Shown: one piece after another, positions 1-64,000 of the stretch
How the letters are laid out: every line of letters begins with the position of its first letter
Numbering within the stretch: position 1 is the stretch's first letter
Origin: a virus
Taxonomy: Duplodnaviria; Caudoviricetes
DNA length: 64,000 nt
Direction: 5' to 3' (one strand)
Virus record (IMG/VR): IMGVR_UViG_3300010885_029461
Span: 2,991 to 66,990 of that record
Made by a program: the position numbers and the translations under genes
Notes under the pieces: model-generated
What the model was told of the DNA's origin: nothing
Databases searched by the model: none
Seen by the model: the letters and a program-made list of their open reading frames with translations, nothing else

Positions 1-1
1 T

Positions 2-100
2 GGAGATAAACTCTCTCAAATGCGAAATAAGATTAAAGAAATATATGATGACTATTTTTCATTAGAAGGCGTATGCACTCAAATACTTAAAAGACTATAA
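2..100 (+). CDS. 3' end of a gene truncated by the window edge (GDKLSQMRNKIKEIYDDYFSLEGVCTQILKRL*), possibly an exostosin-like glycosyltransferase
   Basis: Open frame from 2 to TAA at 98-100, overlapping the next ATG (TAATG). The product guess rests only on C-terminal resemblance and the glycan-island context. Confidence 0.4.
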   Translation, partial: GDKLSQMRNKIKEIYDDYFSLEGVCTQILKRL

Positions 101-1041
101 TGTTTAAAGCAGATTTCCCCCTTCGTTTCCCTTGTATTGAAGATGCCGACGAAGATTTTAATAAATTAAAATCCACATCATTTTTATCCCTTCTTAAAGA
201 AGGCGAGTGGTTTTCTCGTTCTGATTTTTCTTCAGATTTGAAGATACCTCAATATATAGACTTTGATCAAACTGGAGCAACATCATCGAATATATTTCAT
301 GCCGCTACACGATATGCATGCGACAGCCTGAATAGCCCTTCGGTCATTAGAGGATGGTACGAACCTAAGATTAGAGCAACTTTAGAGAATAGTAAATTCT
401 ACGAAACCAATCCGGCTACGGCATTAGTTCTTAGGAAATATCTTCCTTCCCAATTTCGACCTTCTGCTGCTAAATGTATTTTTGAAAAATACAAACCTCG
501 CTCATATTATGATCCATGTGGAGGATGGGGAGATAGACTAACCGCAGCAATGGCAACACATATTCCCGAAATATATGTCAGAGACGTAAATCCTCTTGTG
601 TTCTGTGGATATACCCAACAAGTCAATAGATATTGCCCCGACGATTCTATTGTAAAGATGGAATTAAATGGTTGCGAAAATCCTATTCCAATGACAGATA
701 TTGATCTGATCTTTACTTCTCCTCCTTATTGGAAAGTAGAACATTATCAAGGAGAGTTACAAAGTTTTAGAAAATATAAAAAATTTAAGAATTGGTTAGA
801 AGATTTTTTATTCGTTACTATACAAAATAGTTTATCTGCACTATCTCAAAACGGAGTATTTTGTCTCAATGTCTCTGATATATATGCCAATCATGAATAT
901 AATAAAATTATTCAACCCATATTGGATACTTTCTCGTCTAATTGTAAAGGGGTAATGGGGTATAGAATGCGTAAAAGAATGAATTCTAAGTCAGATAATA
1001 CTGGAATATTCTGTGAACCTATGTTAATTTTAAAGAAATGA
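100..1041 (+). CDS. DNA amino-methyltransferase (N6-adenine/N4-cytosine)
   Basis: SAM-binding motif I YDPCGGWGDR followed by catalytic motif IV FTSPPY. Confidence 0.85.
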   Translation: MFKADFPLRFPCIEDADEDFNKLKSTSFLSLLKEGEWFSRSDFSSDLKIPQYIDFDQTGATSSNIFHAATRYACDSLNSPSVIRGWYEPKIRATLENSKFYETNPATALVLRKYLPSQFRPSAAKCIFEKYKPRSYYDPCGGWGDRLTAAMATHIPEIYVRDVNPLVFCGYTQQVNRYCPDDSIVKMELNGCENPIPMTDIDLIFTSPPYWKVEHYQGELQSFRKYKKFKNWLEDFLFVTIQNSLSALSQNGVFCLNVSDIYANHEYNKIIQPILDTFSSNCKGVMGYRMRKRMNSKSDNTGIFCEPMLILKK

Positions 1042-1187
1042 CTTTAGAACAAGAAGTAAAAGTACAAGCCTTCATGAAAGGCGCATATAAGATGATGCAA
1101 AGCGAAGATTGGAATGAATCTCGCGCCCAAGAATTCATTATGGAATTAGCAGAATTATACGAAAAAATGTATCTATGTAAACAATGA
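1038..1187 (+). CDS. small hypothetical protein (49 aa, MTLEQEVKVQAFMKGAY...)
   Basis: Below the ORF-track cutoff; ATGA overlaps with both neighbours. Confidence 0.6.
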   Translation: MTLEQEVKVQAFMKGAYKMMQSEDWNESRAQEFIMELAELYEKMYLCKQ

Positions 1188-1975
1188 AGTATTTATTCGT
1201 TTTGAGTTCCTATTCTGATCATCGTCAACAAATATTTGATGAAGTTATATCCCCTCGCAATAAACAATACTGTGAGAAACATGGATTTAAATATGTTGAG
1301 ATTCGGAAAGAAAATAATCCCGTTCCATTTAGAGGAAACCTGACTTGGAATAAATGGTCTATTATTAAAGATTTAATAGATACTGGAAAATTAAAAGACG
1401 GAGATATTATTATACAACAAGATGCAGACGTTGCCATTGTCAATGATGCCGTCACATATGAACCAATAGAAGGTAAATCTATATCTATCTGTGTTGACAG
1501 CGGAAATACCTACTGCAATGGAATTTTTGGATTACGTATAAATGACTGGACACGTCAATTAGTGAATAATATCCTTGATGAAGATCGTTTTCAGAGAATG
1601 TTGAGAGAGTATACTGTTCATGAGGGGATACCCAATAGACCTCCAACTACTTTCATTTCCGAGTTCAGAGAGCAAGCAGTATTCTATGATTTATTTGGTA
1701 TTAAGCGACATTCGTGGATTCCCTTCACTAAATTACCCAATAATGGAGTTCATTCGGATAAGAAGCCTACTACATTTTATTCCATAGAAGATTTTAATAA
1801 CAACGTGCAAGTTCTGCCTGTGGAATATAATTTAACTATTTGGCCGGGAGAATCTGATACCTCTTTCTATATCAATAAGTTTGATAATAAATACGGTGTC
1901 TTTTTTCGACATTTTACTGGAAGTGACTGGCAAGTTGCTTCTAAGTGGGTTACATTAGTATCAAATGAATGGTGA
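1184..1975 (+). CDS. GT34 (GMA12/MNN10-like) glycosyltransferase
   Basis: NKQYCEKHGFKY, WNKWSII, DxD motif (QQDADV), EQA and HFTG motifs. Confidence 0.75.
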   Translation: MKYLFVLSSYSDHRQQIFDEVISPRNKQYCEKHGFKYVEIRKENNPVPFRGNLTWNKWSIIKDLIDTGKLKDGDIIIQQDADVAIVNDAVTYEPIEGKSISICVDSGNTYCNGIFGLRINDWTRQLVNNILDEDRFQRMLREYTVHEGIPNRPPTTFISEFREQAVFYDLFGIKRHSWIPFTKLPNNGVHSDKKPTTFYSIEDFNNNVQVLPVEYNLTIWPGESDTSFYINKFDNKYGVFFRHFTGSDWQVASKWVTLVSNEW

Positions 1976-2162
1976 ATTAATCAACTTAATAAAAAAGTGG
2001 GCTAAACATATTAGCGATGTTGCTGCTTTACGAGGACGGGACGGCATATATACTGATTCATCACATACTTGTCATGGTTGTGGGAACGGTCCCGTCTTAT
2101 TTCTACAAGATGGTTTATGTGATGAATGCCATAGAGCATATAACCAAATATTAAACTCATAA
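1965..2162 (+). CDS. small Zn-finger-like protein
   Basis: CHGC...CDEC; overlaps both neighbours. Confidence 0.55.
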   Translation: MNGELINLIKKWAKHISDVAALRGRDGIYTDSSHTCHGCGNGPVLFLQDGLCDECHRAYNQILNS

Positions 2163-2308
2163 TGAATAAAATACCTTTATATTACGACGATATCTGTTTA
2201 ATTCCTGATAATTTCTCCGAGTTAGAAACAAGGGATAATGCAGATACTTCCACCAATTTCTTAGGATTTAATGCAAGAAATCCAGTTATACCAGCTAATA
2301 TATTATAA
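2162..2308 (+). pseudogene. guaC: 5' fragment (48 aa) of a second GMP reductase allele
   Basis: Translates MNKIPLYYDDICLIPDNFSELETRDNADTSTNFLGFNARNPVIPANIL*, matching the GuaC/IMPDH N-terminus (YDDI.LIP...R...DTS...P.IPAN); stops 2 nt before the intact copy. Confidence 0.8.
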
Positions 2309-2310
2309 CA

Positions 2311-3279
2311 ATGAGCAACAAAATAACACAAAATTTAAATTATAGTAATATTTTACTTAAACATGGTAAATGTCGAGTGGATTCGCGTTCTCAATGTGAT
2401 ATATCTACTACTATAGGAAATAAAAAAATTAATTCTCCGGTGTTTCCTAGTAACATGCCCGCAATTATTAATGCTGATATTTGTAAAACTTTCGATGAAT
2501 CTGGATGGTTCTATATTTATCCTCGACTAGGAGGAAACAGTAACATCATCAATTTTCTAATAAGAGCAAAGGAAGAGAACTGGAATATTATATCTATTTC
2601 TATAGGAATTAAAGATGAGGATAGAACATTAATTAATTGGATTGCAGATAATTATACTCGGAAAGACCTCTTTATTACCATTGATGTTGCATTATCATAT
2701 CAAGATAGAGTTGAAGAAATGATTAAATATGTTAAATCCGTATTACCTGATGTATATTTAATTGTTGGAAATGGCGACAGTCCTGAATGGATAGAATGGC
2801 TAGAAGATTTAGGTGTAGATGCAGCAAAGGTGAATATAGGAGTTTCGAGCAGTTGTCGAACCAGACAATTTACTGGATTTGGATCAACATCTGTTGGTGA
2901 TTTATATGCAATGTCATTGGTAGCAAATAAAATCAAAATTATCTCCGATGGAGGAATTACTAAATGTGAAACAGGTGAACCTGCAATTGGAGATATTGCG
3001 AAAGCTATTAGATTTGGGGCAGATTATATTTGTAGTGGGTTTGTATTTTCCCAATGTATAGATTCCCCTGCGATTAGAGAAGGATACTTCGGAAATTCCA
3101 CCGCTAAGGCAAAGGGGCATAATTCTCATATTGAAGGTACGGTCATTAAAACATATACTAATGGAAATACTATTAAAGAACAGATAAAATTAATTGAAGA
3201 TTCTTTAAAATCGTCTGTTAGTTACAGTGGCGGGAAATCACTTAATAGTTTAACAACTTGCGATTATATTATAGTTTGA
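2311..3279 (+). CDS. guaC: GMP reductase (IMPDH/GMPR family, no CBS domains)
   Basis: SRSQCDIS, PVFPSNM, IDVA, IVGN, KVNIGVSSSCRTR (catalytic Cys loop), ISDGGI, GDIAKAI, HIEG, SSVSYSGG. Confidence 0.88.
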   Translation: MSNKITQNLNYSNILLKHGKCRVDSRSQCDISTTIGNKKINSPVFPSNMPAIINADICKTFDESGWFYIYPRLGGNSNIINFLIRAKEENWNIISISIGIKDEDRTLINWIADNYTRKDLFITIDVALSYQDRVEEMIKYVKSVLPDVYLIVGNGDSPEWIEWLEDLGVDAAKVNIGVSSSCRTRQFTGFGSTSVGDLYAMSLVANKIKIISDGGITKCETGEPAIGDIAKAIRFGADYICSGFVFSQCIDSPAIREGYFGNSTAKAKGHNSHIEGTVIKTYTNGNTIKEQIKLIEDSLKSSVSYSGGKSLNSLTTCDYIIV

Positions 3280-4117
3280 TATTTAAATATTGAATAAAAT
3301 TCATAGATACTGTATATTTCCTAGATAATCCTAATGATTTTTCTTTATAAATATAATTGATAAAATTTTCAATATTATTTTTTCCAGTTATTAATAGTCG
3401 TGAATATGAGTTTTTATTTTTATTACCTTTAACAACTCGACTTGTTATATTATTTTTTGATAGATGCGATATAAATGACCAATCTTGTTCATAGGTCGAG
3501 GTTATAGCCACGGAATATTGCCAAGTTTTATAATTGGTGGTGATGTTACCGTCGCCGTCAAAATATCCTCGCCACCAATAATGTTGTAATTCTGTAGGTA
3601 TATGAGTTAGAACATTATTCGCAGATACTTGACTTTTATCGAAAAAATCCAAAGATAATAATAGGTTATATAATTGACGATCATGACACGATATAGTTAT
3701 AACTTCATTTTTATGACATTTATATTTAACCTCTTGTATTTTCCAATTTCCAGTTTTATTAAAAATATTTATCAGTTCTAATGCGTCTGATTTTTTTAAG
3801 GTTATGGTAATTCTTGTAGAATTTTTGGTATTTCGTATAGAACCGTCTGCCCACAATAAACCTAAAATATATGCTGCTTCCGCAGTTTGAACATTTATAA
3901 ACATTTCTCTATGTATTTTATATTTTTTTGACATATCCTGTTTATTTAAAATATGTTTTAATTTATCAGATTTAGTCATTTTGATATTTTTATTTCTACA
4001 TCTTGACCAAATAGCATCAGTTGTTCGATTTAAATATGTTGCACAAAAGCTTGCTCCCATATTAGAATAGTGTGTGGTTAAAAAGTTATCATCCATCAGT
4101 GTCCATTGTTTACCCAT
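3269..4117 (-). mobile_element. free-standing double-motif LAGLIDADG homing endonuclease with an N-terminal HTH-like segment
   Basis: Motifs AYILGLLWADGSI and YWWRGYFDGDGNI; convergent with and overlapping the 3' end of guaC; TAAATA just upstream of its start. Confidence 0.85.
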
Positions 4118-4148
4118 ATATGTATTTAGCAGGAATTACTGTATTTTA

Positions 4149-4177
4149 TTGAAATGAGACGTGTAATAAAGTATCAT
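4149..4177 (+). promoter_or_regulatory. sigma70-type promoter TTGAAA-17-TATCAT, 5 nt upstream of ATG 4183
   Basis: Consensus-like hexamers with a 17-nt spacer. Confidence 0.65.
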
Positions 4178-4182
4178 ATACA

Positions 4183-4347
4183 ATGACTTTAAAACATGTT
4201 GAAGGATTTATGGTAGGGTTAGAATCAGATAAAACCATTCTGGAGAAGATGAATGAGATTAATCAAGCCCTTGCAAGTTCTATTTCTTATGCAGGTGGGC
4301 AGAAATTAGATGATTTGAAAGGAATTGATTACTTAATACTAAAATGA
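4183..4347 (+). pseudogene. guaC: 3' fragment (54 aa) of a GMP reductase allele
   Basis: [54 protein letters not shown] matches the GuaC C-terminus; ATGA overlap with fcl. Confidence 0.85.
4192..4320 (+). repeat. direct repeat copy 1 (guaC 3' end); partner at 6381-6509
   Basis: 129-nt manual alignment with 14 mismatches; the first 36 codons encode identical amino acids. Confidence 0.9.
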
Positions 4348-5264
4348 AGAAGAATCTTTTCATTGCAGGACACCGTGGTCTAGTTGGTAGCGCATTATTA
4401 CGCTCCTTAGACATAACCAAATATAAACCCATCCTTCGCACCCATGAAGAGCTTGATTTAACCAATCAGAGGGCAGTTAATTATTTTTTCGATTATAATA
4501 AAATTGACGAAGTGATTATTGCAGCGGGTAAAGTTGGCGGTATACATGCTAATAAAACTTATCCAGCCGAATTCATTTATAAAAATATGATGATTGTGGC
4601 TAATTGTGTTCATGCGGCATATAAATCAGGAGTAAAGAAATTATTATTTTTAGGAAGCTCTTGTATATATCCTAAACACTCCATAACACCCATCACCGAA
4701 GATCAATTACTATCAAGTGCATTAGAACCTACCAATGAACCATATGCAATTGCAAAGATTGCAGGTATTAAACTATGCGAAACCTATCAGAGACAGTATG
4801 GTGTCGATTACCATTCTATTATGCCATGTAATCTATATGGTATAAATGATAATTATGATTTAGAAAATTCTCATGTTATTCCCGGTCTAATTCGTAAGTT
4901 CCATATTGCCAAATTGAAAAAAGAACCTACCATCACATTATGGGGGTCAGGAAAACCTTTTAGAGAATTTCTAAATTCAGAAGATTTAGCAAGAGCGGCA
5001 TATAAAGTATTAGATACACAGAACCCCCCTTCTATTATTAATGTGGGAAGCGGAACCGATATATCCATTAAGGATTTGGCATATATTATTAAAGAAGTGG
5101 TTCAATATGAAGGAGAAATTATATTTGATGAAACAAAACCTGATGGAACTTTTAAAAAGACCATGGATAATTCATTGATTCGGACATTTGGCTGGCAACC
5201 ACAGATAGACATGAAAGACGGATTACACCTAGCATATAATGACTTCCAAAAAAGATACTCTTAA
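4344..5264 (+). CDS. fcl: GDP-L-fucose synthase
   Basis: [67 protein letters not shown]. Confidence 0.95.
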
Positions 5265-6159
5265 GATCAAATTCGTTGATTTCTGGCCTAATTTGGTCGA
5301 GACAGATAACTATTTTTATCATTTATTGTCACAAGAATATAATGTGTTAATTGATGCTCAAGAACCTGACATTTTATTTTATTCAGTTGACTATGCCAAC
5401 AAACAAGAGCATAGAAATTATGATAGAGGGAATATCAAGAAGGTATTCTATACTGGAGAAAACATGCATCCTGATTGGAACAAGAGTCATTTCGCATTCA
5501 CCTTTGATCATAATGATCATGACGGGCGGAATTACAGATTACCTCTTTGGGCATTACATATAAACTGGTTCAATGTGCCACATAATGATGATAGGGATCA
5601 ATCGTATCTACATGATCCTGAGTTATTACTTAATAAGAACTTCGATGAACGTATTTTTGATACTAAACCGGGATTTTGCGCATTTATAGCAGGACAACCT
5701 AAAGGGAAACGGATGGATTTCGTGCCTAAGTTGCATGTAAGAAAACATATTCATTGTGCAGGACGTGTTTATAACAATACCAATGGCGTTATTTCTGGTA
5801 GAGGGGATCAGAAGGAGAAGATTGAGTTTCTTAAACAGTTCAGATTTAATGTTGCATTTGAAAATGAAGAAGCATATGGATATACTACAGAAAAAATCAT
5901 ACATTCGATGTTTGCTAACTGTATTCCGATCTATTGGGGCAATCCTTATGTGGGTCATGATTTTAATTTTAATTCATTTTTTAATTACGAGTCATACCCT
6001 ATTGAAGAAATATTATTAGATGATATTATTCGACTAGATTCTGATAGAAACAAGTACCTAGAGAAGTTAAATACTCCATGGTTCAATAACAACGAGTTTC
6101 CTTATAAAGTTCGTCCTGAGAATGTATTGAAATTTTTCAAAAACACAATTTTAAAATGA
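5239..6159 (+). CDS. GT10 alpha-1,3/4-fucosyltransferase-like protein
   Basis: FYTGEN, YRLPLW, and the GT10 motif [34 protein letters not shown]. Confidence 0.88.
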
Positions 6160-6536
6160 AGTTACCCCGAATAGATATATTTAAAAAGTATGGAGAAGGA
6201 CATTTGCCTCGTCCACAACCTTCTGACATGGGCGATATTGCGAAAGCTATGGTGTTTGGCGCTAAGATGGTGATGTGTGGCGGTCTATTCGCTCCATGTA
6301 TCAACAGTGCGGCTAAGATCAACAATGAGGGCAAGAAAGAGTATTTCGGTTCTGCTTCATTCCATTGTAAGAAGCATGATAAACATGTTGAAGGATTTAT
6401 GGTTGGTCTGGAATCTGATAAAACTATTCTAGAAAAGATGAATGAGATTAATCAAGCTCTTGCAAGTTCTATTTCTTATGCTGGTGGTAAGAAATTAGCG
6501 GATTTGAAAGGCACAGATTATTTGATAATTATATAG
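6156..6536 (+). pseudogene. guaC: chimeric ORF: about 24 unrelated N-terminal residues fused to the C-terminal ~100 aa of another GMP reductase allele
   Basis: MGDIAKAMVFGAKMVMCGGLF...YFGSAS...KHVEG...SSISYAGG; lacks the catalytic Cys loop and the N-terminal two-thirds. Confidence 0.8.
6381..6509 (+). repeat. direct repeat copy 2 (guaC 3' end); partner at 4192-4320, offset 2189 bp
   Basis: Manual alignment to 4192-4320. Confidence 0.9.
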
Positions 6537-7286
6537 ATGAGTATAGACAACCTTTCCATAAATTTACATTGCGGATGCGATAGAAATATTGTAACGAAAC
6601 AAATAGAATCACATAATATATTAGGAAAGAATATTGATTGGAATTTGCGTATTGATAGATATCCTCTAGCATATCCATCATATTCACAACTCATGAATCA
6701 TGCTATCGCAACAAGTAAACATGAATGGATGATTTTTGTTAATGATAGAACCATGACTTCCACAGAAGAAACAACAAAAATTATAAAATTACTCGAAGAA
6801 GGATATGCATGTGTATTATTATATAATGTGGGATATATGGGTTTTTCTAAAGAGCTTGTTAGAAAAATAGGATGGTGGGACGAACGCTATAAATTGGGAG
6901 GATGGGAAGATCGAGATTGGGTGTTTCGTATAGCACAAGCCGACTTAGCTCTATATGAATCTCAGGAGGCGCACTATGATTATTCTTGGAAAAGTCCTCT
7001 ACAGGTTATAGGACATGGGTGCAGAGAATCACAACCTCACTGGGATAGTAAATGGGACCAAAAGTATCATGATGCTATCGTAAAAATGATTCCTGAAGAA
7101 AATTATGAGCACTGGAATTTGTTTCTAGGTGACACTAAACCAGAAATACGTTCTATGTGGAAAAGATGGGGGGATAGTGTTTTAAATATCGGATTCGATA
7201 AACCAAACAGTGGACCATCCTCAAGTAGTATGATAAAAAACAGAAAAATAGTTGATTTTTCTCAGGTTAAACATTTAATACAATAA
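6537..7286 (+). CDS. GT-A (GT2/GT7-like) glycosyltransferase
   Basis: YSQLMNHAI, FVNDR, IGWWDERYKLGGWEDRDW. Confidence 0.75.
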   Translation: MSIDNLSINLHCGCDRNIVTKQIESHNILGKNIDWNLRIDRYPLAYPSYSQLMNHAIATSKHEWMIFVNDRTMTSTEETTKIIKLLEEGYACVLLYNVGYMGFSKELVRKIGWWDERYKLGGWEDRDWVFRIAQADLALYESQEAHYDYSWKSPLQVIGHGCRESQPHWDSKWDQKYHDAIVKMIPEENYEHWNLFLGDTKPEIRSMWKRWGDSVLNIGFDKPNSGPSSSSMIKNRKIVDFSQVKHLIQ

Positions 7287-7287
7287 T

Positions 7288-7872
7288 ATGATAAACGTAT
7301 TCGTAGATTGTGGCGCTAACCTCGGGCAAGGATATAATAAACTTATTAAAAGATTTGGAGTAAAGTTTGATAAAGTTTATATGTTCGAACCCAATTTAAA
7401 AACATTTAATAAATTACGAAAGATAGAGCATGCAAATAATATGGTTTTTATGCAAAAAGCAGTATATAATAAAAATTGTATAAAATCTCTTAATATAGAA
7501 TATTGTCCATCTGAAAAAGATTTTGTTGGTTGCGCCACCAACATATTAGAAAATATATATGTAAAACCTAATTATATTGCAAATGAATATATGACTAATA
7601 TTCCTGATGGAAATGTGAAAGTAGAATGTGTTGATATCTCTGAATTTGTGAAAAATAATTTAAATAATGAGGATTTTAACGTATTGAAACTGGATATAGA
7701 AGGAGTCGAATACGAGGTTTTAGATAAACTAATAGATGATAATTTATTGTCATATTTCGATACGGTAATTGTAGAATGGCACCCACATATACGAAGCGAT
7801 AAAGTGAAAGATATTGAATATTATTTGAATATCTTTCGAAAAAATAATATTGAATATATACATTGGGATTAA
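7288..7872 (+). CDS. FkbM-family methyltransferase
   Basis: FVDCGANLGQG, MFEPN, LKLDIEGVEYEVL, VEWH. Confidence 0.88.
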   Translation: MINVFVDCGANLGQGYNKLIKRFGVKFDKVYMFEPNLKTFNKLRKIEHANNMVFMQKAVYNKNCIKSLNIEYCPSEKDFVGCATNILENIYVKPNYIANEYMTNIPDGNVKVECVDISEFVKNNLNNEDFNVLKLDIEGVEYEVLDKLIDDNLLSYFDTVIVEWHPHIRSDKVKDIEYYLNIFRKNNIEYIHWD

Positions 7873-7881
7873 TTTAGTTTT

Positions 7882-8814
7882 ATGAAAATATTGGCATTAA
7901 CCACCCGAAATCCGAATACACAAGGAGATTATTTAGAACTATCCTTGGTTCACGGTTTGCGGGAATTATTGGGTGAAAATTTCGTGGAGTATCCAAAAAA
8001 GAAAATATTATATGGTGATTTTTCTGACTCACCTAAAGAAAGATTACACGGAAAAGGTTTCACTCTATGTTCCGATCCAATAAAAGACGTATCATATGAC
8101 AGATATAAATTGAATGTTCATGATTTCGATGTAATTATACATGGTTCAGGTCATATGTATGGAGATTATTGGGAAGTTGATCATCCTAACCAGTTCTGGA
8201 CTGACGGTAACGATCTATATGGAAATGCTAAGAGAAAAATAATATTTCAGAATGAAAATATCATAGGAACACAATACACTGAACGATGTTTTAAGCGCGA
8301 ATTGACTGAAAATTTTCCTACCGTATGGCCCACAGGGTTCGGTATTCCCGAAAACAAGATACGACCATATACCACATATAAACAGAGAATTTTTCAAAGT
8401 ACAGCCCCATCAGATGCATGTTTTTTAGAGAATTCTAGATATAAATTTGATGACGAAGATTTATATTATCATGATATGCAAGAAAGCTGGTTTGGACTGA
8501 CATGTAAAAAAGGTGGATGGGACTGTCTACGACATTATGAAATTTTAGCCAGTGGTGCAGTGCTATTATTCAAAGATTATAACAAAAAACCACCATTATG
8601 TGAACCAATAGATTTACCCACTCTTAGTTATTCAACTAAAGAAGAACTGGATGAAATAACTACAAGACTGATACAAAATAATCAACCAACTAGAGAATAT
8701 CATGATTTACTGCATAAACAGAGACTTTGGCTCTGTCAAAAGGGTACCACTTTAGCAAGAGCAAAACAGATAGTAAACTATATTACAAATTATGAACAAT
8801 ACAATGAGAGATAA
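7882..8814 (+). CDS. putative GT-B glycosyltransferase
   Basis: CFKREL and KKGGWDCLRHYEILASGAV, resembling a GT-B C-terminal nucleotide-sugar-binding motif; island context. Confidence 0.6.
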   Translation: MKILALTTRNPNTQGDYLELSLVHGLRELLGENFVEYPKKKILYGDFSDSPKERLHGKGFTLCSDPIKDVSYDRYKLNVHDFDVIIHGSGHMYGDYWEVDHPNQFWTDGNDLYGNAKRKIIFQNENIIGTQYTERCFKRELTENFPTVWPTGFGIPENKIRPYTTYKQRIFQSTAPSDACFLENSRYKFDDEDLYYHDMQESWFGLTCKKGGWDCLRHYEILASGAVLLFKDYNKKPPLCEPIDLPTLSYSTKEELDEITTRLIQNNQPTREYHDLLHKQRLWLCQKGTTLARAKQIVNYITNYEQYNER

Positions 8815-9382
8815 AGCAGAATTAATTAATTTAATAATTTCCCATAAAAAATATAAGAGTTATTTGGAATTAGGTGTAGGACATAGAATAGAAACCATAT
8901 CCCAGATTAATTGTAAGGAAATTATATCTGTTGATATCGAAAAAATTACAGAAAATATACCCAGTTTTGTCGGAACAACAGATGATTTTTTCAAATCAAC
9001 TGAACAAAAATTTGACATTATATATATAGATGCAGACCATCATTTTAAATCGGTCGATAAAGATTTTAAAAACTCCATAGAGCATCTTACACGAGATGGT
9101 ATAATATGTATGCATGATATTGGTCCTGTATCTGAACACGACACACGGCCTCGCGCAAGCGGCACTGCATTTATGTCATTCATGCACATTCGCGAAAATC
9201 CCGAATTTGATGCGTTTTCATATGAATTTGAAAACGGTGACATATTAGGATTAGTCAAGCTATCTACTAATACTGAGGTCTGGATTTCACCGGAACCAAG
9301 GGGATCATTTGCTACATATATAATACACAGAGATACTATCTTACGAAAAAAAAATATAGAACAAATAGTGGAAAACATATAA
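8792..9382 (+). CDS. class I SAM methyltransferase (Methyltransf_24-like)
   Basis: SYLELGV, TTDDFF, FDIIYIDADH, GIICMHD. Confidence 0.85.
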   Translation: MNNTMRDKAELINLIISHKKYKSYLELGVGHRIETISQINCKEIISVDIEKITENIPSFVGTTDDFFKSTEQKFDIIYIDADHHFKSVDKDFKNSIEHLTRDGIICMHDIGPVSEHDTRPRASGTAFMSFMHIRENPEFDAFSYEFENGDILGLVKLSTNTEVWISPEPRGSFATYIIHRDTILRKKNIEQIVENI

Positions 9383-9404
9383 ACGATGCTTTAAATATTA
9401 AACA

Positions 9405-10388
9405 ATGTATAACAAGAGAAATATTTTAATTACTGGGGGATTAGGTTTTATAGGAACCCATTGCATTAAAAAATGGGTTAAAGAAAATTACGATGTATAT
9501 ATAATTGATAATTTATCAACTAATGCAATATCTATCGCACATGCGCTCGAACTAGGGGCCAAACATATATATAATAAAGATATTCTAGAGATGAAGTGGG
9601 AGGAATTTAATATCAAGTTCGATATAATTTTACATCTAGCGTCCCCAGTTGGACCAGTTGGAGTTTTAAAACATTCAGGCAATATGGCTAAATTAATTTT
9701 AGATGATATCTATTGGGCTATCGAAGGTGCTAAAATTAATAATTGTCCGCTACTATTTGTATCGACATCGGAGATATATGGATATAGAGCATCTAAGACC
9801 TATTTGAGAGAAGAAGATGATAAAGTTTTACATGGGGAATTTACTGTTAGAAATGAATACGCAATGGCTAAACTTTTAGCCGAAATTGTATTAAAAAATA
9901 ACAGTAGAATATATCCGAAATTAAAATATCAAATTATACGACCATTTAATGTAACAGGAGCATACCAATTACCTGATGGCGGATTTGTACTGCCAAGATT
10001 TGTTCAACAGGCATTAACAGAGGATGATATAACAGTTTATTATTCTGGGGAACAGAATAGAGCATTTACATGGGTAACAGATATTGTTGAGGGTATTTTT
10101 CTTACATCAATAGCAAATAAACAATTGTGGAATGAGGAATGGAATATAGGGAATGCGGAAAACGAAAATACTATCTTACATCTTGCCCAAAAAGTTAAAG
10201 AGATAACCAATAGTAAATCAAAAATAGTTAACGTTGATCCTATAAAATTACATGGCCCACTTTTTACAGAAGCCCCAGAAAAAATTCCCAATAGCGAGAA
10301 AATAATGAAGTTGTTGCATTGGAAAGGTACGAAAAACACAGACGATGTTATCGAAGAAGTAGTCGAATTTTATAAAAATAATGAATAA
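9405..10388 (+). CDS. NAD-dependent sugar epimerase/dehydratase (UDP-glucuronate decarboxylase-like)
   Basis: ITGGLGFIG, HLASP, STSEIYG, YAMAK, RPFNVTG, RAFTWVTD. Confidence 0.85.
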   Translation: MYNKRNILITGGLGFIGTHCIKKWVKENYDVYIIDNLSTNAISIAHALELGAKHIYNKDILEMKWEEFNIKFDIILHLASPVGPVGVLKHSGNMAKLILDDIYWAIEGAKINNCPLLFVSTSEIYGYRASKTYLREEDDKVLHGEFTVRNEYAMAKLLAEIVLKNNSRIYPKLKYQIIRPFNVTGAYQLPDGGFVLPRFVQQALTEDDITVYYSGEQNRAFTWVTDIVEGIFLTSIANKQLWNEEWNIGNAENENTILHLAQKVKEITNSKSKIVNVDPIKLHGPLFTEAPEKIPNSEKIMKLLHWKGTKNTDDVIEEVVEFYKNNE

Positions 10389-11115
10389 GAAAATAGGAAT
10401 CATAGGATATGGTGAGATAGGAAAATCTCTAGAAAAATGTTATCTAGGTAAAAAATTTGATATTTTTATCAAAGATATTAACATAGATGAAGGATTAGCG
10501 GACTGTGATATATTGAATGTATGTATCCCGTATTCTAATAATTTTGTAGAGGTGGTTTCCGATTACATTTTACAATTAAATCCTAAACTAACTATCATCC
10601 ACTCCACAGTTATACCAGGAACAACGCAAAAGATTATCATGCAAGCAAACACACACGATATTGTCCATAGTCCAGTAAGAGGAGTACATCCCAATCTATA
10701 TGAAGGGCTTAAAACATTTACTAAATATATCGGATCAGACCAACCCGAAGTTGCAGATAAGACGGCTCAACATTTCCAGCAAATAGGAATAAATGGAGTA
10801 ATAGTAAATAATTCAAAGATATCCGAATTAGCTAAAATACTATGTACTACATATTATGGAATGTGTATTGCATGGCACAACGATATCAATGAGCTATGTA
10901 AAGAATTAAATGTTGATTTTGAACAAGTTTCAACTACATGGAATACTTCATATAATGAAGGGTTCAAAGAATTAGGAATGGAAAATGTAGTAAGACCTGT
11001 TCTATATCCGCCAAAAGATAACAAAATTGGCGGACATTGTGTTATTCCAAATGCGGAACTATGTAAAGAATTTTTCAACTCTCCAATACTAGATTATATT
11101 TTAAAATTGAAATAA
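10381..11115 (+). CDS. short UDP-glucose/GDP-mannose dehydrogenase family protein (no C-terminal domain)
   Basis: GIIGYGEIG, STVIPGTT, ELAK, IGGHCV catalytic Cys; only 244 aa. Confidence 0.8.
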   Translation: MNKKIGIIGYGEIGKSLEKCYLGKKFDIFIKDINIDEGLADCDILNVCIPYSNNFVEVVSDYILQLNPKLTIIHSTVIPGTTQKIIMQANTHDIVHSPVRGVHPNLYEGLKTFTKYIGSDQPEVADKTAQHFQQIGINGVIVNNSKISELAKILCTTYYGMCIAWHNDINELCKELNVDFEQVSTTWNTSYNEGFKELGMENVVRPVLYPPKDNKIGGHCVIPNAELCKEFFNSPILDYILKLK

Positions 11116-11117
11116 AT

Positions 11118-12113
11118 ATGAAAATAGCATTCCACAGTTATCAACTCGGCGAAAGAGGAACAGAAATATGTCTGTATAAATATGCAAAATATAATAGGGA
11201 AATTCTAGGGAACGAATCTGTTATTATATCAACCTCATCTAGACCAATGCCGTCAGCAAACAGATTCAGAGAATTTGAAACGTTTGTATATCCTCAAGTA
11301 TGGAAAAATGACGGGAAGAACATAGAACTTAGAGATTCACTGGAACGTTTATGTGAAAAAGAAAAAGTCGATGTTTTTTATGCCATTAAAGGCGGAGAGG
11401 CTGACGGATTCATGCCAACAAATACACGAAGTTTAGCTCATTGTATTTTTAGAATGGATGAACCTCATGGAAACGTTTATGCGGGAGTATGTAAATATAT
11501 TTCGGATAAATATAACTCCATTCACCCATATGTTTATCATATCATAGAGAAAGAGGCTCCAGATGTTACTGATGATTTCCGCAAAGAATTGGGTATTCCA
11601 AGAGATGCGCTTGTAATAGGAAGACATGGAGGCAGAGATACGTTTAATTTGGAATTTGTTAAAGATGCTATACGTCAACATTTAAATGAAAACGTGCGAC
11701 AAGACATTTATTTTGTATTCCTGAATACACAGGAGTTTGTGCATCATGAACATGTCAAATACTTACCTTGGACCATGGACGAAGCCGCCAAGGCTAAGTT
11801 CGTAAATACATGCGATGTAATGCTCCATGCCCGATATGATGGAGAAATTTTTTCTCTTTCTACGGCAGAGTTCTCTATAAGAAACAAACCAATTATCACA
11901 TGGAAACCGGATATCATCCCCGCACACTATGATACCGGACATCTATTAACATTAGGAGATTTATGTTATACGTATAAACATACAGAAGATTTGAAATATT
12001 TACTGAAACATTTAGATAAAGACGTTTTTAGCCGTACAGACTGGAATATGTACGGTGACACATATTCTCCTAAAAATATTATGGATCAATTCAACACCGT
12101 TTTCTTAAAATAA
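11118..12113 (+). CDS. GT-B (GT4-like) glycosyltransferase
   Basis: ERGTE, FRKELGIP..ALVIGRHGG, CDVMLHARYDGEIFSLSTAEF..KPIIT. Confidence 0.75.
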   Translation: MKIAFHSYQLGERGTEICLYKYAKYNREILGNESVIISTSSRPMPSANRFREFETFVYPQVWKNDGKNIELRDSLERLCEKEKVDVFYAIKGGEADGFMPTNTRSLAHCIFRMDEPHGNVYAGVCKYISDKYNSIHPYVYHIIEKEAPDVTDDFRKELGIPRDALVIGRHGGRDTFNLEFVKDAIRQHLNENVRQDIYFVFLNTQEFVHHEHVKYLPWTMDEAAKAKFVNTCDVMLHARYDGEIFSLSTAEFSIRNKPIITWKPDIIPAHYDTGHLLTLGDLCYTYKHTEDLKYLLKHLDKDVFSRTDWNMYGDTYSPKNIMDQFNTVFLK

Positions 12114-12145
12114 TGAATAGTTGGTCTAATCTACACTTAAAATGA
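12113..12145 (+). other. 10-codon minigene (MNSWSNLHLK*) bridging two genes
   Basis: Starts within the upstream stop (TAATG) and ends within the downstream start (ATGA). Confidence 0.5.
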
Positions 12146-13089
12146 TAATATCTTGTTGTCCATTAAGAATTTCCTTGGTTGGAGGAGGGTCAGACCATCC
12201 TTATTTTATAGAGAAATATAAAAGAGGTTCGGTTATATCATTTACATCTAACTTAAAGGTATATGTTACGCTACATAAAGATATCGCGGGCATTAACTAT
12301 ACTGACAAAAAATTTATAATAAATTATTCCCAAAGAGAAGAAGTCGAGAACATCAATGATATACGTAATGATATAGTTAGAAAAGTACTTCAATATTTCG
12401 ATATTGATTATACATTAACCATAAGTCTAACATCTGATATTTCATCTAGTGGGTCAGGTCTAGCATCATCTAGTGCGTATATTTTAGCCCTAATAAGTGC
12501 ATTAAATTTCCAAAATAATTGGAATTTATCAGAATTCGAAGTATGTAAAATCGGTTTCAATATAGAAAAATCGATAAATCCTCTAGTAGGTCAACAGGAT
12601 TTATTTGGGTCACTGGAGGGAGGATTGAAAAGGATAGATTTTAGTTTAGATTCCGACCCGTCAATAACCATTCTGCCTCCGATATTTGATAACGAAAATA
12701 TATATCTAATACATACAGGGATATGTAGAAATTCTACAAATATACTACATAATATTAATATAGATAATTCATTTGCATTATTGGAAGAAGTGTCAAATTT
12801 TGAAAAATATATAAAATCTGATAACATAAATAAAATATATAGTACAATTAATGATGCGTGGAAAATCAAAAAAACTACTTCGGATTTGATATGTGGCAAC
12901 GAATCGATTAAAGTCCTAGATAATATACTATCTTTGAATCCTAACATTTTTGCCCATAAATTATGTGGAGCAGGTAATGGGGGATATTTTCTGGTATTTG
13001 GTGATATATCCTCCATTCAACAACAAATAACAAATACCATTATACCTATATCAATAACAAACACAGGTATCAGCGTTAAAAAAATATGA
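12142..13089 (+). CDS. hddA: GHMP kinase, D-glycero-alpha-D-manno-heptose 7-phosphate kinase-like
   Basis: PLRISLVGGGSD, GSGLASSSA, VGQQD, KLCGAGNGGY. Confidence 0.85.
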   Translation: MIISCCPLRISLVGGGSDHPYFIEKYKRGSVISFTSNLKVYVTLHKDIAGINYTDKKFIINYSQREEVENINDIRNDIVRKVLQYFDIDYTLTISLTSDISSSGSGLASSSAYILALISALNFQNNWNLSEFEVCKIGFNIEKSINPLVGQQDLFGSLEGGLKRIDFSLDSDPSITILPPIFDNENIYLIHTGICRNSTNILHNINIDNSFALLEEVSNFEKYIKSDNINKIYSTINDAWKIKKTTSDLICGNESIKVLDNILSLNPNIFAHKLCGAGNGGYFLVFGDISSIQQQITNTIIPISITNTGISVKKI

Positions 13090-13586
13090 TCATAAATAAC
13101 TTAATATCACATATAAATCGTTTAGATTCTTCTAAGATAGAATCGTTAAATAAATATATATCCGCTCATAAAAACATAATAATTTTAGGAAATGGGGGTA
13201 GTTCGTCCATTGCTTCTCATATAGCACAGGATTACACTAAAGTATTAAAAAAAAGATGTTTAACTTTTTCCGATTCTTCGCGATTAACGTGTTATATAAA
13301 TGATTATGGACAGGAGTATGCATATTCTAAATTTTTAGAAGAGTTTTCGTACCCGACTACTTTAGTAATATTGATATCATCATCAGGTAATTCCAAAAAT
13401 ATAATAAATTGTGCAGAATTATGTGTGACAAAACAAATACCTTATATATTATTAACCGGATTTGATATGAATAATTTGCTTCGATCTAATTTTTCAGATA
13501 ATGCATGCTTAGAATTCTGGATAGACTCAGACTGCTATGGCACTGTAGAAACACTGCATCAAATTATTTTACACTCGGTATGTTGA
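13086..13586 (+). CDS. gmhA: SIS-domain phosphoheptose isomerase
   Basis: GNGGSSSIASH, NDYG, ISSSGNSKNI, LTGF, YGTVETLHQIILH. Confidence 0.85.
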   Translation: MIINNLISHINRLDSSKIESLNKYISAHKNIIILGNGGSSSIASHIAQDYTKVLKKRCLTFSDSSRLTCYINDYGQEYAYSKFLEEFSYPTTLVILISSSGNSKNIINCAELCVTKQIPYILLTGFDMNNLLRSNFSDNACLEFWIDSDCYGTVETLHQIILHSVC

Positions 13587-13628
13587 TATATACTTGCAAC
13601 ATAAAGATCACACACTAAATATTTTTAC

Positions 13629-14258
13629 ATGGAAATATTAGAACAAAAACACGGTAAATCGATGGACGAAGGGCATCTAGGAGGTTGGGCATTAGAAGGA
13701 GACGGAGGAACATATTATCCTGTAATGTGGGAACATTTAATTAATATATTTAATATTAAAAGTGTGTTGGATATAGGATGTGGAAGAGGATTTTCTACTA
13801 GATTCTTTAAAAGTCTAGGATGTAAAATTACTGGGATTGATGGCAGTATAAATGCAAAAAAACTAACTTTATTGGATTCAGATGAATTTTATCTCCATGA
13901 TTATAGTAAAGGAGAAACAGATATATCCGAATCATATGATTTATGCTGGACATGTGAATTTGTAGAACATGTTGATGCACAGTATATATCGAATTTTGTA
14001 AATGACTTTAAGAAATGTAAATATGTTGCTATGACTTTTGCAGCTATAGGACAAGGAGGACATCATCATGTGAATGAAAACACTCAAGAATATTGGGTTG
14101 ACATTCTCGAAAAAGCTGGATTCTCTTTTTCAGAACAATATACTAAACTATTTCGAGCACTAGCACTTGTGGATAAGAAAGATAGAGAAAACACCGCCAA
14201 TTGCCCTTTCTTTATATCTCATTTCGTAGAAAGAGGTCTTTTTTTTGAACGTAAATGA
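13629..14258 (+). CDS. class I SAM methyltransferase
   Basis: VLDIGCGRG, GIDGS, YDLCWTCEFVEH, GQGGHHHVNE. Confidence 0.85.
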   Translation: MEILEQKHGKSMDEGHLGGWALEGDGGTYYPVMWEHLINIFNIKSVLDIGCGRGFSTRFFKSLGCKITGIDGSINAKKLTLLDSDEFYLHDYSKGETDISESYDLCWTCEFVEHVDAQYISNFVNDFKKCKYVAMTFAAIGQGGHHHVNENTQEYWVDILEKAGFSFSEQYTKLFRALALVDKKDRENTANCPFFISHFVERGLFFERK

Positions 14259-14991
14259 ATATTGCTATATGTTTCAGTGGAGAATTACGTAGTTTAGATA
14301 AAACATATAAAAAATTATTTAAGCTATTATTATCGGATAAAACACATATATATGATTTATTTTATTTTGGTTGGACAGATGATAATGATATTGATAAAAT
14401 TAAATATTTTGACAGTACTGATTCACCCTTTATATATAAATTAGAAGATCGTATCACATTTAACATCGGAGATTTTTTTCCCAAACATTCAAATATTATA
14501 CAATATCAGAACATAATACGGCAATTATATTGTGTCAAAAGAGTAAATGATATGAAAATAGAAGCAGAGGTTGCAAAAAAAAAAAATATGATTTAGTAAT
14601 ACGTGTGCGCCCAGATTCATATCCTTTGAATGATCATGTTTTCCAATATGACTTATTTGACAAATCCAAAATACATGTCCTAAATCATGATAATTGGCAC
14701 GGTTTATGTGATAGGCTATATCTAGGTAACTCGTTAAATATGAATACAGTGTCGAATCGAATAGAAAATCTATTATTATATGATTCTTTGGGTGGAATTA
14801 ATCAATATGAAGGATTCTTGTTATTTATTATTTATTATTATGGTATAGAGGTAGAACATATTGACTATTTAGAAACCTGTCTACTTCGAACCAACGGGGA
14901 ACGAGTTGGAGAGTTGATACATATTGCAGATGGAACGATTACTCGTACATTAAATGGTATATGGCATAATAACTTGCAAGCATATATCTAA
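14255..14991 (+). pseudogene. putative glycosyltransferase split by a frameshift in an A12 run (ORFs 14255-14596 and 14605-14991)
   Basis: N-part MNIAICFSGELRS; after the A12 at 14575-14586 the -1 frame reads YDLVIRVRPD...HGLCDRLYLG; adding one A fuses the two ORFs. Confidence 0.75.
14575..14586 (+). repeat. A12 homopolymer at the frameshift site
   Basis: ttgc-AAAAAAAAAAAA-tatg counted directly. Confidence 0.9.
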
Positions 14992-15007
14992 TGTGCTAAT
15001 ATATCAT

Positions 15008-15733
15008 ATGATATATGCAATAGACCTAGATTCAACCTTGTGCTCTTCAACAAAATCAAAAACATACGAGGACTGTCAGCCTATTATCAACCGAATACAG
15101 TATATTAATGAATTACATGAACAAGGAAACTATATTAAAATATATACTGCCCGAGGAATGACTCGGCACAATGGGGATGTAGCAAAAGCATACGATGATT
15201 TATATATATTAACAAAAACTCAACTTAAAAAATGGAATATCCGATACGATATATTGATCATGGGTAAACCGTCATATGATGTTATCATAGATGATAAAGC
15301 TATAAACGACAATGACTTCTTTAAAAGGCAAATCATAAAGGGTATAATCGCTGGATCATTTGATATTCTTCATCCCGGTTACATCAAAATGTTCAATTAC
15401 GCACGAAAACACTGTGGATATCTTATAGTTGCGCTTCATATTGATCCATCGGAAGAACGACCCACCAAACATACTCCTATCTTATCTGTGGAAGATAGGT
15501 TTAATGCACTCATGTCTCTCAAATCAATAGATGAGGTGTACACCTATTCGAACGAAAATGATCTATATGAATTGCTTGTGCAAATAGATGCCGATGTGAG
15601 ATTTGTAGGCGATGATTACATAGATAAAGATTTCACTGGTAAAAATCTAACAAAAGATATCATCTATATTGATAGATCACATGGATGGAGTACGACCAAA
15701 TTTAAACAATTAATTTATGATTCAAAAAACTAA
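15008..15733 (+). CDS. bifunctional HAD phosphatase / cytidylyltransferase-family nucleotidyltransferase (start likely ATG 15008)
   Basis: N-domain IDLDSTLC, YTARGM, MGKP..D.IIDDKA; C-domain GSFDILHPGY, EDRF, RFVGDDY, WSTT. Confidence 0.8.
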   Translation: MIYAIDLDSTLCSSTKSKTYEDCQPIINRIQYINELHEQGNYIKIYTARGMTRHNGDVAKAYDDLYILTKTQLKKWNIRYDILIMGKPSYDVIIDDKAINDNDFFKRQIIKGIIAGSFDILHPGYIKMFNYARKHCGYLIVALHIDPSEERPTKHTPILSVEDRFNALMSLKSIDEVYTYSNENDLYELLVQIDADVRFVGDDYIDKDFTGKNLTKDIIYIDRSHGWSTTKFKQLIYDSKN

Positions 15734-16628
15734 AGTAATAGTAACGGGAGGGTGCGGGTTCATTGGTTCGCATTTAGTCGATAGATTAATCGATTTGTCG
15801 TATGATGTGCATGTCATCGATGATGAATCTGCTGAATCGAATGAAGTATTTTATCATAACTCTAAGGCGCATTATTATAAGATAGATATTGATGATCTAT
15901 CCGTGCATAATAGTTACCATAATCATATCTTCGCCAATGTTAATTTCATATTCCATATGGCAGCAGAATCGCGTATCGTACCCGCTATCAAAGACCCCGT
16001 TAAAGCCGCTACGACTAATGTAATCGGGACAGTCAAAGTATTAGAACTGGCTCGAAAACATAAAATACAACGAGTGATGTATTCGTCAACCTCATCTGTA
16101 TATGGGTTAAAATGTACTCTTCCTACAGACGAATTGACACAAATTGACTGTCTCAATCCGTACTCTTCGACAAAGTTCTGCGGGGAAGAAATGGTTAAAC
16201 TTTATAGTAAAATGTACGGGTTAGATACATGTATCTTTAGGTATTTCAATGTATATGGGGAACGATCCCCAACCAAAGGGCAGTATGCGCCTGTTATCGG
16301 GTTATTTCTGAAACAACGAGACGAGAATAAACCGTTAGTTATATTCGGAAATGGAGAAAAACGAAGAGATTTTGTTCATGTCCATGATGTAGTAGATGCT
16401 AATCTACTAGCTATGCAGCACCCAACCCCCATCTACGGAGAGATTTTCAATGTAGGGTCGGGTGTGAATTATTCTATTAATGAAATTGCATCATTTGTTA
16501 GTGATGATATCGAGTATAAAGATGCACGGGAAGGCGAAGCCGAAAATACGCTGGCAGATATTCATAAAATTCTTAATATATTAGGATTTGTTCCGAGATA
16601 TGAGGTAAAAAAATGGATTACCTTATAA
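15717..16628 (+). CDS. NAD-dependent epimerase (UDP-glucose 4-epimerase-like)
   Basis: VTGGCGFIGSH, SSTSSVYG, YSSTK, RYFNVYG, RDFVHVHD. Confidence 0.88.
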   Translation: MIQKTKVIVTGGCGFIGSHLVDRLIDLSYDVHVIDDESAESNEVFYHNSKAHYYKIDIDDLSVHNSYHNHIFANVNFIFHMAAESRIVPAIKDPVKAATTNVIGTVKVLELARKHKIQRVMYSSTSSVYGLKCTLPTDELTQIDCLNPYSSTKFCGEEMVKLYSKMYGLDTCIFRYFNVYGERSPTKGQYAPVIGLFLKQRDENKPLVIFGNGEKRRDFVHVHDVVDANLLAMQHPTPIYGEIFNVGSGVNYSINEIASFVSDDIEYKDAREGEAENTLADIHKILNILGFVPRYEVKKWITL

Positions 16629-16837
16629 TCAAAGATATGCGCACCGCTTTTTTTCTTTTCCGACGAACTTCGCTTAATAGATAGGACGGTGGAATGATGT
16701 TTGTAGCAGGTTTACATGAAATTGAATTTGAATATATACCTTTACGATTCGGATTATTACGAGATAATGGGGATTATGTTCCGCCTACTGGATAAAAAAA
16801 GTTGAAATATGACATATATATTCATATATAGTATATT

Positions 16838-17023
16838 ATGGCAATGACATCATCCGGCGTATTTGGTACCTCTAACTTTCATGATCCTCTCCGTGGGCCT
16901 GCTCCTACACAGACACCACCTGAACCCACTAACACAGATATTCTCCGTGAGAATATTGAAAAATTTATTAAGGGTGAAATTACTGCGGCCCAATTAGAAG
17001 TTATTAAGAAATCCCTCAGTTAA
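16838..17023 (+). CDS. hypothetical protein
   Basis: ORF preceded by TTGAAA at 16802 and an AT-rich -10 region. Confidence 0.6.
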   Translation: MAMTSSGVFGTSNFHDPLRGPAPTQTPPEPTNTDILRENIEKFIKGEITAAQLEVIKKSLS

Positions 17024-17026
17024 AGT

Positions 17027-17055
17027 TTGACCATTATCGCATCATATGATATAGT
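17027..17055 (+). promoter_or_regulatory. sigma70-type promoter TTGACC-17-TATAGT
   Basis: Near-consensus hexamers, 8 nt before ATG 17064. Confidence 0.7.
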
Positions 17056-17063
17056 ATGATACT

Positions 17064-18071
17064 ATGGGAGGAAAACTTTTACAATCTGTCTGGAATTTAC
17101 CAGAAAAACGACTATCAAATGACGAGTATTCATCATTCAAGTCTGCTGTTTCTGATAAATTATCTGAAATCTTTCCCAAGAGCGTTAGGATTGATTCTGC
17201 TCCTGCTATCCGTAGCAAGGAATCCCATGGGGATTTAGATATTATCTGCGGAGTTGATCATTATTTCAATTCAAAACAATTAATTGAAGATGCTTTTGGT
17301 GTGAAAGTTCATGCTAACTCCAATGTTTTATCATTTCCGGTAGATGGATTCCAAGTGGATATTACGTTTGTACCGATTGACGAATTTCAATCATCTATAG
17401 ACTATACGAGTTGGGGGGATGCTTCTAACTTAGTTGGTAGAATCGCACATAAATTTGGTTTACATCATGGACATGTGGGATTGTCATTTTGGATTCGTCA
17501 AGGTTTATTTGATAAATCATTGATGTTTCTTGATAATGATCATGTGATGGAAAAATTGATCCTTACGAGAGATTTTTCAATCATTCTGCCCCTGTTGGGA
17601 TTCGATTATGACCGTTGGAAACAAGGTTTTGATACGAATGAAGAAGTATATCATTGGGTTGCATCTTCTAAGTATTTCAATGCTGAAATTTTCGACTATG
17701 AAAGTTTGAACCATATCAATAGAGTTCGTAATAAAAAGCGAGCAATGTATGCAGGTTTTATTGAATGGTTGGAACAAAACAGTTGGAAGTATAATAGATA
17801 CGTTTTCCAACGTAGAGAATACTATCTTCCGATGTGGGTTATACAATTCCCTAACTTAAAACCATCAATTGAACACCATAAGGTAGAATATGAACAGAAT
17901 AAAAAGTTCAAAAACAAACTTAATGGTGAATTGGTAATGGAATTATTGGGTATTTCTAACGGAAAAGAAGTTGGACGTGTAATATCTGAAATGAAGAGAA
18001 TGTATAGCAAACAAAAATATATCAGCATGCCTCAAGAAGTAATCAATAACTTGATTCTGAGCCTTAAATAA
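17064..18071 (+). CDS. pol-beta-superfamily nucleotidyltransferase-like protein
   Basis: KESHGDLDII (DxD), FQVDITF third Asp; C-terminal LNGELVMELLGISNGKEVGRVI resembles the tail of CCA/polyA polymerases. Confidence 0.65.
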   Translation: MGGKLLQSVWNLPEKRLSNDEYSSFKSAVSDKLSEIFPKSVRIDSAPAIRSKESHGDLDIICGVDHYFNSKQLIEDAFGVKVHANSNVLSFPVDGFQVDITFVPIDEFQSSIDYTSWGDASNLVGRIAHKFGLHHGHVGLSFWIRQGLFDKSLMFLDNDHVMEKLILTRDFSIILPLLGFDYDRWKQGFDTNEEVYHWVASSKYFNAEIFDYESLNHINRVRNKKRAMYAGFIEWLEQNSWKYNRYVFQRREYYLPMWVIQFPNLKPSIEHHKVEYEQNKKFKNKLNGELVMELLGISNGKEVGRVISEMKRMYSKQKYISMPQEVINNLILSLK

Positions 18072-19819
18072 TGAAAAAAGTAATATTTGAAAAAATTCGA
18101 TTAAGAAATTTCTTGTCTTATGGTCCAGAACCAACAGAATTGATATTTGAAAATGGTATTAACTTCATAACAGGATTCAATAAAGATGATAATTCCTATA
18201 ATGGAGTTGGTAAGACTTCGCTTATAGTAGAATCTCTTTCATTTGTTTTGTTTGGTAGCACTTACCGGACAATGACACATAAGGAGATTAAGAATGATGA
18301 TGCTCGAAATGACTGCATAGTAGAGTGCTGGTACACCGTGAATGGTGTTCGGTATGCTATTATGCGGTCTATTTCACCTGACATTCTAACTCGTACAATC
18401 ATCCATGATGACGGTAGAGAAGAAGATAAGACTAAAACTAAGCCAGAAACTACTAAGGATATTATCAATGATCTAGGCATTACTAAAGAAGTATTCACCA
18501 ATACTATCGTAATGACTAGTAAGGAATCGTCCTCGTTCCTGTCTCAAGACAAGTCTCTTAAGACTAAATTTATTGAAGGCATTCTCGGATTAGAGGTATT
18601 TTCTAAGTTGGCAAAGGATGCTAAAGATGAATATACTGCCAAAAACACCGAATGGGGTAAAGAAGAAGCCCGATTACAAGAGCTTATAAAATCTATAGAA
18701 CGGGATCAAGTCTATGCAGACTCTCATGAGGATCGTCGTGCTAAATTACTAAAGGATCATGATGAATTATTGAACCAACTTAAGGCTATTCATCCAATTG
18801 ATTTATCCACTGAACTAGTTCAGATAGCGAGAGATATCGAACTTAAAAAAGCCGCTATAGTCAATATACAAGGTAAACAACAACGGGCATCTACTAGAAA
18901 AACAGAACTTTCTATAGAATTGCGCAACGAACGCAACAAACTTAAATCATTAGTTGATAAACCTGCTAATTGCCCGACATGTAAGCGTCCATTTGATAAC
19001 CATCAAGATCATAATTTTGATGACGAACGGAAACAAATTGAAACCTTGATTGCGGATTATGAAGATAAACTTTCTAAATTAGAAGGTGTTATTAAGATAC
19101 TTGATTCAAATTATCTATTAACTAATAATGAATGGGGCGCACTAGTCAATAAGAATATCAAGACGCAAGAGGATCAAGATAGATACCATAAATCACAAGA
19201 TAGAATTCTCAGTGTTACTAAGGAACGGGCAAATATCCGCACAGCTTCAAATCCCTTTGCAGATAAGATCGAACAAGATAAAGAACTTTTAAATAAGAAG
19301 CGTCAATTAGTTGATAATTTAAAAGAAGAGACTATTATCTTGGATGGATTGAAGATAACCTTTTCACCTACAGGAGTTAAGGCATATATCACTAGTAAAA
19401 TTCTTGACGTAGTTAATGAACGGCTTAATTTTTATCTACAGAGATTGAATACCCCATGTGCCATTACTTTTGATGAATTTTTCGAAGAAACAGTAGTTAA
19501 TAAATCTGGTAAGGTGATTTCTTATGATCGTCTATCTGATGGGGAAAAAGGTAGAGTATGTTTTTCTATGCTATTCACTTTCAGAGATATACGCAGACTA
19601 CAAAGTAATGTGACTGTGAATATCTCAGTTTTTGATGAATTATTTGATTCATCAATTGATAGTAATGCCACGGTAGAAATCATGGAATTGCTCAAAACAA
19701 TGAGTGAGCAGAATGAAGAAGCCTACTATATTATAACACATAATCCCACAAATACGATGGTAGTGGATTCAAATTTAATCAGATTGGAAAAGGAAAACGG
19801 TATAACAAAAATCTTATAA
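18071..19819 (+). CDS. gp46: recombination endonuclease ATPase subunit (gp46/SbcC/Rad50-like)
   Basis: NFLSYG, NGVGKT Walker A, coiled coil with CPTC hook, LSDGEK signature, FDELFD, IITH. Confidence 0.93.
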   Translation: MKKVIFEKIRLRNFLSYGPEPTELIFENGINFITGFNKDDNSYNGVGKTSLIVESLSFVLFGSTYRTMTHKEIKNDDARNDCIVECWYTVNGVRYAIMRSISPDILTRTIIHDDGREEDKTKTKPETTKDIINDLGITKEVFTNTIVMTSKESSSFLSQDKSLKTKFIEGILGLEVFSKLAKDAKDEYTAKNTEWGKEEARLQELIKSIERDQVYADSHEDRRAKLLKDHDELLNQLKAIHPIDLSTELVQIARDIELKKAAIVNIQGKQQRASTRKTELSIELRNERNKLKSLVDKPANCPTCKRPFDNHQDHNFDDERKQIETLIADYEDKLSKLEGVIKILDSNYLLTNNEWGALVNKNIKTQEDQDRYHKSQDRILSVTKERANIRTASNPFADKIEQDKELLNKKRQLVDNLKEETIILDGLKITFSPTGVKAYITSKILDVVNERLNFYLQRLNTPCAITFDEFFEETVVNKSGKVISYDRLSDGEKGRVCFSMLFTFRDIRRLQSNVTVNISVFDELFDSSIDSNATVEIMELLKTMSEQNEEAYYIITHNPTNTMVVDSNLIRLEKENGITKIL

Positions 19820-19853
19820 ATACATAACTTATGGAAACAACAGACGAACAAAC
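19815..19853 (+). repeat. 39-bp exact direct repeat, copy 1 (late promoter plus start codons)
   Basis: TATAAATACATAACTTATGGAAACAACAGACGAACAAAC is identical at 20150-20188. Confidence 0.95.
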
Positions 19854-20154
19854 CGCAAAGCCTATATGTGAATTTAATATAAATGATAATTCCCCCGTAA
19901 ACTTAAAAGCAGGAATAGTGGATGCATTTTTCCTTGACAAGAGGTGGTGTATGGAAATTGTACGAGATGTGGCATATAAAGGAAAATTTAGAATATTTGA
20001 TGGATTAAATAATTTTCAATTTCTACATGAAGAACCTGTCAGTGTTTCTTATGATGCTAGATGGGGTGTTGATATTGCTGATCATCAAGAATATCAAGCA
20101 TTAGGTATTGCTGTAGTAGATAATAAAAAATTTAACATCTCTCAACCAGTATAA
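19831..20154 (+). CDS. hypothetical protein whose first 9 aa (METTDEQTA) are identical to the downstream thioredoxin
   Basis: ORF track plus direct repeat. Confidence 0.75.
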   Translation: METTDEQTAKPICEFNINDNSPVNLKAGIVDAFFLDKRWCMEIVRDVAYKGKFRIFDGLNNFQFLHEEPVSVSYDARWGVDIADHQEYQALGIAVVDNKKFNISQPV

Positions 20155-20188
20155 ATACATAACTTATGGAAACAACAGACGAACAAAC
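20150..20188 (+). repeat. 39-bp exact direct repeat, copy 2
   Basis: Identical to 19815-19853. Confidence 0.95.
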
Positions 20189-20459
20189 AGCAACAGTAAA
20201 GAAGTCTCAAGATGCTAATCTTATTATCTATTATGGAGCATCATGGTGTGGACCGTGCCGCGCAATGGCACCTACATTAGGACAATTAGAAGGAGTAATT
20301 AATATTATTAAAGTTGATATTGATGAATGTAGTAATTTAGCCAATGGCGAAGGAATTAGAGCAGTTCCGACTATTATTCATTATAAAAATGGATTAGAAG
20401 TTAATCGGGTTGTTGGAGGCAAGACAAAGGACGAAATAGTGAGACTTTATAATAGTTAA
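20166..20459 (+). CDS. trxA: thioredoxin
   Basis: ASWCGPC, KVDID, IRAVPT. Confidence 0.93.
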   Translation: METTDEQTATVKKSQDANLIIYYGASWCGPCRAMAPTLGQLEGVINIIKVDIDECSNLANGEGIRAVPTIIHYKNGLEVNRVVGGKTKDEIVRLYNS

Positions 20460-20509
20460 CCTAAAACATCATTTGATAATGAAAAGAAGCCATGTTAAAT
20501 ATTTTTAAC

Positions 20510-21859
20510 ATGGCTTCTTTTGTTAATCCGAATACAAACATCAAAATACCGGGTATCACTCCGGTTAAACCCGCAGTTCAACCTATACACGGGCACCCCT
20601 TTTCTCCTTTCAAACAGAAGTTAGGCGTTGTGGCTATTCAAGCCAAGGGGTGGACTTCCCTTGCTAAACCAGAAGCATTCAAAATCCCTGTTCCCGGTGA
20701 AGGATTACCTAGAGTGATTCATTATTGTGCGGACCAATCAGGATGTGGATTCTGGCGCATGATATGGCCCGCAGACGATCTATTAGCCTATAATAAAGCA
20801 GTTGTAATGACTTTATATCAAATGGTTACGTTTGCACAGTTTTATGGCGGTATTGATGCGGTGAGACTACAGCGCCAATGTACTGAAAATCAGTTAGAAT
20901 TTGTTAAATTCCTTCGAACCGTTTCTGATGAAATCAAACGTCAAACAGGTAAAGGATTCCGTATTATTTGGGAAGTGGACGATGTGGTTCTCCCACATAC
21001 TGATATCCCTGATTACAATGCATGCAAAGCGGGATTCACCGATGATAAAATTCATGTTACTGTTAAGGAGATTGTAAAATATGTGGATGAAATGACCGTT
21101 GTTTCTGAATACATGAAACAACATTATAAAAAACATCTTGAATTTGATAAAATTTCAGTTGTTCCTAATTATGCTCCTAAACATTTAGTTGACGTTGGAT
21201 TTAATCTAGAAAAGATTATGTTCAATTATAAAAAGAGTAAGAATAAGAAACCCCGTATTCTATACGCAGGTAGTGCCACTCATTTTGATGTAACTAATAA
21301 TAATCATCAAAGAGATGATTTCCAATATATCACTGATTATATATTAGATGATATTATCAATAAAAAGAAATATGAATGGGTCTTCCTTGGAGGCGCATTA
21401 CCATATAGATTGCGCGAATATATCGGTAGAGGGGTAGAGTTCCATCCATGGATTCCTCTACCAGAATATCCTGATAAGATTAGAAATCTTAATTGCCAAA
21501 TCATGCTAGCCCCTCTTGCTAATAACGTGTTCAACAGAGCAAAGTCAAATATCAAATTAACTGAAGGTGGAGCATTTGGTATCCCTGTTATTGCTCAAAA
21601 TCTCGAATGTTATAATTCAGACGGATGGAAATATCTATTCAATACGGGTGCAGAAATGATGCAAATGATAGACGATGTTCTCAAAACCCCAAGAGCATAT
21701 GAAGAAGCTGTGGAATTTGGTAGAGAATATGCAGCGAAATATCATTTAAAAGATCACCTAGATGAACTTGTCACTCTATATACTACCCCTTACGGCGACG
21801 AAAAACGCAAGGAAAGTAAATGGTTCTATGAACTAAACAAAGAACAGTTTAAACAATAA
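20510..21859 (+). CDS. GT-B glycosyltransferase (start likely ATG 20510)
   Basis: ADQSGCGFWRMIWP, LQRQ, WEVDD, ILYAGSATH, APLANNVFNRAKSNIKLTEGGAFGIP; TAAATA 8 nt upstream of ATG 20510. Confidence 0.78.
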   Translation: MASFVNPNTNIKIPGITPVKPAVQPIHGHPFSPFKQKLGVVAIQAKGWTSLAKPEAFKIPVPGEGLPRVIHYCADQSGCGFWRMIWPADDLLAYNKAVVMTLYQMVTFAQFYGGIDAVRLQRQCTENQLEFVKFLRTVSDEIKRQTGKGFRIIWEVDDVVLPHTDIPDYNACKAGFTDDKIHVTVKEIVKYVDEMTVVSEYMKQHYKKHLEFDKISVVPNYAPKHLVDVGFNLEKIMFNYKKSKNKKPRILYAGSATHFDVTNNNHQRDDFQYITDYILDDIINKKKYEWVFLGGALPYRLREYIGRGVEFHPWIPLPEYPDKIRNLNCQIMLAPLANNVFNRAKSNIKLTEGGAFGIPVIAQNLECYNSDGWKYLFNTGAEMMQMIDDVLKTPRAYEEAVEFGREYAAKYHLKDHLDELVTLYTTPYGDEKRKESKWFYELNKEQFKQ

Positions 21860-21861
21860 GC

Positions 21862-21890
21862 TTGACATACTTTGAGAAGACATGTAATAT
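21862..21890 (+). promoter_or_regulatory. sigma70-type promoter TTGACA-17-TAATAT
   Basis: Perfect -35, 17-nt spacer, ATG 5 nt downstream. Confidence 0.75.
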
Positions 21891-21895
21891 GCCAC

Positions 21896-22303
21896 ATGTC
21901 TTCTCATGTCAAACTAGATAAACTCGTTAAATTAATTAATAAGAACCTTTACACCCTTTATAAACAAGGAGAGGTTTCTCACTATACTTATATTTTGGAG
22001 GTATTAAAAAATACCCTTCGATCTTCACAGGCTAATGAAATATTTGGTACTTTTCTTGGTCAAGTTCCACAGAAATACTCCAAACGCACATATATAACTT
22101 ATGATATAGGATATTATAGAGGAATGGAATATCCACAAACAACCCGTATTAAATTTTTTGGAGGCGAGGTAGATAATGACTGGTTAGATAATCGCATCAA
22201 AACATTAAATGCTATGGCAGTTAAATTACCGTACGAAGATATGTGTCATACCGACGAAGAAGGTATTTTTGATTTTAATCACCTTCGCCGCTTTAAATTT
22301 TAA
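21896..22303 (+). CDS. hypothetical protein (start likely ATG 21896)
   Basis: ORF track; promoter position. Confidence 0.7.
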   Translation: MSSHVKLDKLVKLINKNLYTLYKQGEVSHYTYILEVLKNTLRSSQANEIFGTFLGQVPQKYSKRTYITYDIGYYRGMEYPQTTRIKFFGGEVDNDWLDNRIKTLNAMAVKLPYEDMCHTDEEGIFDFNHLRRFKF

Positions 22304-22351
22304 GATAATAGTTTGAACAAACCCCAAAAACATGTTAAGATAGTAATCACT

Positions 22352-22762
22352 ATGAGCACAGAAAATACAGAAGTCGATGTAAAGGAACAGGAAAATAAAA
22401 TCGAGAAGAAATTTTCGATTACGATTAAAAAATTAATCGCAGTTGTCGATGGATCAGAAAATCTCAAACTTCCAAAGAAAGTTAAGAAGGATGACCTTGC
22501 TTCTATCGTTACAGATTTGTTCAAAGAAGAACATGCTGAAAACATCAAACAGACAAAAGATTCCCTTAAGTCTCTTTTGAAACAATATGCAGAAATGAAC
22601 AAAGCTTTCGATGACAAGGAAAAGGAACTTGAAAATCTTAGAAAACAGAAAAAAGAAGAATTTATTAAAGCAGCCGATGGCTTGTTTAATAAAATTGATA
22701 ATATCTCCGTAGTGGAGAAAGAATACTATCAAGGACTGAAAGTAGCTACCGAAACAGTTTAA
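22352..22762 (+). CDS. coiled-coil hypothetical protein (start likely ATG 22352)
   Basis: K/E-rich heptads; TTGAAC-17-TAAGAT at 22313-22341. Confidence 0.7.
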   Translation: MSTENTEVDVKEQENKIEKKFSITIKKLIAVVDGSENLKLPKKVKKDDLASIVTDLFKEEHAENIKQTKDSLKSLLKQYAEMNKAFDDKEKELENLRKQKKEEFIKAADGLFNKIDNISVVEKEYYQGLKVATETV

Positions 22763-22771
22763 TAGATTGAT

Positions 22772-22803
22772 AAAAACCCCCTAGAAATTCTAGGGGGTTT
22801 TTT
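22772..22803 (+). terminator. intrinsic terminator
   Basis: AAAAACCCCCTAG-AAATT-CTAGGGGGTTTTTT. Confidence 0.9.
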
Positions 22804-22815
22804 CGTTTAAATAGG

Positions 22816-22844
22816 TTGCATACACCCTCATTTGAGGTTAAGTT
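22816..22844 (+). promoter_or_regulatory. sigma70-type promoter TTGCAT-17-TAAGTT
   Basis: 6 nt upstream of the DNA polymerase ATG. Confidence 0.55.
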
Positions 22845-22850
22845 ATTATA

Positions 22851-25439
22851 ATGTCTTACCGTAATGTTTACTATGACCAAAAGAAGTCGCAAATTCACCA
22901 TTTCACATGGACAGAAGACGGCTCTCCTTGTAGAGTTATAAAGAATTATAAACCATATATAATGGTACCTGCCACGGTATCATCAAAGGTTGATGGATAT
23001 GGTATTGATAATGCTCCGCTGATGAAGCGAGAGTTTGATAACAACTATGATCGTGCCAAGTATGTTAAAAATTCTAATGGGAAGATTTACTATAATCTTC
23101 CCCCTACGCAGCAATATCTACTAGACCTGTATTATAAAAAAGATATTGCTGAATTAACTCGGCATCCGTTACGAACTTTCTTTTTCGATATCGAAGTTAT
23201 TGCTAACGAATTTCCTGATCCAATGGAAGCGAAATTTCCAATCACTTCAATTACTATATATGATACAAATCTGAAAAAGTATTTTACATGGGGCATTGGT
23301 AAATACGATGATTATTCTTGTAAAGATCATTTAGTTGGAATTGAACCCGAAGAAATTGTTTATGAGTATTGTGCAGGGGAAACACAACTTTTAAAGAAAT
23401 TTATCAGATTTTGGCGTGCAAATTTTCCTGATGTTATCGTTGGATATAACTCATATAGCTTCGATGTTCCTTACATTGTTAATCGTCTAGAAACGGTATT
23501 GGGTGAAGGATATAGTAAAAACCTGTCACCTGTCAATAGTATATATAGTAAATCTGTTCAAAATAGATATGGTCAGGAATATATCGAATATGAATTTGGC
23601 GGTATTGCCCATATGGATTATATGGTTCTTTATAGATATTTCACTCCCGGTGAACGGGAAAGCGATTCCCTTGATTTTGTATGTTATTCTGAATTAGGAA
23701 GTGGTAAATTGGATTACGGCGATACCTCCCTCCAAGAGCTTGCGAAACAGGATTGGAATAAGTTTATTAACTATAACATTTGGGATGTTAAGTTGATGAT
23801 CATGTTAGATGAAGAGAAGAAATATTTAGAAATCGCCAAGTTCTCTGCATTTAGCGGATTCTGTAATTTAGATAAAGCATTTGGTAAAACTGCAATCATT
23901 ACAGGTGTATTAGCAAAACAATCCTTAGAAGATGGAAAATATATTTCCACACAGAAAGGTGTGGAGCATGCAGAGAAAATACCGGGAGGATATGTTAAGG
24001 CTCCCGAAGAAGGATTGTATGAAGATGTGGTTAGCTTCGATGCTAACTCCCTCTATCCGAGTAATATTATCACTTTAAATATTTCTCCTGAAACCAAAGT
24101 TGCCAAAATCCTTGATAAGGATGCAGAAAAATACACGCTCTTACTTTGTAAAGAGAATAAGAAAATGACCGTGGCAAAGGATAGATTTTATGAATTCCTT
24201 CGCTTGAAAAATTGGTCATTTGCGGCTAACGGGGTAATGTATGATCAATCTGTTAAAGGTATTGCTGCTAGTTTCTGTGATACTCTTTATCAGAAAAGAA
24301 AAAAGGTTAAAGAGGAAATGTTTCTAATTGATCAACAATTAGAAACCATGGAAGAGGGAACGGCAGAATATAAGAGATTGAAAACGCTTTCTTCACAGAA
24401 GGATGTTGAACAATATCTTTATAAGATTTTGTTGAATTCTACTTACGGTGCTTTTGCCAATAGATTCTTTGCTCTATATGAGTTGGATGTGGCAACCTCT
24501 GTAACAACCACAGGGCAAGCCATGATTAAAAAGAGTGCGCAAATTATCAATGACTACATTGCTTCTGAATGGGGTATTGATAAAAAAGATAGAGTCGTAT
24601 TTTCCGATACCGATTCTGTAGGTGTTACTATTAAGGATATTGTCGAAAAACACAATCTTGTAATTTTTGACGAAGACAAGAACCTTACCAAAGAGTTTAA
24701 TATTATTGAGAATAAAATCTCTGATCATCTTAATTCTGAGATTAATAAATGGTCTAAAGAGAAATTAAACTCTGCTGATTCTCGTTTCTTCTTTAAGAGA
24801 GAAAGTGTTTGCCCAAAAGCTATGTGGATGGGTAAGAAACATTACGTAATGTATATTCTAAACAAAGAAGGCAAGAAGATGAATAAGTTTAAATATTCAG
24901 GAGTTCGTCTTGCCAAGTCTACTTTATCTGATAAAGCAAAGGATATTTCTAAGAAGATTGTAGAGATTATCATGGGTACTAAAGATCAAAAGATAGCAGA
25001 TCAAATGATCTTTGATGCATATGAAGAATTTAAGGCGTTCGGAGTTAATGATATTGCAGAACGAGGGGGTATAAAAGTACTGAATAAATGGGACACTAAA
25101 AATAACGGGTTAGTATGTGCAAAAGGCACAACTCGTTCTGCAAAACTTAGCATCTTTCACAACGAATTATTAAAAATGAATAATCTTGAAAATGTCTATA
25201 GAAAAATAGAAAATGGATCAAAGATAAAGATGTTACACATTAAGGATAATAAATATAACCTTGAAGGTATTGCATACCAAGATAAGTTGCCAGCGGAATT
25301 TGGAGTAGAACCTGATTATGAGAAAATGTTTTTCTATGATATCATAAAAAGCTTACAACCCGTATATGATGCTCTTACATGGAAGATGCCCAACCCTAAA
25401 TTACAATATGAAACAACGCTTGAAGAATTATTTGGTTAA
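22851..25439 (+). CDS. gp43: family B DNA polymerase (T4 gp43-like)
   Basis: Exonuclease motifs FFDIE, GYNSYSFD, YNIWD; polymerase motifs SFDANSLYPS, KILLNSTYG, SDTDS, KKHY. Confidence 0.97.
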   Translation: MSYRNVYYDQKKSQIHHFTWTEDGSPCRVIKNYKPYIMVPATVSSKVDGYGIDNAPLMKREFDNNYDRAKYVKNSNGKIYYNLPPTQQYLLDLYYKKDIAELTRHPLRTFFFDIEVIANEFPDPMEAKFPITSITIYDTNLKKYFTWGIGKYDDYSCKDHLVGIEPEEIVYEYCAGETQLLKKFIRFWRANFPDVIVGYNSYSFDVPYIVNRLETVLGEGYSKNLSPVNSIYSKSVQNRYGQEYIEYEFGGIAHMDYMVLYRYFTPGERESDSLDFVCYSELGSGKLDYGDTSLQELAKQDWNKFINYNIWDVKLMIMLDEEKKYLEIAKFSAFSGFCNLDKAFGKTAIITGVLAKQSLEDGKYISTQKGVEHAEKIPGGYVKAPEEGLYEDVVSFDANSLYPSNIITLNISPETKVAKILDKDAEKYTLLLCKENKKMTVAKDRFYEFLRLKNWSFAANGVMYDQSVKGIAASFCDTLYQKRKKVKEEMFLIDQQLETMEEGTAEYKRLKTLSSQKDVEQYLYKILLNSTYGAFANRFFALYELDVATSVTTTGQAMIKKSAQIINDYIASEWGIDKKDRVVFSDTDSVGVTIKDIVEKHNLVIFDEDKNLTKEFNIIENKISDHLNSEINKWSKEKLNSADSRFFFKRESVCPKAMWMGKKHYVMYILNKEGKKMNKFKYSGVRLAKSTLSDKAKDISKKIVEIIMGTKDQKIADQMIFDAYEEFKAFGVNDIAERGGIKVLNKWDTKNNGLVCAKGTTRSAKLSIFHNELLKMNNLENVYRKIENGSKIKMLHIKDNKYNLEGIAYQDKLPAEFGVEPDYEKMFFYDIIKSLQPVYDALTWKMPNPKLQYETTLEELFG

Positions 25440-25695
25440 TATTAAACGGATATATAATATTATATTCGAAAACAGAGATTTAACCGATATCCAAAATGAT
25501 TATTATTTAAATAAATGGATTAGTAAATCTGAATTAGAGAAATTATTCGAATTTGAAAAAATACAGTTATTACAGGCATATAAAGAGAAAGAGCAAGAAT
25601 CTATAGATTTGTTGAAAAGTTTCAATATGAATTCCTTATCTAATTATGAAGCATTGGAAAGAAAATATCAAGGTAGTTTAAAAAAGAAGCAATAA
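25408..25695 (+). CDS. hypothetical protein (start uncertain)
   Basis: ORF fills the gap after gp43. Confidence 0.5.
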   Translation: MKQRLKNYLVNIKRIYNIIFENRDLTDIQNDYYLNKWISKSELEKLFEFEKIQLLQAYKEKEQESIDLLKSFNMNSLSNYEALERKYQGSLKKKQ

Positions 25696-25732
25696 TACTT
25701 GAAACATATTCACCTACAGGATTAATACTAAC

Positions 25733-26140
25733 ATGGAACAAATCGTAGGAATTTACAAAGACATTAGCCAGTTTATCATCGGTATTTTGGTTAAAGAAAC
25801 AGATACACATGTGGTATTACGCCGAGCATTATTGGTTAGTGTAGAAAGAGATAAAAATGGTAACGGACTAGTCCCTAACTTTTTCCCTGTAACACTATTA
25901 ACACTTGACCCACCTTTCCATATGATGGGATTCTTGAAAGAACAAAATATTGATTTTGAAACTTGGTACAAAAAAGACACGCTCTTGAATCCAGTTCCTC
26001 AAGAACTTAACGATCAAGTTACCCAAGTATATATGCAAAACTTTATAGGAGTGCTACCTCCTAATGCATCAGTCCCTCTACCTGTAGAGGGTAAATCGGA
26101 GGGTAAAACACCTGAAAATAACATAGTCAAACTATTCTAA
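25733..26140 (+). CDS. hypothetical protein (small beta-barrel-like)
   Basis: ORF track; followed by a terminator. Confidence 0.7.
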   Translation: MEQIVGIYKDISQFIIGILVKETDTHVVLRRALLVSVERDKNGNGLVPNFFPVTLLTLDPPFHMMGFLKEQNIDFETWYKKDTLLNPVPQELNDQVTQVYMQNFIGVLPPNASVPLPVEGKSEGKTPENNIVKLF

Positions 26141-26166
26141 AAAAAGGCGGCGAAAGCCGCCTTTTT
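26141..26166 (+). terminator. intrinsic terminator with GAAA tetraloop
   Basis: AAAAAGGCGGC-GAAA-GCCGCCTTTTT. Confidence 0.92.
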
Positions 26167-26168
26167 AG

Positions 26169-26197
26169 TTGTTATACACTGCGTTATAGAGTAAATT
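26169..26197 (+). promoter_or_regulatory. sigma70-type promoter TTGTTA-17-TAAATT
   Basis: 5 nt upstream of the uvsX ATG. Confidence 0.55.
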
Positions 26198-26202
26198 CAT
26201 AC

Positions 26203-27228
26203 ATGTCGAAATTACTCGAAAAGTTAAGAAAAAATACCATTGTTGATGCTCAATTATTAAAAAATAGCAAATATTTTGATGAAGGAAAATTCATCGCGAC
26301 CCGTGTTCCATTGCTCAATCTAGCCCTGTCAGGAAAGATTCGTGGAGGGGGTCTTCCTAAAGGAATCGTACAGATTGCCGCTCCACCTAAACATTTCAAA
26401 ACTAACTTCATGTTAGAATTGATGTTAGGTTTCCAAAATGATCCAGATAATGCGAATCAAGACTATATCATCGTTCTATATGATAGTGAATTAGGATCAA
26501 CTCCTAGCTATTATGAGAAAATGGGGCTTGATACTAGTAAGATTGATCATCGTCCTATTAAGTCGGTTGAAGAACTTCGTTCAGATATTGCAAATCTTTT
26601 AAATGATATATCAGAAGGTGACAGAGTTCTAATTTGCGTTGACTCCATCGGTATGCTTCGCTCTAACAAGGAAACAGAAGATGCTAAATCCGGTCATGAT
26701 GCTGCTGATATGACAAGAGCAAAGGCATTGAATTCCTTGTTCCGAATCATTACTGCTGAATCTGCTATTAAGCAAATTCCGATTGTTATTATTAATCACT
26801 CATATGGAACCCTAGAAATGTTCTCTAAGGAAGTTGCCAGCGGTGGTCGTAAGACACAATATGCTGCTCATACCCTTCTATTCATTACAAAGGCACAGGA
26901 TAAGGAGAAAGAAGACGGTAAAGACGTTCTTAAGGGATTCCGATTCACGCTACGTGCGGGCTTATCGAGATATGTTAAGGAAAATGCTACATTCCCTATT
27001 ACAGTGCATTTTGGTGAAGGAGTTGATCCTTTTTCAGGATTGTTTGACTTGGCCTTAGACTTGGGTTACATTATCCCACAGAAACAAGGCTGGTACAAGA
27101 TGAAAGATTGGACAGAAGATAAAAAACAAGTTAGACGGGCAGACCTTGAAGAAGATGAAGACGTAATGAATGCGCTTCTAGATGATGACTCTTTCTGTGC
27201 AGCCGTAGAAAAAATATACAGTTTATAA
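26203..27228 (+). CDS. uvsX: RecA-like recombinase UvsX
   Basis: LNLALSG, APPKHFKT, YDSELG, VDSIGML, ADMTRAKALNSLFR, SGG. Confidence 0.95.
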   Translation: MSKLLEKLRKNTIVDAQLLKNSKYFDEGKFIATRVPLLNLALSGKIRGGGLPKGIVQIAAPPKHFKTNFMLELMLGFQNDPDNANQDYIIVLYDSELGSTPSYYEKMGLDTSKIDHRPIKSVEELRSDIANLLNDISEGDRVLICVDSIGMLRSNKETEDAKSGHDAADMTRAKALNSLFRIITAESAIKQIPIVIINHSYGTLEMFSKEVASGGRKTQYAAHTLLFITKAQDKEKEDGKDVLKGFRFTLRAGLSRYVKENATFPITVHFGEGVDPFSGLFDLALDLGYIIPQKQGWYKMKDWTEDKKQVRRADLEEDEDVMNALLDDDSFCAAVEKIYSL

Positions 27229-27229
27229 C

Positions 27230-27673
27230 ATGGATAAAAACCCTTTTCATTTTGAAGATTTATATATCGCCTTTGCTGAGAAATATCCTTGGGCGTTTGA
27301 TAAGTTAGGACTTACAAAACAGATTAATGATCATATCCTTTATTTAGGGAATAAGACAGGTGGTGCATTGGTTCGATATATTTTACCGGGAGTCTATAAA
27401 TCTGATTATCTCTTAAAATATAAAGATTGTCATATTTGTACCTTCCCCGTCGAAATTGATGCAGGTCGTCCACCTACATTATCTGTCTGGTGCCAACTTG
27501 ATAATTACCGAATAATTCAAGCAAATCTTGGATTAGCAGATTCAGAAGATACAGAGTTTAGTTTGGGATTAACATTACATACCTCCAAACCTCAACAGTA
27601 TATTGATATGTTGAAAGATGTTAGAGACTATCGTATCCTTCCTCCTAAAAAGAATTTAGGATTTAATACTTAA
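27230..27673 (+). CDS. hypothetical protein
   Basis: ORF in operon. Confidence 0.7.
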   Translation: MDKNPFHFEDLYIAFAEKYPWAFDKLGLTKQINDHILYLGNKTGGALVRYILPGVYKSDYLLKYKDCHICTFPVEIDAGRPPTLSVWCQLDNYRIIQANLGLADSEDTEFSLGLTLHTSKPQQYIDMLKDVRDYRILPPKKNLGFNT

Positions 27674-27975
27674 TGATTGAAGCAACTATATCATATATAG
27701 GGACGTTTATAGATCGTCCCAACATAATACGCTTTACCTTTGCAGAAGATGATATTGCAATGGAAAGTAAAAATGAAACAACTGGTAAATTTGAAAAAAT
27801 TACCGTTGGTCAATTATATGATATATTCTCCAAGAAAAACGAGTATATTCGTGATGCATCTGATCCAGAGGATCGCATTGATGGCTCATTTTTTGAAGAA
27901 TGGTTCTATCAAAAGCATATAGCCGATAAACATTTCAGAGACAAAATAACCAACCAAACATTCCGACAAATTTAA
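27673..27975 (+). CDS. hypothetical protein
   Basis: ORF with TAATG overlaps on both sides. Confidence 0.7.
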   Translation: MIEATISYIGTFIDRPNIIRFTFAEDDIAMESKNETTGKFEKITVGQLYDIFSKKNEYIRDASDPEDRIDGSFFEEWFYQKHIADKHFRDKITNQTFRQI

Positions 27976-29312
27976 TGGCTAAAATTGATTTAGATTTTTT
28001 TGAGAAAATCATATTTTATAATATCCTTAAAAAAGATTGCACTTTTCTAGCATCATGTATTGATCATCTGGATAAAGAGTTATTTAAAGATAAAGATATA
28101 GGCATAATCGTCAATATCATCAAGGATTTCTATTTAGAAAATTCCACTACCCCGACACTTACAGAACTTAAGGTAAGGGTAATGACTGCTCAAGCCAAAA
28201 CGCATCTTGAAAATGCTATCAAGACAATCAGATCGCTTGATAGTGAATATAATGAAGATGAATTAATCCGTAATACGGAACATTTTTTAAGACAGCGGAA
28301 AATTGAATTATTATTAAATAAGACAATTGATCAAAAAATTACTGATAAACAAGTTGATTTAGAAAGCTTCCAAAAAGAAAGTGAACAGATTCATGCAATA
28401 TCTTTAATTGATAATCTTGGATTAGAATACTTTGCAGAAATTGATAGAGTTACTGATTACTTTAATCAAACTGATAATATTTTTTCATCAGGTTATGTTG
28501 GATTTGATCAAGCTATTGGTGGGGGATTCTTCCATGAAGGAAAACAGTTTGGCGTAATTGGAGGGGAAACAAACGTAGGTAAATCTATCTGTTTAGCCAA
28601 TATCGTAGTCAATGTTTTATTACAGAATAAAAATGTATTATTATACACATTAGAAATGTCTGAAATGCGATATGCCAAACGTATATCTGCTATTTTAACA
28701 GGTATTGCATTAGCCAACTTACCAAGCAGCGTTGATAATTTTAAAGAATATATCAACAATTTTATTCGAGAACATATGTCTCGGTTGATAATTAAAGAGT
28801 TTCCCACCAAGAGTGTATCTGCAAAGACGTTGTTAGCACATGCGGGCTTGTTAAAGAGGCGCAAAGCGTTTCAACCAGACTTTATAGCCTTTGACTATCA
28901 TGCGCTTTTAAAGCCATCTGTGACGCAAGCATCGAAGCATACAGAAATGCAGTTTATTACACAAGAATGCCGTGGATTAACTTATCTACTAGGTGCTCCC
29001 GGTTGCAGCGTAGCACAACTTAACAGAGGCGCACATAAACAGGAATCTCCCGGTTTAAATTCTGTGTCGGGATCATGGGATATGATTTCTGATGAAGATT
29101 GGCATGTGAATATTTGGCAAACTGATATTGATCGTGAACAGAATATTCTTCGCTACATTGGCGAAAAAGCTAGAGACGGTGCAAAAGGATACTCCGATTT
29201 TTGGACTATCGACTATGATACCTTAAAGTTGACAGAAAACGAACAAGCGTCTAGGGATGTGCCGCAAGTGGATAGAGAAATGACTAGTTTCACCTTTGAG
29301 GAATTGCATTGA
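27975..29312 (+). CDS. gp41: replicative DnaB-like helicase (gp41)
   Basis: GETNVGKS, TLEMSE, IKEFPT, FDY, AQLNR, KARDG. Confidence 0.93.
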   Translation: MAKIDLDFFEKIIFYNILKKDCTFLASCIDHLDKELFKDKDIGIIVNIIKDFYLENSTTPTLTELKVRVMTAQAKTHLENAIKTIRSLDSEYNEDELIRNTEHFLRQRKIELLLNKTIDQKITDKQVDLESFQKESEQIHAISLIDNLGLEYFAEIDRVTDYFNQTDNIFSSGYVGFDQAIGGGFFHEGKQFGVIGGETNVGKSICLANIVVNVLLQNKNVLLYTLEMSEMRYAKRISAILTGIALANLPSSVDNFKEYINNFIREHMSRLIIKEFPTKSVSAKTLLAHAGLLKRRKAFQPDFIAFDYHALLKPSVTQASKHTEMQFITQECRGLTYLLGAPGCSVAQLNRGAHKQESPGLNSVSGSWDMISDEDWHVNIWQTDIDREQNILRYIGEKARDGAKGYSDFWTIDYDTLKLTENEQASRDVPQVDREMTSFTFEELH

Positions 29313-29605
29313 TTATAGATAGTGGTGGAATAAATAATTCCATGCTCCCCTATGAACATACAGTACCTAGCCCAAATGAAATAATTAATGAGATTGAGTT
29401 AGAGGAAACCATTAATAAATTTGGCGCATGGGTGTCAATTATAACTAATAAACCATTATCATGTGTGTCATTATTTTCAATGCTTAGAAAAGATGAAAAT
29501 CTGTGCACATTATTACTTGAACTAACCGATCATTCATGGTACAATATCGTATCCTATATGAGCCATAGATGGCCCGTTTTAAATAAATCTAAAAAGATTA
29601 AATGA
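29309..29605 (+). CDS. hypothetical protein (start uncertain)
   Basis: ORF in operon. Confidence 0.6.
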   Translation: MIIDSGGINNSMLPYEHTVPSPNEIINEIELEETINKFGAWVSIITNKPLSCVSLFSMLRKDENLCTLLLELTDHSWYNIVSYMSHRWPVLNKSKKIK

Positions 29606-30045
29606 ACTCCAAATTTCCAGATTTTGACTTTGACAAATGGTTAAACCATTTTGTAGAAATGCTATATACAATAGACTCTCGGAATACTGATAATATGGAA
29701 CATGAATGCCCTGTTGACATTCAAAAAGAAAAGTTCCTAACACAGGAACATATTTTTTATGATGATTTTGGGGTAGATTTCTGTGCCAATTATTTAGAAA
29801 ATATTACTCGGTTTAATTGTTTCATGAGATATATAATGCAGGAGGATCGCACTTTTAAAGATTTGATTATTTTTATACTTCGTATTATAGTACCTGCATC
29901 TAAAACCCATGAGGATATAGCCCGTGCTATATTGAGAGGAAAATCATATAGAACAGTGAACGATATGTTGTTCACTCAACATACAGCAACTTGTATTTTT
30001 AATACCCTTAAAACCTTACAAATTCCTTTAAAAGATGATAACTGA
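29602..30045 (+). CDS. hypothetical protein
   Basis: ORF in operon. Confidence 0.65.
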   Translation: MNSKFPDFDFDKWLNHFVEMLYTIDSRNTDNMEHECPVDIQKEKFLTQEHIFYDDFGVDFCANYLENITRFNCFMRYIMQEDRTFKDLIIFILRIIVPASKTHEDIARAILRGKSYRTVNDMLFTQHTATCIFNTLKTLQIPLKDDN

Positions 30046-30697
30046 AGCGCAAAAGAATATCTATAATTGGTATTTAAGAGCACAGCGAGTTCATAATAAT
30101 AAACCTTTCCGATATAGAAAGAATTTCCACAACTTAGATAAGGAAACCTTTTATCCGCATTTGTTAAAGATTGAGAGAGTTTTTCAGAAATACCCGCATC
30201 TGATGCGTAGAGAATTTTTTGATGCTCCATATATTATCTATAATGATGCAAAGAAATTTTATGGTTTAAATTTCTTTTCTTCACTTAAAGGATTAACTAC
30301 CTGCATAGCATATTTCAAGTTACTTGCTCAACAACAGCCCGATGAGCAAATAGATTTTCTGAAAGAGTCCCTTAGATTTGTTACTAATTTCTGTGCAGAA
30401 CACGACCTAATGTTGAACCAATATATTCGGTTTAAATCTATCGCACAAAATGATTGTCTAAAACATCTTAAAAATCATCAAATATCATGGTATTTGGTTA
30501 TGGCAATTCCGGGTTTTATAAATCTGGTGCAATCATTGCCACGGGACGAATTTTCATTATATTTCGGTGAAGATATTGATCTAAATTTCTTGATTTCTGC
30601 GTATGGATCGAGTAAGTTAGCTAAAGTATTTCTCGAAAAAAAGATCAGAGAAATTGATGAATTTCTTATCAAGAAAAAAGATAAAATACCTAGCTAA
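30035..30697 (+). CDS. possible helicase loader (gp59-like)
   Basis: Basic helical 220-aa protein directly upstream of gp32, as in T4; no diagnostic motif confirmed. Confidence 0.4.
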   Translation: MITEAQKNIYNWYLRAQRVHNNKPFRYRKNFHNLDKETFYPHLLKIERVFQKYPHLMRREFFDAPYIIYNDAKKFYGLNFFSSLKGLTTCIAYFKLLAQQQPDEQIDFLKESLRFVTNFCAEHDLMLNQYIRFKSIAQNDCLKHLKNHQISWYLVMAIPGFINLVQSLPRDEFSLYFGEDIDLNFLISAYGSSKLAKVFLEKKIREIDEFLIKKKDKIPS

Positions 30698-30778
30698 ATT
30701 CGGTATTTTTAGATAAATAGCATAAAGGAGAATAACATATTTTCCTGATTAAAAAATAAAATAAATAAAATAAATAAA

Positions 30779-31720
30779 ATGACAAACCTAGACGAAATCC
30801 TTAATAATATTGGAACATTAAAAGATACAGAAGAAAAGAAAAATAAGACCGAAAATAATAGTGCGATTGATAGCCGCATTCTACGCTTTAAAAAAGGGTG
30901 TAAATATATCGGTCTTTTCGTACCAACCGCTAAAGATACTTTAGTAACTTATGAAGAAATTGGCTTCACAAGTCGGGTAGATCAGAGTTACGTTTACACG
31001 GGTAGAGCATATGCTGATCCTGCGTTAAAATATAAAGGTGAAAACATCCTTAATAAAACTCAATGGGAAGCATATAAGACTGCAAAGGCTAATAATGATG
31101 AAGCCGCAATGAAGGAAACTTACAAGTTGTTCCCTCAAAGAAAACAACTAGTTAACTTCTTGTTACTTCAAGTTATCGGTGACGATGCCGCAGCAAAAGA
31201 ACAAATCGGGGAAGTTAAAGTTGCCCGCTATCCTGCCGCATTAGACAAGGAAAAGAACCCAAAATCTGCCGCATATAAAGCAATCTTTGAAGGTTTGCTC
31301 GGTGCAGGTCAGAAGAAAATCGGGAAGAAAGGTTATATTCTTCCGAATACCGTAAATGATAATGTCAAATTTGTTTTTGATGTTATTGATAAAGGTGGTT
31401 TCCCGAATTATGATCAATCCAAATTTGATCTAATGGAAGAATACGAGATTGAAATGAATTATACCAAAGAACAAGTGTTGGAAATTCTGAACAAGGCACA
31501 TGATTTAAATGATTTGGTGCCGCCTCTTAAATCACCAGAGGAAATTAAGGAAATTCTTGATTTACATTGGTTTGGAACTAGCGCATCCGCAGAAGATGAC
31601 GTTGATGTTGACGACAATAATAGTATCGACACTACCGTTTCTGATGAAGATGATGAAATTCCACATCTTGGAACAAAATCTAAGAATTTTGATGAAGAAC
31701 TTGATGAATTACTAGCATAA
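30779..31720 (+). CDS. gp32: single-stranded DNA-binding protein (gp32-like)
   Basis: KGGFPNYDQSKF motif, long acidic tail ending FDEELDELLA, size about 310 aa. Confidence 0.8.
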   Translation: MTNLDEILNNIGTLKDTEEKKNKTENNSAIDSRILRFKKGCKYIGLFVPTAKDTLVTYEEIGFTSRVDQSYVYTGRAYADPALKYKGENILNKTQWEAYKTAKANNDEAAMKETYKLFPQRKQLVNFLLLQVIGDDAAAKEQIGEVKVARYPAALDKEKNPKSAAYKAIFEGLLGAGQKKIGKKGYILPNTVNDNVKFVFDVIDKGGFPNYDQSKFDLMEEYEIEMNYTKEQVLEILNKAHDLNDLVPPLKSPEEIKEILDLHWFGTSASAEDDVDVDDNNSIDTTVSDEDDEIPHLGTKSKNFDEELDELLA

Positions 31721-31762
31721 TTCTTTAAAATGGCAAATGGATGGGCTAAGTAGAGTGGTACA

Positions 31763-32389
31763 ATGAATGAAGACGTTGACATCGCTCTCTTAGCCCATCA
31801 AGCCAATATGGGTTTAAATCAAATTTATCAATCTCGCCAACCACAACGGATTGATCCCCGTCAATTTTTAAATAATAATTACGGAGGACAACAAGGCAGA
31901 CCCAATTTCAATCCTAGCTATCCCCCGCAACAACAACAACCATATTATCCTCAAGTAGGAGGCGTAGAAGACTATGGTTTACCTTCACAGGTCGCTCCAC
32001 AAACTTCACAATTACCTTTAGTAATGAGAGATAGAGACGGTAATGTAGTAGACCTTTCACAAACACCTTCTGTGATGTCAGAAGGTCAAACCTATCCACC
32101 ATACCAACAACCAAATGGTATGAATGATGTTAGAGGGTTTCAAATTCCAGACTATTCAAAATATAACAAAGCACCTTCTTCACAAGATAATGAAGCAGAG
32201 GAATCAACACTGGATATAATTTTAAGGGAAATAAAATCTTTGAAAAAAGCAGTAAATAAGTTGATTCGTGAAACTGAAAAGAGTAAATTATCAATAACAA
32301 GTCCATCACAACCTTTAGATATAAATGCAATTAACAATCAATCTCCGGTCATTTCAGAAGGAATTCCTTGCTCCAATTTTGGAGATTAA
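31763..32389 (+). CDS. Q/P/Y/G-rich low-complexity protein with a C-terminal coiled coil
   Basis: YPPQQQQPYYPQ, YPPYQQP; LDIILREIKSLKKAVNKLIRE. Confidence 0.7.
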   Translation: MNEDVDIALLAHQANMGLNQIYQSRQPQRIDPRQFLNNNYGGQQGRPNFNPSYPPQQQQPYYPQVGGVEDYGLPSQVAPQTSQLPLVMRDRDGNVVDLSQTPSVMSEGQTYPPYQQPNGMNDVRGFQIPDYSKYNKAPSSQDNEAEESTLDIILREIKSLKKAVNKLIRETEKSKLSITSPSQPLDINAINNQSPVISEGIPCSNFGD

Positions 32390-33059
32390 TAAAGAAGGTA
32401 AGGCTGCAATTTTCGGTACAGATACAGAATTATATAGTATCTCACAGACAGCAGATAATAGAGTGGTATTATATAATACCTATACACCTGTGGCAATAGA
32501 TGAACCTTTAACACGTTTCAATATTAATCTTGCCCGTGTGATTAAAGCCTTGAACTGTGTAAAACAGACAGAAAGTTTTTCCACTTTTAACATATTAAAT
32601 AATTCACTTTCATATCAAGACGATCTAATTAAATTTAATATAAGATTGCTAAGTGACAATCTCATGATGACTCCTAAGATCAATCCAGAGAATATTAAAA
32701 ATTTCCCCTTTTCTTCAGAGATTTATGTAGAGTCTGATGTTATAAAAGATATTAAACGGGTTCTAGATTTTTCCACATCTACTGATAAATTTTATATAGA
32801 AGTTGAAGGCGATAAACTATATTTCTTGTTTGGCGATAAGGCAGAAGATACCGCTAATGTACAGGATGATATTAGAATATTAGTTTCTGATAAGTTCAGC
32901 GGAACTATTCCATCAAATATATTCAATGTTAATATATTGAAATTAATCGAAAAGTCAAAAAATGACTTAATATTTAAAGTAGGTAAAAATGCTATGATGG
33001 TCAATATTCAAAATGAAAGTAGCACCCTGCAATATATAACAACTTCTTTAAAGAAATAA
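32325..33059 (+). CDS. probable sliding clamp (gp45/PCNA-like)
   Basis: About 245 aa with a two-fold alpha/beta pattern and C-terminal beta strand (TLQYITTSL); replication context. Confidence 0.55.
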   Translation: MQLTINLRSFQKEFLAPILEINKEGKAAIFGTDTELYSISQTADNRVVLYNTYTPVAIDEPLTRFNINLARVIKALNCVKQTESFSTFNILNNSLSYQDDLIKFNIRLLSDNLMMTPKINPENIKNFPFSSEIYVESDVIKDIKRVLDFSTSTDKFYIEVEGDKLYFLFGDKAEDTANVQDDIRILVSDKFSGTIPSNIFNVNILKLIEKSKNDLIFKVGKNAMMVNIQNESSTLQYITTSLKK

Positions 33060-33060
33060 T

Positions 33061-33330
33061 ATGGAGATAGATCATATACCCCTACCCCCACAAAAATATG
33101 TGGTTCATGAAAATATATTATATAAAATTTTATGGGATTATGCCAACGTTCCTCCACGACTCTTAATTACTAAAGATGGTAGAAGTTACTGGAGTATATC
33201 AAATACTATATTTTCTAGTAATATAGAAAAAAGAGATATACAAATAATTTCGTTAGTAGAATTCTACAACTTATGCATAACATGGAACATACCAATAGAA
33301 CAATTTAACTTTAATATACCCAAATTATAA
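33061..33330 (+). CDS. hypothetical protein
   Basis: ORF in operon. Confidence 0.55.
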   Translation: MEIDHIPLPPQKYVVHENILYKILWDYANVPPRLLITKDGRSYWSISNTIFSSNIEKRDIQIISLVEFYNLCITWNIPIEQFNFNIPKL

Positions 33331-33334
33331 TTTT

Positions 33335-33643
33335 ATGAGAGACACATACTTAGACTACGCTACCTTCTTAGGTAAGATTAAACATTATGAATGTACTATT
33401 CATAAATTAGACATTATCTATCATCCATCAGATCATAGATGCTGGACAGCATTAATCAATCCTGAAAAGGAGAATATTGTTGTCACATATGGCATTAATA
33501 AATATGGACCGGGATCGAGATTCTTTGATATCTTAACATCCACTAAAACTATGATTGATGTTTATCAAGAGGATATATATCCAATTATTGAAAATCTGCT
33601 CGGCAAAGGAATTACAACAACAATATTTGAAATCAATGAGTAA
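33335..33643 (+). CDS. hypothetical protein
   Basis: ORF in operon; WTALINPE resembles the next gene's WSIMVDNG. Confidence 0.65.
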   Translation: MRDTYLDYATFLGKIKHYECTIHKLDIIYHPSDHRCWTALINPEKENIVVTYGINKYGPGSRFFDILTSTKTMIDVYQEDIYPIIENLLGKGITTTIFEINE

Positions 33644-33959
33644 CAATCGCATAACAACACAGTCATACACCATTAAACGTTTACGGGATAGTGGTTATAT
33701 AGTAGATCGTTTAGACGCACTTTCTTACCAAGAAAGTGATAAACGAAAATGGTCTATCATGGTAGATAACGGAGTATCATCTATCATTCTAACATGTTTC
33801 AAAGATTCATCTATCCAATTATATGATGGAGCCAGATTCTTCAATCCTAATCTTAGGCTGGATACTGATTCTGTAGAAGTATTAATTGAATACTTTAACG
33901 AACGAGGCATTGTTAATAAACATTGGAATTACGGTAAACCAAAGACCGAAACCGTTTAA
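33636..33959 (+). CDS. hypothetical protein (start likely MSNNRITT at 33636)
   Basis: YTIKRLRDSGY...DKRKWSIMVD. Confidence 0.7.
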   Translation: MSNNRITTQSYTIKRLRDSGYIVDRLDALSYQESDKRKWSIMVDNGVSSIILTCFKDSSIQLYDGARFFNPNLRLDTDSVEVLIEYFNERGIVNKHWNYGKPKTETV

Positions 33960-33962
33960 TAT

Positions 33963-34313
33963 ATGGCAAAGAAGAAACCAACTAAAAAACAAATCAATGA
34001 GGAACTTAACACTTATGAAGAAGTGGAAGAATTCATTGACGGGCTTCCTCCTGCTAGAATGCCTAAGAAATTCAAACATTTATCACCAGATAAAAAGGAA
34101 GAATTTGTTAAGAAATTGAAACATTTATTACATGAATTCATGGACTGTTACATGTTGGTAGGTTTTTCAGTGGATGGATTAGAAACAATGATTGTAGAGA
34201 ATCACGGTACTCCTATTGAAACCCGTGGATTAAATCATCTAGCTTTTGATTTTTTTAATCAATATTTTGATGATGAACCACCTATTCATATTATTGATCC
34301 AGACGATTTATAA
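33963..34313 (+). CDS. hypothetical protein
   Basis: ORF ending at a terminator. Confidence 0.7.
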   Translation: MAKKKPTKKQINEELNTYEEVEEFIDGLPPARMPKKFKHLSPDKKEEFVKKLKHLLHEFMDCYMLVGFSVDGLETMIVENHGTPIETRGLNHLAFDFFNQYFDDEPPIHIIDPDDL

Positions 34314-34343
34314 AAAAAGGGCGCTTATTTAAGCGCCCTTTTT
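34312..34343. terminator. bidirectional intrinsic terminator between convergent blocks
   Basis: AAAAAAAGGGCGCTT-ATTT-AAGCGCCCTTTTT. Confidence 0.92.
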
Positions 34344-34345
34344 CT

Positions 34346-34882
34346 TTATAGAGTTTTAACAAATTCTCGTAATGAGTTTGTTCGATTAAGCCATCCTTTG
34401 AGGAATTTGGCTTTCTTACCTGTTGCAATTGATTTATAAAAACCTTCAAGGTGGGTTAATAATCTTTCAATAGTTTCTTTAGTAGGAGTTTCATTAGCAA
34501 CTTTTAATGTTTTAGGACCGATAATACCATCGGAAGTTACTTTAATAGCATTCTGTAACCAATGAGACGCATTACCCTTACCAGTATTAACACCGATATT
34601 GGCAATAACTTCACCAACTCCTTTAGGAAGTTTATCAGCCTTAACACCTAACCAATAGGTATCATAATAAATTTGCAAAGCTTGATCCTTCGTTAGGTTT
34701 TTAATATCTAATTTAGGATGCGAACGTTGATCAATACCATACTTGGTTACTCCACCGGGATCATCTTTATCGTCTTCGAAAATGACATTCCCCTTTTTGT
34801 CATATACACATTCCCATTTAAAAATGAAATTAATCCATTTTAAGAAACGTGTGTCTTTTTTAATAGTGTCTAAATCAGCCAT
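34346..34882 (-). CDS. glycoside hydrolase family 108 lysozyme (endolysin) with peptidoglycan-binding domain
   Basis: WE...DDPGGVTKYGI, YYDTYW, VNTG, DGIIGPKT, FLKGWLNR. Confidence 0.9.
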   Translation of the reverse strand: MADLDTIKKDTRFLKWINFIFKWECVYDKKGNVIFEDDKDDPGGVTKYGIDQRSHPKLDIKNLTKDQALQIYYDTYWLGVKADKLPKGVGEVIANIGVNTGKGNASHWLQNAIKVTSDGIIGPKTLKVANETPTKETIERLLTHLEGFYKSIATGKKAKFLKGWLNRTNSLREFVKTL

Positions 34883-34966
34883 AATATATTATTTATCATT
34901 TTATAAGCAATTACTGGGAGTATTTCCAATGAGGATAGGATTTTCCTTAGAATTATCAGTATCTAC

Positions 34967-36928
34967 TTAAGCATTAAATTGGGAAAGATTAGCCAAGTCT
35001 TGTTTCAATTGTCCATATTGCTCTTCCATTTGTTTTTCCAATGCTTTCATTTTCTGTTCAATTTGCTTACGAGTATAATTGGATGTACGAACACCTTCAC
35101 CTTTAGGAAGTGTGTCTTTTTGACCCTTTTCAGGAGTAGCATTTTTCTTACCTTCAGAGGTAGAAAGGGGAGCCAATTTATCAAATACATAATTTGCAAT
35201 GGCAGGAACATTAGTATTGTTATTTGCACCAACCTTACGAACTTCATCGTGCATGCTACCTTCACCTTTTAAGGTCAAAGGAAGTGTTGGGAAATTATGA
35301 TAATGAGGATGCATACATATAACATTATCTGATGCCACACTATAAACTTCTAAACAATGATCATCTCCATTTGAATCTTTACCAATTGCTCTGCCTATAT
35401 ATGCACCTGCTAATAAATCACCATATGTAGTACCTCTAGTATTTCCACTAGTATCAGGAGACATTTTTTTGCCATTCATTCCACTATAGGGTCCGGGACA
35501 ACAATATCCATCGGGTTTACATGCTCCTTGAGGAGGAGGAATGCCTATAGGTGTAGGTTCTTTCTGAATGGCTAATTCGAAATCTGCTTCTGTAGTGTGC
35601 CATTCCAACGGTGCAGTGATATGGTGCAGTGATACTTCTCCTTCTACATGTAATCCACCTTTTACCACAGCATTTATTCCTACATTAAGATTACTATCAA
35701 TTAATAATTGTTGCTCAATACCCTTTTTACCTGTTATTTCATTTGGTCTGAAAGATATAATATCAGCACTTAAGTCAATACGCTTCGCAGCCAATGCTAT
35801 TTCGCTACGGGAACTGAATAACATATTTTCCATGGCAGCAGTGAACAATGTTCCCCCCAACTGCATTTGCCCTGTTGTCTTAAGAGATATTCCACCAGAA
35901 CCAGCAACAAGATTGAATCTGTTATTTGCTTGAACATCATATATTCCACCGGGAAGATACTCAACGTCAACAGCTTCCACCAAAGGACTTTCTTTATATT
36001 GTATATAAAGATTAGTTCCTTTAGGATCAATTTTGACACCACATGGAACTAACTTACCAACTGGATCACGACGGTATGATTCCAAATCATTCATAACTAA
36101 TCCCACAGACACTATTAAATCCTTAGCAATAGTTAATATCTGTGAACCACCCGCAGGATTCTTATTCTGTCCTAAATGTCTTTCTATTTCATATAATTTT
36201 TTCTGTAATTCAACACGTTTTTCTACGATCTTAGCCTTATCAGGATCAGGATCAAAGTTACCATCTTGAGAAGACGGACTGAATAAAGAACCTCCACAAA
36301 CGAAACAATCATTTCCACCCGCATTAACACTCTTGTTGTAGCTATCCTTTGTTTGGTTAATCTTCTGGATTTGACGGCATGTAGCGGACTTCAAGGAACC
36401 TGACCCTAATGTCATTGCAGAGTCGGTTACAAGCACCTTAGATTGCATTCCATGGATAGGACAAGAAGGATTGGGACCAGACTTTGATTGCTTTGGAGAT
36501 TGATCCATAGAATATTCATAATTAGTTCTTTGTGTATCGAATTTACGAACAACATCATGATAATCCTTAATAGCTTTTTTATATTCTTCTACATACTTTT
36601 GCCATTTAACAATATCACCAACTTTATATAAAACATCCCCTAATACAATAGTTTCAACATTTTGATCCATTGTATTAACTTGATTACCTCCCACATGGGC
36701 AAACTCATCCCCGGTAATATGTTGTCGTTTATTTCGTACCACTAAACTTTCTTTACCGTCTTTGAAATAACGATCAAATGATCCTGTTTTGTAACCCACG
36801 GTAAAAACTTCTTCATCCTTTGTATTGATAAATTCTAGATGCCCCGCAGGTTGATTTATCAAAGATAAATCTCTTAACTTATCGCCTGCATTAGCAGGAT
36901 CATTGGAATATTTGTTAGGGTAATGCAT
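34967..36928 (-). CDS. baseplate central spike, C-terminal part (gp5C-like)
   Basis: GHLEF followed by beta-helix-type repeats (HITGDEFAHVGGNQVNT..VETIVLGD), LHVEGEV, HPHYH; directly downstream of the gp5 OB-fold gene. Confidence 0.6.
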   Translation of the reverse strand: MHYPNKYSNDPANAGDKLRDLSLINQPAGHLEFINTKDEEVFTVGYKTGSFDRYFKDGKESLVVRNKRQHITGDEFAHVGGNQVNTMDQNVETIVLGDVLYKVGDIVKWQKYVEEYKKAIKDYHDVVRKFDTQRTNYEYSMDQSPKQSKSGPNPSCPIHGMQSKVLVTDSAMTLGSGSLKSATCRQIQKINQTKDSYNKSVNAGGNDCFVCGGSLFSPSSQDGNFDPDPDKAKIVEKRVELQKKLYEIERHLGQNKNPAGGSQILTIAKDLIVSVGLVMNDLESYRRDPVGKLVPCGVKIDPKGTNLYIQYKESPLVEAVDVEYLPGGIYDVQANNRFNLVAGSGGISLKTTGQMQLGGTLFTAAMENMLFSSRSEIALAAKRIDLSADIISFRPNEITGKKGIEQQLLIDSNLNVGINAVVKGGLHVEGEVSLHHITAPLEWHTTEADFELAIQKEPTPIGIPPPQGACKPDGYCCPGPYSGMNGKKMSPDTSGNTRGTTYGDLLAGAYIGRAIGKDSNGDDHCLEVYSVASDNVICMHPHYHNFPTLPLTLKGEGSMHDEVRKVGANNNTNVPAIANYVFDKLAPLSTSEGKKNATPEKGQKDTLPKGEGVRTSNYTRKQIEQKMKALEKQMEEQYGQLKQDLANLSQFNA

Positions 36929-36937
36929 TGATTTTAT

Positions 36938-38425
36938 TTAGTCGACTCCGAATATATTCTTAATATCATTTTTAGATGCATAAGTTCCAATAATGATGGG
37001 ACGATTAGGATCACCTTGTTCAAAGCGCACCCATACGTGTGCGCCCGGTGCAGGCATAGATACAATACCTTTAAAGTTATTATTTTGATCAGAAGGACGA
37101 TAAGGACCATTCATGTCAGGTTTACCTTGTAAATTTGCTTCGGTATTACTTTTATATTGTGTTGTATTTGGGGTGCCCTGATTCTGTGTATATCTGGATG
37201 CATCGTTATGCACGCCCACTAATGAATTTCTTCTAGTCTGTATAGGTAGTAATGATGTATTAACATGGTTATATAATTCACTTCCGCCGCCGCCTCTAGA
37301 AATCATTGTTTTATTGGTAGTACCTCTAGGCATAATGATATTACCTAAAGTTTGCAACAATCCTAAATTAGCAATAATCAATGGTAAGATTTTCTGTAAC
37401 TTTGATATGTTTGTGGGAGAGCCATTAGTTGCCAAGGTTATTTTATTGATATTATCTGCACTGATACCTACGGCCATATTACCCGCTTTATAGATATAAC
37501 TGTTTCCATTCATAGATGAATAGTAGAAATCTTGTGTAATTTTATTGCTTCCGTTTATTGTCATACGTATCGGAATATCATTATAATTTGCTGGAAAGTT
37601 TGATGAAGTAGATGTTTCGAATAGAATAGGTGGATTATATCTTATAGTTGTATTATCAATAGGAACGAAACACTTTACTCCGAAAATAGTAGCATTCACA
37701 TCAACCTTTTTATCATTGATAGTGATGTCAGGGTTTTGCACATCTAAAGTGATTCGTGATATAGAAATATTTTTATCAGTGTTGAAATCATTAATAGGAT
37801 TAGCATCAGATGGAGGTATAATAGTTTCACCTATAGTATATGTCTTAGGCTGATTTTGTATCAAATCAGATATACATGAATTCTTTTTATAACCTAAATA
37901 TATAGAAGGAAAGGATGTCTGATTAGGATTTCCATTACCACAATTGGTAGGCAAACACATAGTTCTTCCGGTGGTAACATCTATTTGATAAACTGATTGG
38001 CGAGGTTGCTTCGCATATGAATCAGTAGTGGGAGGAGCATCCTTTCTTTGTGATTCTTCTGATTTATCTTGCTCAAATGCTTCTGCGGTTTTGTTGCTGT
38101 CTTGACTGGTCAAACCTCCATCATTACCTATAAATGATTTATTAGCGGCTGCATCGAAAAATGCAGGAGTTGACATACCAAAAATAGGATAGGAGACTTC
38201 TGCCCACGGCAACATTTTACGTAATCTATCTTGGATTTCACGAGTTAATGATGTTCCTGTGTTATCGCCCATATGGGTGATAGCTTTATCGTTTTTAAGG
38301 TCTTTATTCCAATTTGTGAGAAGAGTGGCATTGACTTCGGGAACGTACACCTTTACTCGTCCGGCAGTATTCGGATCATTATGATTGATAATAATCCCTC
38401 GGTATTGATCATTATATTGTCCCAT
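36938..38425 (-). CDS. baseplate hub gp5 N-terminal OB-fold protein with a large insertion
   Basis: YRGIIINHNDPNTAGRVKVYVP, LPWA, and C-terminal MPAPGAHVWVRFEQGDPNRPIIIG. Confidence 0.8.
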   Translation of the reverse strand: MGQYNDQYRGIIINHNDPNTAGRVKVYVPEVNATLLTNWNKDLKNDKAITHMGDNTGTSLTREIQDRLRKMLPWAEVSYPIFGMSTPAFFDAAANKSFIGNDGGLTSQDSNKTAEAFEQDKSEESQRKDAPPTTDSYAKQPRQSVYQIDVTTGRTMCLPTNCGNGNPNQTSFPSIYLGYKKNSCISDLIQNQPKTYTIGETIIPPSDANPINDFNTDKNISISRITLDVQNPDITINDKKVDVNATIFGVKCFVPIDNTTIRYNPPILFETSTSSNFPANYNDIPIRMTINGSNKITQDFYYSSMNGNSYIYKAGNMAVGISADNINKITLATNGSPTNISKLQKILPLIIANLGLLQTLGNIIMPRGTTNKTMISRGGGGSELYNHVNTSLLPIQTRRNSLVGVHNDASRYTQNQGTPNTTQYKSNTEANLQGKPDMNGPYRPSDQNNNFKGIVSMPAPGAHVWVRFEQGDPNRPIIIGTYASKNDIKNIFGVD

Positions 38426-39468
38426 TATTGTTTCTCCTGTTTATGCTCCGTCTTAGCATTTATCATTTTATCGTTTGTAGGATCATTGACAGTATTTGAT
38501 TTTGGAGCGGTTGATATTAACCGTCCCTTATTATCTACTACAATTGTTACAGGACTATCATTTGGTCCGCCTTGTGCAAAAGTGATATTAAATGTTTCTA
38601 ATTCATATCTACCTAAAGATAATAGACAGAAGAATTTATTTATTAAGCGTATTAGATCACCTGCTAATTCGATAATCGCCGCTAGACATCCCGGCATTGC
38701 TGATTTTCTACGTCCTGCTTGAAACACATCCATGGTAAAATTATGACCGTGAACAATAGCCCGTTCCTGACCATAATTAGGATGTAACACTGCCATGTTG
38801 TTATCTCCTTGCAAATTTCTAACAAATATAGTATTGACTAAACGATTACTAGTATCCATTCCTTGATGAATAGATGGTATCATTTTAAATGTCTGATTTT
38901 TATGAATTCTAGAATTATTATCCAAACATCCTGAATTATTCTTTTTACCCCATTTAGAAGGATCAGTTTCGGTTTCTCTGATGGTTATATATGCAAAAGA
39001 CCCTACTTCTTCACTAGTAGGTGCAAAATATGGGAAAGTGTCTTGGTGCATTGCAATATATTCATTGATTGCTGGATGCATGTTCTGAACAGTAGTTACA
39101 AACTCTCTGAGAAGTGCGGTATTCATTGTGGCACCCGTTAAGGTGTTTCCTCGTCCTACATATGAAGGAGGTAATAATGATATCGCTTTTTCCACTGCAC
39201 ACGCCGCATTCCCAATTTTATTTGATAAAACTGTTAAAATAGGAATGTTTAAAATAGATGCAATCATGGTGGTGAACCCGAATAAAGAGTTTGAACCCCC
39301 CGACCATGGTCCATGGGTTTCGGAAATCATCTGAACCGTTCGATCTAAGGGGTTCTGTGAGGTCTGCATTGCTCCGTGGAGTTCATCAAATATAGTTCCT
39401 GTCTGCTGTTGTCCCGATGGACTAGCTCTTAGACTTTGATAAAACTGTTCTGTAACGACTTCTGCCAT
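38425..39468 (-). CDS. hypothetical virion/baseplate-region protein
   Basis: ORF with TAAATA upstream; TAATG-coupled to the gp5N gene. Confidence 0.65.
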   Translation of the reverse strand: MAEVVTEQFYQSLRASPSGQQQTGTIFDELHGAMQTSQNPLDRTVQMISETHGPWSGGSNSLFGFTTMIASILNIPILTVLSNKIGNAACAVEKAISLLPPSYVGRGNTLTGATMNTALLREFVTTVQNMHPAINEYIAMHQDTFPYFAPTSEEVGSFAYITIRETETDPSKWGKKNNSGCLDNNSRIHKNQTFKMIPSIHQGMDTSNRLVNTIFVRNLQGDNNMAVLHPNYGQERAIVHGHNFTMDVFQAGRRKSAMPGCLAAIIELAGDLIRLINKFFCLLSLGRYELETFNITFAQGGPNDSPVTIVVDNKGRLISTAPKSNTVNDPTNDKMINAKTEHKQEKQ

Positions 39469-39508
39469 TTAAATATTTATCTGTTATTTTACTGATAAAA
39501 TACTAATA

Positions 39509-41107
39509 TTAAGCTAAAGGTTCTGGTTGTGACTGAGTTGTTGCAGGTTTACCTATAATATTAACATCACCTTTTGGAAGGGGAATATCTTCTCTATAAA
39601 CATGAGTTTTTACCGCAACCAATTCGGTATAATACCCCCGTTGAGTGTTGGAAAAATAATGTTTAACCCCTGTGACAAAATACTGACCTTCTAATTTATG
39701 GTCATATTCTTTATCGTTTAAGCTTTGTTTGGATAAACCAAAAAATCTACCCGGTTGCCGATGAGTTAATCCTCTGGTAGAGAAAGATATAGATAAATTT
39801 GAAAACAAGAAATACTTTAATATTTTGTTTCTACCCGTTGCATATCGACCTTTTTCATTAGGTCTGGTGGAGTATTCTACTATACTGTTTTCTCCATTTT
39901 CTATATAAGGAGTTACAGGTAATCTATCATTTGATATACTGGATGACACCATTATATTAGGCTTGATGCGTTCATTGAAAAATTTTTGCCATTCGGTAGC
40001 CGAATGCAATTTTGATTCAATATTCCATTGTCTATCCGATGAATTATATGACACTATTCTACGATTTGCTAAATTCCTTGCATAATCTTTACCAGATAAA
40101 TCTGTTAGTTGATAACTTCTAACAAGGTTATATTCATCGCCTTTTATTTCGGTGGATTGACTACTAGATAGGGGAGCCTTTTTGATAAGGGGAGCCTTCT
40201 CTGTTTCCGTTTGTTCTTTAATAAAGAAATGCTCTAATTGATAACGTCCCGGTTCTTTTTTACCAGCTTCTTTGAAATATTGTTCAATTGTTTTAAGGGT
40301 AAATTGACGCATCTTACCTTTTTTAGTAGGACGTTCCAATTTTAAAATACATGGCTGGCTTCCTTCACTTTCTGATGCAACATGATTGTTATATATAGCA
40401 TATACATCATCAATAAACTTATTTCCAATAGGAGAAGTGTAGAATAATAAATTAGACATGTCTCCGATGTTCCACGATGCAGAATCTGGCATAGATTCTA
40501 CATGTTGTTTAAAATATGGATCATTTTCAAACAATGCCTTCAATGCTAGACCAGTTGCAAGGCTTCTTGCATCATCATTAGCTTGATCTTGTCCTTGTTT
40601 ATTAGCATTTTCACCAGCTATTGCCGTAGAGAATTCTGAATCTTTTTCAGACATCATCTGATATGATTTTTCCCAAAAAAATAATTTCTTCTTTTTTTGT
40701 GACACATCACCATTTGATAAATCTTGTGTATCATATACCACTAATTCTAACTCGATTAACCATCTATCGTCATCGAATGTAACTTTTTGAGAAGATAGTT
40801 GGCTATCGTCTTTAGGTTTTATAGAAATATATAAAGTATCACGCCCATCATTTCGAAATTTATATTCAAGATTTAATAATCCACCTTGAGTATCATTAGC
40901 TTCCTTTGTAGAACGTTCTAGTATGTTATATGGGGTATTGATAGTTATGTTACCACGAACAAATAAATTAAATATGTCTTCTTCTAAGTATAAATCGTCC
41001 CATGCAGTATTAGTTAAGTAGACATCGTTTACCCCATTATATAAACGGATAGTGCAATCATAATCTTGTTGATTAAATGAATAAGTGTTGGGGTTGATAT
41101 TTGACAT
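39509..41107 (-). CDS. baseplate hub protein (gp27/late-control-D-like)
   Basis: N-terminal LEEDIF..FVRGNITI and C-terminal RGLTHRQPGRF...LEGQYFVTGVKHYF. Confidence 0.6.
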   Translation of the reverse strand: MSNINPNTYSFNQQDYDCTIRLYNGVNDVYLTNTAWDDLYLEEDIFNLFVRGNITINTPYNILERSTKEANDTQGGLLNLEYKFRNDGRDTLYISIKPKDDSQLSSQKVTFDDDRWLIELELVVYDTQDLSNGDVSQKKKKLFFWEKSYQMMSEKDSEFSTAIAGENANKQGQDQANDDARSLATGLALKALFENDPYFKQHVESMPDSASWNIGDMSNLLFYTSPIGNKFIDDVYAIYNNHVASESEGSQPCILKLERPTKKGKMRQFTLKTIEQYFKEAGKKEPGRYQLEHFFIKEQTETEKAPLIKKAPLSSSQSTEIKGDEYNLVRSYQLTDLSGKDYARNLANRRIVSYNSSDRQWNIESKLHSATEWQKFFNERIKPNIMVSSSISNDRLPVTPYIENGENSIVEYSTRPNEKGRYATGRNKILKYFLFSNLSISFSTRGLTHRQPGRFFGLSKQSLNDKEYDHKLEGQYFVTGVKHYFSNTQRGYYTELVAVKTHVYREDIPLPKGDVNIIGKPATTQSQPEPLA

Positions 41108-41108
41108 T

Positions 41109-41432
41109 TTAATTATTTATATTTGATAAAATTTCAGATATAACTTGCTTTTTAAATATCTTAATCTTGTCTCCTGTCTTAATATCGGTAAATGGATTTA
41201 TTATGTTATTTGCAATTAAAATGGTCCACCATAGTCTGGTTGTTCCATAAAATTGTTGTGACAACTCGTACCATGAGATATTTTCGTTATAAAATATCTC
41301 GTCATATAAAACAGAATCAATATCACCTTGAATAACAAGATTATTGAGCAAATCATAATACGAATAACCATCTGCATCTGTAAAAACAGAAAAGATATTC
41401 GCATAGTCGTAAAGATTTAATTGTGTTGCCAT
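41109..41432 (-). CDS. baseplate wedge protein (gp53/LysM-like)
   Basis: ELSQQFYGTTRLWWTILIANNIINPF...GDKIKI. Confidence 0.8.
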   Translation of the reverse strand: MATQLNLYDYANIFSVFTDADGYSYYDLLNNLVIQGDIDSVLYDEIFYNENISWYELSQQFYGTTRLWWTILIANNIINPFTDIKTGDKIKIFKKQVISEILSNINN

Positions 41433-41433
41433 A

Positions 41434-42486
41434 TTATGATAAGTTTGGGTTTACACCTGTACGTTCGTTTACACCGGGAGTCGGTTGAAATGCATCAGGG
41501 TTTCTAGAAGGTCCAAGAGCATTAAAAATAGCAGTTTGTAAATCTCGTACATCTGCGATGGCTTCTACTTTAGAACCTTTATCCATTGCGCTCATGATAT
41601 TTCGGGTTGGAAGAATAAGGGATTTAAATGTCATATTGAATTCGTATGCTTCTGGTATAATACGGGAAATGCCTTGATTTTTAATTACACGCGTGTTTCC
41701 AATGTTTGTTATAGTTAACGAATCCATATAACATGCGGGAAAATTTACTACATCTTTTATAAACAATGAGTAGATGACTACTGGATCATTTAATGCGAAA
41801 TTACGACGACTTGGAGAATTTTGATAAGTTAATATATATGCAAGATTTCTATTACTGTCTATATCATCTAACGATACCGTGTTAAATAAATGAAATTTTA
41901 CTGATATAGAATTTTCTGAAGTTGATGACCATTTTTGAGGTAATTCGAAGCTAACATTACCGGGAAAATAGGTATTTGCGGCTGCTATACCTAAATTCGC
42001 CACAGTAGCCAATTGGCCCAGCATAGAAACTTCTTTAGAAAAAAGGTTTGTTGATTGCTTTCCAAATCCAAGCATAGTTTTTCCTAACTCAATAGTTGAG
42101 TGGAAAGGGCTTTTACCATCTTCGCCTGAAAAATTAGTAGTTCTATTATGTTTACTGGTGGAAAAATAAGGAAATCTATACGTGAATCCAGTGGGTTGTG
42201 CCAGATATTTATATTTGTAAACTTCTGAAGGATCGGTGGGGGCAAAAGCGGCGTCTAACCCATTATCAATCGCATTAGCAGCAATACGAGAATAATAAAG
42301 TAAAGATGCCCCCAATTGTCCTGTAGTTTGTTGATATTCAACTAATTCCACATACGGGACATCTACTCTGGCGTTTTTGGGGGATAATGTCCATGAAAAA
42401 TTATCGACTACGTTCACCAATCCTGTTCCCCCATCGGGCTGTAGGAAACGGCTATCACTATCAGATGGTTTATATTTCAAAGGCAT
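41434..42486 (-). CDS. baseplate/tail-tube initiator-like protein (gp48/gp54-like)
   Basis: ISVKFHLFNT, PVVIYSL..FPACYMDSLTI, IPEAYEFNMTF; lies between the tape measure and gp53-like genes. Confidence 0.5.
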   Translation of the reverse strand: MPLKYKPSDSDSRFLQPDGGTGLVNVVDNFSWTLSPKNARVDVPYVELVEYQQTTGQLGASLLYYSRIAANAIDNGLDAAFAPTDPSEVYKYKYLAQPTGFTYRFPYFSTSKHNRTTNFSGEDGKSPFHSTIELGKTMLGFGKQSTNLFSKEVSMLGQLATVANLGIAAANTYFPGNVSFELPQKWSSTSENSISVKFHLFNTVSLDDIDSNRNLAYILTYQNSPSRRNFALNDPVVIYSLFIKDVVNFPACYMDSLTITNIGNTRVIKNQGISRIIPEAYEFNMTFKSLILPTRNIMSAMDKGSKVEAIADVRDLQTAIFNALGPSRNPDAFQPTPGVNERTGVNPNLS

Positions 42487-42506
42487 AGTAATTATTTATT
42501 ATGTTA

Positions 42507-44606
42507 TTAGCGAATGGCACTATTAACTTGATTTCTCATAGAATGGATAGGATCATGTGAAGAACTGAATCCCCCCTGCGAACTTCCTCCTTTATTAGAA
42601 GTAGCCGCAACAGTTTTAACAATTGCCCCACTACCCTCGATAGTTGCATGAACATTGGCGGTCATAATCTCAATCAAAGCATCCAATTTATCTTTCATTA
42701 TGTTATTCATTTGTTTCATTGCAAGATCAAACGGCCCACCCGTTTTAGCCATCAGAATTTGATCTTTAGAATGGGGTTGAATCACGGTGGCATCCTTAAC
42801 AGATGTGGTTTTTATATTTTTAATGTCAGTTCGTGGTTCTTTGAAATTAACCCCATCCATTTTTGCAGTATTTACTTTTACAGGATCATCAAAAAAAGAA
42901 GTGGCGGAATCATATAATGATTTCGACCATGAAGAGATTTTATCTGCTAAATTAGTAGGGTTATACCATGATTTAACATTGCTGGTTATTTTAGAAGGCG
43001 TTTCATCCTGACTTGGGGAACTTAACCATGAAATAAAACTAAATGTAGATGATAATCCCGGTATATACATCATAGATGATAATACTGTTAATATATCACT
43101 TATTCCACCCATTGGATCACTGAATGATTTATCAATAGCCTTTCCAATCTTAATCAGACTGCCAATTATAGGTAAATCTTCTAAATTTTTACCTATCTTT
43201 TCTTCTATCCAACTTCGCATAGACCCAAAAACGCTAGAAATACCACCCCCTAATATGGACAGTTTCCCTTCATTTGGATTAGAATCTTGTTTATAATCTA
43301 AAAACATATTAAGTGCATCAATACCTAGTCCAACAGCAGTACCCCAACCGGGGACTAAATATGCCAATCCTGCGGCAAACTCCAACAATCCACCAAAGTA
43401 GTCCCCTTTCATCATTCTCTGCACCCCAAACCCCCATGAAATAAGAGTACCTATACCGGGAATCCACTTTACAACTTTAAGTAATTTTGGAACCACTTTT
43501 GCTACAAAACTGGTTAGTTTTCCAATGATACCGCTTACAGGTTTTGCTCCTGATGAAGGCGTAGCAAATTGCATAAATGAATCAAATATTTTTCCCCAAT
43601 TTTTTAAATCGAAAATTTTAAAGGTTAATTTATTCACCCACTTAATCGCCATATACAAAACACCTTTTGCAACGGTAGTAGCCTCTTCCACTAGCCCATT
43701 AAACACTGGCACTATTATTTTATTAAAGGCGGTTTTGATGATCCACCATGCACCTTTAAATGTGGCAACAATACCAGATTGTAATTTATCTATTATACTT
43801 TTATTAGATAGAAATTCCCCAATAGAGGTGAATAGAGAAGATATTAATTCTTTAATTCTGTTTTTAAGTATCTTACCCCCTTCAGATTCGTCCATTTTTT
43901 CACTCAACCAGTTCACCCCTAATAATGCTGCCCCTATACCGAGTATGGATGCCAACCATCCACCCCCCGAAGGTGTCTCGCCAGATACATTATTGTTGAC
44001 AACCGCAGTGTTAACTTGTGTGGGCCTAATAGTAGCGTTGTTTATAGGCGAATTAGAAGAAGTTGGTAATATTTTCTCTTTATTAGTAAATGATGACAGG
44101 GCAGTTAATGCACTTATACTGAACCCTGTAACAACCACAGGTAACATATTCATTGGACTTCCGGGCCATTTCCATTTGGTACCGAATAGTGCCACTTTCA
44201 ATAACCCATCAGAGGTTAATTTATATGGAGTGTTACTAGCCCCTTTACCACTAGGAGTATTGATATGTGACATTGCTTTAATATAAGAATCCATTAAATC
44301 TAAACTAGTCATAGTTTTTTTGATTTTTATATTAAATGACTTCAATGTTCTATTGAGCCAATTTGTCTCTTTTCTAAAAACTGCTAAAGGTGATGCAGCA
44401 CCCACATGCAATGATCTAACATCTAACCGAAGATCGTCAAAAATTTCATGTATATAACTTAGTGGTCCGGTTTTAGCATTCAGTGGTGCATCTTTATCAT
44501 CGAAAAGTTCACTCACTCTAGTCGCTAGATATCCCATACCTTTACCTTTCGATGCCATATATGCATCAATCGCGGTTAATAAGTCATTGGGAGTTGTTGT
44601 TGCCAT
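42507..44606 (-). CDS. tail tape measure-like protein
   Basis: Amphipathic G/A/S-rich repeats (WIPGIGTLISWGFG..KGDYFGGLLE..LVPGWGTAVGLGID); baseplate context. Confidence 0.6.
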   Translation of the reverse strand: MATTTPNDLLTAIDAYMASKGKGMGYLATRVSELFDDKDAPLNAKTGPLSYIHEIFDDLRLDVRSLHVGAASPLAVFRKETNWLNRTLKSFNIKIKKTMTSLDLMDSYIKAMSHINTPSGKGASNTPYKLTSDGLLKVALFGTKWKWPGSPMNMLPVVVTGFSISALTALSSFTNKEKILPTSSNSPINNATIRPTQVNTAVVNNNVSGETPSGGGWLASILGIGAALLGVNWLSEKMDESEGGKILKNRIKELISSLFTSIGEFLSNKSIIDKLQSGIVATFKGAWWIIKTAFNKIIVPVFNGLVEEATTVAKGVLYMAIKWVNKLTFKIFDLKNWGKIFDSFMQFATPSSGAKPVSGIIGKLTSFVAKVVPKLLKVVKWIPGIGTLISWGFGVQRMMKGDYFGGLLEFAAGLAYLVPGWGTAVGLGIDALNMFLDYKQDSNPNEGKLSILGGGISSVFGSMRSWIEEKIGKNLEDLPIIGSLIKIGKAIDKSFSDPMGGISDILTVLSSMMYIPGLSSTFSFISWLSSPSQDETPSKITSNVKSWYNPTNLADKISSWSKSLYDSATSFFDDPVKVNTAKMDGVNFKEPRTDIKNIKTTSVKDATVIQPHSKDQILMAKTGGPFDLAMKQMNNIMKDKLDALIEIMTANVHATIEGSGAIVKTVAATSNKGGSSQGGFSSSHDPIHSMRNQVNSAIR

Positions 44607-44635
44607 TAATTCTATTTATTTCATATATAAAGTAT

Positions 44636-45097
44636 ATGTCCTCAATTTTAATTTATGAACAAGCCCTATATTCTGATAAATTCCGTAATGATGTAGAATG
44701 TGGCAAATATTCTGACACCCAATTAACGAAAATGGTGGAGAATAATGAATTAAATGCCTTCCAGTTGAAGGTTGTACAGGAATTAGCGCCTAATGTTCAG
44801 GCACAACCTGCACAGCAAGCCCAACAACAGCAACAGCCCGCTCAACAAACCCAAAGTGGATATAAGCCAAATGTTTCAGTTGCTAAAAATGCAGGTTCGC
44901 AAGCATGGAAATCAATCGTAGGTAATATTAAGTCCACCCAACTTTTGAAACAGTTAAAAAACTTACAAACTGCCAATCCAAATGACAAATATGTAGTGGA
45001 TGTGACTAATTACATCATTCAAGCATTTACTCAGTTAAACGGACATTTAAATCCGACATCTGTTAGACAGGCTGCTCCACAGAATCCTACTCTATAA
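44636..45097 (+). CDS. Q-rich hypothetical protein (start likely ATG 44636)
   Basis: Opposite strand to its neighbours; QAQPAQQAQQQQQPAQQ linker. Confidence 0.65.
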   Translation: MSSILIYEQALYSDKFRNDVECGKYSDTQLTKMVENNELNAFQLKVVQELAPNVQAQPAQQAQQQQQPAQQTQSGYKPNVSVAKNAGSQAWKSIVGNIKSTQLLKQLKNLQTANPNDKYVVDVTNYIIQAFTQLNGHLNPTSVRQAAPQNPTL

Positions 45098-45920
45098 AGA
45101 ATGCAGCATCTATTTTGATGGTTCCTGTATAAGAAACTCCGTCAATAATCTTTGTTACCTTAGTAGCATTCTGCATATCTTTACCAAAGGCATCATCCAC
45201 TTTCTTTATAATATCTAGAAGTGCCTTAGAGGATAAATGTTCCACAATTGCTATACGCTCATTTACATTACGAACTGCTAGATCGACTAAGGTATCATTT
45301 ATAGTTAGAGTTTTGACAAATGGTGCAATATGACTTAAGAACATCGGAGCAATCAGAGTTTTTAACTGTTGATTATTGGTTCCGTCAATTTTAGAAATCT
45401 TTTCTTGGTATAAATTATTCTCAAAGACAAATTCTTCTTTGATTGATGGAATATTTAATGTATAATTATATACCATTGTGTCTTCGTTCTTTGTTCCATC
45501 TGTTATGGTTTCAAAACTAGGCGAATTCTTTTTAAGTTTTTCAATATGCTTACTGAGTGAAATAGATTTTTCAATTTTCTGTTCGCCATCAGCAGATACG
45601 AAAGTGATTTTATATTCATCTTGTATATTTTTAGAGCGCAACTGCAACAAAATCAATATTTTATCATATAAATTCAAAGTGTTCAAGTCTATAGTTGAAC
45701 CTAACACATCCGCTAACACATTATACATGACTAATATGAATTGATTTTCGGCAAACGGTCCCTCAACAGTAGTTTTTACTATATTTTTTGTGTGGTTTGC
45801 ATTTAATGTCTTAGATACTATCTCTTTTTTCAAAGAAGGAACAAAAATATTAGACTCTAACGTCTTATTAGCGGACTCTAATAGATTTAGAATGTCATTA
45901 AACTGTGAAATCTCTTGCAT
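45087..45920 (-). CDS. baseplate hub assembly protein (gp26-like)
   Basis: IFVPSLKK, LNLYDKILILLQLRSKNI. Confidence 0.6.
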   Translation of the reverse strand: MQEISQFNDILNLLESANKTLESNIFVPSLKKEIVSKTLNANHTKNIVKTTVEGPFAENQFILVMYNVLADVLGSTIDLNTLNLYDKILILLQLRSKNIQDEYKITFVSADGEQKIEKSISLSKHIEKLKKNSPSFETITDGTKNEDTMVYNYTLNIPSIKEEFVFENNLYQEKISKIDGTNNQQLKTLIAPMFLSHIAPFVKTLTINDTLVDLAVRNVNERIAIVEHLSSKALLDIIKKVDDAFGKDMQNATKVTKIIDGVSYTGTIKIDAAFFIE

Positions 45921-45946
45921 ATAGCTAATATTTAACTCTTTAAAAA

Positions 45947-46921
45947 TTAAAATCCAGCAAATTCCGAGGGAGATTTATCAGCGTCTGCGAAAAGATCAAT
46001 AGAATTACTTGGTACTTCTGATTTTTCCGATTTTTTATACGTTGATTTAGCAAAATTGACTAACATTTGTGTTTCTTTCGGCGTTATTTTGTCTAAAAAA
46101 GAACTATCCATATGTGATATTGATGTAATATTGAAATAATCACTTAATAATCCGTCTAAAGTGTTATCTTTGAAAAACATTTTCAGAAGATATATCATAT
46201 TATCTGATCCCATTTTTATTTCAAATTTAGTACCACACTCTTTACAGTTCAAATCTAGAAATACAATTTGATTGAATAATGCATATAGTGGTTCTGCAAA
46301 GATATCGCGGATGTTTAAGATAAGTGATATCGGAATCTTTTCAAGTATAGTTGTTTTTTCAGGAATGGATAATTTATCCACATCAATAACAACAGAATCA
46401 CTAATAATATATCGGATATACCCGAACAAATATTTTTCAATATTTTTATCAGTGGTGTCATTTGATAAATTATTATTTTGATGGTATAATAAATTTTCAT
46501 ACTCCTGTTCTATAGTAGGAATGTCACATATAATCTGTAAGGGATAATTATCCACGGCTATCACAGTTTTGAACGATTTATCAATAGTTAATCCTAAATT
46601 ATCAAGTAAAGTATTTAGGTCTATGCGTATTCGAACTTCCTTTTCACATTTTTCACATTCCTTAACCAAATCCAGCAAAGAATTATAACTTAATATTTTA
46701 AAAAACAATACAATAACAAATCTATCAAGTATTGTGAATTTTTTATAATCAAAAGACTCTACCATGTTACATTCTATGATAGTGTTTAAATTATAAAGAA
46801 AATCTAGATGAGTGTCATCATCGACATTTTTCAAAATTATACGATACTGTTCATTTGTTAATTCGTTAAATCGAATATTTCTTTGTAATGATGGTATCCA
46901 AATTAAATATGTGTTCCGCAT
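45947..46921 (-). CDS. second gp26-like baseplate hub protein with two CxxC pairs and a gp51-like tail
   Basis: IWIPSLQR, FTILDRFVIVL, CEKC, CKEC, FLDKITPKETQML. Confidence 0.55.
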   Translation of the reverse strand: MRNTYLIWIPSLQRNIRFNELTNEQYRIILKNVDDDTHLDFLYNLNTIIECNMVESFDYKKFTILDRFVIVLFFKILSYNSLLDLVKECEKCEKEVRIRIDLNTLLDNLGLTIDKSFKTVIAVDNYPLQIICDIPTIEQEYENLLYHQNNNLSNDTTDKNIEKYLFGYIRYIISDSVVIDVDKLSIPEKTTILEKIPISLILNIRDIFAEPLYALFNQIVFLDLNCKECGTKFEIKMGSDNMIYLLKMFFKDNTLDGLLSDYFNITSISHMDSSFLDKITPKETQMLVNFAKSTYKKSEKSEVPSNSIDLFADADKSPSEFAGF

Positions 46922-46938
46922 TATGTTGATATATTTAG

Positions 46939-47691
46939 TTACGGATTATATCCCATGTCGGATACCGAATAACTATTATATACAAATCCTGCTTGGCGTT
47001 TAGGATAGTCTGTAGAACTTTCGTAACTTTTTTGTTCAGGAGAAATATTGATAGGCGCACAATCTTTAAAATGCCACACTTTTCTTATTACAGTAGGTGA
47101 ACACTCGCCATGTTTAGCCAGTTCATACACATCAATGTCCGCCTTTATACTTAATTGATTAGCAATCAATCCTTCATGAGCAACAACTATGCTCCAAGGG
47201 CGCAATACTCCATCGGTAAATGATCTATTAGTTTCCAGAAACCCAATATCTAAATTGTTAAAATTTGCTCGACCTGATATCACTGGAGCATTAATAAACC
47301 CTCTATTACCACCCTCTGTTATTCCTACGTGTTCGGTATTGACAGTCTCCCCCGGTAGATTAACACCTTGAGCAAATATACACCCTATAACGTCTTGAGT
47401 AGCATGTGTCCATGTAGTATCAAGGGACATACCAATATTCCAGCCAGCAGGCTCTAAAGAAGGTAAACGCTGTTTTATTTTATTGAATAGATGATTTTTG
47501 TTTTTAGCAGTAATCACTAATACCCATTGAAAGTTTAATGGAATATTAAATGCCCAATCACACATTTTTCGATGGAAATATGGAATATGTGATTGTGTAA
47601 TATCTGGAATATTGGACATCGGACAAGTTTGAAACACTTGTGGAGTGATGTTGCCGCAATTGCTAGGTAGATATATTCCTGATATTAACAT
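46939..47691 (-). CDS. tail tube-like protein (gp19/gp54 fold)
   Basis: AQGVNLPGE, LDIGFLET, RKVWHFKDCAPINIS, GFVYNSY. Confidence 0.6.
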   Translation of the reverse strand: MLISGIYLPSNCGNITPQVFQTCPMSNIPDITQSHIPYFHRKMCDWAFNIPLNFQWVLVITAKNKNHLFNKIKQRLPSLEPAGWNIGMSLDTTWTHATQDVIGCIFAQGVNLPGETVNTEHVGITEGGNRGFINAPVISGRANFNNLDIGFLETNRSFTDGVLRPWSIVVAHEGLIANQLSIKADIDVYELAKHGECSPTVIRKVWHFKDCAPINISPEQKSYESSTDYPKRQAGFVYNSYSVSDMGYNP

Positions 47692-48158
47692 TAATCATTA
47701 TTTAATCCGCGTTTCATGTGGTTCCGTTTAACACCATCTTTGAAATAGTTCTTTTTGACTATTCTGCCAACTTTACTAACATTGTTGCTTAAATTATACT
47801 TAACCTCCATGTCTCCTTGTTTAGAGTTTACGGTGGCACCAACTTTTTTAGGATTTACCCCATCAATACGGATATGTGCGCCATGCCCTTTTGCTATAGC
47901 AATTTCTTGCGGAGTTTTCTGACTTTTGTTTTGTCCTCTTGGACCTTTCTGTGTCCAGATGTTCCCTATATATTGCTGATTGCCTAACTTGGAACGCTGG
48001 GAAGCTGTCTTAGTATTCATTGTGCGTACTTGGCGGGGTTGAGCCTTACTATATTGATTAGTATCCCAATAGCGTGATTTATGTTCTGTGCGCTTACTCT
48101 TCGAAGTAAATAATTCGGTTATAATCGCGTCACAAAAAGCATCAAAATTCTCTGTCAT
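47691..48158 (-). CDS. basic hypothetical protein, candidate internal head protein
   Basis: N-terminus MTENFDAFCDAIITE; K/R-rich; own TAAATA. Confidence 0.6.
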   Translation of the reverse strand: MTENFDAFCDAIITELFTSKSKRTEHKSRYWDTNQYSKAQPRQVRTMNTKTASQRSKLGNQQYIGNIWTQKGPRGQNKSQKTPQEIAIAKGHGAHIRIDGVNPKKVGATVNSKQGDMEVKYNLSNNVSKVGRIVKKNYFKDGVKRNHMKRGLNND

Positions 48159-48210
48159 AATATTATTATTTATTGAAAGTATGGCATTGTCATGATATAT
48201 TCATGCATAT

Positions 48211-48576
48211 ATGCAGCGAGAACTACGATTCCGAGTTTGGAGTAATGAAAAATGTTTTAAAAAAATAGAGAATACTATTCATGAACTAGATGGTTGTTAC
48301 ATAACAACAAACAGAATATCTGTTCATCCGTGCGGAACATTATATGATTCACATAGGGAAGATGTAATAATTGAACAATATACTGGCATCAGTGATATAA
48401 ATGGTGTTCCTATTTATGAAAATGATATAATCGAAGCATATTTAACTCCTGAAAATTACCCATCAGATAACCTCATCCGTGGTCCCGTTAAATTTATAAA
48501 TTTTGGCTGGTGCCTATACCGACGGACTTTATCCGATCTTGTCGATATTAAAGTTATAGGAAATATACACGAATAA
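48211..48576 (+). CDS. YopX-family protein
   Basis: RELRFRVW, EQYTGISDINGVPIYENDII, KVIGNIHE; TTGAAA-17-TATATT promoter at 48173-48201. Confidence 0.88.
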   Translation: MQRELRFRVWSNEKCFKKIENTIHELDGCYITTNRISVHPCGTLYDSHREDVIIEQYTGISDINGVPIYENDIIEAYLTPENYPSDNLIRGPVKFINFGWCLYRRTLSDLVDIKVIGNIHE

Positions 48577-49559
48577 TGGAAATTCCTCAGTCATATACAA
48601 TATCTAAATTCTTTTCTTATGCAAATAAGACTAAGCAGCATTCTCGTTATTTGAACGGGGGTTGCCCTATTTGTCATGAAGGAAGTAATTGGGATACGAA
48701 ACAACGCTTGTATTATTACATACAAGACGATTTCTTATATTGTTACAACTGCGCAAGATCATGGAATCCTTATTGGTGGGTTAAAGAAGTTTCCGGTATG
48801 ACGCATAAGGAATTGAAAGATGATATTAAGGAATATACCGGAGATTCTGATTATATTTTACAATGGGAACAAGAAGCCGATAAAGAATGGATTTTACCTG
48901 ATTTACCGGGGGAATGTGTAAACTTAAGGGATGCCGTACAGCTTAAATTTTATAAAAAATTACCCATTGTTCAGAAAGCATTAGATTATTGTAATTCTCG
49001 TAGATTATTCAATGCAATCAATACACCTAAAACGTTTTATGTATGTCTGAATGACAAGTATCATAAGAATAGATTGATCATACCTTTTTATAAGAATAAT
49101 CGAATTATTTGTTATACTTCTCGTAAAATATTAGATGATGATAGTGCAAAGTATTTGTTAAAATTTAATGCACCTAAAACAATATTTAATATTGATAAGA
49201 TCAAGACAGAGATTCCTTATATTTTCTTATTCGAAGGTCAGATAGATTCAATGTTTGTTCAAAATGGCGTGGCAGTTTCAGGATTAACCTTAACCCAACA
49301 ACAGGAACGAGAATTAGAACAGTTCCCATTTCACGAAAGAATATGGGTTTTGGATAATCTCAAATTTGAGAAAAAAGAAGTAGTTAATAAACTAATTTCT
49401 AAATTACGCGCAGGTGAACGTTTATTTTTCTATGAAAATGAGTTCGCTCCCTTTAAGGATTTAAACGAGTTCTGTGTAGCAAAAAAGCAGGATTTTGTTG
49501 ATCCTGCTTTAATTGTGGAGTCTTCTTTTACAGAAGAGAAAGGTTTACTTAGAATTTAA
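48576..49559 (+). CDS. gp61: DNA primase (gp61-like)
   Basis: CPICHEG...CYNC Zn finger, RLIIPF, TOPRIM FEGQIDSMF, LDN, KDLNE. Confidence 0.92.
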   Translation: MEIPQSYTISKFFSYANKTKQHSRYLNGGCPICHEGSNWDTKQRLYYYIQDDFLYCYNCARSWNPYWWVKEVSGMTHKELKDDIKEYTGDSDYILQWEQEADKEWILPDLPGECVNLRDAVQLKFYKKLPIVQKALDYCNSRRLFNAINTPKTFYVCLNDKYHKNRLIIPFYKNNRIICYTSRKILDDDSAKYLLKFNAPKTIFNIDKIKTEIPYIFLFEGQIDSMFVQNGVAVSGLTLTQQQERELEQFPFHERIWVLDNLKFEKKEVVNKLISKLRAGERLFFYENEFAPFKDLNEFCVAKKQDFVDPALIVESSFTEEKGLLRI

Positions 49560-50107
49560 TTATAAGGGCCGGATGGTTCCCTAGGAGCACTTCCTTGACT
49601 TGAAGAAGTCACGGATTTACGAGCTTTTGATAGATTACCTAATGAATCCTTTACTTCTCTTGCAGCCTGTTCAGTTGCTTGTTCTTCTTTCTTGGAAGAG
49701 CTTTTATAATCTTCGATAGCTTTAGTTACTTGGTCAAAGTTGGTCTTTTTGACAGTATCACTACGGATGATATTTGCCATTACAGAATAAGGATTGGTCA
49801 TATCCACTTCATCCTTGGTATTAACAAAAGCACTAAGAGTGGTGAGATATTCTTCTAATTGTCCTAAACGAGAATTAATTTCTGACTTATCGAGGCTGTC
49901 AATATCGTCGAGAAGAGCCATTTTCTGATCAAAATTAGCTTCAATTTTCTTAAGACTGTCTTGAATACCAGTAGTGTCAAATGCTTCTGATTCTGTACCA
50001 TCGTCTAAAAAGTTAGAGATATCATCACTTCCGTTAGAATCATGTGTAGGATTCCCCAAGTCAGTGTCTTCAAGTAAGAGTTTTGCAAAATAATCACGAT
50101 AATTCAT
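49556..50107 (-). CDS. acidic hypothetical protein, candidate internal head/scaffold protein
   Basis: N-terminus MNYRDYFAKLLLE; own TAAATA. Confidence 0.6.
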   Translation of the reverse strand: MNYRDYFAKLLLEDTDLGNPTHDSNGSDDISNFLDDGTESEAFDTTGIQDSLKKIEANFDQKMALLDDIDSLDKSEINSRLGQLEEYLTTLSAFVNTKDEVDMTNPYSVMANIIRSDTVKKTNFDQVTKAIEDYKSSSKKEEQATEQAAREVKDSLGNLSKARKSVTSSSQGSAPREPSGPYN

Positions 50108-50149
50108 ATTACAGTATTTATTCTATATTGATGACATTTTAAATATATG

Positions 50150-50178
50150 TTGCTATTTAAGCGCATAAGATGTATATT
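50150..50178 (+). promoter_or_regulatory. sigma70-type promoter TTGCTA-17-TATATT
   Basis: 5 nt upstream of ATG 50184. Confidence 0.55.
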
Positions 50179-50183
50179 ATGGT

Positions 50184-50915
50184 ATGATTCGAATAGTTGT
50201 ACCTACGGTCTTAACCGAAGAAGCTTATAAAAATAGTGTCCCATATACTTGCCTAAATCGTATTATACAGACACACGATTCTAAAAAAATGGAAATATAT
50301 GTTACGATTATTCCCGAAAACCGTAAAGGTTTCTGTGCGTTATACAACGAATACATACATAATGATCCTGTCGAAAATGGGGAGTCTATCACAGTTTTTG
50401 TACATGATGATATTGAAATTCATGACCAATTTTTCATTCAAAAGCTTAGAAAAGCTCATGAGAGATTTGACATAGTAGGTGTAGCAGGCACAACCAGTCA
50501 AAATTATATCAATGCTACAACGCTGGCATGGCATTTATGTATGAACCGAAAAGAAGATGGTAGAGGGTTTCTATCACATGTTATTCCTAAAGATATCGGA
50601 GGATATGGGTTTCCGTATGTTAATTCATCTTTTTATGGTCCAACTCCCGCAGAGGTAGTATTTGTGGATGGGGTTTTTATCAGTTTTAATACTAAGAAAG
50701 TGGCTGATAGTGGGGTGAAATTTAATGAGAAATATACTTTCCATCACTATGATATGTCTGCGTGTGCAGAAGCCAAAAAGGTAGGATTATCAATCGGGGT
50801 ATATCCGATTTTTGCCATTCATCATGGACTAGGAGAATTCCACAATGATAAATTATGGCAGAAGCTAGCAATTGAGTTCGCTACAGATTACAAAGACTAT
50901 AAACAATCCGTATGA
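50184..50915 (+). CDS. GT-A glycosyltransferase-like protein
   Basis: LYNEYI, VFVHDD, IVGVAG, VDGVFI, FNEKYTFHHYDMS, IHHGLG. Confidence 0.8.
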   Translation: MIRIVVPTVLTEEAYKNSVPYTCLNRIIQTHDSKKMEIYVTIIPENRKGFCALYNEYIHNDPVENGESITVFVHDDIEIHDQFFIQKLRKAHERFDIVGVAGTTSQNYINATTLAWHLCMNRKEDGRGFLSHVIPKDIGGYGFPYVNSSFYGPTPAEVVFVDGVFISFNTKKVADSGVKFNEKYTFHHYDMSACAEAKKVGLSIGVYPIFAIHHGLGEFHNDKLWQKLAIEFATDYKDYKQSV

Positions 50916-51400
50916 TAGTAGATAATAGAGAAAATATAGATGATCGGTACACTTATGATCAACCATTAAGTACTTATTTTAGAACAAAATATTCCTATAT
51001 AGGAAACATTTTAATTGATTTAGGTTCTGCCACCACACTGTATATGGATTTACCATATATATCTAAAGATGCCGGAATATTATTTAAACTGTGGTTTTTT
51101 GACAGATTATGTGAAATGTTAAAAGATGTATCTACACAAAAATTTTTTATTGTAGATGATACCATTAAACAGAAAATTCTTGTAAAACAGCAACCAGATT
51201 CTTTAATTGTTGAGAATGTCACTAAGAAAGTATGTACGTATTCTAGAGGAAAATATGTTGATCGGAACAATGGAACGTATATATTCCATATCGTGTTCCC
51301 CGACGAGGTACTACCTAATGAAATGTGCCAAATGATAGAATCCGAGTTCCATAACACCGTAAATTTATTCAGGCTAAAAAATAATGAAAACACCCTTTAG
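50912..51400 (+). CDS. hypothetical protein
   Basis: ORF in operon. Confidence 0.65.
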   Translation: MIVDNRENIDDRYTYDQPLSTYFRTKYSYIGNILIDLGSATTLYMDLPYISKDAGILFKLWFFDRLCEMLKDVSTQKFFIVDDTIKQKILVKQQPDSLIVENVTKKVCTYSRGKYVDRNNGTYIFHIVFPDEVLPNEMCQMIESEFHNTVNLFRLKNNENTL

Positions 51401-51791
51401 TATTGTTGATGATATTTTATTCACAAAAGATGATAAACGGCTAACCTCTAGTGACGATTGTAATCTTTTCGTAATCAATAAACTGATTTCATATCATTCT
51501 CCTGTATTCTGTAATATCTTAAACCAGACAGTAAATCAATATAAGGATGTGTTAAATGCTCAACAAACAGTAGATTTCCTGCGACTAATTTTTCCAAAAA
51601 CAAATAAGAGAAGAATTGAATGGATGTATAAAAAGAATAAACTTGCTGAAAAAGCAAACGGGGTTGCTGTGCTTTTGGCGAAATCTCTTGAGGTATCAGA
51701 GCGAGACATTCAAGCGGCAATTAATATTTTTCCAGAAATCTTAGACGAATTCGAAGAAGATGAAAAGATGTATAAAAAAGTGGATAACTAA
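51384..51791 (+). CDS. clamp loader small subunit (gp62-like)
   Basis: TPFSIVDDI, FVINKLISY, FPKTNKRRIEW, LAKSLEVSER. Confidence 0.65.
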   Translation: MKTPFSIVDDILFTKDDKRLTSSDDCNLFVINKLISYHSPVFCNILNQTVNQYKDVLNAQQTVDFLRLIFPKTNKRRIEWMYKKNKLAEKANGVAVLLAKSLEVSERDIQAAINIFPEILDEFEEDEKMYKKVDN

Positions 51792-51815
51792 AAATGACAT
51801 AGTTAAATATGTTGT

Positions 51816-52247
51816 ATGACCGATAGCCAAGATAGATTAGTAGACTCTGTTGTTAATAGTATTCCTCGCAGCGAGAAGATAGTAAATCATAACATTGATT
51901 TAAAGGATTGGAGAATTGTGAATCTTTATAAAGATTCCTTATGGGTTAAACTTATTGATGAACCTGATGCACATACCGTAATTAAAAACGGAATAGTTCT
52001 TACTACCACTCAGGCAAAGGGGCCATATTCATTAGGCGAAATATTAATGACTGGTCCAGATGTTAAACATGCGGTAGTCGGTAGTCATATTCTGTTTGTT
52101 AAACAGGTAGGACAACCTGCACATAGAAGTGTTGACGGGTATAAATCATGGTTTGTTCGGGAAGATGCAGTTATGGCAGTCATAGAATATGCAGGAACTG
52201 CCGAACAAATGAAAAACGACATTACTAATCAAATTCTACTCGGTTAA
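51816..52247 (+). CDS. groES: co-chaperonin GroES/gp31-like
   Basis: KNGIVL, GEILMTGPDVK, VGSHILF, FVREDAVMAVI. Confidence 0.75.
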   Translation: MTDSQDRLVDSVVNSIPRSEKIVNHNIDLKDWRIVNLYKDSLWVKLIDEPDAHTVIKNGIVLTTTQAKGPYSLGEILMTGPDVKHAVVGSHILFVKQVGQPAHRSVDGYKSWFVREDAVMAVIEYAGTAEQMKNDITNQILLG

Positions 52248-52258
52248 TAAATAATTAG

Positions 52259-52771
52259 GTGACTAATGCCACCTTACAGTTAACCTTAAGTAGAAACGTA
52301 GTAGAATTAAACTTCGTCAGACGACATCATAAAAACGGATGGTCCGATATAAGAGGACTATTTGGTACTACCAATTATGAATTATTAAATGGGGACTTCG
52401 GGCATCAGGTATTAAATTTCGCCCCTCCAAAAGGAGTAGGGATGGGATATAATTATAAACAATTTAATCTATGTGTTGTTTGGGATATGTTTCGGCAGGA
52501 GTATCGCGTGTTTGGCGCAGAACAAGTTAATGTCCGACAGATATGGGACGTATCTACTCCTGAAGGGATTGAAATATTCAAACAATATTTCTATGAAAAT
52601 ATTATTAATATGTCCCAAGATGATAAGTTACAATTTATGGGATATACAGGGGATATAGTGGCAACTCATCAACCAAATGTATCAGTCCATACAAAACGTA
52701 GTATATTTAAACGTGCAGCCGACAAATTCCAACATTTCGTGGATAGAGTAAAAAAATATTTTAAACGATAA
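52259..52771 (+). CDS. hypothetical protein (SH3-like barrel; GTG start)
   Basis: NVVELNFVRR, VVWDMFRQEYR; TAAATA 5 nt upstream. Confidence 0.65.
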   Translation: MTNATLQLTLSRNVVELNFVRRHHKNGWSDIRGLFGTTNYELLNGDFGHQVLNFAPPKGVGMGYNYKQFNLCVVWDMFRQEYRVFGAEQVNVRQIWDVSTPEGIEIFKQYFYENIINMSQDDKLQFMGYTGDIVATHQPNVSVHTKRSIFKRAADKFQHFVDRVKKYFKR

Positions 52772-52812
52772 CAATAGTTGTTTTAGTTATTTTAAGGTTC
52801 TAAATAATAACA

Positions 52813-53178
52813 ATGTTACAAATAGAAGGTTTCGAAAAAATGTTTACGAAGTATTTTCAAAAAAATATAATACTTCGTATAGGGAATGATGATATTAAAA
52901 ATGGCAAATTTCTTTTAATACAGAACCATGTCATAACCAATAACTTTTATTTTGAATTGGTTATAGAAAATACTAAAAAGATAGTATCCTTTAAAATCCC
53001 ATATCCTTTCTCATATAGTGAGTATCCAGAATCTGACATCATCTATCTAGATTATAGATTTAATACTCTTACTAAGAATCCCGTTTTAAAGAATCTGATG
53101 ACTAATATTGGGAACGCCAGTATAGTTGATAAACCTTCAAAATTCTTAGACTCTATATTAGAAATACAATTTACTTAA
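52813..53178 (+). CDS. hypothetical protein
   Basis: ORF with TAAATA upstream. Confidence 0.7.
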   Translation: MLQIEGFEKMFTKYFQKNIILRIGNDDIKNGKFLLIQNHVITNNFYFELVIENTKKIVSFKIPYPFSYSEYPESDIIYLDYRFNTLTKNPVLKNLMTNIGNASIVDKPSKFLDSILEIQFT

Positions 53179-53179
53179 T

Positions 53180-53428
53180 ATGTTATACTTTTCATTATTT
53201 TCCGGTGAGATATATGATTCTCCTACAGAACTAACTGATCCTTTTCAAATTCCGTTAAAAACTAAACCAGCCAATTCCTGCTCTAAATGTCACGGAAGGT
53301 TTTATACGTGCTATCTGACTACAAATAAACAATACCAGATTTGTAACAAATGTGTGAAAAAATATGTAGATGCTGAAAGATTATTACGCAGTGTAGAAGC
53401 TAATCGCATCAATCGCAAAACTTCCTAA
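53180..53428 (+). CDS. small Zn-finger protein
   Basis: CSKCHGR...CNKC. Confidence 0.65.
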   Translation: MLYFSLFSGEIYDSPTELTDPFQIPLKTKPANSCSKCHGRFYTCYLTTNKQYQICNKCVKKYVDAERLLRSVEANRINRKTS

Positions 53429-53430
53429 CA

Positions 53431-53784
53431 ATGTCAACAAAAAAACCTATCATAAATGGCATAGTGTATAGAGATGATGATAAAATCATGTTCATCTCTA
53501 TGTATGATGAGAAGCGTAGAGAGATTTTCGAGTCCAGATATCTAACTATGGGACCGAATAATACACCTATTTCGGAAAATTGTTTTATCTTAGTAGAATA
53601 TGCAGAAGAACATTATCGCATAGTTACTAATCCTATAGTATTAACGAATATACATTATAATGGTAAAGATGTCGCCGCAAAAAATATAAGCATTGATGGT
53701 CTTATCACATCTTCATACGAAGCCGCTAAAAAGTATATTGAGCGTCATAAAGACGATCACCTTAATACTGAAGCATCTGACTGA
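53431..53784 (+). CDS. hypothetical protein
   Basis: ORF in operon. Confidence 0.65.
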   Translation: MSTKKPIINGIVYRDDDKIMFISMYDEKRREIFESRYLTMGPNNTPISENCFILVEYAEEHYRIVTNPIVLTNIHYNGKDVAAKNISIDGLITSSYEAAKKYIERHKDDHLNTEASD

Positions 53785-54409
53785 GTATCATAGTACCGTC
53801 ATAGTAGTACCTGATTAGGTTTCTACCACTTGCGGCTACGTTCATGGATGTACTACCAGAGAAGCGCCAGTCACTACCAAAGGAAGTGATGGAATAACCA
53901 CTAGTTCCACTAGACATTATAGATATATTCCCTTGTTGTCCTGCTACAATATTAGTAGGATTTCTCATGAAACAGTTAGATGATAGTATAAGATTGGCGT
54001 TTCTGCCGACTGAATCAACATCCCATGATATTGCACCAGATGGTGCATGCGTAAGTGTGCCGGGAGTATTCACTATATTAGCACTTAAATAATTCAAACC
54101 AGAACTTAGAAAGTTTACCTGTCCCTGTAGATTAGAGCTAACCGAAATCATGGTGGAACTAAGATAGTTCACCTGTGCCTGTAAATTAGAGCTAACTGCA
54201 ATCATAGTAGAGCTTAAAAACTCTATTCTATTCTGTAACGTCGAACTCACTGAAATCATAGTAGCACTTAAAAAGTTTATACTACTCACGGTCCATGCAG
54301 ATAGTGCTTGTAAATTATTATCAAGCGCAGTGAACCCTATATTGATAGTTGATAAACTATTACCTATACAGGTGGTCTTTGAAACAGTGACGGGGACATA
54401 ATAAAGCAT
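53762..54409 (-). CDS. short fibre/whisker-like structural protein (coiled-coil stalk plus beta-rich tip)
   Basis: CIGNSLSTINIGFTALD N-terminus, 18-aa repeats NFLSSTMISVSSNLQ.QV, C-terminal NPTNIVAGQQGNISI...FGSDWRF...YYYDG. Confidence 0.6.
   Translation of the reverse strand: MLYYVPVTVSKTTCIGNSLSTINIGFTALDNNLQALSAWTVSSINFLSATMISVSSTLQNRIEFLSSTMIAVSSNLQAQVNYLSSTMISVSSNLQGQVNFLSSGLNYLSANIVNTPGTLTHAPSGAISWDVDSVGRNANLILSSNCFMRNPTNIVAGQQGNISIMSSGTSGYSITSFGSDWRFSGSTSMNVAASGRNLIRYYYDGTMILSQMLQY
54106..54280 (-). repeat. 54-bp (18-aa) tandem repeat, about 3.2 units
   Basis: Units start at 54106, 54160, 54214 and 54268. Confidence 0.85.
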
Positions 54410-54432
54410 AATTTTATTTATGGATTGAAAAT

Positions 54433-54465
54433 GAAAAAAGCGACAATTTACATGTCGCTTTTTTC
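54433..54465 (-). terminator. intrinsic terminator
   Basis: GAAAAAAGCGACA-ATTTACA-TGTCGCTTTTTTC. Confidence 0.85.
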
Positions 54466-54485
54466 GTTTTAATTATTTTTCAGTA

Positions 54486-55259
54486 TTAGAACAATCTTTC
54501 GCCTTCTTTTTTACCGAATCCGGTGCGCTGGGTTTGACCAACTTTAGCATTGCCGTTAGCATTTACATGATTTGTAGCTGGTTGCTTGCTTGGCTTACCG
54601 TCACGGGTTTGAGTATTGCCGTGATGCCCACCTTCGGAACCTTCAGTGTCTTCAGGAGCAAAACCTGTTTTGTTCTTGGAGAAATCTGCATCACCATTAC
54701 CCTTTACGCGAGTAGTAGCTGCTTGCTTGCTTGGCTTACCATCACGGGTCTGAGTATTGCCGAGGTGCTTACCGTTGCCCATTTGACCATAGGATTCAGT
54801 AGGAACTGAGTCGTCTCCATCATCAAAGCTGAAATCGTCACCCATTCCGTCGTCTGATGTGCCTGCACCAGAGATAAGATCACAAATTTCTTGAAGGGTC
54901 ATTGATTTAAGTTCGGAGAGAGTGAAAGTTTGGTCGTCATCGCCACCCATTCCGTCATCTTCTCCTGCATCAAATTCAAAGGAATCGTCGCTAGAGTCGT
55001 CATCAAAAGAATTTTCACCAGAGTCAAATTCTTCCATAAAGGTATTGAAAAGGTTGTCGAATGAATTTTTCTCATTATAACATGCACCTGCATCGAAAGG
55101 CTTCTTTTTCTTCTTGGTAGCAGAAACAGTAGGTGCAGCGGCTGCATCAGTAGTCTCATCTTCCTCAGCTTCTTCTTTCTTCTCAACAATCACAGCAGAA
55201 GATTGTGGCTTAAGATAATGATTCTCATAAATGTTTACTAGGTCTAGATTGTTTTCCAT
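54486..55259 (-). CDS. acidic/disordered protein, candidate prohead core/scaffold or internal protein
   Basis: N-terminus MENNLDLVNIYE, D/E-rich middle, duplicated GNTQTRDGKPSKQ. Confidence 0.6.
   Translation of the reverse strand: MENNLDLVNIYENHYLKPQSSAVIVEKKEEAEEDETTDAAAAPTVSATKKKKKPFDAGACYNEKNSFDNLFNTFMEEFDSGENSFDDDSSDDSFEFDAGEDDGMGGDDDQTFTLSELKSMTLQEICDLISGAGTSDDGMGDDFSFDDGDDSVPTESYGQMGNGKHLGNTQTRDGKPSKQAATTRVKGNGDADFSKNKTGFAPEDTEGSEGGHHGNTQTRDGKPSKQPATNHVNANGNAKVGQTQRTGFGKKEGERLF
54582..54762 (-). repeat. intragenic ~40-bp direct repeat (54582-54621 and 54723-54762; 141-bp period)
   Basis: ttgcttgcttggcttaccRtcacgggtYtgagtattgccg occurs twice. Confidence 0.85.
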
Positions 55260-55322
55260 ATAAACATTATTTATTGTAAACGTTTGATTTTTCTATTTTA
55301 ATATTAACATATAAATATTGTA

Positions 55323-57029
55323 ATGGCTAAGAAGAAATCAGATAAGTTTTTAAATAATAATGAAAACCTCCCTATATCTGTAGAAATTGAATACACCCCC
55401 GAACAGATTGAAGAACTACGTAGATGTAAGGACGATGTTATATACTTTGCAGAGAACTTTTTCTATATTGTAAATTTAGATGAAGGTAGGCAGAAAATAA
55501 AGTTATATGAACCCCAAAAAGAAGCTATTCTCAAAATTATTCAAAATAGAAGAACTGTTATATGTGCATCCCGACAGGTAGGAAAATCCACCCTAATGAC
55601 CGTGGTATGCCTATGGTATGCTCTATTCACAGAAGATCATACTGTAGCAATTCTTGCTAATAAGGAAGACCAAGCAAAGGAAATTCTAGAACGTATTAAG
55701 TTAGCATATGAAGAAATTCCTAACTATATTAAAGCAGGCGTATCAGACTTCACTAAAGAACAACTTCGATTAACTAATGGTTCTAAAATATTTGTATCAA
55801 CTACTTCTGCGGATGCTATTCGAGGAAAGTCAGTAAATACGTTATTTGTTGACGAGTTTGCCCACGTACGTAAGGAAATTGCCGATGACTTCTTTAAATC
55901 CATTATTCCTACGCTTTCGTCGTCTAGAAAATCTAAACTAGTCATAGTTTCGACCCCTAAAGGAACTGAAAATAAATTTTATGATATTTTCTCAAATGCT
56001 GAGAAGAAAAAATCTAATTGGGAATGTGTTAAAATATATTGGCATCAGATACCGGGGCGCGATGATGCATGGAAAAAGGAACAATTAGAAGCAATATCAT
56101 ATGATATGTCAATGTGGAATCAAGAATTTGACCTTCATTTCTTAGAAGATGGAACTTCTGCATTGAATTTAGAGGTTATTGAGCGTCTAAAAAATATGTG
56201 TCGTCCTGCGGATTTCACTTATGATTTTGGAGATTATCAGGTATGGAGAGAACCGGAAGCTAATAGAGTATACTCAATTGGAGTTGATGCTGCTGAAGGG
56301 GTTGGACAAGATTATTCGGTTGCTCAAATTATTGATATTACTGATCCAACTGATATTAGACATTGTGCTACCTTTGCATCAAATAGGTTACAACCATATA
56401 TCTTTGCAGAAAAATTGAACCAGATTGCACGATCATGGGGTCGTCCGTTTTTATGTATAGAACGTAATAAAGAAGGGGGACAAGTAGTAGATGCATTGTC
56501 AGAAGTTCATAGATATGAAAACATCATACACTATTCTATGAAAAATGATACACGCGGAGTATATCAAAATCTTGGTATTTTCTGTCATCAAAATTCCAAA
56601 TATACAGGTATTATGAATATGAAATATTTCATCGAACACCTAGAATCTGTTAAAATATATGATATGTCAACTGTTAAAGAATTTGAAACCTTTGTTCGTA
56701 AAGAAAATAAAACATGGGGAGCAAAAAAAGGACATCATGACGACAGAATTATGTCTCTTATATGGGCATTAATTATATTAGAGAAGGACATAGCTGAGAA
56801 ATATTTAGAAGTACTTGAGTATGATGAGACAGGTAAACCTGTTAGAATAGCAGACCCTAATCAAGAATTAGCGAATATATCATTTTATAATCAGGGAGAC
56901 GGTAATACTAATTATGCATGTACAGGGGGAGCACCCGCACCAGTTATATTCCAAATGGGTAAAGGTATTTTCAATTATAAAGAACATGATATGACTAAAT
57001 ACGCAGGCAACGGGTGGACATTCGTTTAA
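55323..57029 (+). CDS. gp17: terminase large subunit
   Basis: ASRQVGKST Walker A, LFVDEFAH Walker B, VSTPKG, GVDAAEGVGQDYS, HDDRIMS; TATAAATA at 55310. Confidence 0.96.
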   Translation: MAKKKSDKFLNNNENLPISVEIEYTPEQIEELRRCKDDVIYFAENFFYIVNLDEGRQKIKLYEPQKEAILKIIQNRRTVICASRQVGKSTLMTVVCLWYALFTEDHTVAILANKEDQAKEILERIKLAYEEIPNYIKAGVSDFTKEQLRLTNGSKIFVSTTSADAIRGKSVNTLFVDEFAHVRKEIADDFFKSIIPTLSSSRKSKLVIVSTPKGTENKFYDIFSNAEKKKSNWECVKIYWHQIPGRDDAWKKEQLEAISYDMSMWNQEFDLHFLEDGTSALNLEVIERLKNMCRPADFTYDFGDYQVWREPEANRVYSIGVDAAEGVGQDYSVAQIIDITDPTDIRHCATFASNRLQPYIFAEKLNQIARSWGRPFLCIERNKEGGQVVDALSEVHRYENIIHYSMKNDTRGVYQNLGIFCHQNSKYTGIMNMKYFIEHLESVKIYDMSTVKEFETFVRKENKTWGAKKGHHDDRIMSLIWALIILEKDIAEKYLEVLEYDETGKPVRIADPNQELANISFYNQGDGNTNYACTGGAPAPVIFQMGKGIFNYKEHDMTKYAGNGWTFV

Positions 57030-57040
57030 TAAATACTCCT

Positions 57041-58006
57041 ATGACTTCATATTTCGACAGTTACCTGCATACTATAATAGAAAATATAGTTCCTCTTTTC
57101 AAGAAAAAGAACGATGATGGTTCCTATACTTTAACAGATGAAAAAGGTGTTCCGCAATTAGGAGGTAAATCGTTCGATATTGATATGGTTGAACGAATCA
57201 TTAAAGCAAATAAAGATAGAATATTCGCCGCAGAAGAACCTACCGAAGAAACACCCGAAACTCCTGAAGTAGAAGAACTTCCTATTAAAGGTGAGTATTG
57301 GTTCGATGAGAGCGGTAATGCGCAATATGCGGACGGGGACGTAGGGGATATGAACCATGAAGCATATGTTATTCAACGATGTGGTGGAGAAGTTGCTTCA
57401 TTTTTTAATCTAGATGAATTTCATGAAAACAATATCATAAGTGAGATAGGAGATGAGATAGGAGATGAATGGGGAGATATAGAAAATGACCCCGCTAATG
57501 CCATAATCAAATATCTTGTTACGTTCTGTAAAATGTCAGAGACTAAAGCCAGTGATTTAGTACTAACTGCATATGGATCAACAGTAGATGCCCGCGAATA
57601 TGCTATCAAAAATTGGAACTGGATTCGTGTACATGGTACTAATATAGAAGTTCATAAATTAAATTCCATCACTCTCAGAAACGTGGCAAGGGGTATAAAC
57701 GATGCACTGGAGCAAGAAGGGCATATGTACGATGATGATGCAGACGAACGTGCAGGAATAACCAGTTACAATATATCCACATATACAGGTAAACGATATT
57801 CTATCACTCTTAATGATATGGAAAAAGGCGATGTTTCAGGATTAGAAGAGGAACAAACAGTATCTAAAAGCGCAGCAACTCAACAAGTTCGACAGATGGA
57901 TATTGACAGTATGCCGAAATATTATCAACATAAAGGGGTAATAGGTGATTCATTTGACTCATATTATAACACAGTAATAGAACAGTTAGAATTATACACT
58001 AGATAA
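57041..58006 (+). CDS. acidic hypothetical protein (start likely ATG 57041), candidate internal head protein
   Basis: TAAATA 5 nt upstream; SYFDSYLHTIIE at the N-terminus and DSFDSYYNTVIE at the C-terminus. Confidence 0.65.
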   Translation: MTSYFDSYLHTIIENIVPLFKKKNDDGSYTLTDEKGVPQLGGKSFDIDMVERIIKANKDRIFAAEEPTEETPETPEVEELPIKGEYWFDESGNAQYADGDVGDMNHEAYVIQRCGGEVASFFNLDEFHENNIISEIGDEIGDEWGDIENDPANAIIKYLVTFCKMSETKASDLVLTAYGSTVDAREYAIKNWNWIRVHGTNIEVHKLNSITLRNVARGINDALEQEGHMYDDDADERAGITSYNISTYTGKRYSITLNDMEKGDVSGLEEEQTVSKSAATQQVRQMDIDSMPKYYQHKGVIGDSFDSYYNTVIEQLELYTR

Positions 58007-58015
58007 ATAATAATT

Positions 58016-58627
58016 ATGAATAATAGACCAAATGCTCCTGTGTTGGAAGATAACTGTCCTACTGAACCAGTTAATCAATCATATTATACTGATCAACAGA
58101 GCGTCCTCAATGTATCCAGAAAGGATAAGTTTCTATTGGTGATGGATATGCCACCCGCATTAAAACCCTTAGTTCAAAAAGAAAACAGATTATGTCATGG
58201 GGGAAATCTAGAGAGATTAAGGTTCTCCGTATGGGGATCGGTCATTCCTGACATTTCTGTTAATAAAATAGAAACATCATTTGGGGGACAAACTTTTAAA
58301 TTTTCTGGAAACAGTCGTCCATCTTATCCCTCAATTGTATGTAATTTTACAGTAGATAATAATTATGATAATTATTACATTTTATGGAAATGGTTAGATA
58401 TTCAAAATGGTGCATTGGAAGGACTATCAGAAAATAGAATTAAAACATACTCAACCAATATTTCAATATTTCCTTTAGCGGAATATGGTGCTCCTGTAGC
58501 AGAGTTTATATATTATGATGCATTTATTACAGGTATAGGCGGAATAAATGTCAGTACCCGTGATGCATCCGAGACAGAATCCACCTTTACTTTTGATTTT
58601 AGTCAGCTAAGTATGAAACTTGTTTAA
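58016..58627 (+). CDS. tail tube/tail completion protein (gp3/gp19-like)
   Basis: VIPDISV, CNFTVDNNYDNYYILWKWL, FIYYDAFITGIGGI, FTFDFS. Confidence 0.7.
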   Translation: MNNRPNAPVLEDNCPTEPVNQSYYTDQQSVLNVSRKDKFLLVMDMPPALKPLVQKENRLCHGGNLERLRFSVWGSVIPDISVNKIETSFGGQTFKFSGNSRPSYPSIVCNFTVDNNYDNYYILWKWLDIQNGALEGLSENRIKTYSTNISIFPLAEYGAPVAEFIYYDAFITGIGGINVSTRDASETESTFTFDFSQLSMKLV

Positions 58628-58668
58628 TAAATAAGGATTTTTTTGGAATATTATAAATAGTATGATAT

Positions 58669-61600
58669 ATGGCATCAAGTCTTAATACTATTTTAAATTC
58701 ACCAGGAGTCGCTATCAGAGAAATTGACGTATCTGGATCAACTGTCACTCGCGCAGGAACTAATGTTTTCTTTGCAGGTTTCACATCACAAGGTATTTCT
58801 GATGAACCCACATCAGTATCATCGGTAGCCGAATTTGAACAACTTTTTGGGTTGCCTCAAACATCCGCTGAAAAATATACATATAATGCAATTAGTCAAC
58901 TTCTAAACACTTCTGATGCATCCGTCCTCTTTACCCGTATGCCATATGGTTCCGGTGCAGGTCTTGGATACTCTGATTCTGTAAACACTCTTATTTTCCC
59001 TGTTATCGGGGTATCTGCTGTAGAGGTTAGCCCATGTGACTATTTCCGTTCCATCGACGAAGCTTCATGCCGTGTCAAATTCCCATGGTTATATAGTTCT
59101 TACTTTGTAAGTCCGTCTATCTGCTATGGTTCTGCCAATTTAAATTGCCCCCTCAATTCTTCCAACGAAGAAGCAGGGAAGCTATATATCCACGATCATC
59201 CAGTTCAATACAATTCGATCATTACTGGTTTCAAATTCGTAGTTGATAGCGATAGCGATCCTGAAGATTTAAAGATTTTCCAACTTCGTCCTACAGTTAA
59301 TGGATTGGATACTACCTATTCAGTTGTTACTGCTTTCTCTCTTGATTCTATCTATGTGTCTAAAGACGAAGATCAATCACATCTATCAAATGACGGTAAA
59401 CGTCTTATTGTTGATTTGACAGATGCTAGCTTTGCGAAAACTTATAATGTTAATTCTGGTTTACTTTCTGGTCAAACCTTGACTGGTTTATATGTGAGTG
59501 CAGGTGATGTTTTCGGTACATATTCTATTGCAAATAATCCTGTATTGAAATATTTCAATGCTAATTCGGATGTTGCAGGAACTTATAAAACAACTGTTTC
59601 TATCCTTTCTGCAATAACAACCGGAACAAATATTACGGTTGCTACATCTGCAAAAGATGCTACCACTCTTGATTTCTTAATCTCCTTCTGTGGTGTGCCT
59701 GTTGATGCAGGTTTGTCGTGCAGCACAATAACCGCATTAAATCTACAAGTTCCTGAAGCTGATAAGTATAACTTCTATCCTGTAGCAGGTGATGCACAGT
59801 TAAACGATGCAAACTTCTATGTTTTAGGTGAACCTATCAGTAAAACACTTAATTCAACTGAATATACCCTACTTCAAAATGAACAATTCAATTGGAAATG
59901 CGGTGCATATGAAAATGCATCCCCAAGCTTGGATATCATCAATAATGATGTTCGTGCAGGTATCGTGGTAGTAAATACTGCAAAAACAGCCCAACTTGAA
60001 GATTTTAGCGGATTCTATCTTGCCATAAATGACAATCTAAATGTAAATCCTTCTACTGATTTCAACTCCATCACAAGCGTTGCAGGTTACTATCAAGAAG
60101 TATGTCCCGGTGTATCTGGTAATTGGATTCATGTTCCATCCGAACGTTGGAATTTCCACACTAGTCAAACCTTTAATGGTGCGGCTGGATCAATTTCCGA
60201 AATAGTCGAAAACGGTGGCGGTATAGATTTCAGCAGCAAGAATTATAATGATTCTCTTACAGTAACTCTATTCAAACTACGTCCAACACAATTGACTGAA
60301 ACTATCAATAAACTTGATCAGATTAAAGTTGAACAGTTTACTGGTTCTCTCAATGCAGACAGAAAAGTGAATGATTCATACGGTGGTCCTCCTCGCTCAT
60401 ACTTCCTTGAAAAATCCGTTTCAAATAGCAATTATTTGAAAGTTATGATTAACCCATATCTCTCCAATAACAATTGCTGGGCAGATTCTAAAGGTGTTCC
60501 ACAGAAAACAGTTAGAATGTTCCGCGAACAAACCGGAGGGGTATTTGATAACTTCGATGCAGAGGCACAACTTGCTGCATACGGTGATAACCTATACGGT
60601 GTAGGTGCTTATAATGGCTATTGCAGAGATTCTCTCTATACTATGTGCCAGAAGAAAGATATAGGTAATCTTCCTGCTAAACTTGAAAGAGCTTTAGTGA
60701 ATGTTGAAAATCCTCTCCAATACCCAATTGATATCACAATTGATAACGGACTTTCTACTATATGGGCAACTCGCGCAAGTGTATCAAACGATAACTGTAT
60801 CACAAATACAAGTATCTGTTACAACTATGACGATTCTTATTTCGTAGACACCGATTCTCTATCACCTTATGATGGTACTTCGATGAACTCTCCTATCATT
60901 GATGCATGGACTACAATATATAATATCTTCGATTCCTTTGCTCGCTTTACTCGTAAAGCAAATGGTGGAGTAGGACACTTACATATTCAAGACCCTCTTC
61001 GTCAAATCTTCGTAAATGGTAAAGATTATAAAGTGGCTAACCGTCAAAAAGGTTTAATTCTTGAATCTTCTACTGGACAACCTACTGAAAAGTATGCATC
61101 ATTCAGCAGAAATATTTGGGCACCCCTTCGTAACCTTTTTGCAGGAACCGATTCCAACTATTCAGAAAGCCATGCTAACTGGATTAAAGGATATTCTATG
61201 AACACTGACTCTTATGCATGGTTCGGCCCTTCTGCCTATAAAGCAGCACTCTATGCACGAAACGATCAGAATCAATACCCATGGACTGCCGCATTAGGTG
61301 CTAAGAACGGAGCACTTGCAAATGTTGTAGATTTAGCTATCAATCCAAATCAACGTGAAATGGACTTGATCACTAAACTTGGAATTAACCCAATTCTTAA
61401 GTTCCCTAATACTGGTTATCTCGTATATAATACCTTGACTCTTCAAAAAGAACCAAGCGCATTACAAGAAAACTATATTCGTAGAGGTCTTCTATGGTTA
61501 GCTAATTCTCTACAAGATAACTTGTATGAGTTTATCGGACAACCTAACACCATCATTACTCGCACAAGAGTTAAGAATAAACTCAGTCCTATTCTTAACT

Positions 61601-61788
61601 TCATGAAAGATAATGCAGGTTTATATGGATATGATATCGTAGTTGATGAACGCAATAATACTGCGGAAAGTATCGACCAAGGATTAATGAGAGTAGCCGT
61701 GTATGTGCAACCAACACGCACTATCAAGATGATCATTGCAGACCTTGTAATCAACAGAACCGGAGTAACTCTTAACGAGATATTCTAA
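58669..61788 (+). CDS. gp18: contractile tail sheath protein with large insertion domains
   Basis: SPGVAIREIDVS, FEQLFGLP, GINPI, IRRGLLWL, FIGQPN, IVVDERNNT..IDQG, VYVQPTRT; TATAAATA at 58652. Confidence 0.93.
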   Translation: MASSLNTILNSPGVAIREIDVSGSTVTRAGTNVFFAGFTSQGISDEPTSVSSVAEFEQLFGLPQTSAEKYTYNAISQLLNTSDASVLFTRMPYGSGAGLGYSDSVNTLIFPVIGVSAVEVSPCDYFRSIDEASCRVKFPWLYSSYFVSPSICYGSANLNCPLNSSNEEAGKLYIHDHPVQYNSIITGFKFVVDSDSDPEDLKIFQLRPTVNGLDTTYSVVTAFSLDSIYVSKDEDQSHLSNDGKRLIVDLTDASFAKTYNVNSGLLSGQTLTGLYVSAGDVFGTYSIANNPVLKYFNANSDVAGTYKTTVSILSAITTGTNITVATSAKDATTLDFLISFCGVPVDAGLSCSTITALNLQVPEADKYNFYPVAGDAQLNDANFYVLGEPISKTLNSTEYTLLQNEQFNWKCGAYENASPSLDIINNDVRAGIVVVNTAKTAQLEDFSGFYLAINDNLNVNPSTDFNSITSVAGYYQEVCPGVSGNWIHVPSERWNFHTSQTFNGAAGSISEIVENGGGIDFSSKNYNDSLTVTLFKLRPTQLTETINKLDQIKVEQFTGSLNADRKVNDSYGGPPRSYFLEKSVSNSNYLKVMINPYLSNNNCWADSKGVPQKTVRMFREQTGGVFDNFDAEAQLAAYGDNLYGVGAYNGYCRDSLYTMCQKKDIGNLPAKLERALVNVENPLQYPIDITIDNGLSTIWATRASVSNDNCITNTSICYNYDDSYFVDTDSLSPYDGTSMNSPIIDAWTTIYNIFDSFARFTRKANGGVGHLHIQDPLRQIFVNGKDYKVANRQKGLILESSTGQPTEKYASFSRNIWAPLRNLFAGTDSNYSESHANWIKGYSMNTDSYAWFGPSAYKAALYARNDQNQYPWTAALGAKNGALANVVDLAINPNQREMDLITKLGINPILKFPNTGYLVYNTLTLQKEPSALQENYIRRGLLWLANSLQDNLYEFIGQPNTIITRTRVKNKLSPILNFMKDNAGLYGYDIVVDERNNTAESIDQGLMRVAVYVQPTRTIKMIIADLVINRTGVTLNEIF

Positions 61789-61798
61789 TAAATTAAAC

Positions 61799-61830
61799 AA
61801 AAAAGGCGGGGAGAAATCCCCGCCTTTTTT
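61799..61830. terminator. bidirectional intrinsic terminator
   Basis: AAAAAAGGCGGGGA-GAAA-TCCCCGCCTTTTTT. Confidence 0.92.
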
Positions 61831-61847
61831 ATTGTTATTTTTTATTA

Positions 61848-62111
61848 TTAATTATGAAAATATCTAGCAAAATGACTATTAACATTATCTTGTACTGCTT
61901 TGATGTCAGATATATACTGAGTGATTGCTTGTTGCAAAACCTCAGAATTTTCTAAACGCTTCAACTGATCCTGTACTTGTTGCAGACTAGTAAGAGAAGA
62001 TGATAATCCCCCATGAGCCTTTGCTATAAAACGTCCTATAATTTCTTCGGGTTTTGGAAGAGAGGTGTTCAATATTGATTCGTACAGATTTTCTAGTTGC
62101 GGAGATTCCAT
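61848..62111 (-). CDS. small helical protein, candidate internal head protein
   Basis: N-terminus MESPQLENLYESIL; own TAAATA. Confidence 0.6.
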   Translation of the reverse strand: MESPQLENLYESILNTSLPKPEEIIGRFIAKAHGGLSSSLTSLQQVQDQLKRLENSEVLQQAITQYISDIKAVQDNVNSHFARYFHN

Positions 62112-62159
62112 ACATAGTATTTACATTGATTTATTATTATAATAAATTAAATAGTACTT

Positions 62160-62693
62160 ATGATAGATGCATCTAATCAACCAGACTTAGACGATGTGCT
62201 TAATTCTCTAAGCACTGCCAAACAAGTAAACAATGAAGTTAAGGCAACACCAGTTGAAAATTTAACTGATGATGAGACATATAATTACTTGATGAATAAA
62301 TTACGTCAAACAATTGACTCAAATGCTGAAGTTATGGAACAGACTAAAGATTTAGTGAACCAAGTAGGGACATCTGAATATATTGAGGCGCATGCGGCTG
62401 TAGTAAAAAGCCAATCTGAATTAATTAAGAATATGGTTGGAGTTGTCATCGAAAAGAGAAAAATGGATCAGAATAAAGAACTTAAAACCCGTGATCTTGA
62501 TCTTAAGGAAAAGAGTATTAATAATAAAATGGTTACACCTGAGTTAACCAATGGTGCAGCTAATCCTCAGAATAACACATTCATTATTGCTACCAGAGAA
62601 TCTATTTTTAATAGTTTATTCGGATCAGATGAAGATAAGAAGAAAGCTGAACAGAAGATTAAAGAAGCAAACGGTATAGTTATAGACGTATAA
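62160..62693 (+). CDS. probable terminase small subunit (gp16-like)
   Basis: Helical core plus C-terminal QNNTFIIATRESIFNSL, resembling T4-like small terminases. Confidence 0.55.
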   Translation: MIDASNQPDLDDVLNSLSTAKQVNNEVKATPVENLTDDETYNYLMNKLRQTIDSNAEVMEQTKDLVNQVGTSEYIEAHAAVVKSQSELIKNMVGVVIEKRKMDQNKELKTRDLDLKEKSINNKMVTPELTNGAANPQNNTFIIATRESIFNSLFGSDEDKKKAEQKIKEANGIVIDV

Positions 62694-62709
62694 TAAATAT
62701 GTATATAAT

Positions 62710-63051
62710 ATGACATTTGATAAATTATACTCTCTATGTGAAAATAGAGAAAATATGAAAGGTAAATCCCTTAAGGACGCAGGCTATGCTTACAAATATA
62801 TCAGCATATTACGTGCTAAGTTAGAGTCGTTAGATTCTACATTTAAGAATATGGATTTCGTTACATTATCTCCTAAATTTGCATTAGAACATGCCCAACA
62901 TTTATTCGCAGTAGAGGAAGAACCTGCCATTATTATCAAAGCTATGGTTAGTGCGGATTCTGTTTTTGAAGCGCCTAATCCGGGTGAATATTTTTATGAT
63001 GGGCCTACTGTAATGGGGAAAATAGTAAAACGTATTGATTCGTTTGATTAA
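62710..63051 (+). CDS. small ADP-ribosyltransferase-fold-like protein
   Basis: ILRA...DFVTLSPKFALEHA...IIKAMVSA..V...GEYFY pattern; N-terminus MTFDKLYSLCE. Confidence 0.45.
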   Translation: MTFDKLYSLCENRENMKGKSLKDAGYAYKYISILRAKLESLDSTFKNMDFVTLSPKFALEHAQHLFAVEEEPAIIIKAMVSADSVFEAPNPGEYFYDGPTVMGKIVKRIDSFD

Positions 63052-63054
63052 TAA

Positions 63055-63083
63055 TTGACATGCCTATATGTATGTGGTAACAT
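63055..63083 (+). promoter_or_regulatory. sigma70-type promoter TTGACA-17-TAACAT
   Basis: Perfect -35, 17-nt spacer, ATG 6 nt downstream. Confidence 0.75.
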
Positions 63084-63089
63084 ATCCAC

Positions 63090-63644
63090 ATGAGATATTT
63101 TACAAGTGATTGGCACTTAAATGAAGACCGAATAGGCATTAACGGAAAGCCTAATCTCTTTTATAGACCATTCAATCAGATAGATGAACAGAATTCTGCA
63201 ATAATTACAGAATTAGTAGATTCTAAATTCGAAGATGGGGATGAACTAATACATTTAGGAGACGTAGTATATAAAACTGATAAGGAATCTACGGTGGCTC
63301 TAAAGTATATCAGGGACAAATATCCTAAATCAAAATTTACATTGATTTTAGGTAATTATGATGAAGATAAATTTGAATATCTTTCTATTTTCTTTGATGA
63401 AATATTGAAAGATAAAGTTATAAAAATACAAAATAGAGAATATTATCTCAATCATTATCCCGGTAATTGTTTAGATGTAGAGTTTGCAATAACAGGTCAT
63501 ATTCATGGACTTTGGAAGGTTCAGAAGAATATGATTAACGTTGGAGTTGATGCATGGCATTTTAGACCCGTTTCAGAAGATGAAATTGATTTTTGTAGAA
63601 CCGCATGTGAAAAACACTATGATAAACATGTTTTCCCTTATTAA
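63090..63644 (+). CDS. calcineurin-like metallophosphoesterase
   Basis: FTSDWH, HLGDV, LGNYD, LNHYP, GHIH, NVGVDAW. Confidence 0.9.
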   Translation: MRYFTSDWHLNEDRIGINGKPNLFYRPFNQIDEQNSAIITELVDSKFEDGDELIHLGDVVYKTDKESTVALKYIRDKYPKSKFTLILGNYDEDKFEYLSIFFDEILKDKVIKIQNREYYLNHYPGNCLDVEFAITGHIHGLWKVQKNMINVGVDAWHFRPVSEDEIDFCRTACEKHYDKHVFPY

Positions 63645-63647
63645 CTT

Positions 63648-63833
63648 ATGTGGCATATTATAATAGGAAGTTTATTCGGCATACTAGCATTAGGGATACC
63701 CATTTTATGGCTCATTTGTATCTCATACCCTACTCCGCGTCCACTACCAATGACATATGAAGAAGAGATTAAATGGTTAATCTCTTTAGGAATGACAGAA
63801 CAAGAAGCTAAAGAAATTATTGACACTTATTAA
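63648..63833 (+). CDS. small membrane protein
   Basis: N-terminal hydrophobic helix WHIIIGSLFGILALGIPILWLICI. Confidence 0.6.
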   Translation: MWHIIIGSLFGILALGIPILWLICISYPTPRPLPMTYEEEIKWLISLGMTEQEAKEIIDTY

Positions 63834-63836
63834 ATT

Positions 63837-64000
63837 ATGAATGTACTTAGATATGAAACTCCTGAAACAGAATTTGAACAATACCTTGATAAACCTATTG
63901 TTTTTCTTGCGGGACCAACTGTAAGAGGTAATCAAACCCACTTAACTTCATGGCGATTTGCTGCTATTGAAGAATTTGAACGTCAAGGATTTGATGGAAC
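63837..64000 (+). CDS. nucleoside 2-deoxyribosyltransferase-like protein (partial, runs off the window)
   Basis: MNVLRYETPETEFEQYLDKPIVFLAGPTVRGNQTHLTSWRFAAIEEFERQGFDG. Confidence 0.65.
   Translation, partial: MNVLRYETPETEFEQYLDKPIVFLAGPTVRGNQTHLTSWRFAAIEEFERQGFDG

Follow-up and report, generated by a model that had tools for sequence, protein, structure and literature searches.

What becomes of a phage gene when a homing endonuclease gene appears inside it together with a complete second version of that gene, and was the endonuclease the agent of the change? Homing endonucleases usually spare their host in one of two ways: some are concealed in an intron or intein, others occupy the space between genes and convert flanks of similar sequence. 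Those of the LAGLIDADG type make a site-specific double-strand cut at a target of 14–22 bp in alleles that lack the endonuclease gene. We analysed a stretch of 64,000 nucleotides (hereafter the window) from a virus record of 66,990 bp, whose source is a large freshwater tailed phage with a T4-type terminase, a tail sheath and a family B polymerase. In the window, a complete GMP-reductase-like gene (guaC2) and a LAGLIDADG endonuclease gene lie between two remnants of a second, clearly different gene of the same family (guaC1).

Results

Remnants of a resident guaC1 flank the locus

An earlier note, made from the letters of the window, had described four open reading frames at this locus, and all four are present. 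guaC2 and the LAGLIDADG gene were recognized by Pfam, while the two flanking fragments, whose ORFs alone matched no Pfam family, were identified as guaC1 by the intact gene of contig L003, which matches both ends. L003 is a close relative with core genes 99% identical to those of the window phage (99% DNA identity over window 20150–34053). It carries what the earlier note had proposed to look for, a single uninterrupted guaC1 (323 aa), the ends of which match window 2162–2301 and 4192–4347; downstream of it follow the same fcl and then fucT genes as in the window.

The N-terminal remnant (N′) is a 48-aa ORF at 2162–2308 on the plus strand, in which homology to the intact guaC1 stops at 2301 and whose stop codon lies 2 nt upstream of the guaC2 start. 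Window 2150–2301 corresponds to L003 7335–7486 with 86.8% DNA identity (blastn), and 43 of 47 residues are identical to protein P0121. The C-terminal remnant (C′; 4183–4347, plus strand) is a 54-aa ORF whose initial three codons derive from the insert; guaC1 homology begins at 4192, and the stop codon overlaps the fcl start. C′ and the DNA downstream of it (4192–6160) are 96.8% identical to L003, and the protein matches P0121 at 50 of 51 residues. The remnants measure 140 bp on the 5′ side and 156 bp on the 3′ side.

That the two fragments are the ends of one allele, as had been assumed, holds in so far as both belong to the same guaC1 clade, but their divergence from L003 is unequal (20/152 nt in N′ versus 5/156 nt in C′; Fisher p = 0.0015), and they therefore probably derive from different guaC1 alleles. 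A tree of 67 full-length proteins, also proposed in the earlier note, assigns guaC2 to the other deep clade and three guaC1 fragments (N′, C′ and a third piece, C″, described below) to the tight guaC1 clade, so that the fragments do not come from unrelated clades. The finer placement, with N′ and C″ near P0122 and C′ near P0121, carries no support values and is based on 47–102 residues. Protein identity to P0121–P0136 did not settle which allele each fragment belongs to, the fragments being too short. Scans of IMG/VR with the L003 guaC1 and with a guaC1 alignment yielded no second phage with a close guaC1.

The inserted block and its junctions

Between the remnants lies a block of 1,890 bp (2302–4191), seen as the gap between the blastn blocks, that replaces 670 bp of L003 (7487–8156, guaC1 codons ~49–271). 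Junction alignments place the breakpoints at 2301/2302 and 4191/4192. The block contains the complete guaC2 and, tail to tail with it, the LAGLIDADG gene. The 223 guaC1 codons that have been lost include the catalytic loop, and function would therefore have to come from guaC2. At the left junction, the positions in guaC1 and guaC2 are not homologous, and neither inspection by eye nor a repeat search found a terminal repeat longer than ~7 nt at the block ends; the founding event must therefore have been illegitimate, for which an endonuclease is by itself no explanation. The exact 25-nt sequence of the right junction is absent from all other IMG/VR contigs.

A 74-bp spacer (4118–4191) separates the endonuclease start from C′ and holds promoter-like matches on both strands (plus strand 4149–4177, 10/12; minus strand 4202–4173, 9/12). 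The former had been read as a new sigma70-type promoter that re-promotered the downstream glycan operon. Across 1900–6700, 38 promoter-type sites were counted versus 29.3 ± 6.1 in shuffled sequences, which is not above chance; we dropped the match as evidence, and the proposed re-promotering loses its basis with it. A terminator scan returned two sites versus 1.7 expected, both upstream of the guaC locus, and the 64-kb window contains no tRNA genes.

guaC2 is an ordinary occupant of this position in a relative

guaC2 (2311–3279, plus strand) is a complete 322-aa GMP-reductase-like gene (Pfam IMPDH/GMP reductase, E = 3.3e-24) with 35% protein identity to the L003 guaC1. It retains every invariant column of the family. 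Residues C182, T184 and R185 are invariant in 16 homologues, and the region of C182, which we take to be the catalytic Cys loop of the IMPDH/GMPR fold, aligns with C184 and T186 of guaC1, themselves invariant in 13 homologues. Both types score below the NCBIfam cut-offs for GMP reductase (best match PRK05458: guaC2 227 bits, guaC1 281 bits, cut-off 344; TIGR01306: 204 and 251 bits, cut-off 465), and guaC is therefore used here as a family-level name for these GMP-reductase-like genes, both of which contain the Pfam IMPDH/GMP reductase domain.

In L005, a more distant relative, a guaC2-type gene with 73% identity to guaC2 is the sole guaC and fills the slot that guaC2 has in the window, after o263 and before fcl, the gene order being o263, guaC2-type gene, fcl, o249, o310; the 82-kb L005 record contains no endonuclease of the window's family. 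Since a guaC2-type gene ordinarily fills this slot in L005, guaC2 is not cargo peculiar to a mobile element, and the event amounts to a swap of allele type. The mobile unit of guaC and LAGLIDADG gene that had been proposed is in keeping with a block lodged in guaC1, but has to be qualified on this point. Among GenBank phages, megablast of window 1–9000 detected no close DNA relatives and tblastn of guaC2 gave only matches of ≤37% identity. Within the same family of phages, L080 carries a guaC with an intein.

The endonuclease and its association with guaC2-type genes

The free-standing endonuclease gene (3269–4117, minus strand; 282 aa) forms an ORF of its own that starts at 4117 and runs towards guaC2 on the other strand, the two stops overlapping by 11 nt. 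The protein matches PHROG 4645 endonuclease (9e-34) and Pfam LAGLIDADG_3 (E = 2.8e-14), the latter match spanning the second domain only. Motif 1 lies at about residues 83–92 and motif 2 at about residues 180–190; D187, D189, G92 and G190 show no variation among 40 homologues, and at least 90% of these share D91. An AlphaFold2 model (pLDDT 94.6, pTM 0.87) has two alpha-beta-beta-alpha-beta-beta-alpha core domains arranged as a pseudo-dimer, and the top PDB folds retrieved by Foldseek are bI3 maturase, I-AniI and I-OnuI (E = 1e-9 to 1e-8), with TM-scores of about 0.5 that are depressed by an additional N-terminal three-helix region (residues ~7–62). Judged by this model, the endonuclease looks intact and of the single-chain two-domain LAGLIDADG type.

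The 66,990-bp record contains a single copy of this endonuclease family, the one at this locus. L003 has two members, 30% identical to the window's and sited elsewhere, the nearest overlapping o253 and not guaC. The unrelated contig L006 repeats the tail-to-tail overlap of the same 11 nt, there between a guaC2-type gene (57%) and an endonuclease gene (34%), and the endonuclease reading frame again stops within the Ile-Ile codons used in the window. The overlap common to both suggests that the ancestral home of the endonuclease is the 3′ end of guaC2-type genes, so that its cognate target might be endonuclease-free guaC2 alleles, not guaC1.

The association of guaC with LAGLIDADG genes extends to other genomes. 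In 4 of 22 related loci (3/19 with duplicates merged: L006, L008/L009 and L032), the family directly adjoins a guaC2-type gene, and the flanks of these 22 loci, covering at most 6 kb per side and much less for short contigs, contain no further family matches. Beside distant guaC1-like loci, the family was found in 0 of 10. IMG/VR holds 187 stretches related to the endonuclease, mostly beside other genes; of the 79 best loci, only 6 have a guaC-like sequence at a distance of up to 3 kb, and these 6 are three near-identical pairs. The IMG/VR homologues were recovered only with alignment queries, and single-sequence scans of IMG/VR with the endonuclease or guaC2, and of metagenome contigs with guaC2, returned nothing.

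A third guaC1 piece and mosaic neighbouring genes

The two-fragment anatomy of the earlier note is right about N′ and C′ but overlooks a third guaC1 piece at 6226–6536. It belongs to a chimeric ORF (6156–6536, plus strand; 126 aa; Pfam IMPDH 2e-8), the 5′ part of which (6156–6231) consists of ~25 initial codons of an FkbM-type methyltransferase gene that starts at L003 10314 (window 6151–6231 versus L003 10309–10389, 97.5%, blastn). The remainder, C″, comprises guaC1 codons ~221–323 (6226–6527 versus L003 8002–8303, 88.7%, blastn) and forms a direct repeat of 4192–4345 at 86%. At the junction, ~6 nt are common to both sources. This fusion of a guaC1 piece to a methyltransferase start shows at least one further illegitimate crossover besides the block.

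Downstream of C′, two genes are of L003 type: the fcl-like gene (4344–5264, plus strand; NAD-dependent epimerase/reductase, GDP-fucose synthase-like; Pfam Epimerase 1.3e-57), whose protein is 100% identical to L003 and 63% to L005, and fucT (5239–6159, plus strand; GT10 alpha-1,3-fucosyltransferase-like; FucT_N 3.6e-20, Glyco_transf_10 6.8e-12), which is 99% identical to an L003 copy that is frameshifted. With o249 (6537–7286, plus strand; PHROG glycosyltransferase 1e-6) begins a glycan-gene island of ~10 kb that is absent from L003 and syntenic with L005; o249 shares 57% aa identity with the L005 gene after fcl, and 6537–16800 has no DNA match to G001. Upstream, o263 (1184–1975, plus strand) is a mosaic with a recombination breakpoint near 1428, as far as which its DNA is 96.1% identical to L003 and beyond which there is no match; residues 1–82 are 89% identical to L003, residues 83–263 only 44%, versus 77% to L005. 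It is followed by o65 (1965–2162, plus strand), a small Cys-rich ORF that has no tblastn match in L003–L044 and no Pfam, NCBIfam or PHROG match, and whose place in L003 is taken by a 74-aa ORF together with an endonuclease gene.

Junctions in other sequencing runs

Logan contigs of run X1, possibly the source sample, span positions 2302, 4191, 6160, 6226 and 6537 with 0 differences. Contigs of X2 span 6160 and 6537, and those of X3, from a different study, span both block junctions (2302 and 4191). The X3 contigs, which are short and may represent mixed strains, differ from the window at 1 of 1,122 nt over 3107–4228, at 24/317 nt over 2162–2478 and at 11/121 nt over 4212–4332; the flanks thus diverge by 8–9%, and outside 2162 and 4332 the sequence no longer resembles the window. 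The stretch in which X3 and the window nearly coincide thus has the endonuclease at its centre, with diverged DNA on either side. The earlier note's formula, replacement of an entire gene as opposed to co-conversion of its flanks, is a fair account of what resulted, yet the flanks themselves have the look of co-conversion, given X3, o263 and the mosaic relative to G001. A contig of run X4 matches N′ (2161–2301, 1 difference) and continues unlike the window, which fits an intact guaC1 of the N′ allele. Gaps in the coverage of 1900–6700 by X2–X4 were not taken as absence.

Discussion

Proposed endonuclease-driven displacement and its alternatives

The reading that we favour, and consider reasonably probable, is that the endonuclease drove the displacement of guaC1 in situ and that the block is now able to spread with the remnants as homology arms. 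The endonuclease would cut intact guaC1 alleles inside the stretch that the block removes, which makes L003 7487–8156, the part of guaC1 missing in the window, a candidate target region. The break would be repaired from a co-infecting genome that bears the block, the two remnants and further flanks acting as homology arms. guaC2, presumably without the site, would keep the enzyme function and thereby make the invasion cheap for the phage, and this spare gene would play the part that an intron or intein plays for other homing endonucleases. Each remnant has kept its reading frame and runs to a start codon, N′ to that of guaC2 and C′ to that of fcl, so that translational coupling along the operon may have been kept. 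A separate illegitimate crossover would complete the history: at ~6 nt of common sequence, it would have joined the methyltransferase 5′ end to codon ~221 of another guaC1 allele, imported a different glycan-gene island and left the third guaC1 piece. The expected parent would be a genome with o65, an intact guaC1 (N′...C″) and o249; an L003-like genome in which the methyltransferase gene follows N′, guaC2, the endonuclease gene, C′, fcl and fucT would be expected as well.

A bolder version, which we regard as doubtful, makes guaC2 and the endonuclease a self-contained replacement drive, with a cut in conserved active-site-coding sequence (possibly near codon ~221), remnants as arms and the spare gene as the source of harmlessness. 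It is around this codon that the third fragment breaks and that guaC1 and guaC2 resemble each other most, over 40 nt. If true, this drive would be a third solution beside introns and inteins, and all three could be compared in one guaC hotspot, the intein being that of L080.

Ordinary illegitimate recombination at the edge of the glycan island, with the endonuclease as a passenger that already lay beside guaC2 in the donor, would account for much of the same anatomy. Recombination free of endonucleases is common here, as the glycan island is hypervariable and has many breakpoints: between 1428 and 16800, blocks of 86–99% identity to G001 alternate with unmatched stretches, o263 adds the breakpoint at 1428, and the junction of the third fragment at 6226–6231 is plainly illegitimate with no adjacent endonuclease gene. 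The left block junction, too, falls outside homologous gene positions. A mere passenger, however, leaves unexplained why X3 and the window come closest to identity around the endonuclease gene, why the family recurs beside guaC in unrelated contigs and why its sole copy in 67 kb lies exactly here, and we hold this explanation to be rather unlikely. The polarity might also be reversed, guaC2 being the resident of an L005-like backbone and the guaC1 pieces debris at the ends of L003-type segments that came in separately (o65 and N′ in one; C′, fcl, fucT and the methyltransferase start in another; C″ in a third). The window order o263, guaC2, fcl, o249, o310, o196 is indeed that of L005, and the 3′ two-thirds of o263 (77%) and guaC2 (73%) are both L005-like. 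Such a history is very improbable in our view, since it requires at least two independent imports whose pieces flank guaC2 in the correct order and orientation, whereas one insertion into guaC1 yields this arrangement at once; moreover, the closest relative by core identity (99%) has the intact guaC1, and X3 carries the junctions of N′ with guaC2 and of the endonuclease with C′ in another background. Finally, the record is a metagenome-assembled contig, and related strains occur together in the same kind of samples, so the fragments and junctions could in principle be artefacts of assembling mixed related strains. We give this next to no credence: X1, even if it is the source sample, spans all five positions without a difference, X2 and X3 between them span four of the five, those of the block coming from a different study, and the junctions offer no sequence common to guaC1 and guaC2 that might have confused an assembler.

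Significance and comparison with known systems

Under endonuclease-driven displacement, the locus would represent a third outcome of homing in phage, in which a nuclease gene travels with a complete, unrelated-looking copy of a gene and the resident gene is gutted. It would explain how divergent versions of a metabolic gene (35%) are swapped among phages that are 99% identical elsewhere, and would tie the mosaic edges of the glycan-gene island to double-strand breaks. It also offers a natural system for experiment, in which one enzyme can be set against a presumably sensitive and a presumably resistant allele. The pairing of a nuclease with a rescue copy follows the logic of engineered cleave-and-rescue elements, a comparison of our own.

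The nearest likeness is to fungal mitochondrial mORFs with a foreign host-gene C-terminus, described for atp6 of Allomyces macrogynus and for atp6, atp9, cox2 and nad3 of Glomus (PMC3630166). There, an endonuclease gene (LAGLIDADG or GIY-YIG) brings a divergent copy of part of the gene in which it lands. This newcomer supplants the native part, which survives further downstream as an unexpressed remnant; the remnant clusters with close relatives, the newcomer elsewhere. The order of guaC2, endonuclease gene and native C′ in the window shows the same contiguity and downstream displacement. In the mORFs, however, only a C-terminal segment is swapped, giving a hybrid gene that is often in frame with the endonuclease ORF, whereas the host studied here, a phage, has an entire gene, start codon included, in place of the resident's middle, retains an N- as well as a C-terminal remnant and carries the endonuclease gene on the other strand. 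An in-frame fusion to the native 5′ part is absent, N′ ending before the separate guaC2 start. Going by this gene arrangement, the mechanism appears akin to that of mORFs, yet the locus falls outside this class of elements.

Free-standing T4 endonucleases such as SegF (gene 56) and SegG (gene 32) act by intronless homing, with co-conversion and marker exclusion (PMC2988022). They resemble the present case in that the endonuclease gene stands beside the gene presumably cut in relatives without it, and in that repair copies the endonuclease together with flanking donor DNA and replaces the recipient allele. The alleles exchanged there are homologous enough for ordinary recombination and leave no remnants, whereas those of the window share 35% protein identity and have left scars; the T4 enzymes are also of GIY-YIG or HNH type with demonstrated cleavage, whereas the window's is a LAGLIDADG enzyme known from sequence and a model. 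Phage genes are also split by endonuclease genes that insert in a transposition-like manner (mobE in Aeh1 nrdA, mobA in T4 gene 60, seg43 in phage 25 gene 43; PMC2988022). The endonuclease likewise sits at a new site inside a nucleotide-metabolism or replication coding region, but the split halves still form a working enzyme, in contrast to guaC1 with its 223 lost codons.

In ICP1-like and other phages, HEG-islands place endonuclease genes at the boundaries of exchange, where they apparently mobilize cargo genes (PMC10448857). Very high nucleotide identity around the endonucleases is reported for phages that have diverged elsewhere, a pattern also seen between X3 and the window. The islands enclose essential structural or replication genes, frequently between two endonuclease genes, and the part of the text consulted does not describe a cargo copy nested in remnants of the gene it replaces. 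Word searches of the main texts of open-access papers found no description of a phage endonuclease with a whole replacement gene nested in the remnants of the resident. Both mORFs and HEG-islands are close precedents for the locus.

Results

Two guaC types at one locus

The four ORFs of the earlier note all lie where it placed them, and the anatomy of the locus is directly observed. guaC2, a complete and divergent gene at 2311–3279 (+), carries a Pfam IMPDH/GMP reductase domain (E 3.3e-24), and the opposite strand holds an endonuclease gene (3269–4117, −; Pfam LAGLIDADG_3, E 2.8e-14). The flanking 48-aa and 54-aa ORFs, which contain the remnants N′ (2162–2301) and C′ (4192–4347) of a resident-type gene, guaC1, are too short and gave no Pfam match. 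Downstream of these remnants lie an fcl-like epimerase/reductase gene (4344–5264) and a GT10 fucosyltransferase gene, fucT (5239–6159). A third guaC piece had been overlooked: the ORF at 6156–6536 matches IMPDH profile positions 219–327 (Pfam, E 2e-8), and 4192–4345 is repeated directly at 6381–6534 with 86% identity. The new sigma70-type promoter proposed earlier (4149–4177, a 10/12 match) carries no weight, because a scan found 38 such sites in 4.8 kb versus 29.3 ± 6.1 in shuffles.

guaC1 and guaC2 are 35% identical, and each has its own large family in a set of 5.8 billion proteins, where the best matches to guaC2 reach 73% identity on contigs of up to 262 kb and guaC1 alleles occur at 100, 89, 89, 84, 84, 81 and 80% identity. 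In a FastTree phylogeny of 67 full-length proteins and three guaC1 fragments, printed without support values, the two types form two deep clades and the fragments, although short, all fall within a tight guaC1 group; both terminal fragments of the earlier note thus share a clade, together with the third, C″ (6226–6536). Within this group, and with the same limits of length and support, C′ neighbours the allele of the close relative L003, and N′ and C″ neighbour the 89% allele P0122. GMP reductase models are the best NCBIfam matches for both types, yet the scores (guaC2 227, guaC1 281 bits) are under the cut-off of 344, so both are best called 'GMP-reductase-like'. All columns that are invariant in the guaC2 family, the Cys-x-Thr-Arg loop among them, are retained in guaC2.

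As judged from its T4-type large terminase, tail sheath, baseplate spike domain and family B DNA polymerase genes, the window, bases 2991–66990 of an IMG/VR virus record, is from a large tailed phage; CheckV completeness of the 66,990-bp record is 26%, GC content is ~30–35%, and the runs holding the sequence are labelled freshwater or lake metagenome.

An intact guaC1 in a close relative

An IMG/VR scan with the 126-aa ORF at 6156–6536 retrieved L003, whose record (G001) shares 99% identity with the window across 20150–34053; in the variable region, blocks of 86–97% identity alternate with stretches without match. L003 was directly observed to carry a single uninterrupted 323-aa guaC1 (7341–8312), followed directly by the same fcl and fucT, and its ends match both fragments, as the earlier note had anticipated of a relative. 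The blastn blocks pair window 98–1428 with L003 4299–5629 (96.1%), 2150–2301 with 7335–7486 (86.8%), 4192–6160 with 8157–10124 (96.8%), 6151–6231 with 10309–10389 (97.5%) and 6226–6527 with 8002–8303 (88.7%). The window thus has 2302–4191 (1,890 bp) where L003 has 7487–8156 (670 bp, guaC1 codons ~49–271). Homology ends abruptly at 2301/2302 and restarts at 4191/4192; the junction alignments show no more than a few shared bases.

Further differences surround this replacement. The variable region is immediately preceded by an ORF (100–1041) that has a DNA methylase N6/N4 domain (Pfam E 2.9e-7) and 99% protein identity to L003. fucT is intact in the window (5239–6159) and frameshifted into two ORFs in L003 (9204–10123); in sequencing run X4, an 18.5-kb L003-like contig is missing a single base at window position 5952, so the frameshift exists in a natural population. 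A 64-aa ORF between fucT and a methyltransferase gene in L003 (10120–10314) is absent from the window, and the blastn blocks at this indel overlap by 10 nt (6151–6160), which suggests a short direct repeat.

Origin of the remnants

The earlier note had assigned both fragments to one resident allele, a view that the differences from L003 make improbable: 20/152 nt for N′ and 5/156 nt for C′ (p = 0.0015). C″ differs at 34/302 nt (27/156 nt in the part shared with C′), a rate like that of N′ (p = 0.54). In the simplest reading, the sequence from ~1429 to ~4191, comprising the 3′ portion of o263 followed by o65, N′, guaC2 and the endonuclease gene, would have one origin, and everything from C′ onward would belong to the L003-like block. 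Such a division is compatible with a conversion tract bounded on the left by a crossover inside o263 and on the right by one where C′ begins.

The ORF at 6156–6536 opens with the first ~25 codons of the L003 FkbM-type methyltransferase gene, continues in frame with guaC1 codons ~221–323 of an allele ~11% from L003, and ends exactly at the start of o249, the first gene of an L005-like glycan island; ~6 nt are common to both sources at the joint. This chimera would be explained by one illegitimate crossover between an L003-like genome that already had the block and a genome in which o249 follows an intact guaC1. The C″ breakpoint lies within the guaC1 stretch deleted by the block and adjoins the 40-nt segment in which guaC1 and guaC2 reach their highest similarity (78%); a candidate cleavage site nearby is speculation.

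guaC2 in the same slot of L005

Direct observation of guaC2 synteny came from the more distant relative L005, whose proteins are 47–77% identical to those of the window and whose gene order is o49, o263, guaC2-type (73%), fcl (63%), o249 (57%), o310 (63%) and o196; its 82-kb record holds no endonuclease of the window's family. In the window, o263 is a mosaic, with residues 1–82 being 89% identical to L003 and residues 83–263 being 77% identical to L005 and 44% to L003. Taken with the synteny, this mosaic indicates that the event exchanged one allele type of the locus for the other. We rejected guaC2 as a gene existing only on a mobile element, since L005 has a guaC2-type gene in the same slot.

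Other segments of the region also vary. L003 holds a second endonuclease gene of the family (6143–7081, −), which overlaps the 3′ end of o253, the counterpart of o263, by 4 nt and precedes a 74-aa ORF; in the window, o65 occupies their place (L003 5385–7340; window 1429–2162). The adjacent two-thirds of o253/o263 differ strongly (44% amino-acid identity), and this region is a second endonuclease-adjacent swapped segment. Between 6537 and 16800, ~10 kb of glycosyltransferase-like and unknown genes have no DNA match to G001, which has ~3 kb there between core sequences of 94–99% identity; the gene order of this hypervariable glycan-gene island resembles L005.

The endonuclease and its association with guaC

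An AlphaFold2 model of the endonuclease (40 homologues, pLDDT 94.6) best matches single-chain LAGLIDADG proteins in the PDB (bI3 maturase, I-AniI and I-OnuI, E ~1e-9), and in both motifs the acidic and glycine positions show no or almost no variation. No other member of the family occurs in the 67-kb record. The closest relatives of the protein are 57%, 48% and 46% identical to it, and two copies in L003, at other positions, are 30% identical.

Among 22 loci with a guaC2-type gene of at least 45% identity (19 with duplicates merged), four (three distinct) have an endonuclease of the family directly against guaC: tail-to-tail in L006, and head-to-head at 15–34 nt in L008/L009 and L032. The flanks covered for these loci, at most 6 kb on either side and far less where contigs were short, contained no further copies. 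Because L006 and the window share an 11-nt overlap with the guaC stop, the endonuclease stop lying within the same Ile-Ile codons, the comparison suggests that guaC2 and this endonuclease lineage were paired long ago and inherited together.

L080/L081, one of three guaC-linked pairs among the best 79 endonuclease loci, have a 720-aa GuaC/IMPDH-like ORF (4169–6331, −) interrupted precisely at the catalytic-Cys loop by an intein-like insert that bears two LAGLIDADG motifs, and, tail-to-tail with this ORF, a free-standing endonuclease gene of the window's family (2998–3981, +). In these phages, guaC thus seems to have been targeted repeatedly by homing elements. In L078/L079, a longer guaC/IMPDH-like gene (1733–2959, −; 35% identity over ~420 columns aligned to guaC1) lies head-to-head with another family endonuclease (3001–3774, +), ~40 nt apart. 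The endonuclease homologues P0243 (48%), P0245 (43%) and P0306 (32%) pair with the guaC2 homologues P0011 (63%), P0107 (47%) and P0097 (55%) by longest contigs of equal size (64,645, 88,058 and 197,690 bp, respectively), and each pair may lie in the same genome.

Junctions in other sequencing runs

The junctions were also observed directly in Logan contigs of other runs. X1, probably the source sample, bridges 2302, 4191 and 6160/6226/6537 with zero differences, and X2, from another study, has identical pieces, some of which bridge 6160 and 6537. X3 belongs to a different study and a different year; three of its contigs bear on the locus, and these are short and could mix strains. One, over 3107–4228, runs from the end of guaC2 through the complete endonuclease gene and across the right junction to 37 nt into C′, with 1 difference; one spanning the left junction (2162–2478) has 24, and one over 4212–4332 has 11. 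Beyond 2162 and 4332, X3 sequence no longer resembles the window. In X4, which also has the L003-like contig, a contig matching N′ (2161–2301, 1 difference) continues into sequence unlike the window.

Discussion

With the junctions bridged in X1–X3, the locus structure is real and, with the caveat that short contigs could mix strains, a second genetic background carries it; an assembly artefact is scarcely credible. Identity between the two backgrounds, under the same caveat, peaks at the endonuclease gene, the pattern expected after endonuclease-driven conversion, and we consider it probable, though by no means certain, that the endonuclease drove the displacement of guaC1. The association with guaC is weakened by the size of the family (187 related stretches in IMG/VR), by the presence of guaC-like sequence within 3 kb in only 6 of the 79 best loci (three pairs), and by finding no endonuclease copy at the ten distant guaC1-like loci. 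Recombination with the endonuclease as a passenger is a less likely but serious alternative. Reverse polarity, with guaC2 as the resident of an L005-like backbone and the guaC1 pieces brought in, is improbable.

In the endonuclease-driven reading, guaC1 would have been cut by the endonuclease and repair would have copied guaC2 together with the endonuclease gene. The remnants may now serve as homology arms, guaC2 would supply the enzyme function, and the in-frame remnants, with stops at the guaC2 and fcl starts, may keep translational coupling.

Word searches of open-access main texts yielded no account of a phage with such an arrangement; comparable cases may appear in Supplementary Figure S2 of PMC10448857. 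In form, the locus most resembles the mORFs of fungal mitochondria, in which a foreign C-terminus of atp6, atp9, cox2 or nad3 is carried in and the native end displaced downstream (PMC3630166). T4 intronless homing with marker exclusion (PMC2988022) and phage HEG-islands (PMC10448857) are closest in setting, and the identity peak at the endonuclease gene is like that described for the latter. The window locus differs in that the incoming gene is complete and has a start codon of its own, remnants persist on either side, the nesting is on opposite strands, and the incoming and resident copies are 35% identical.
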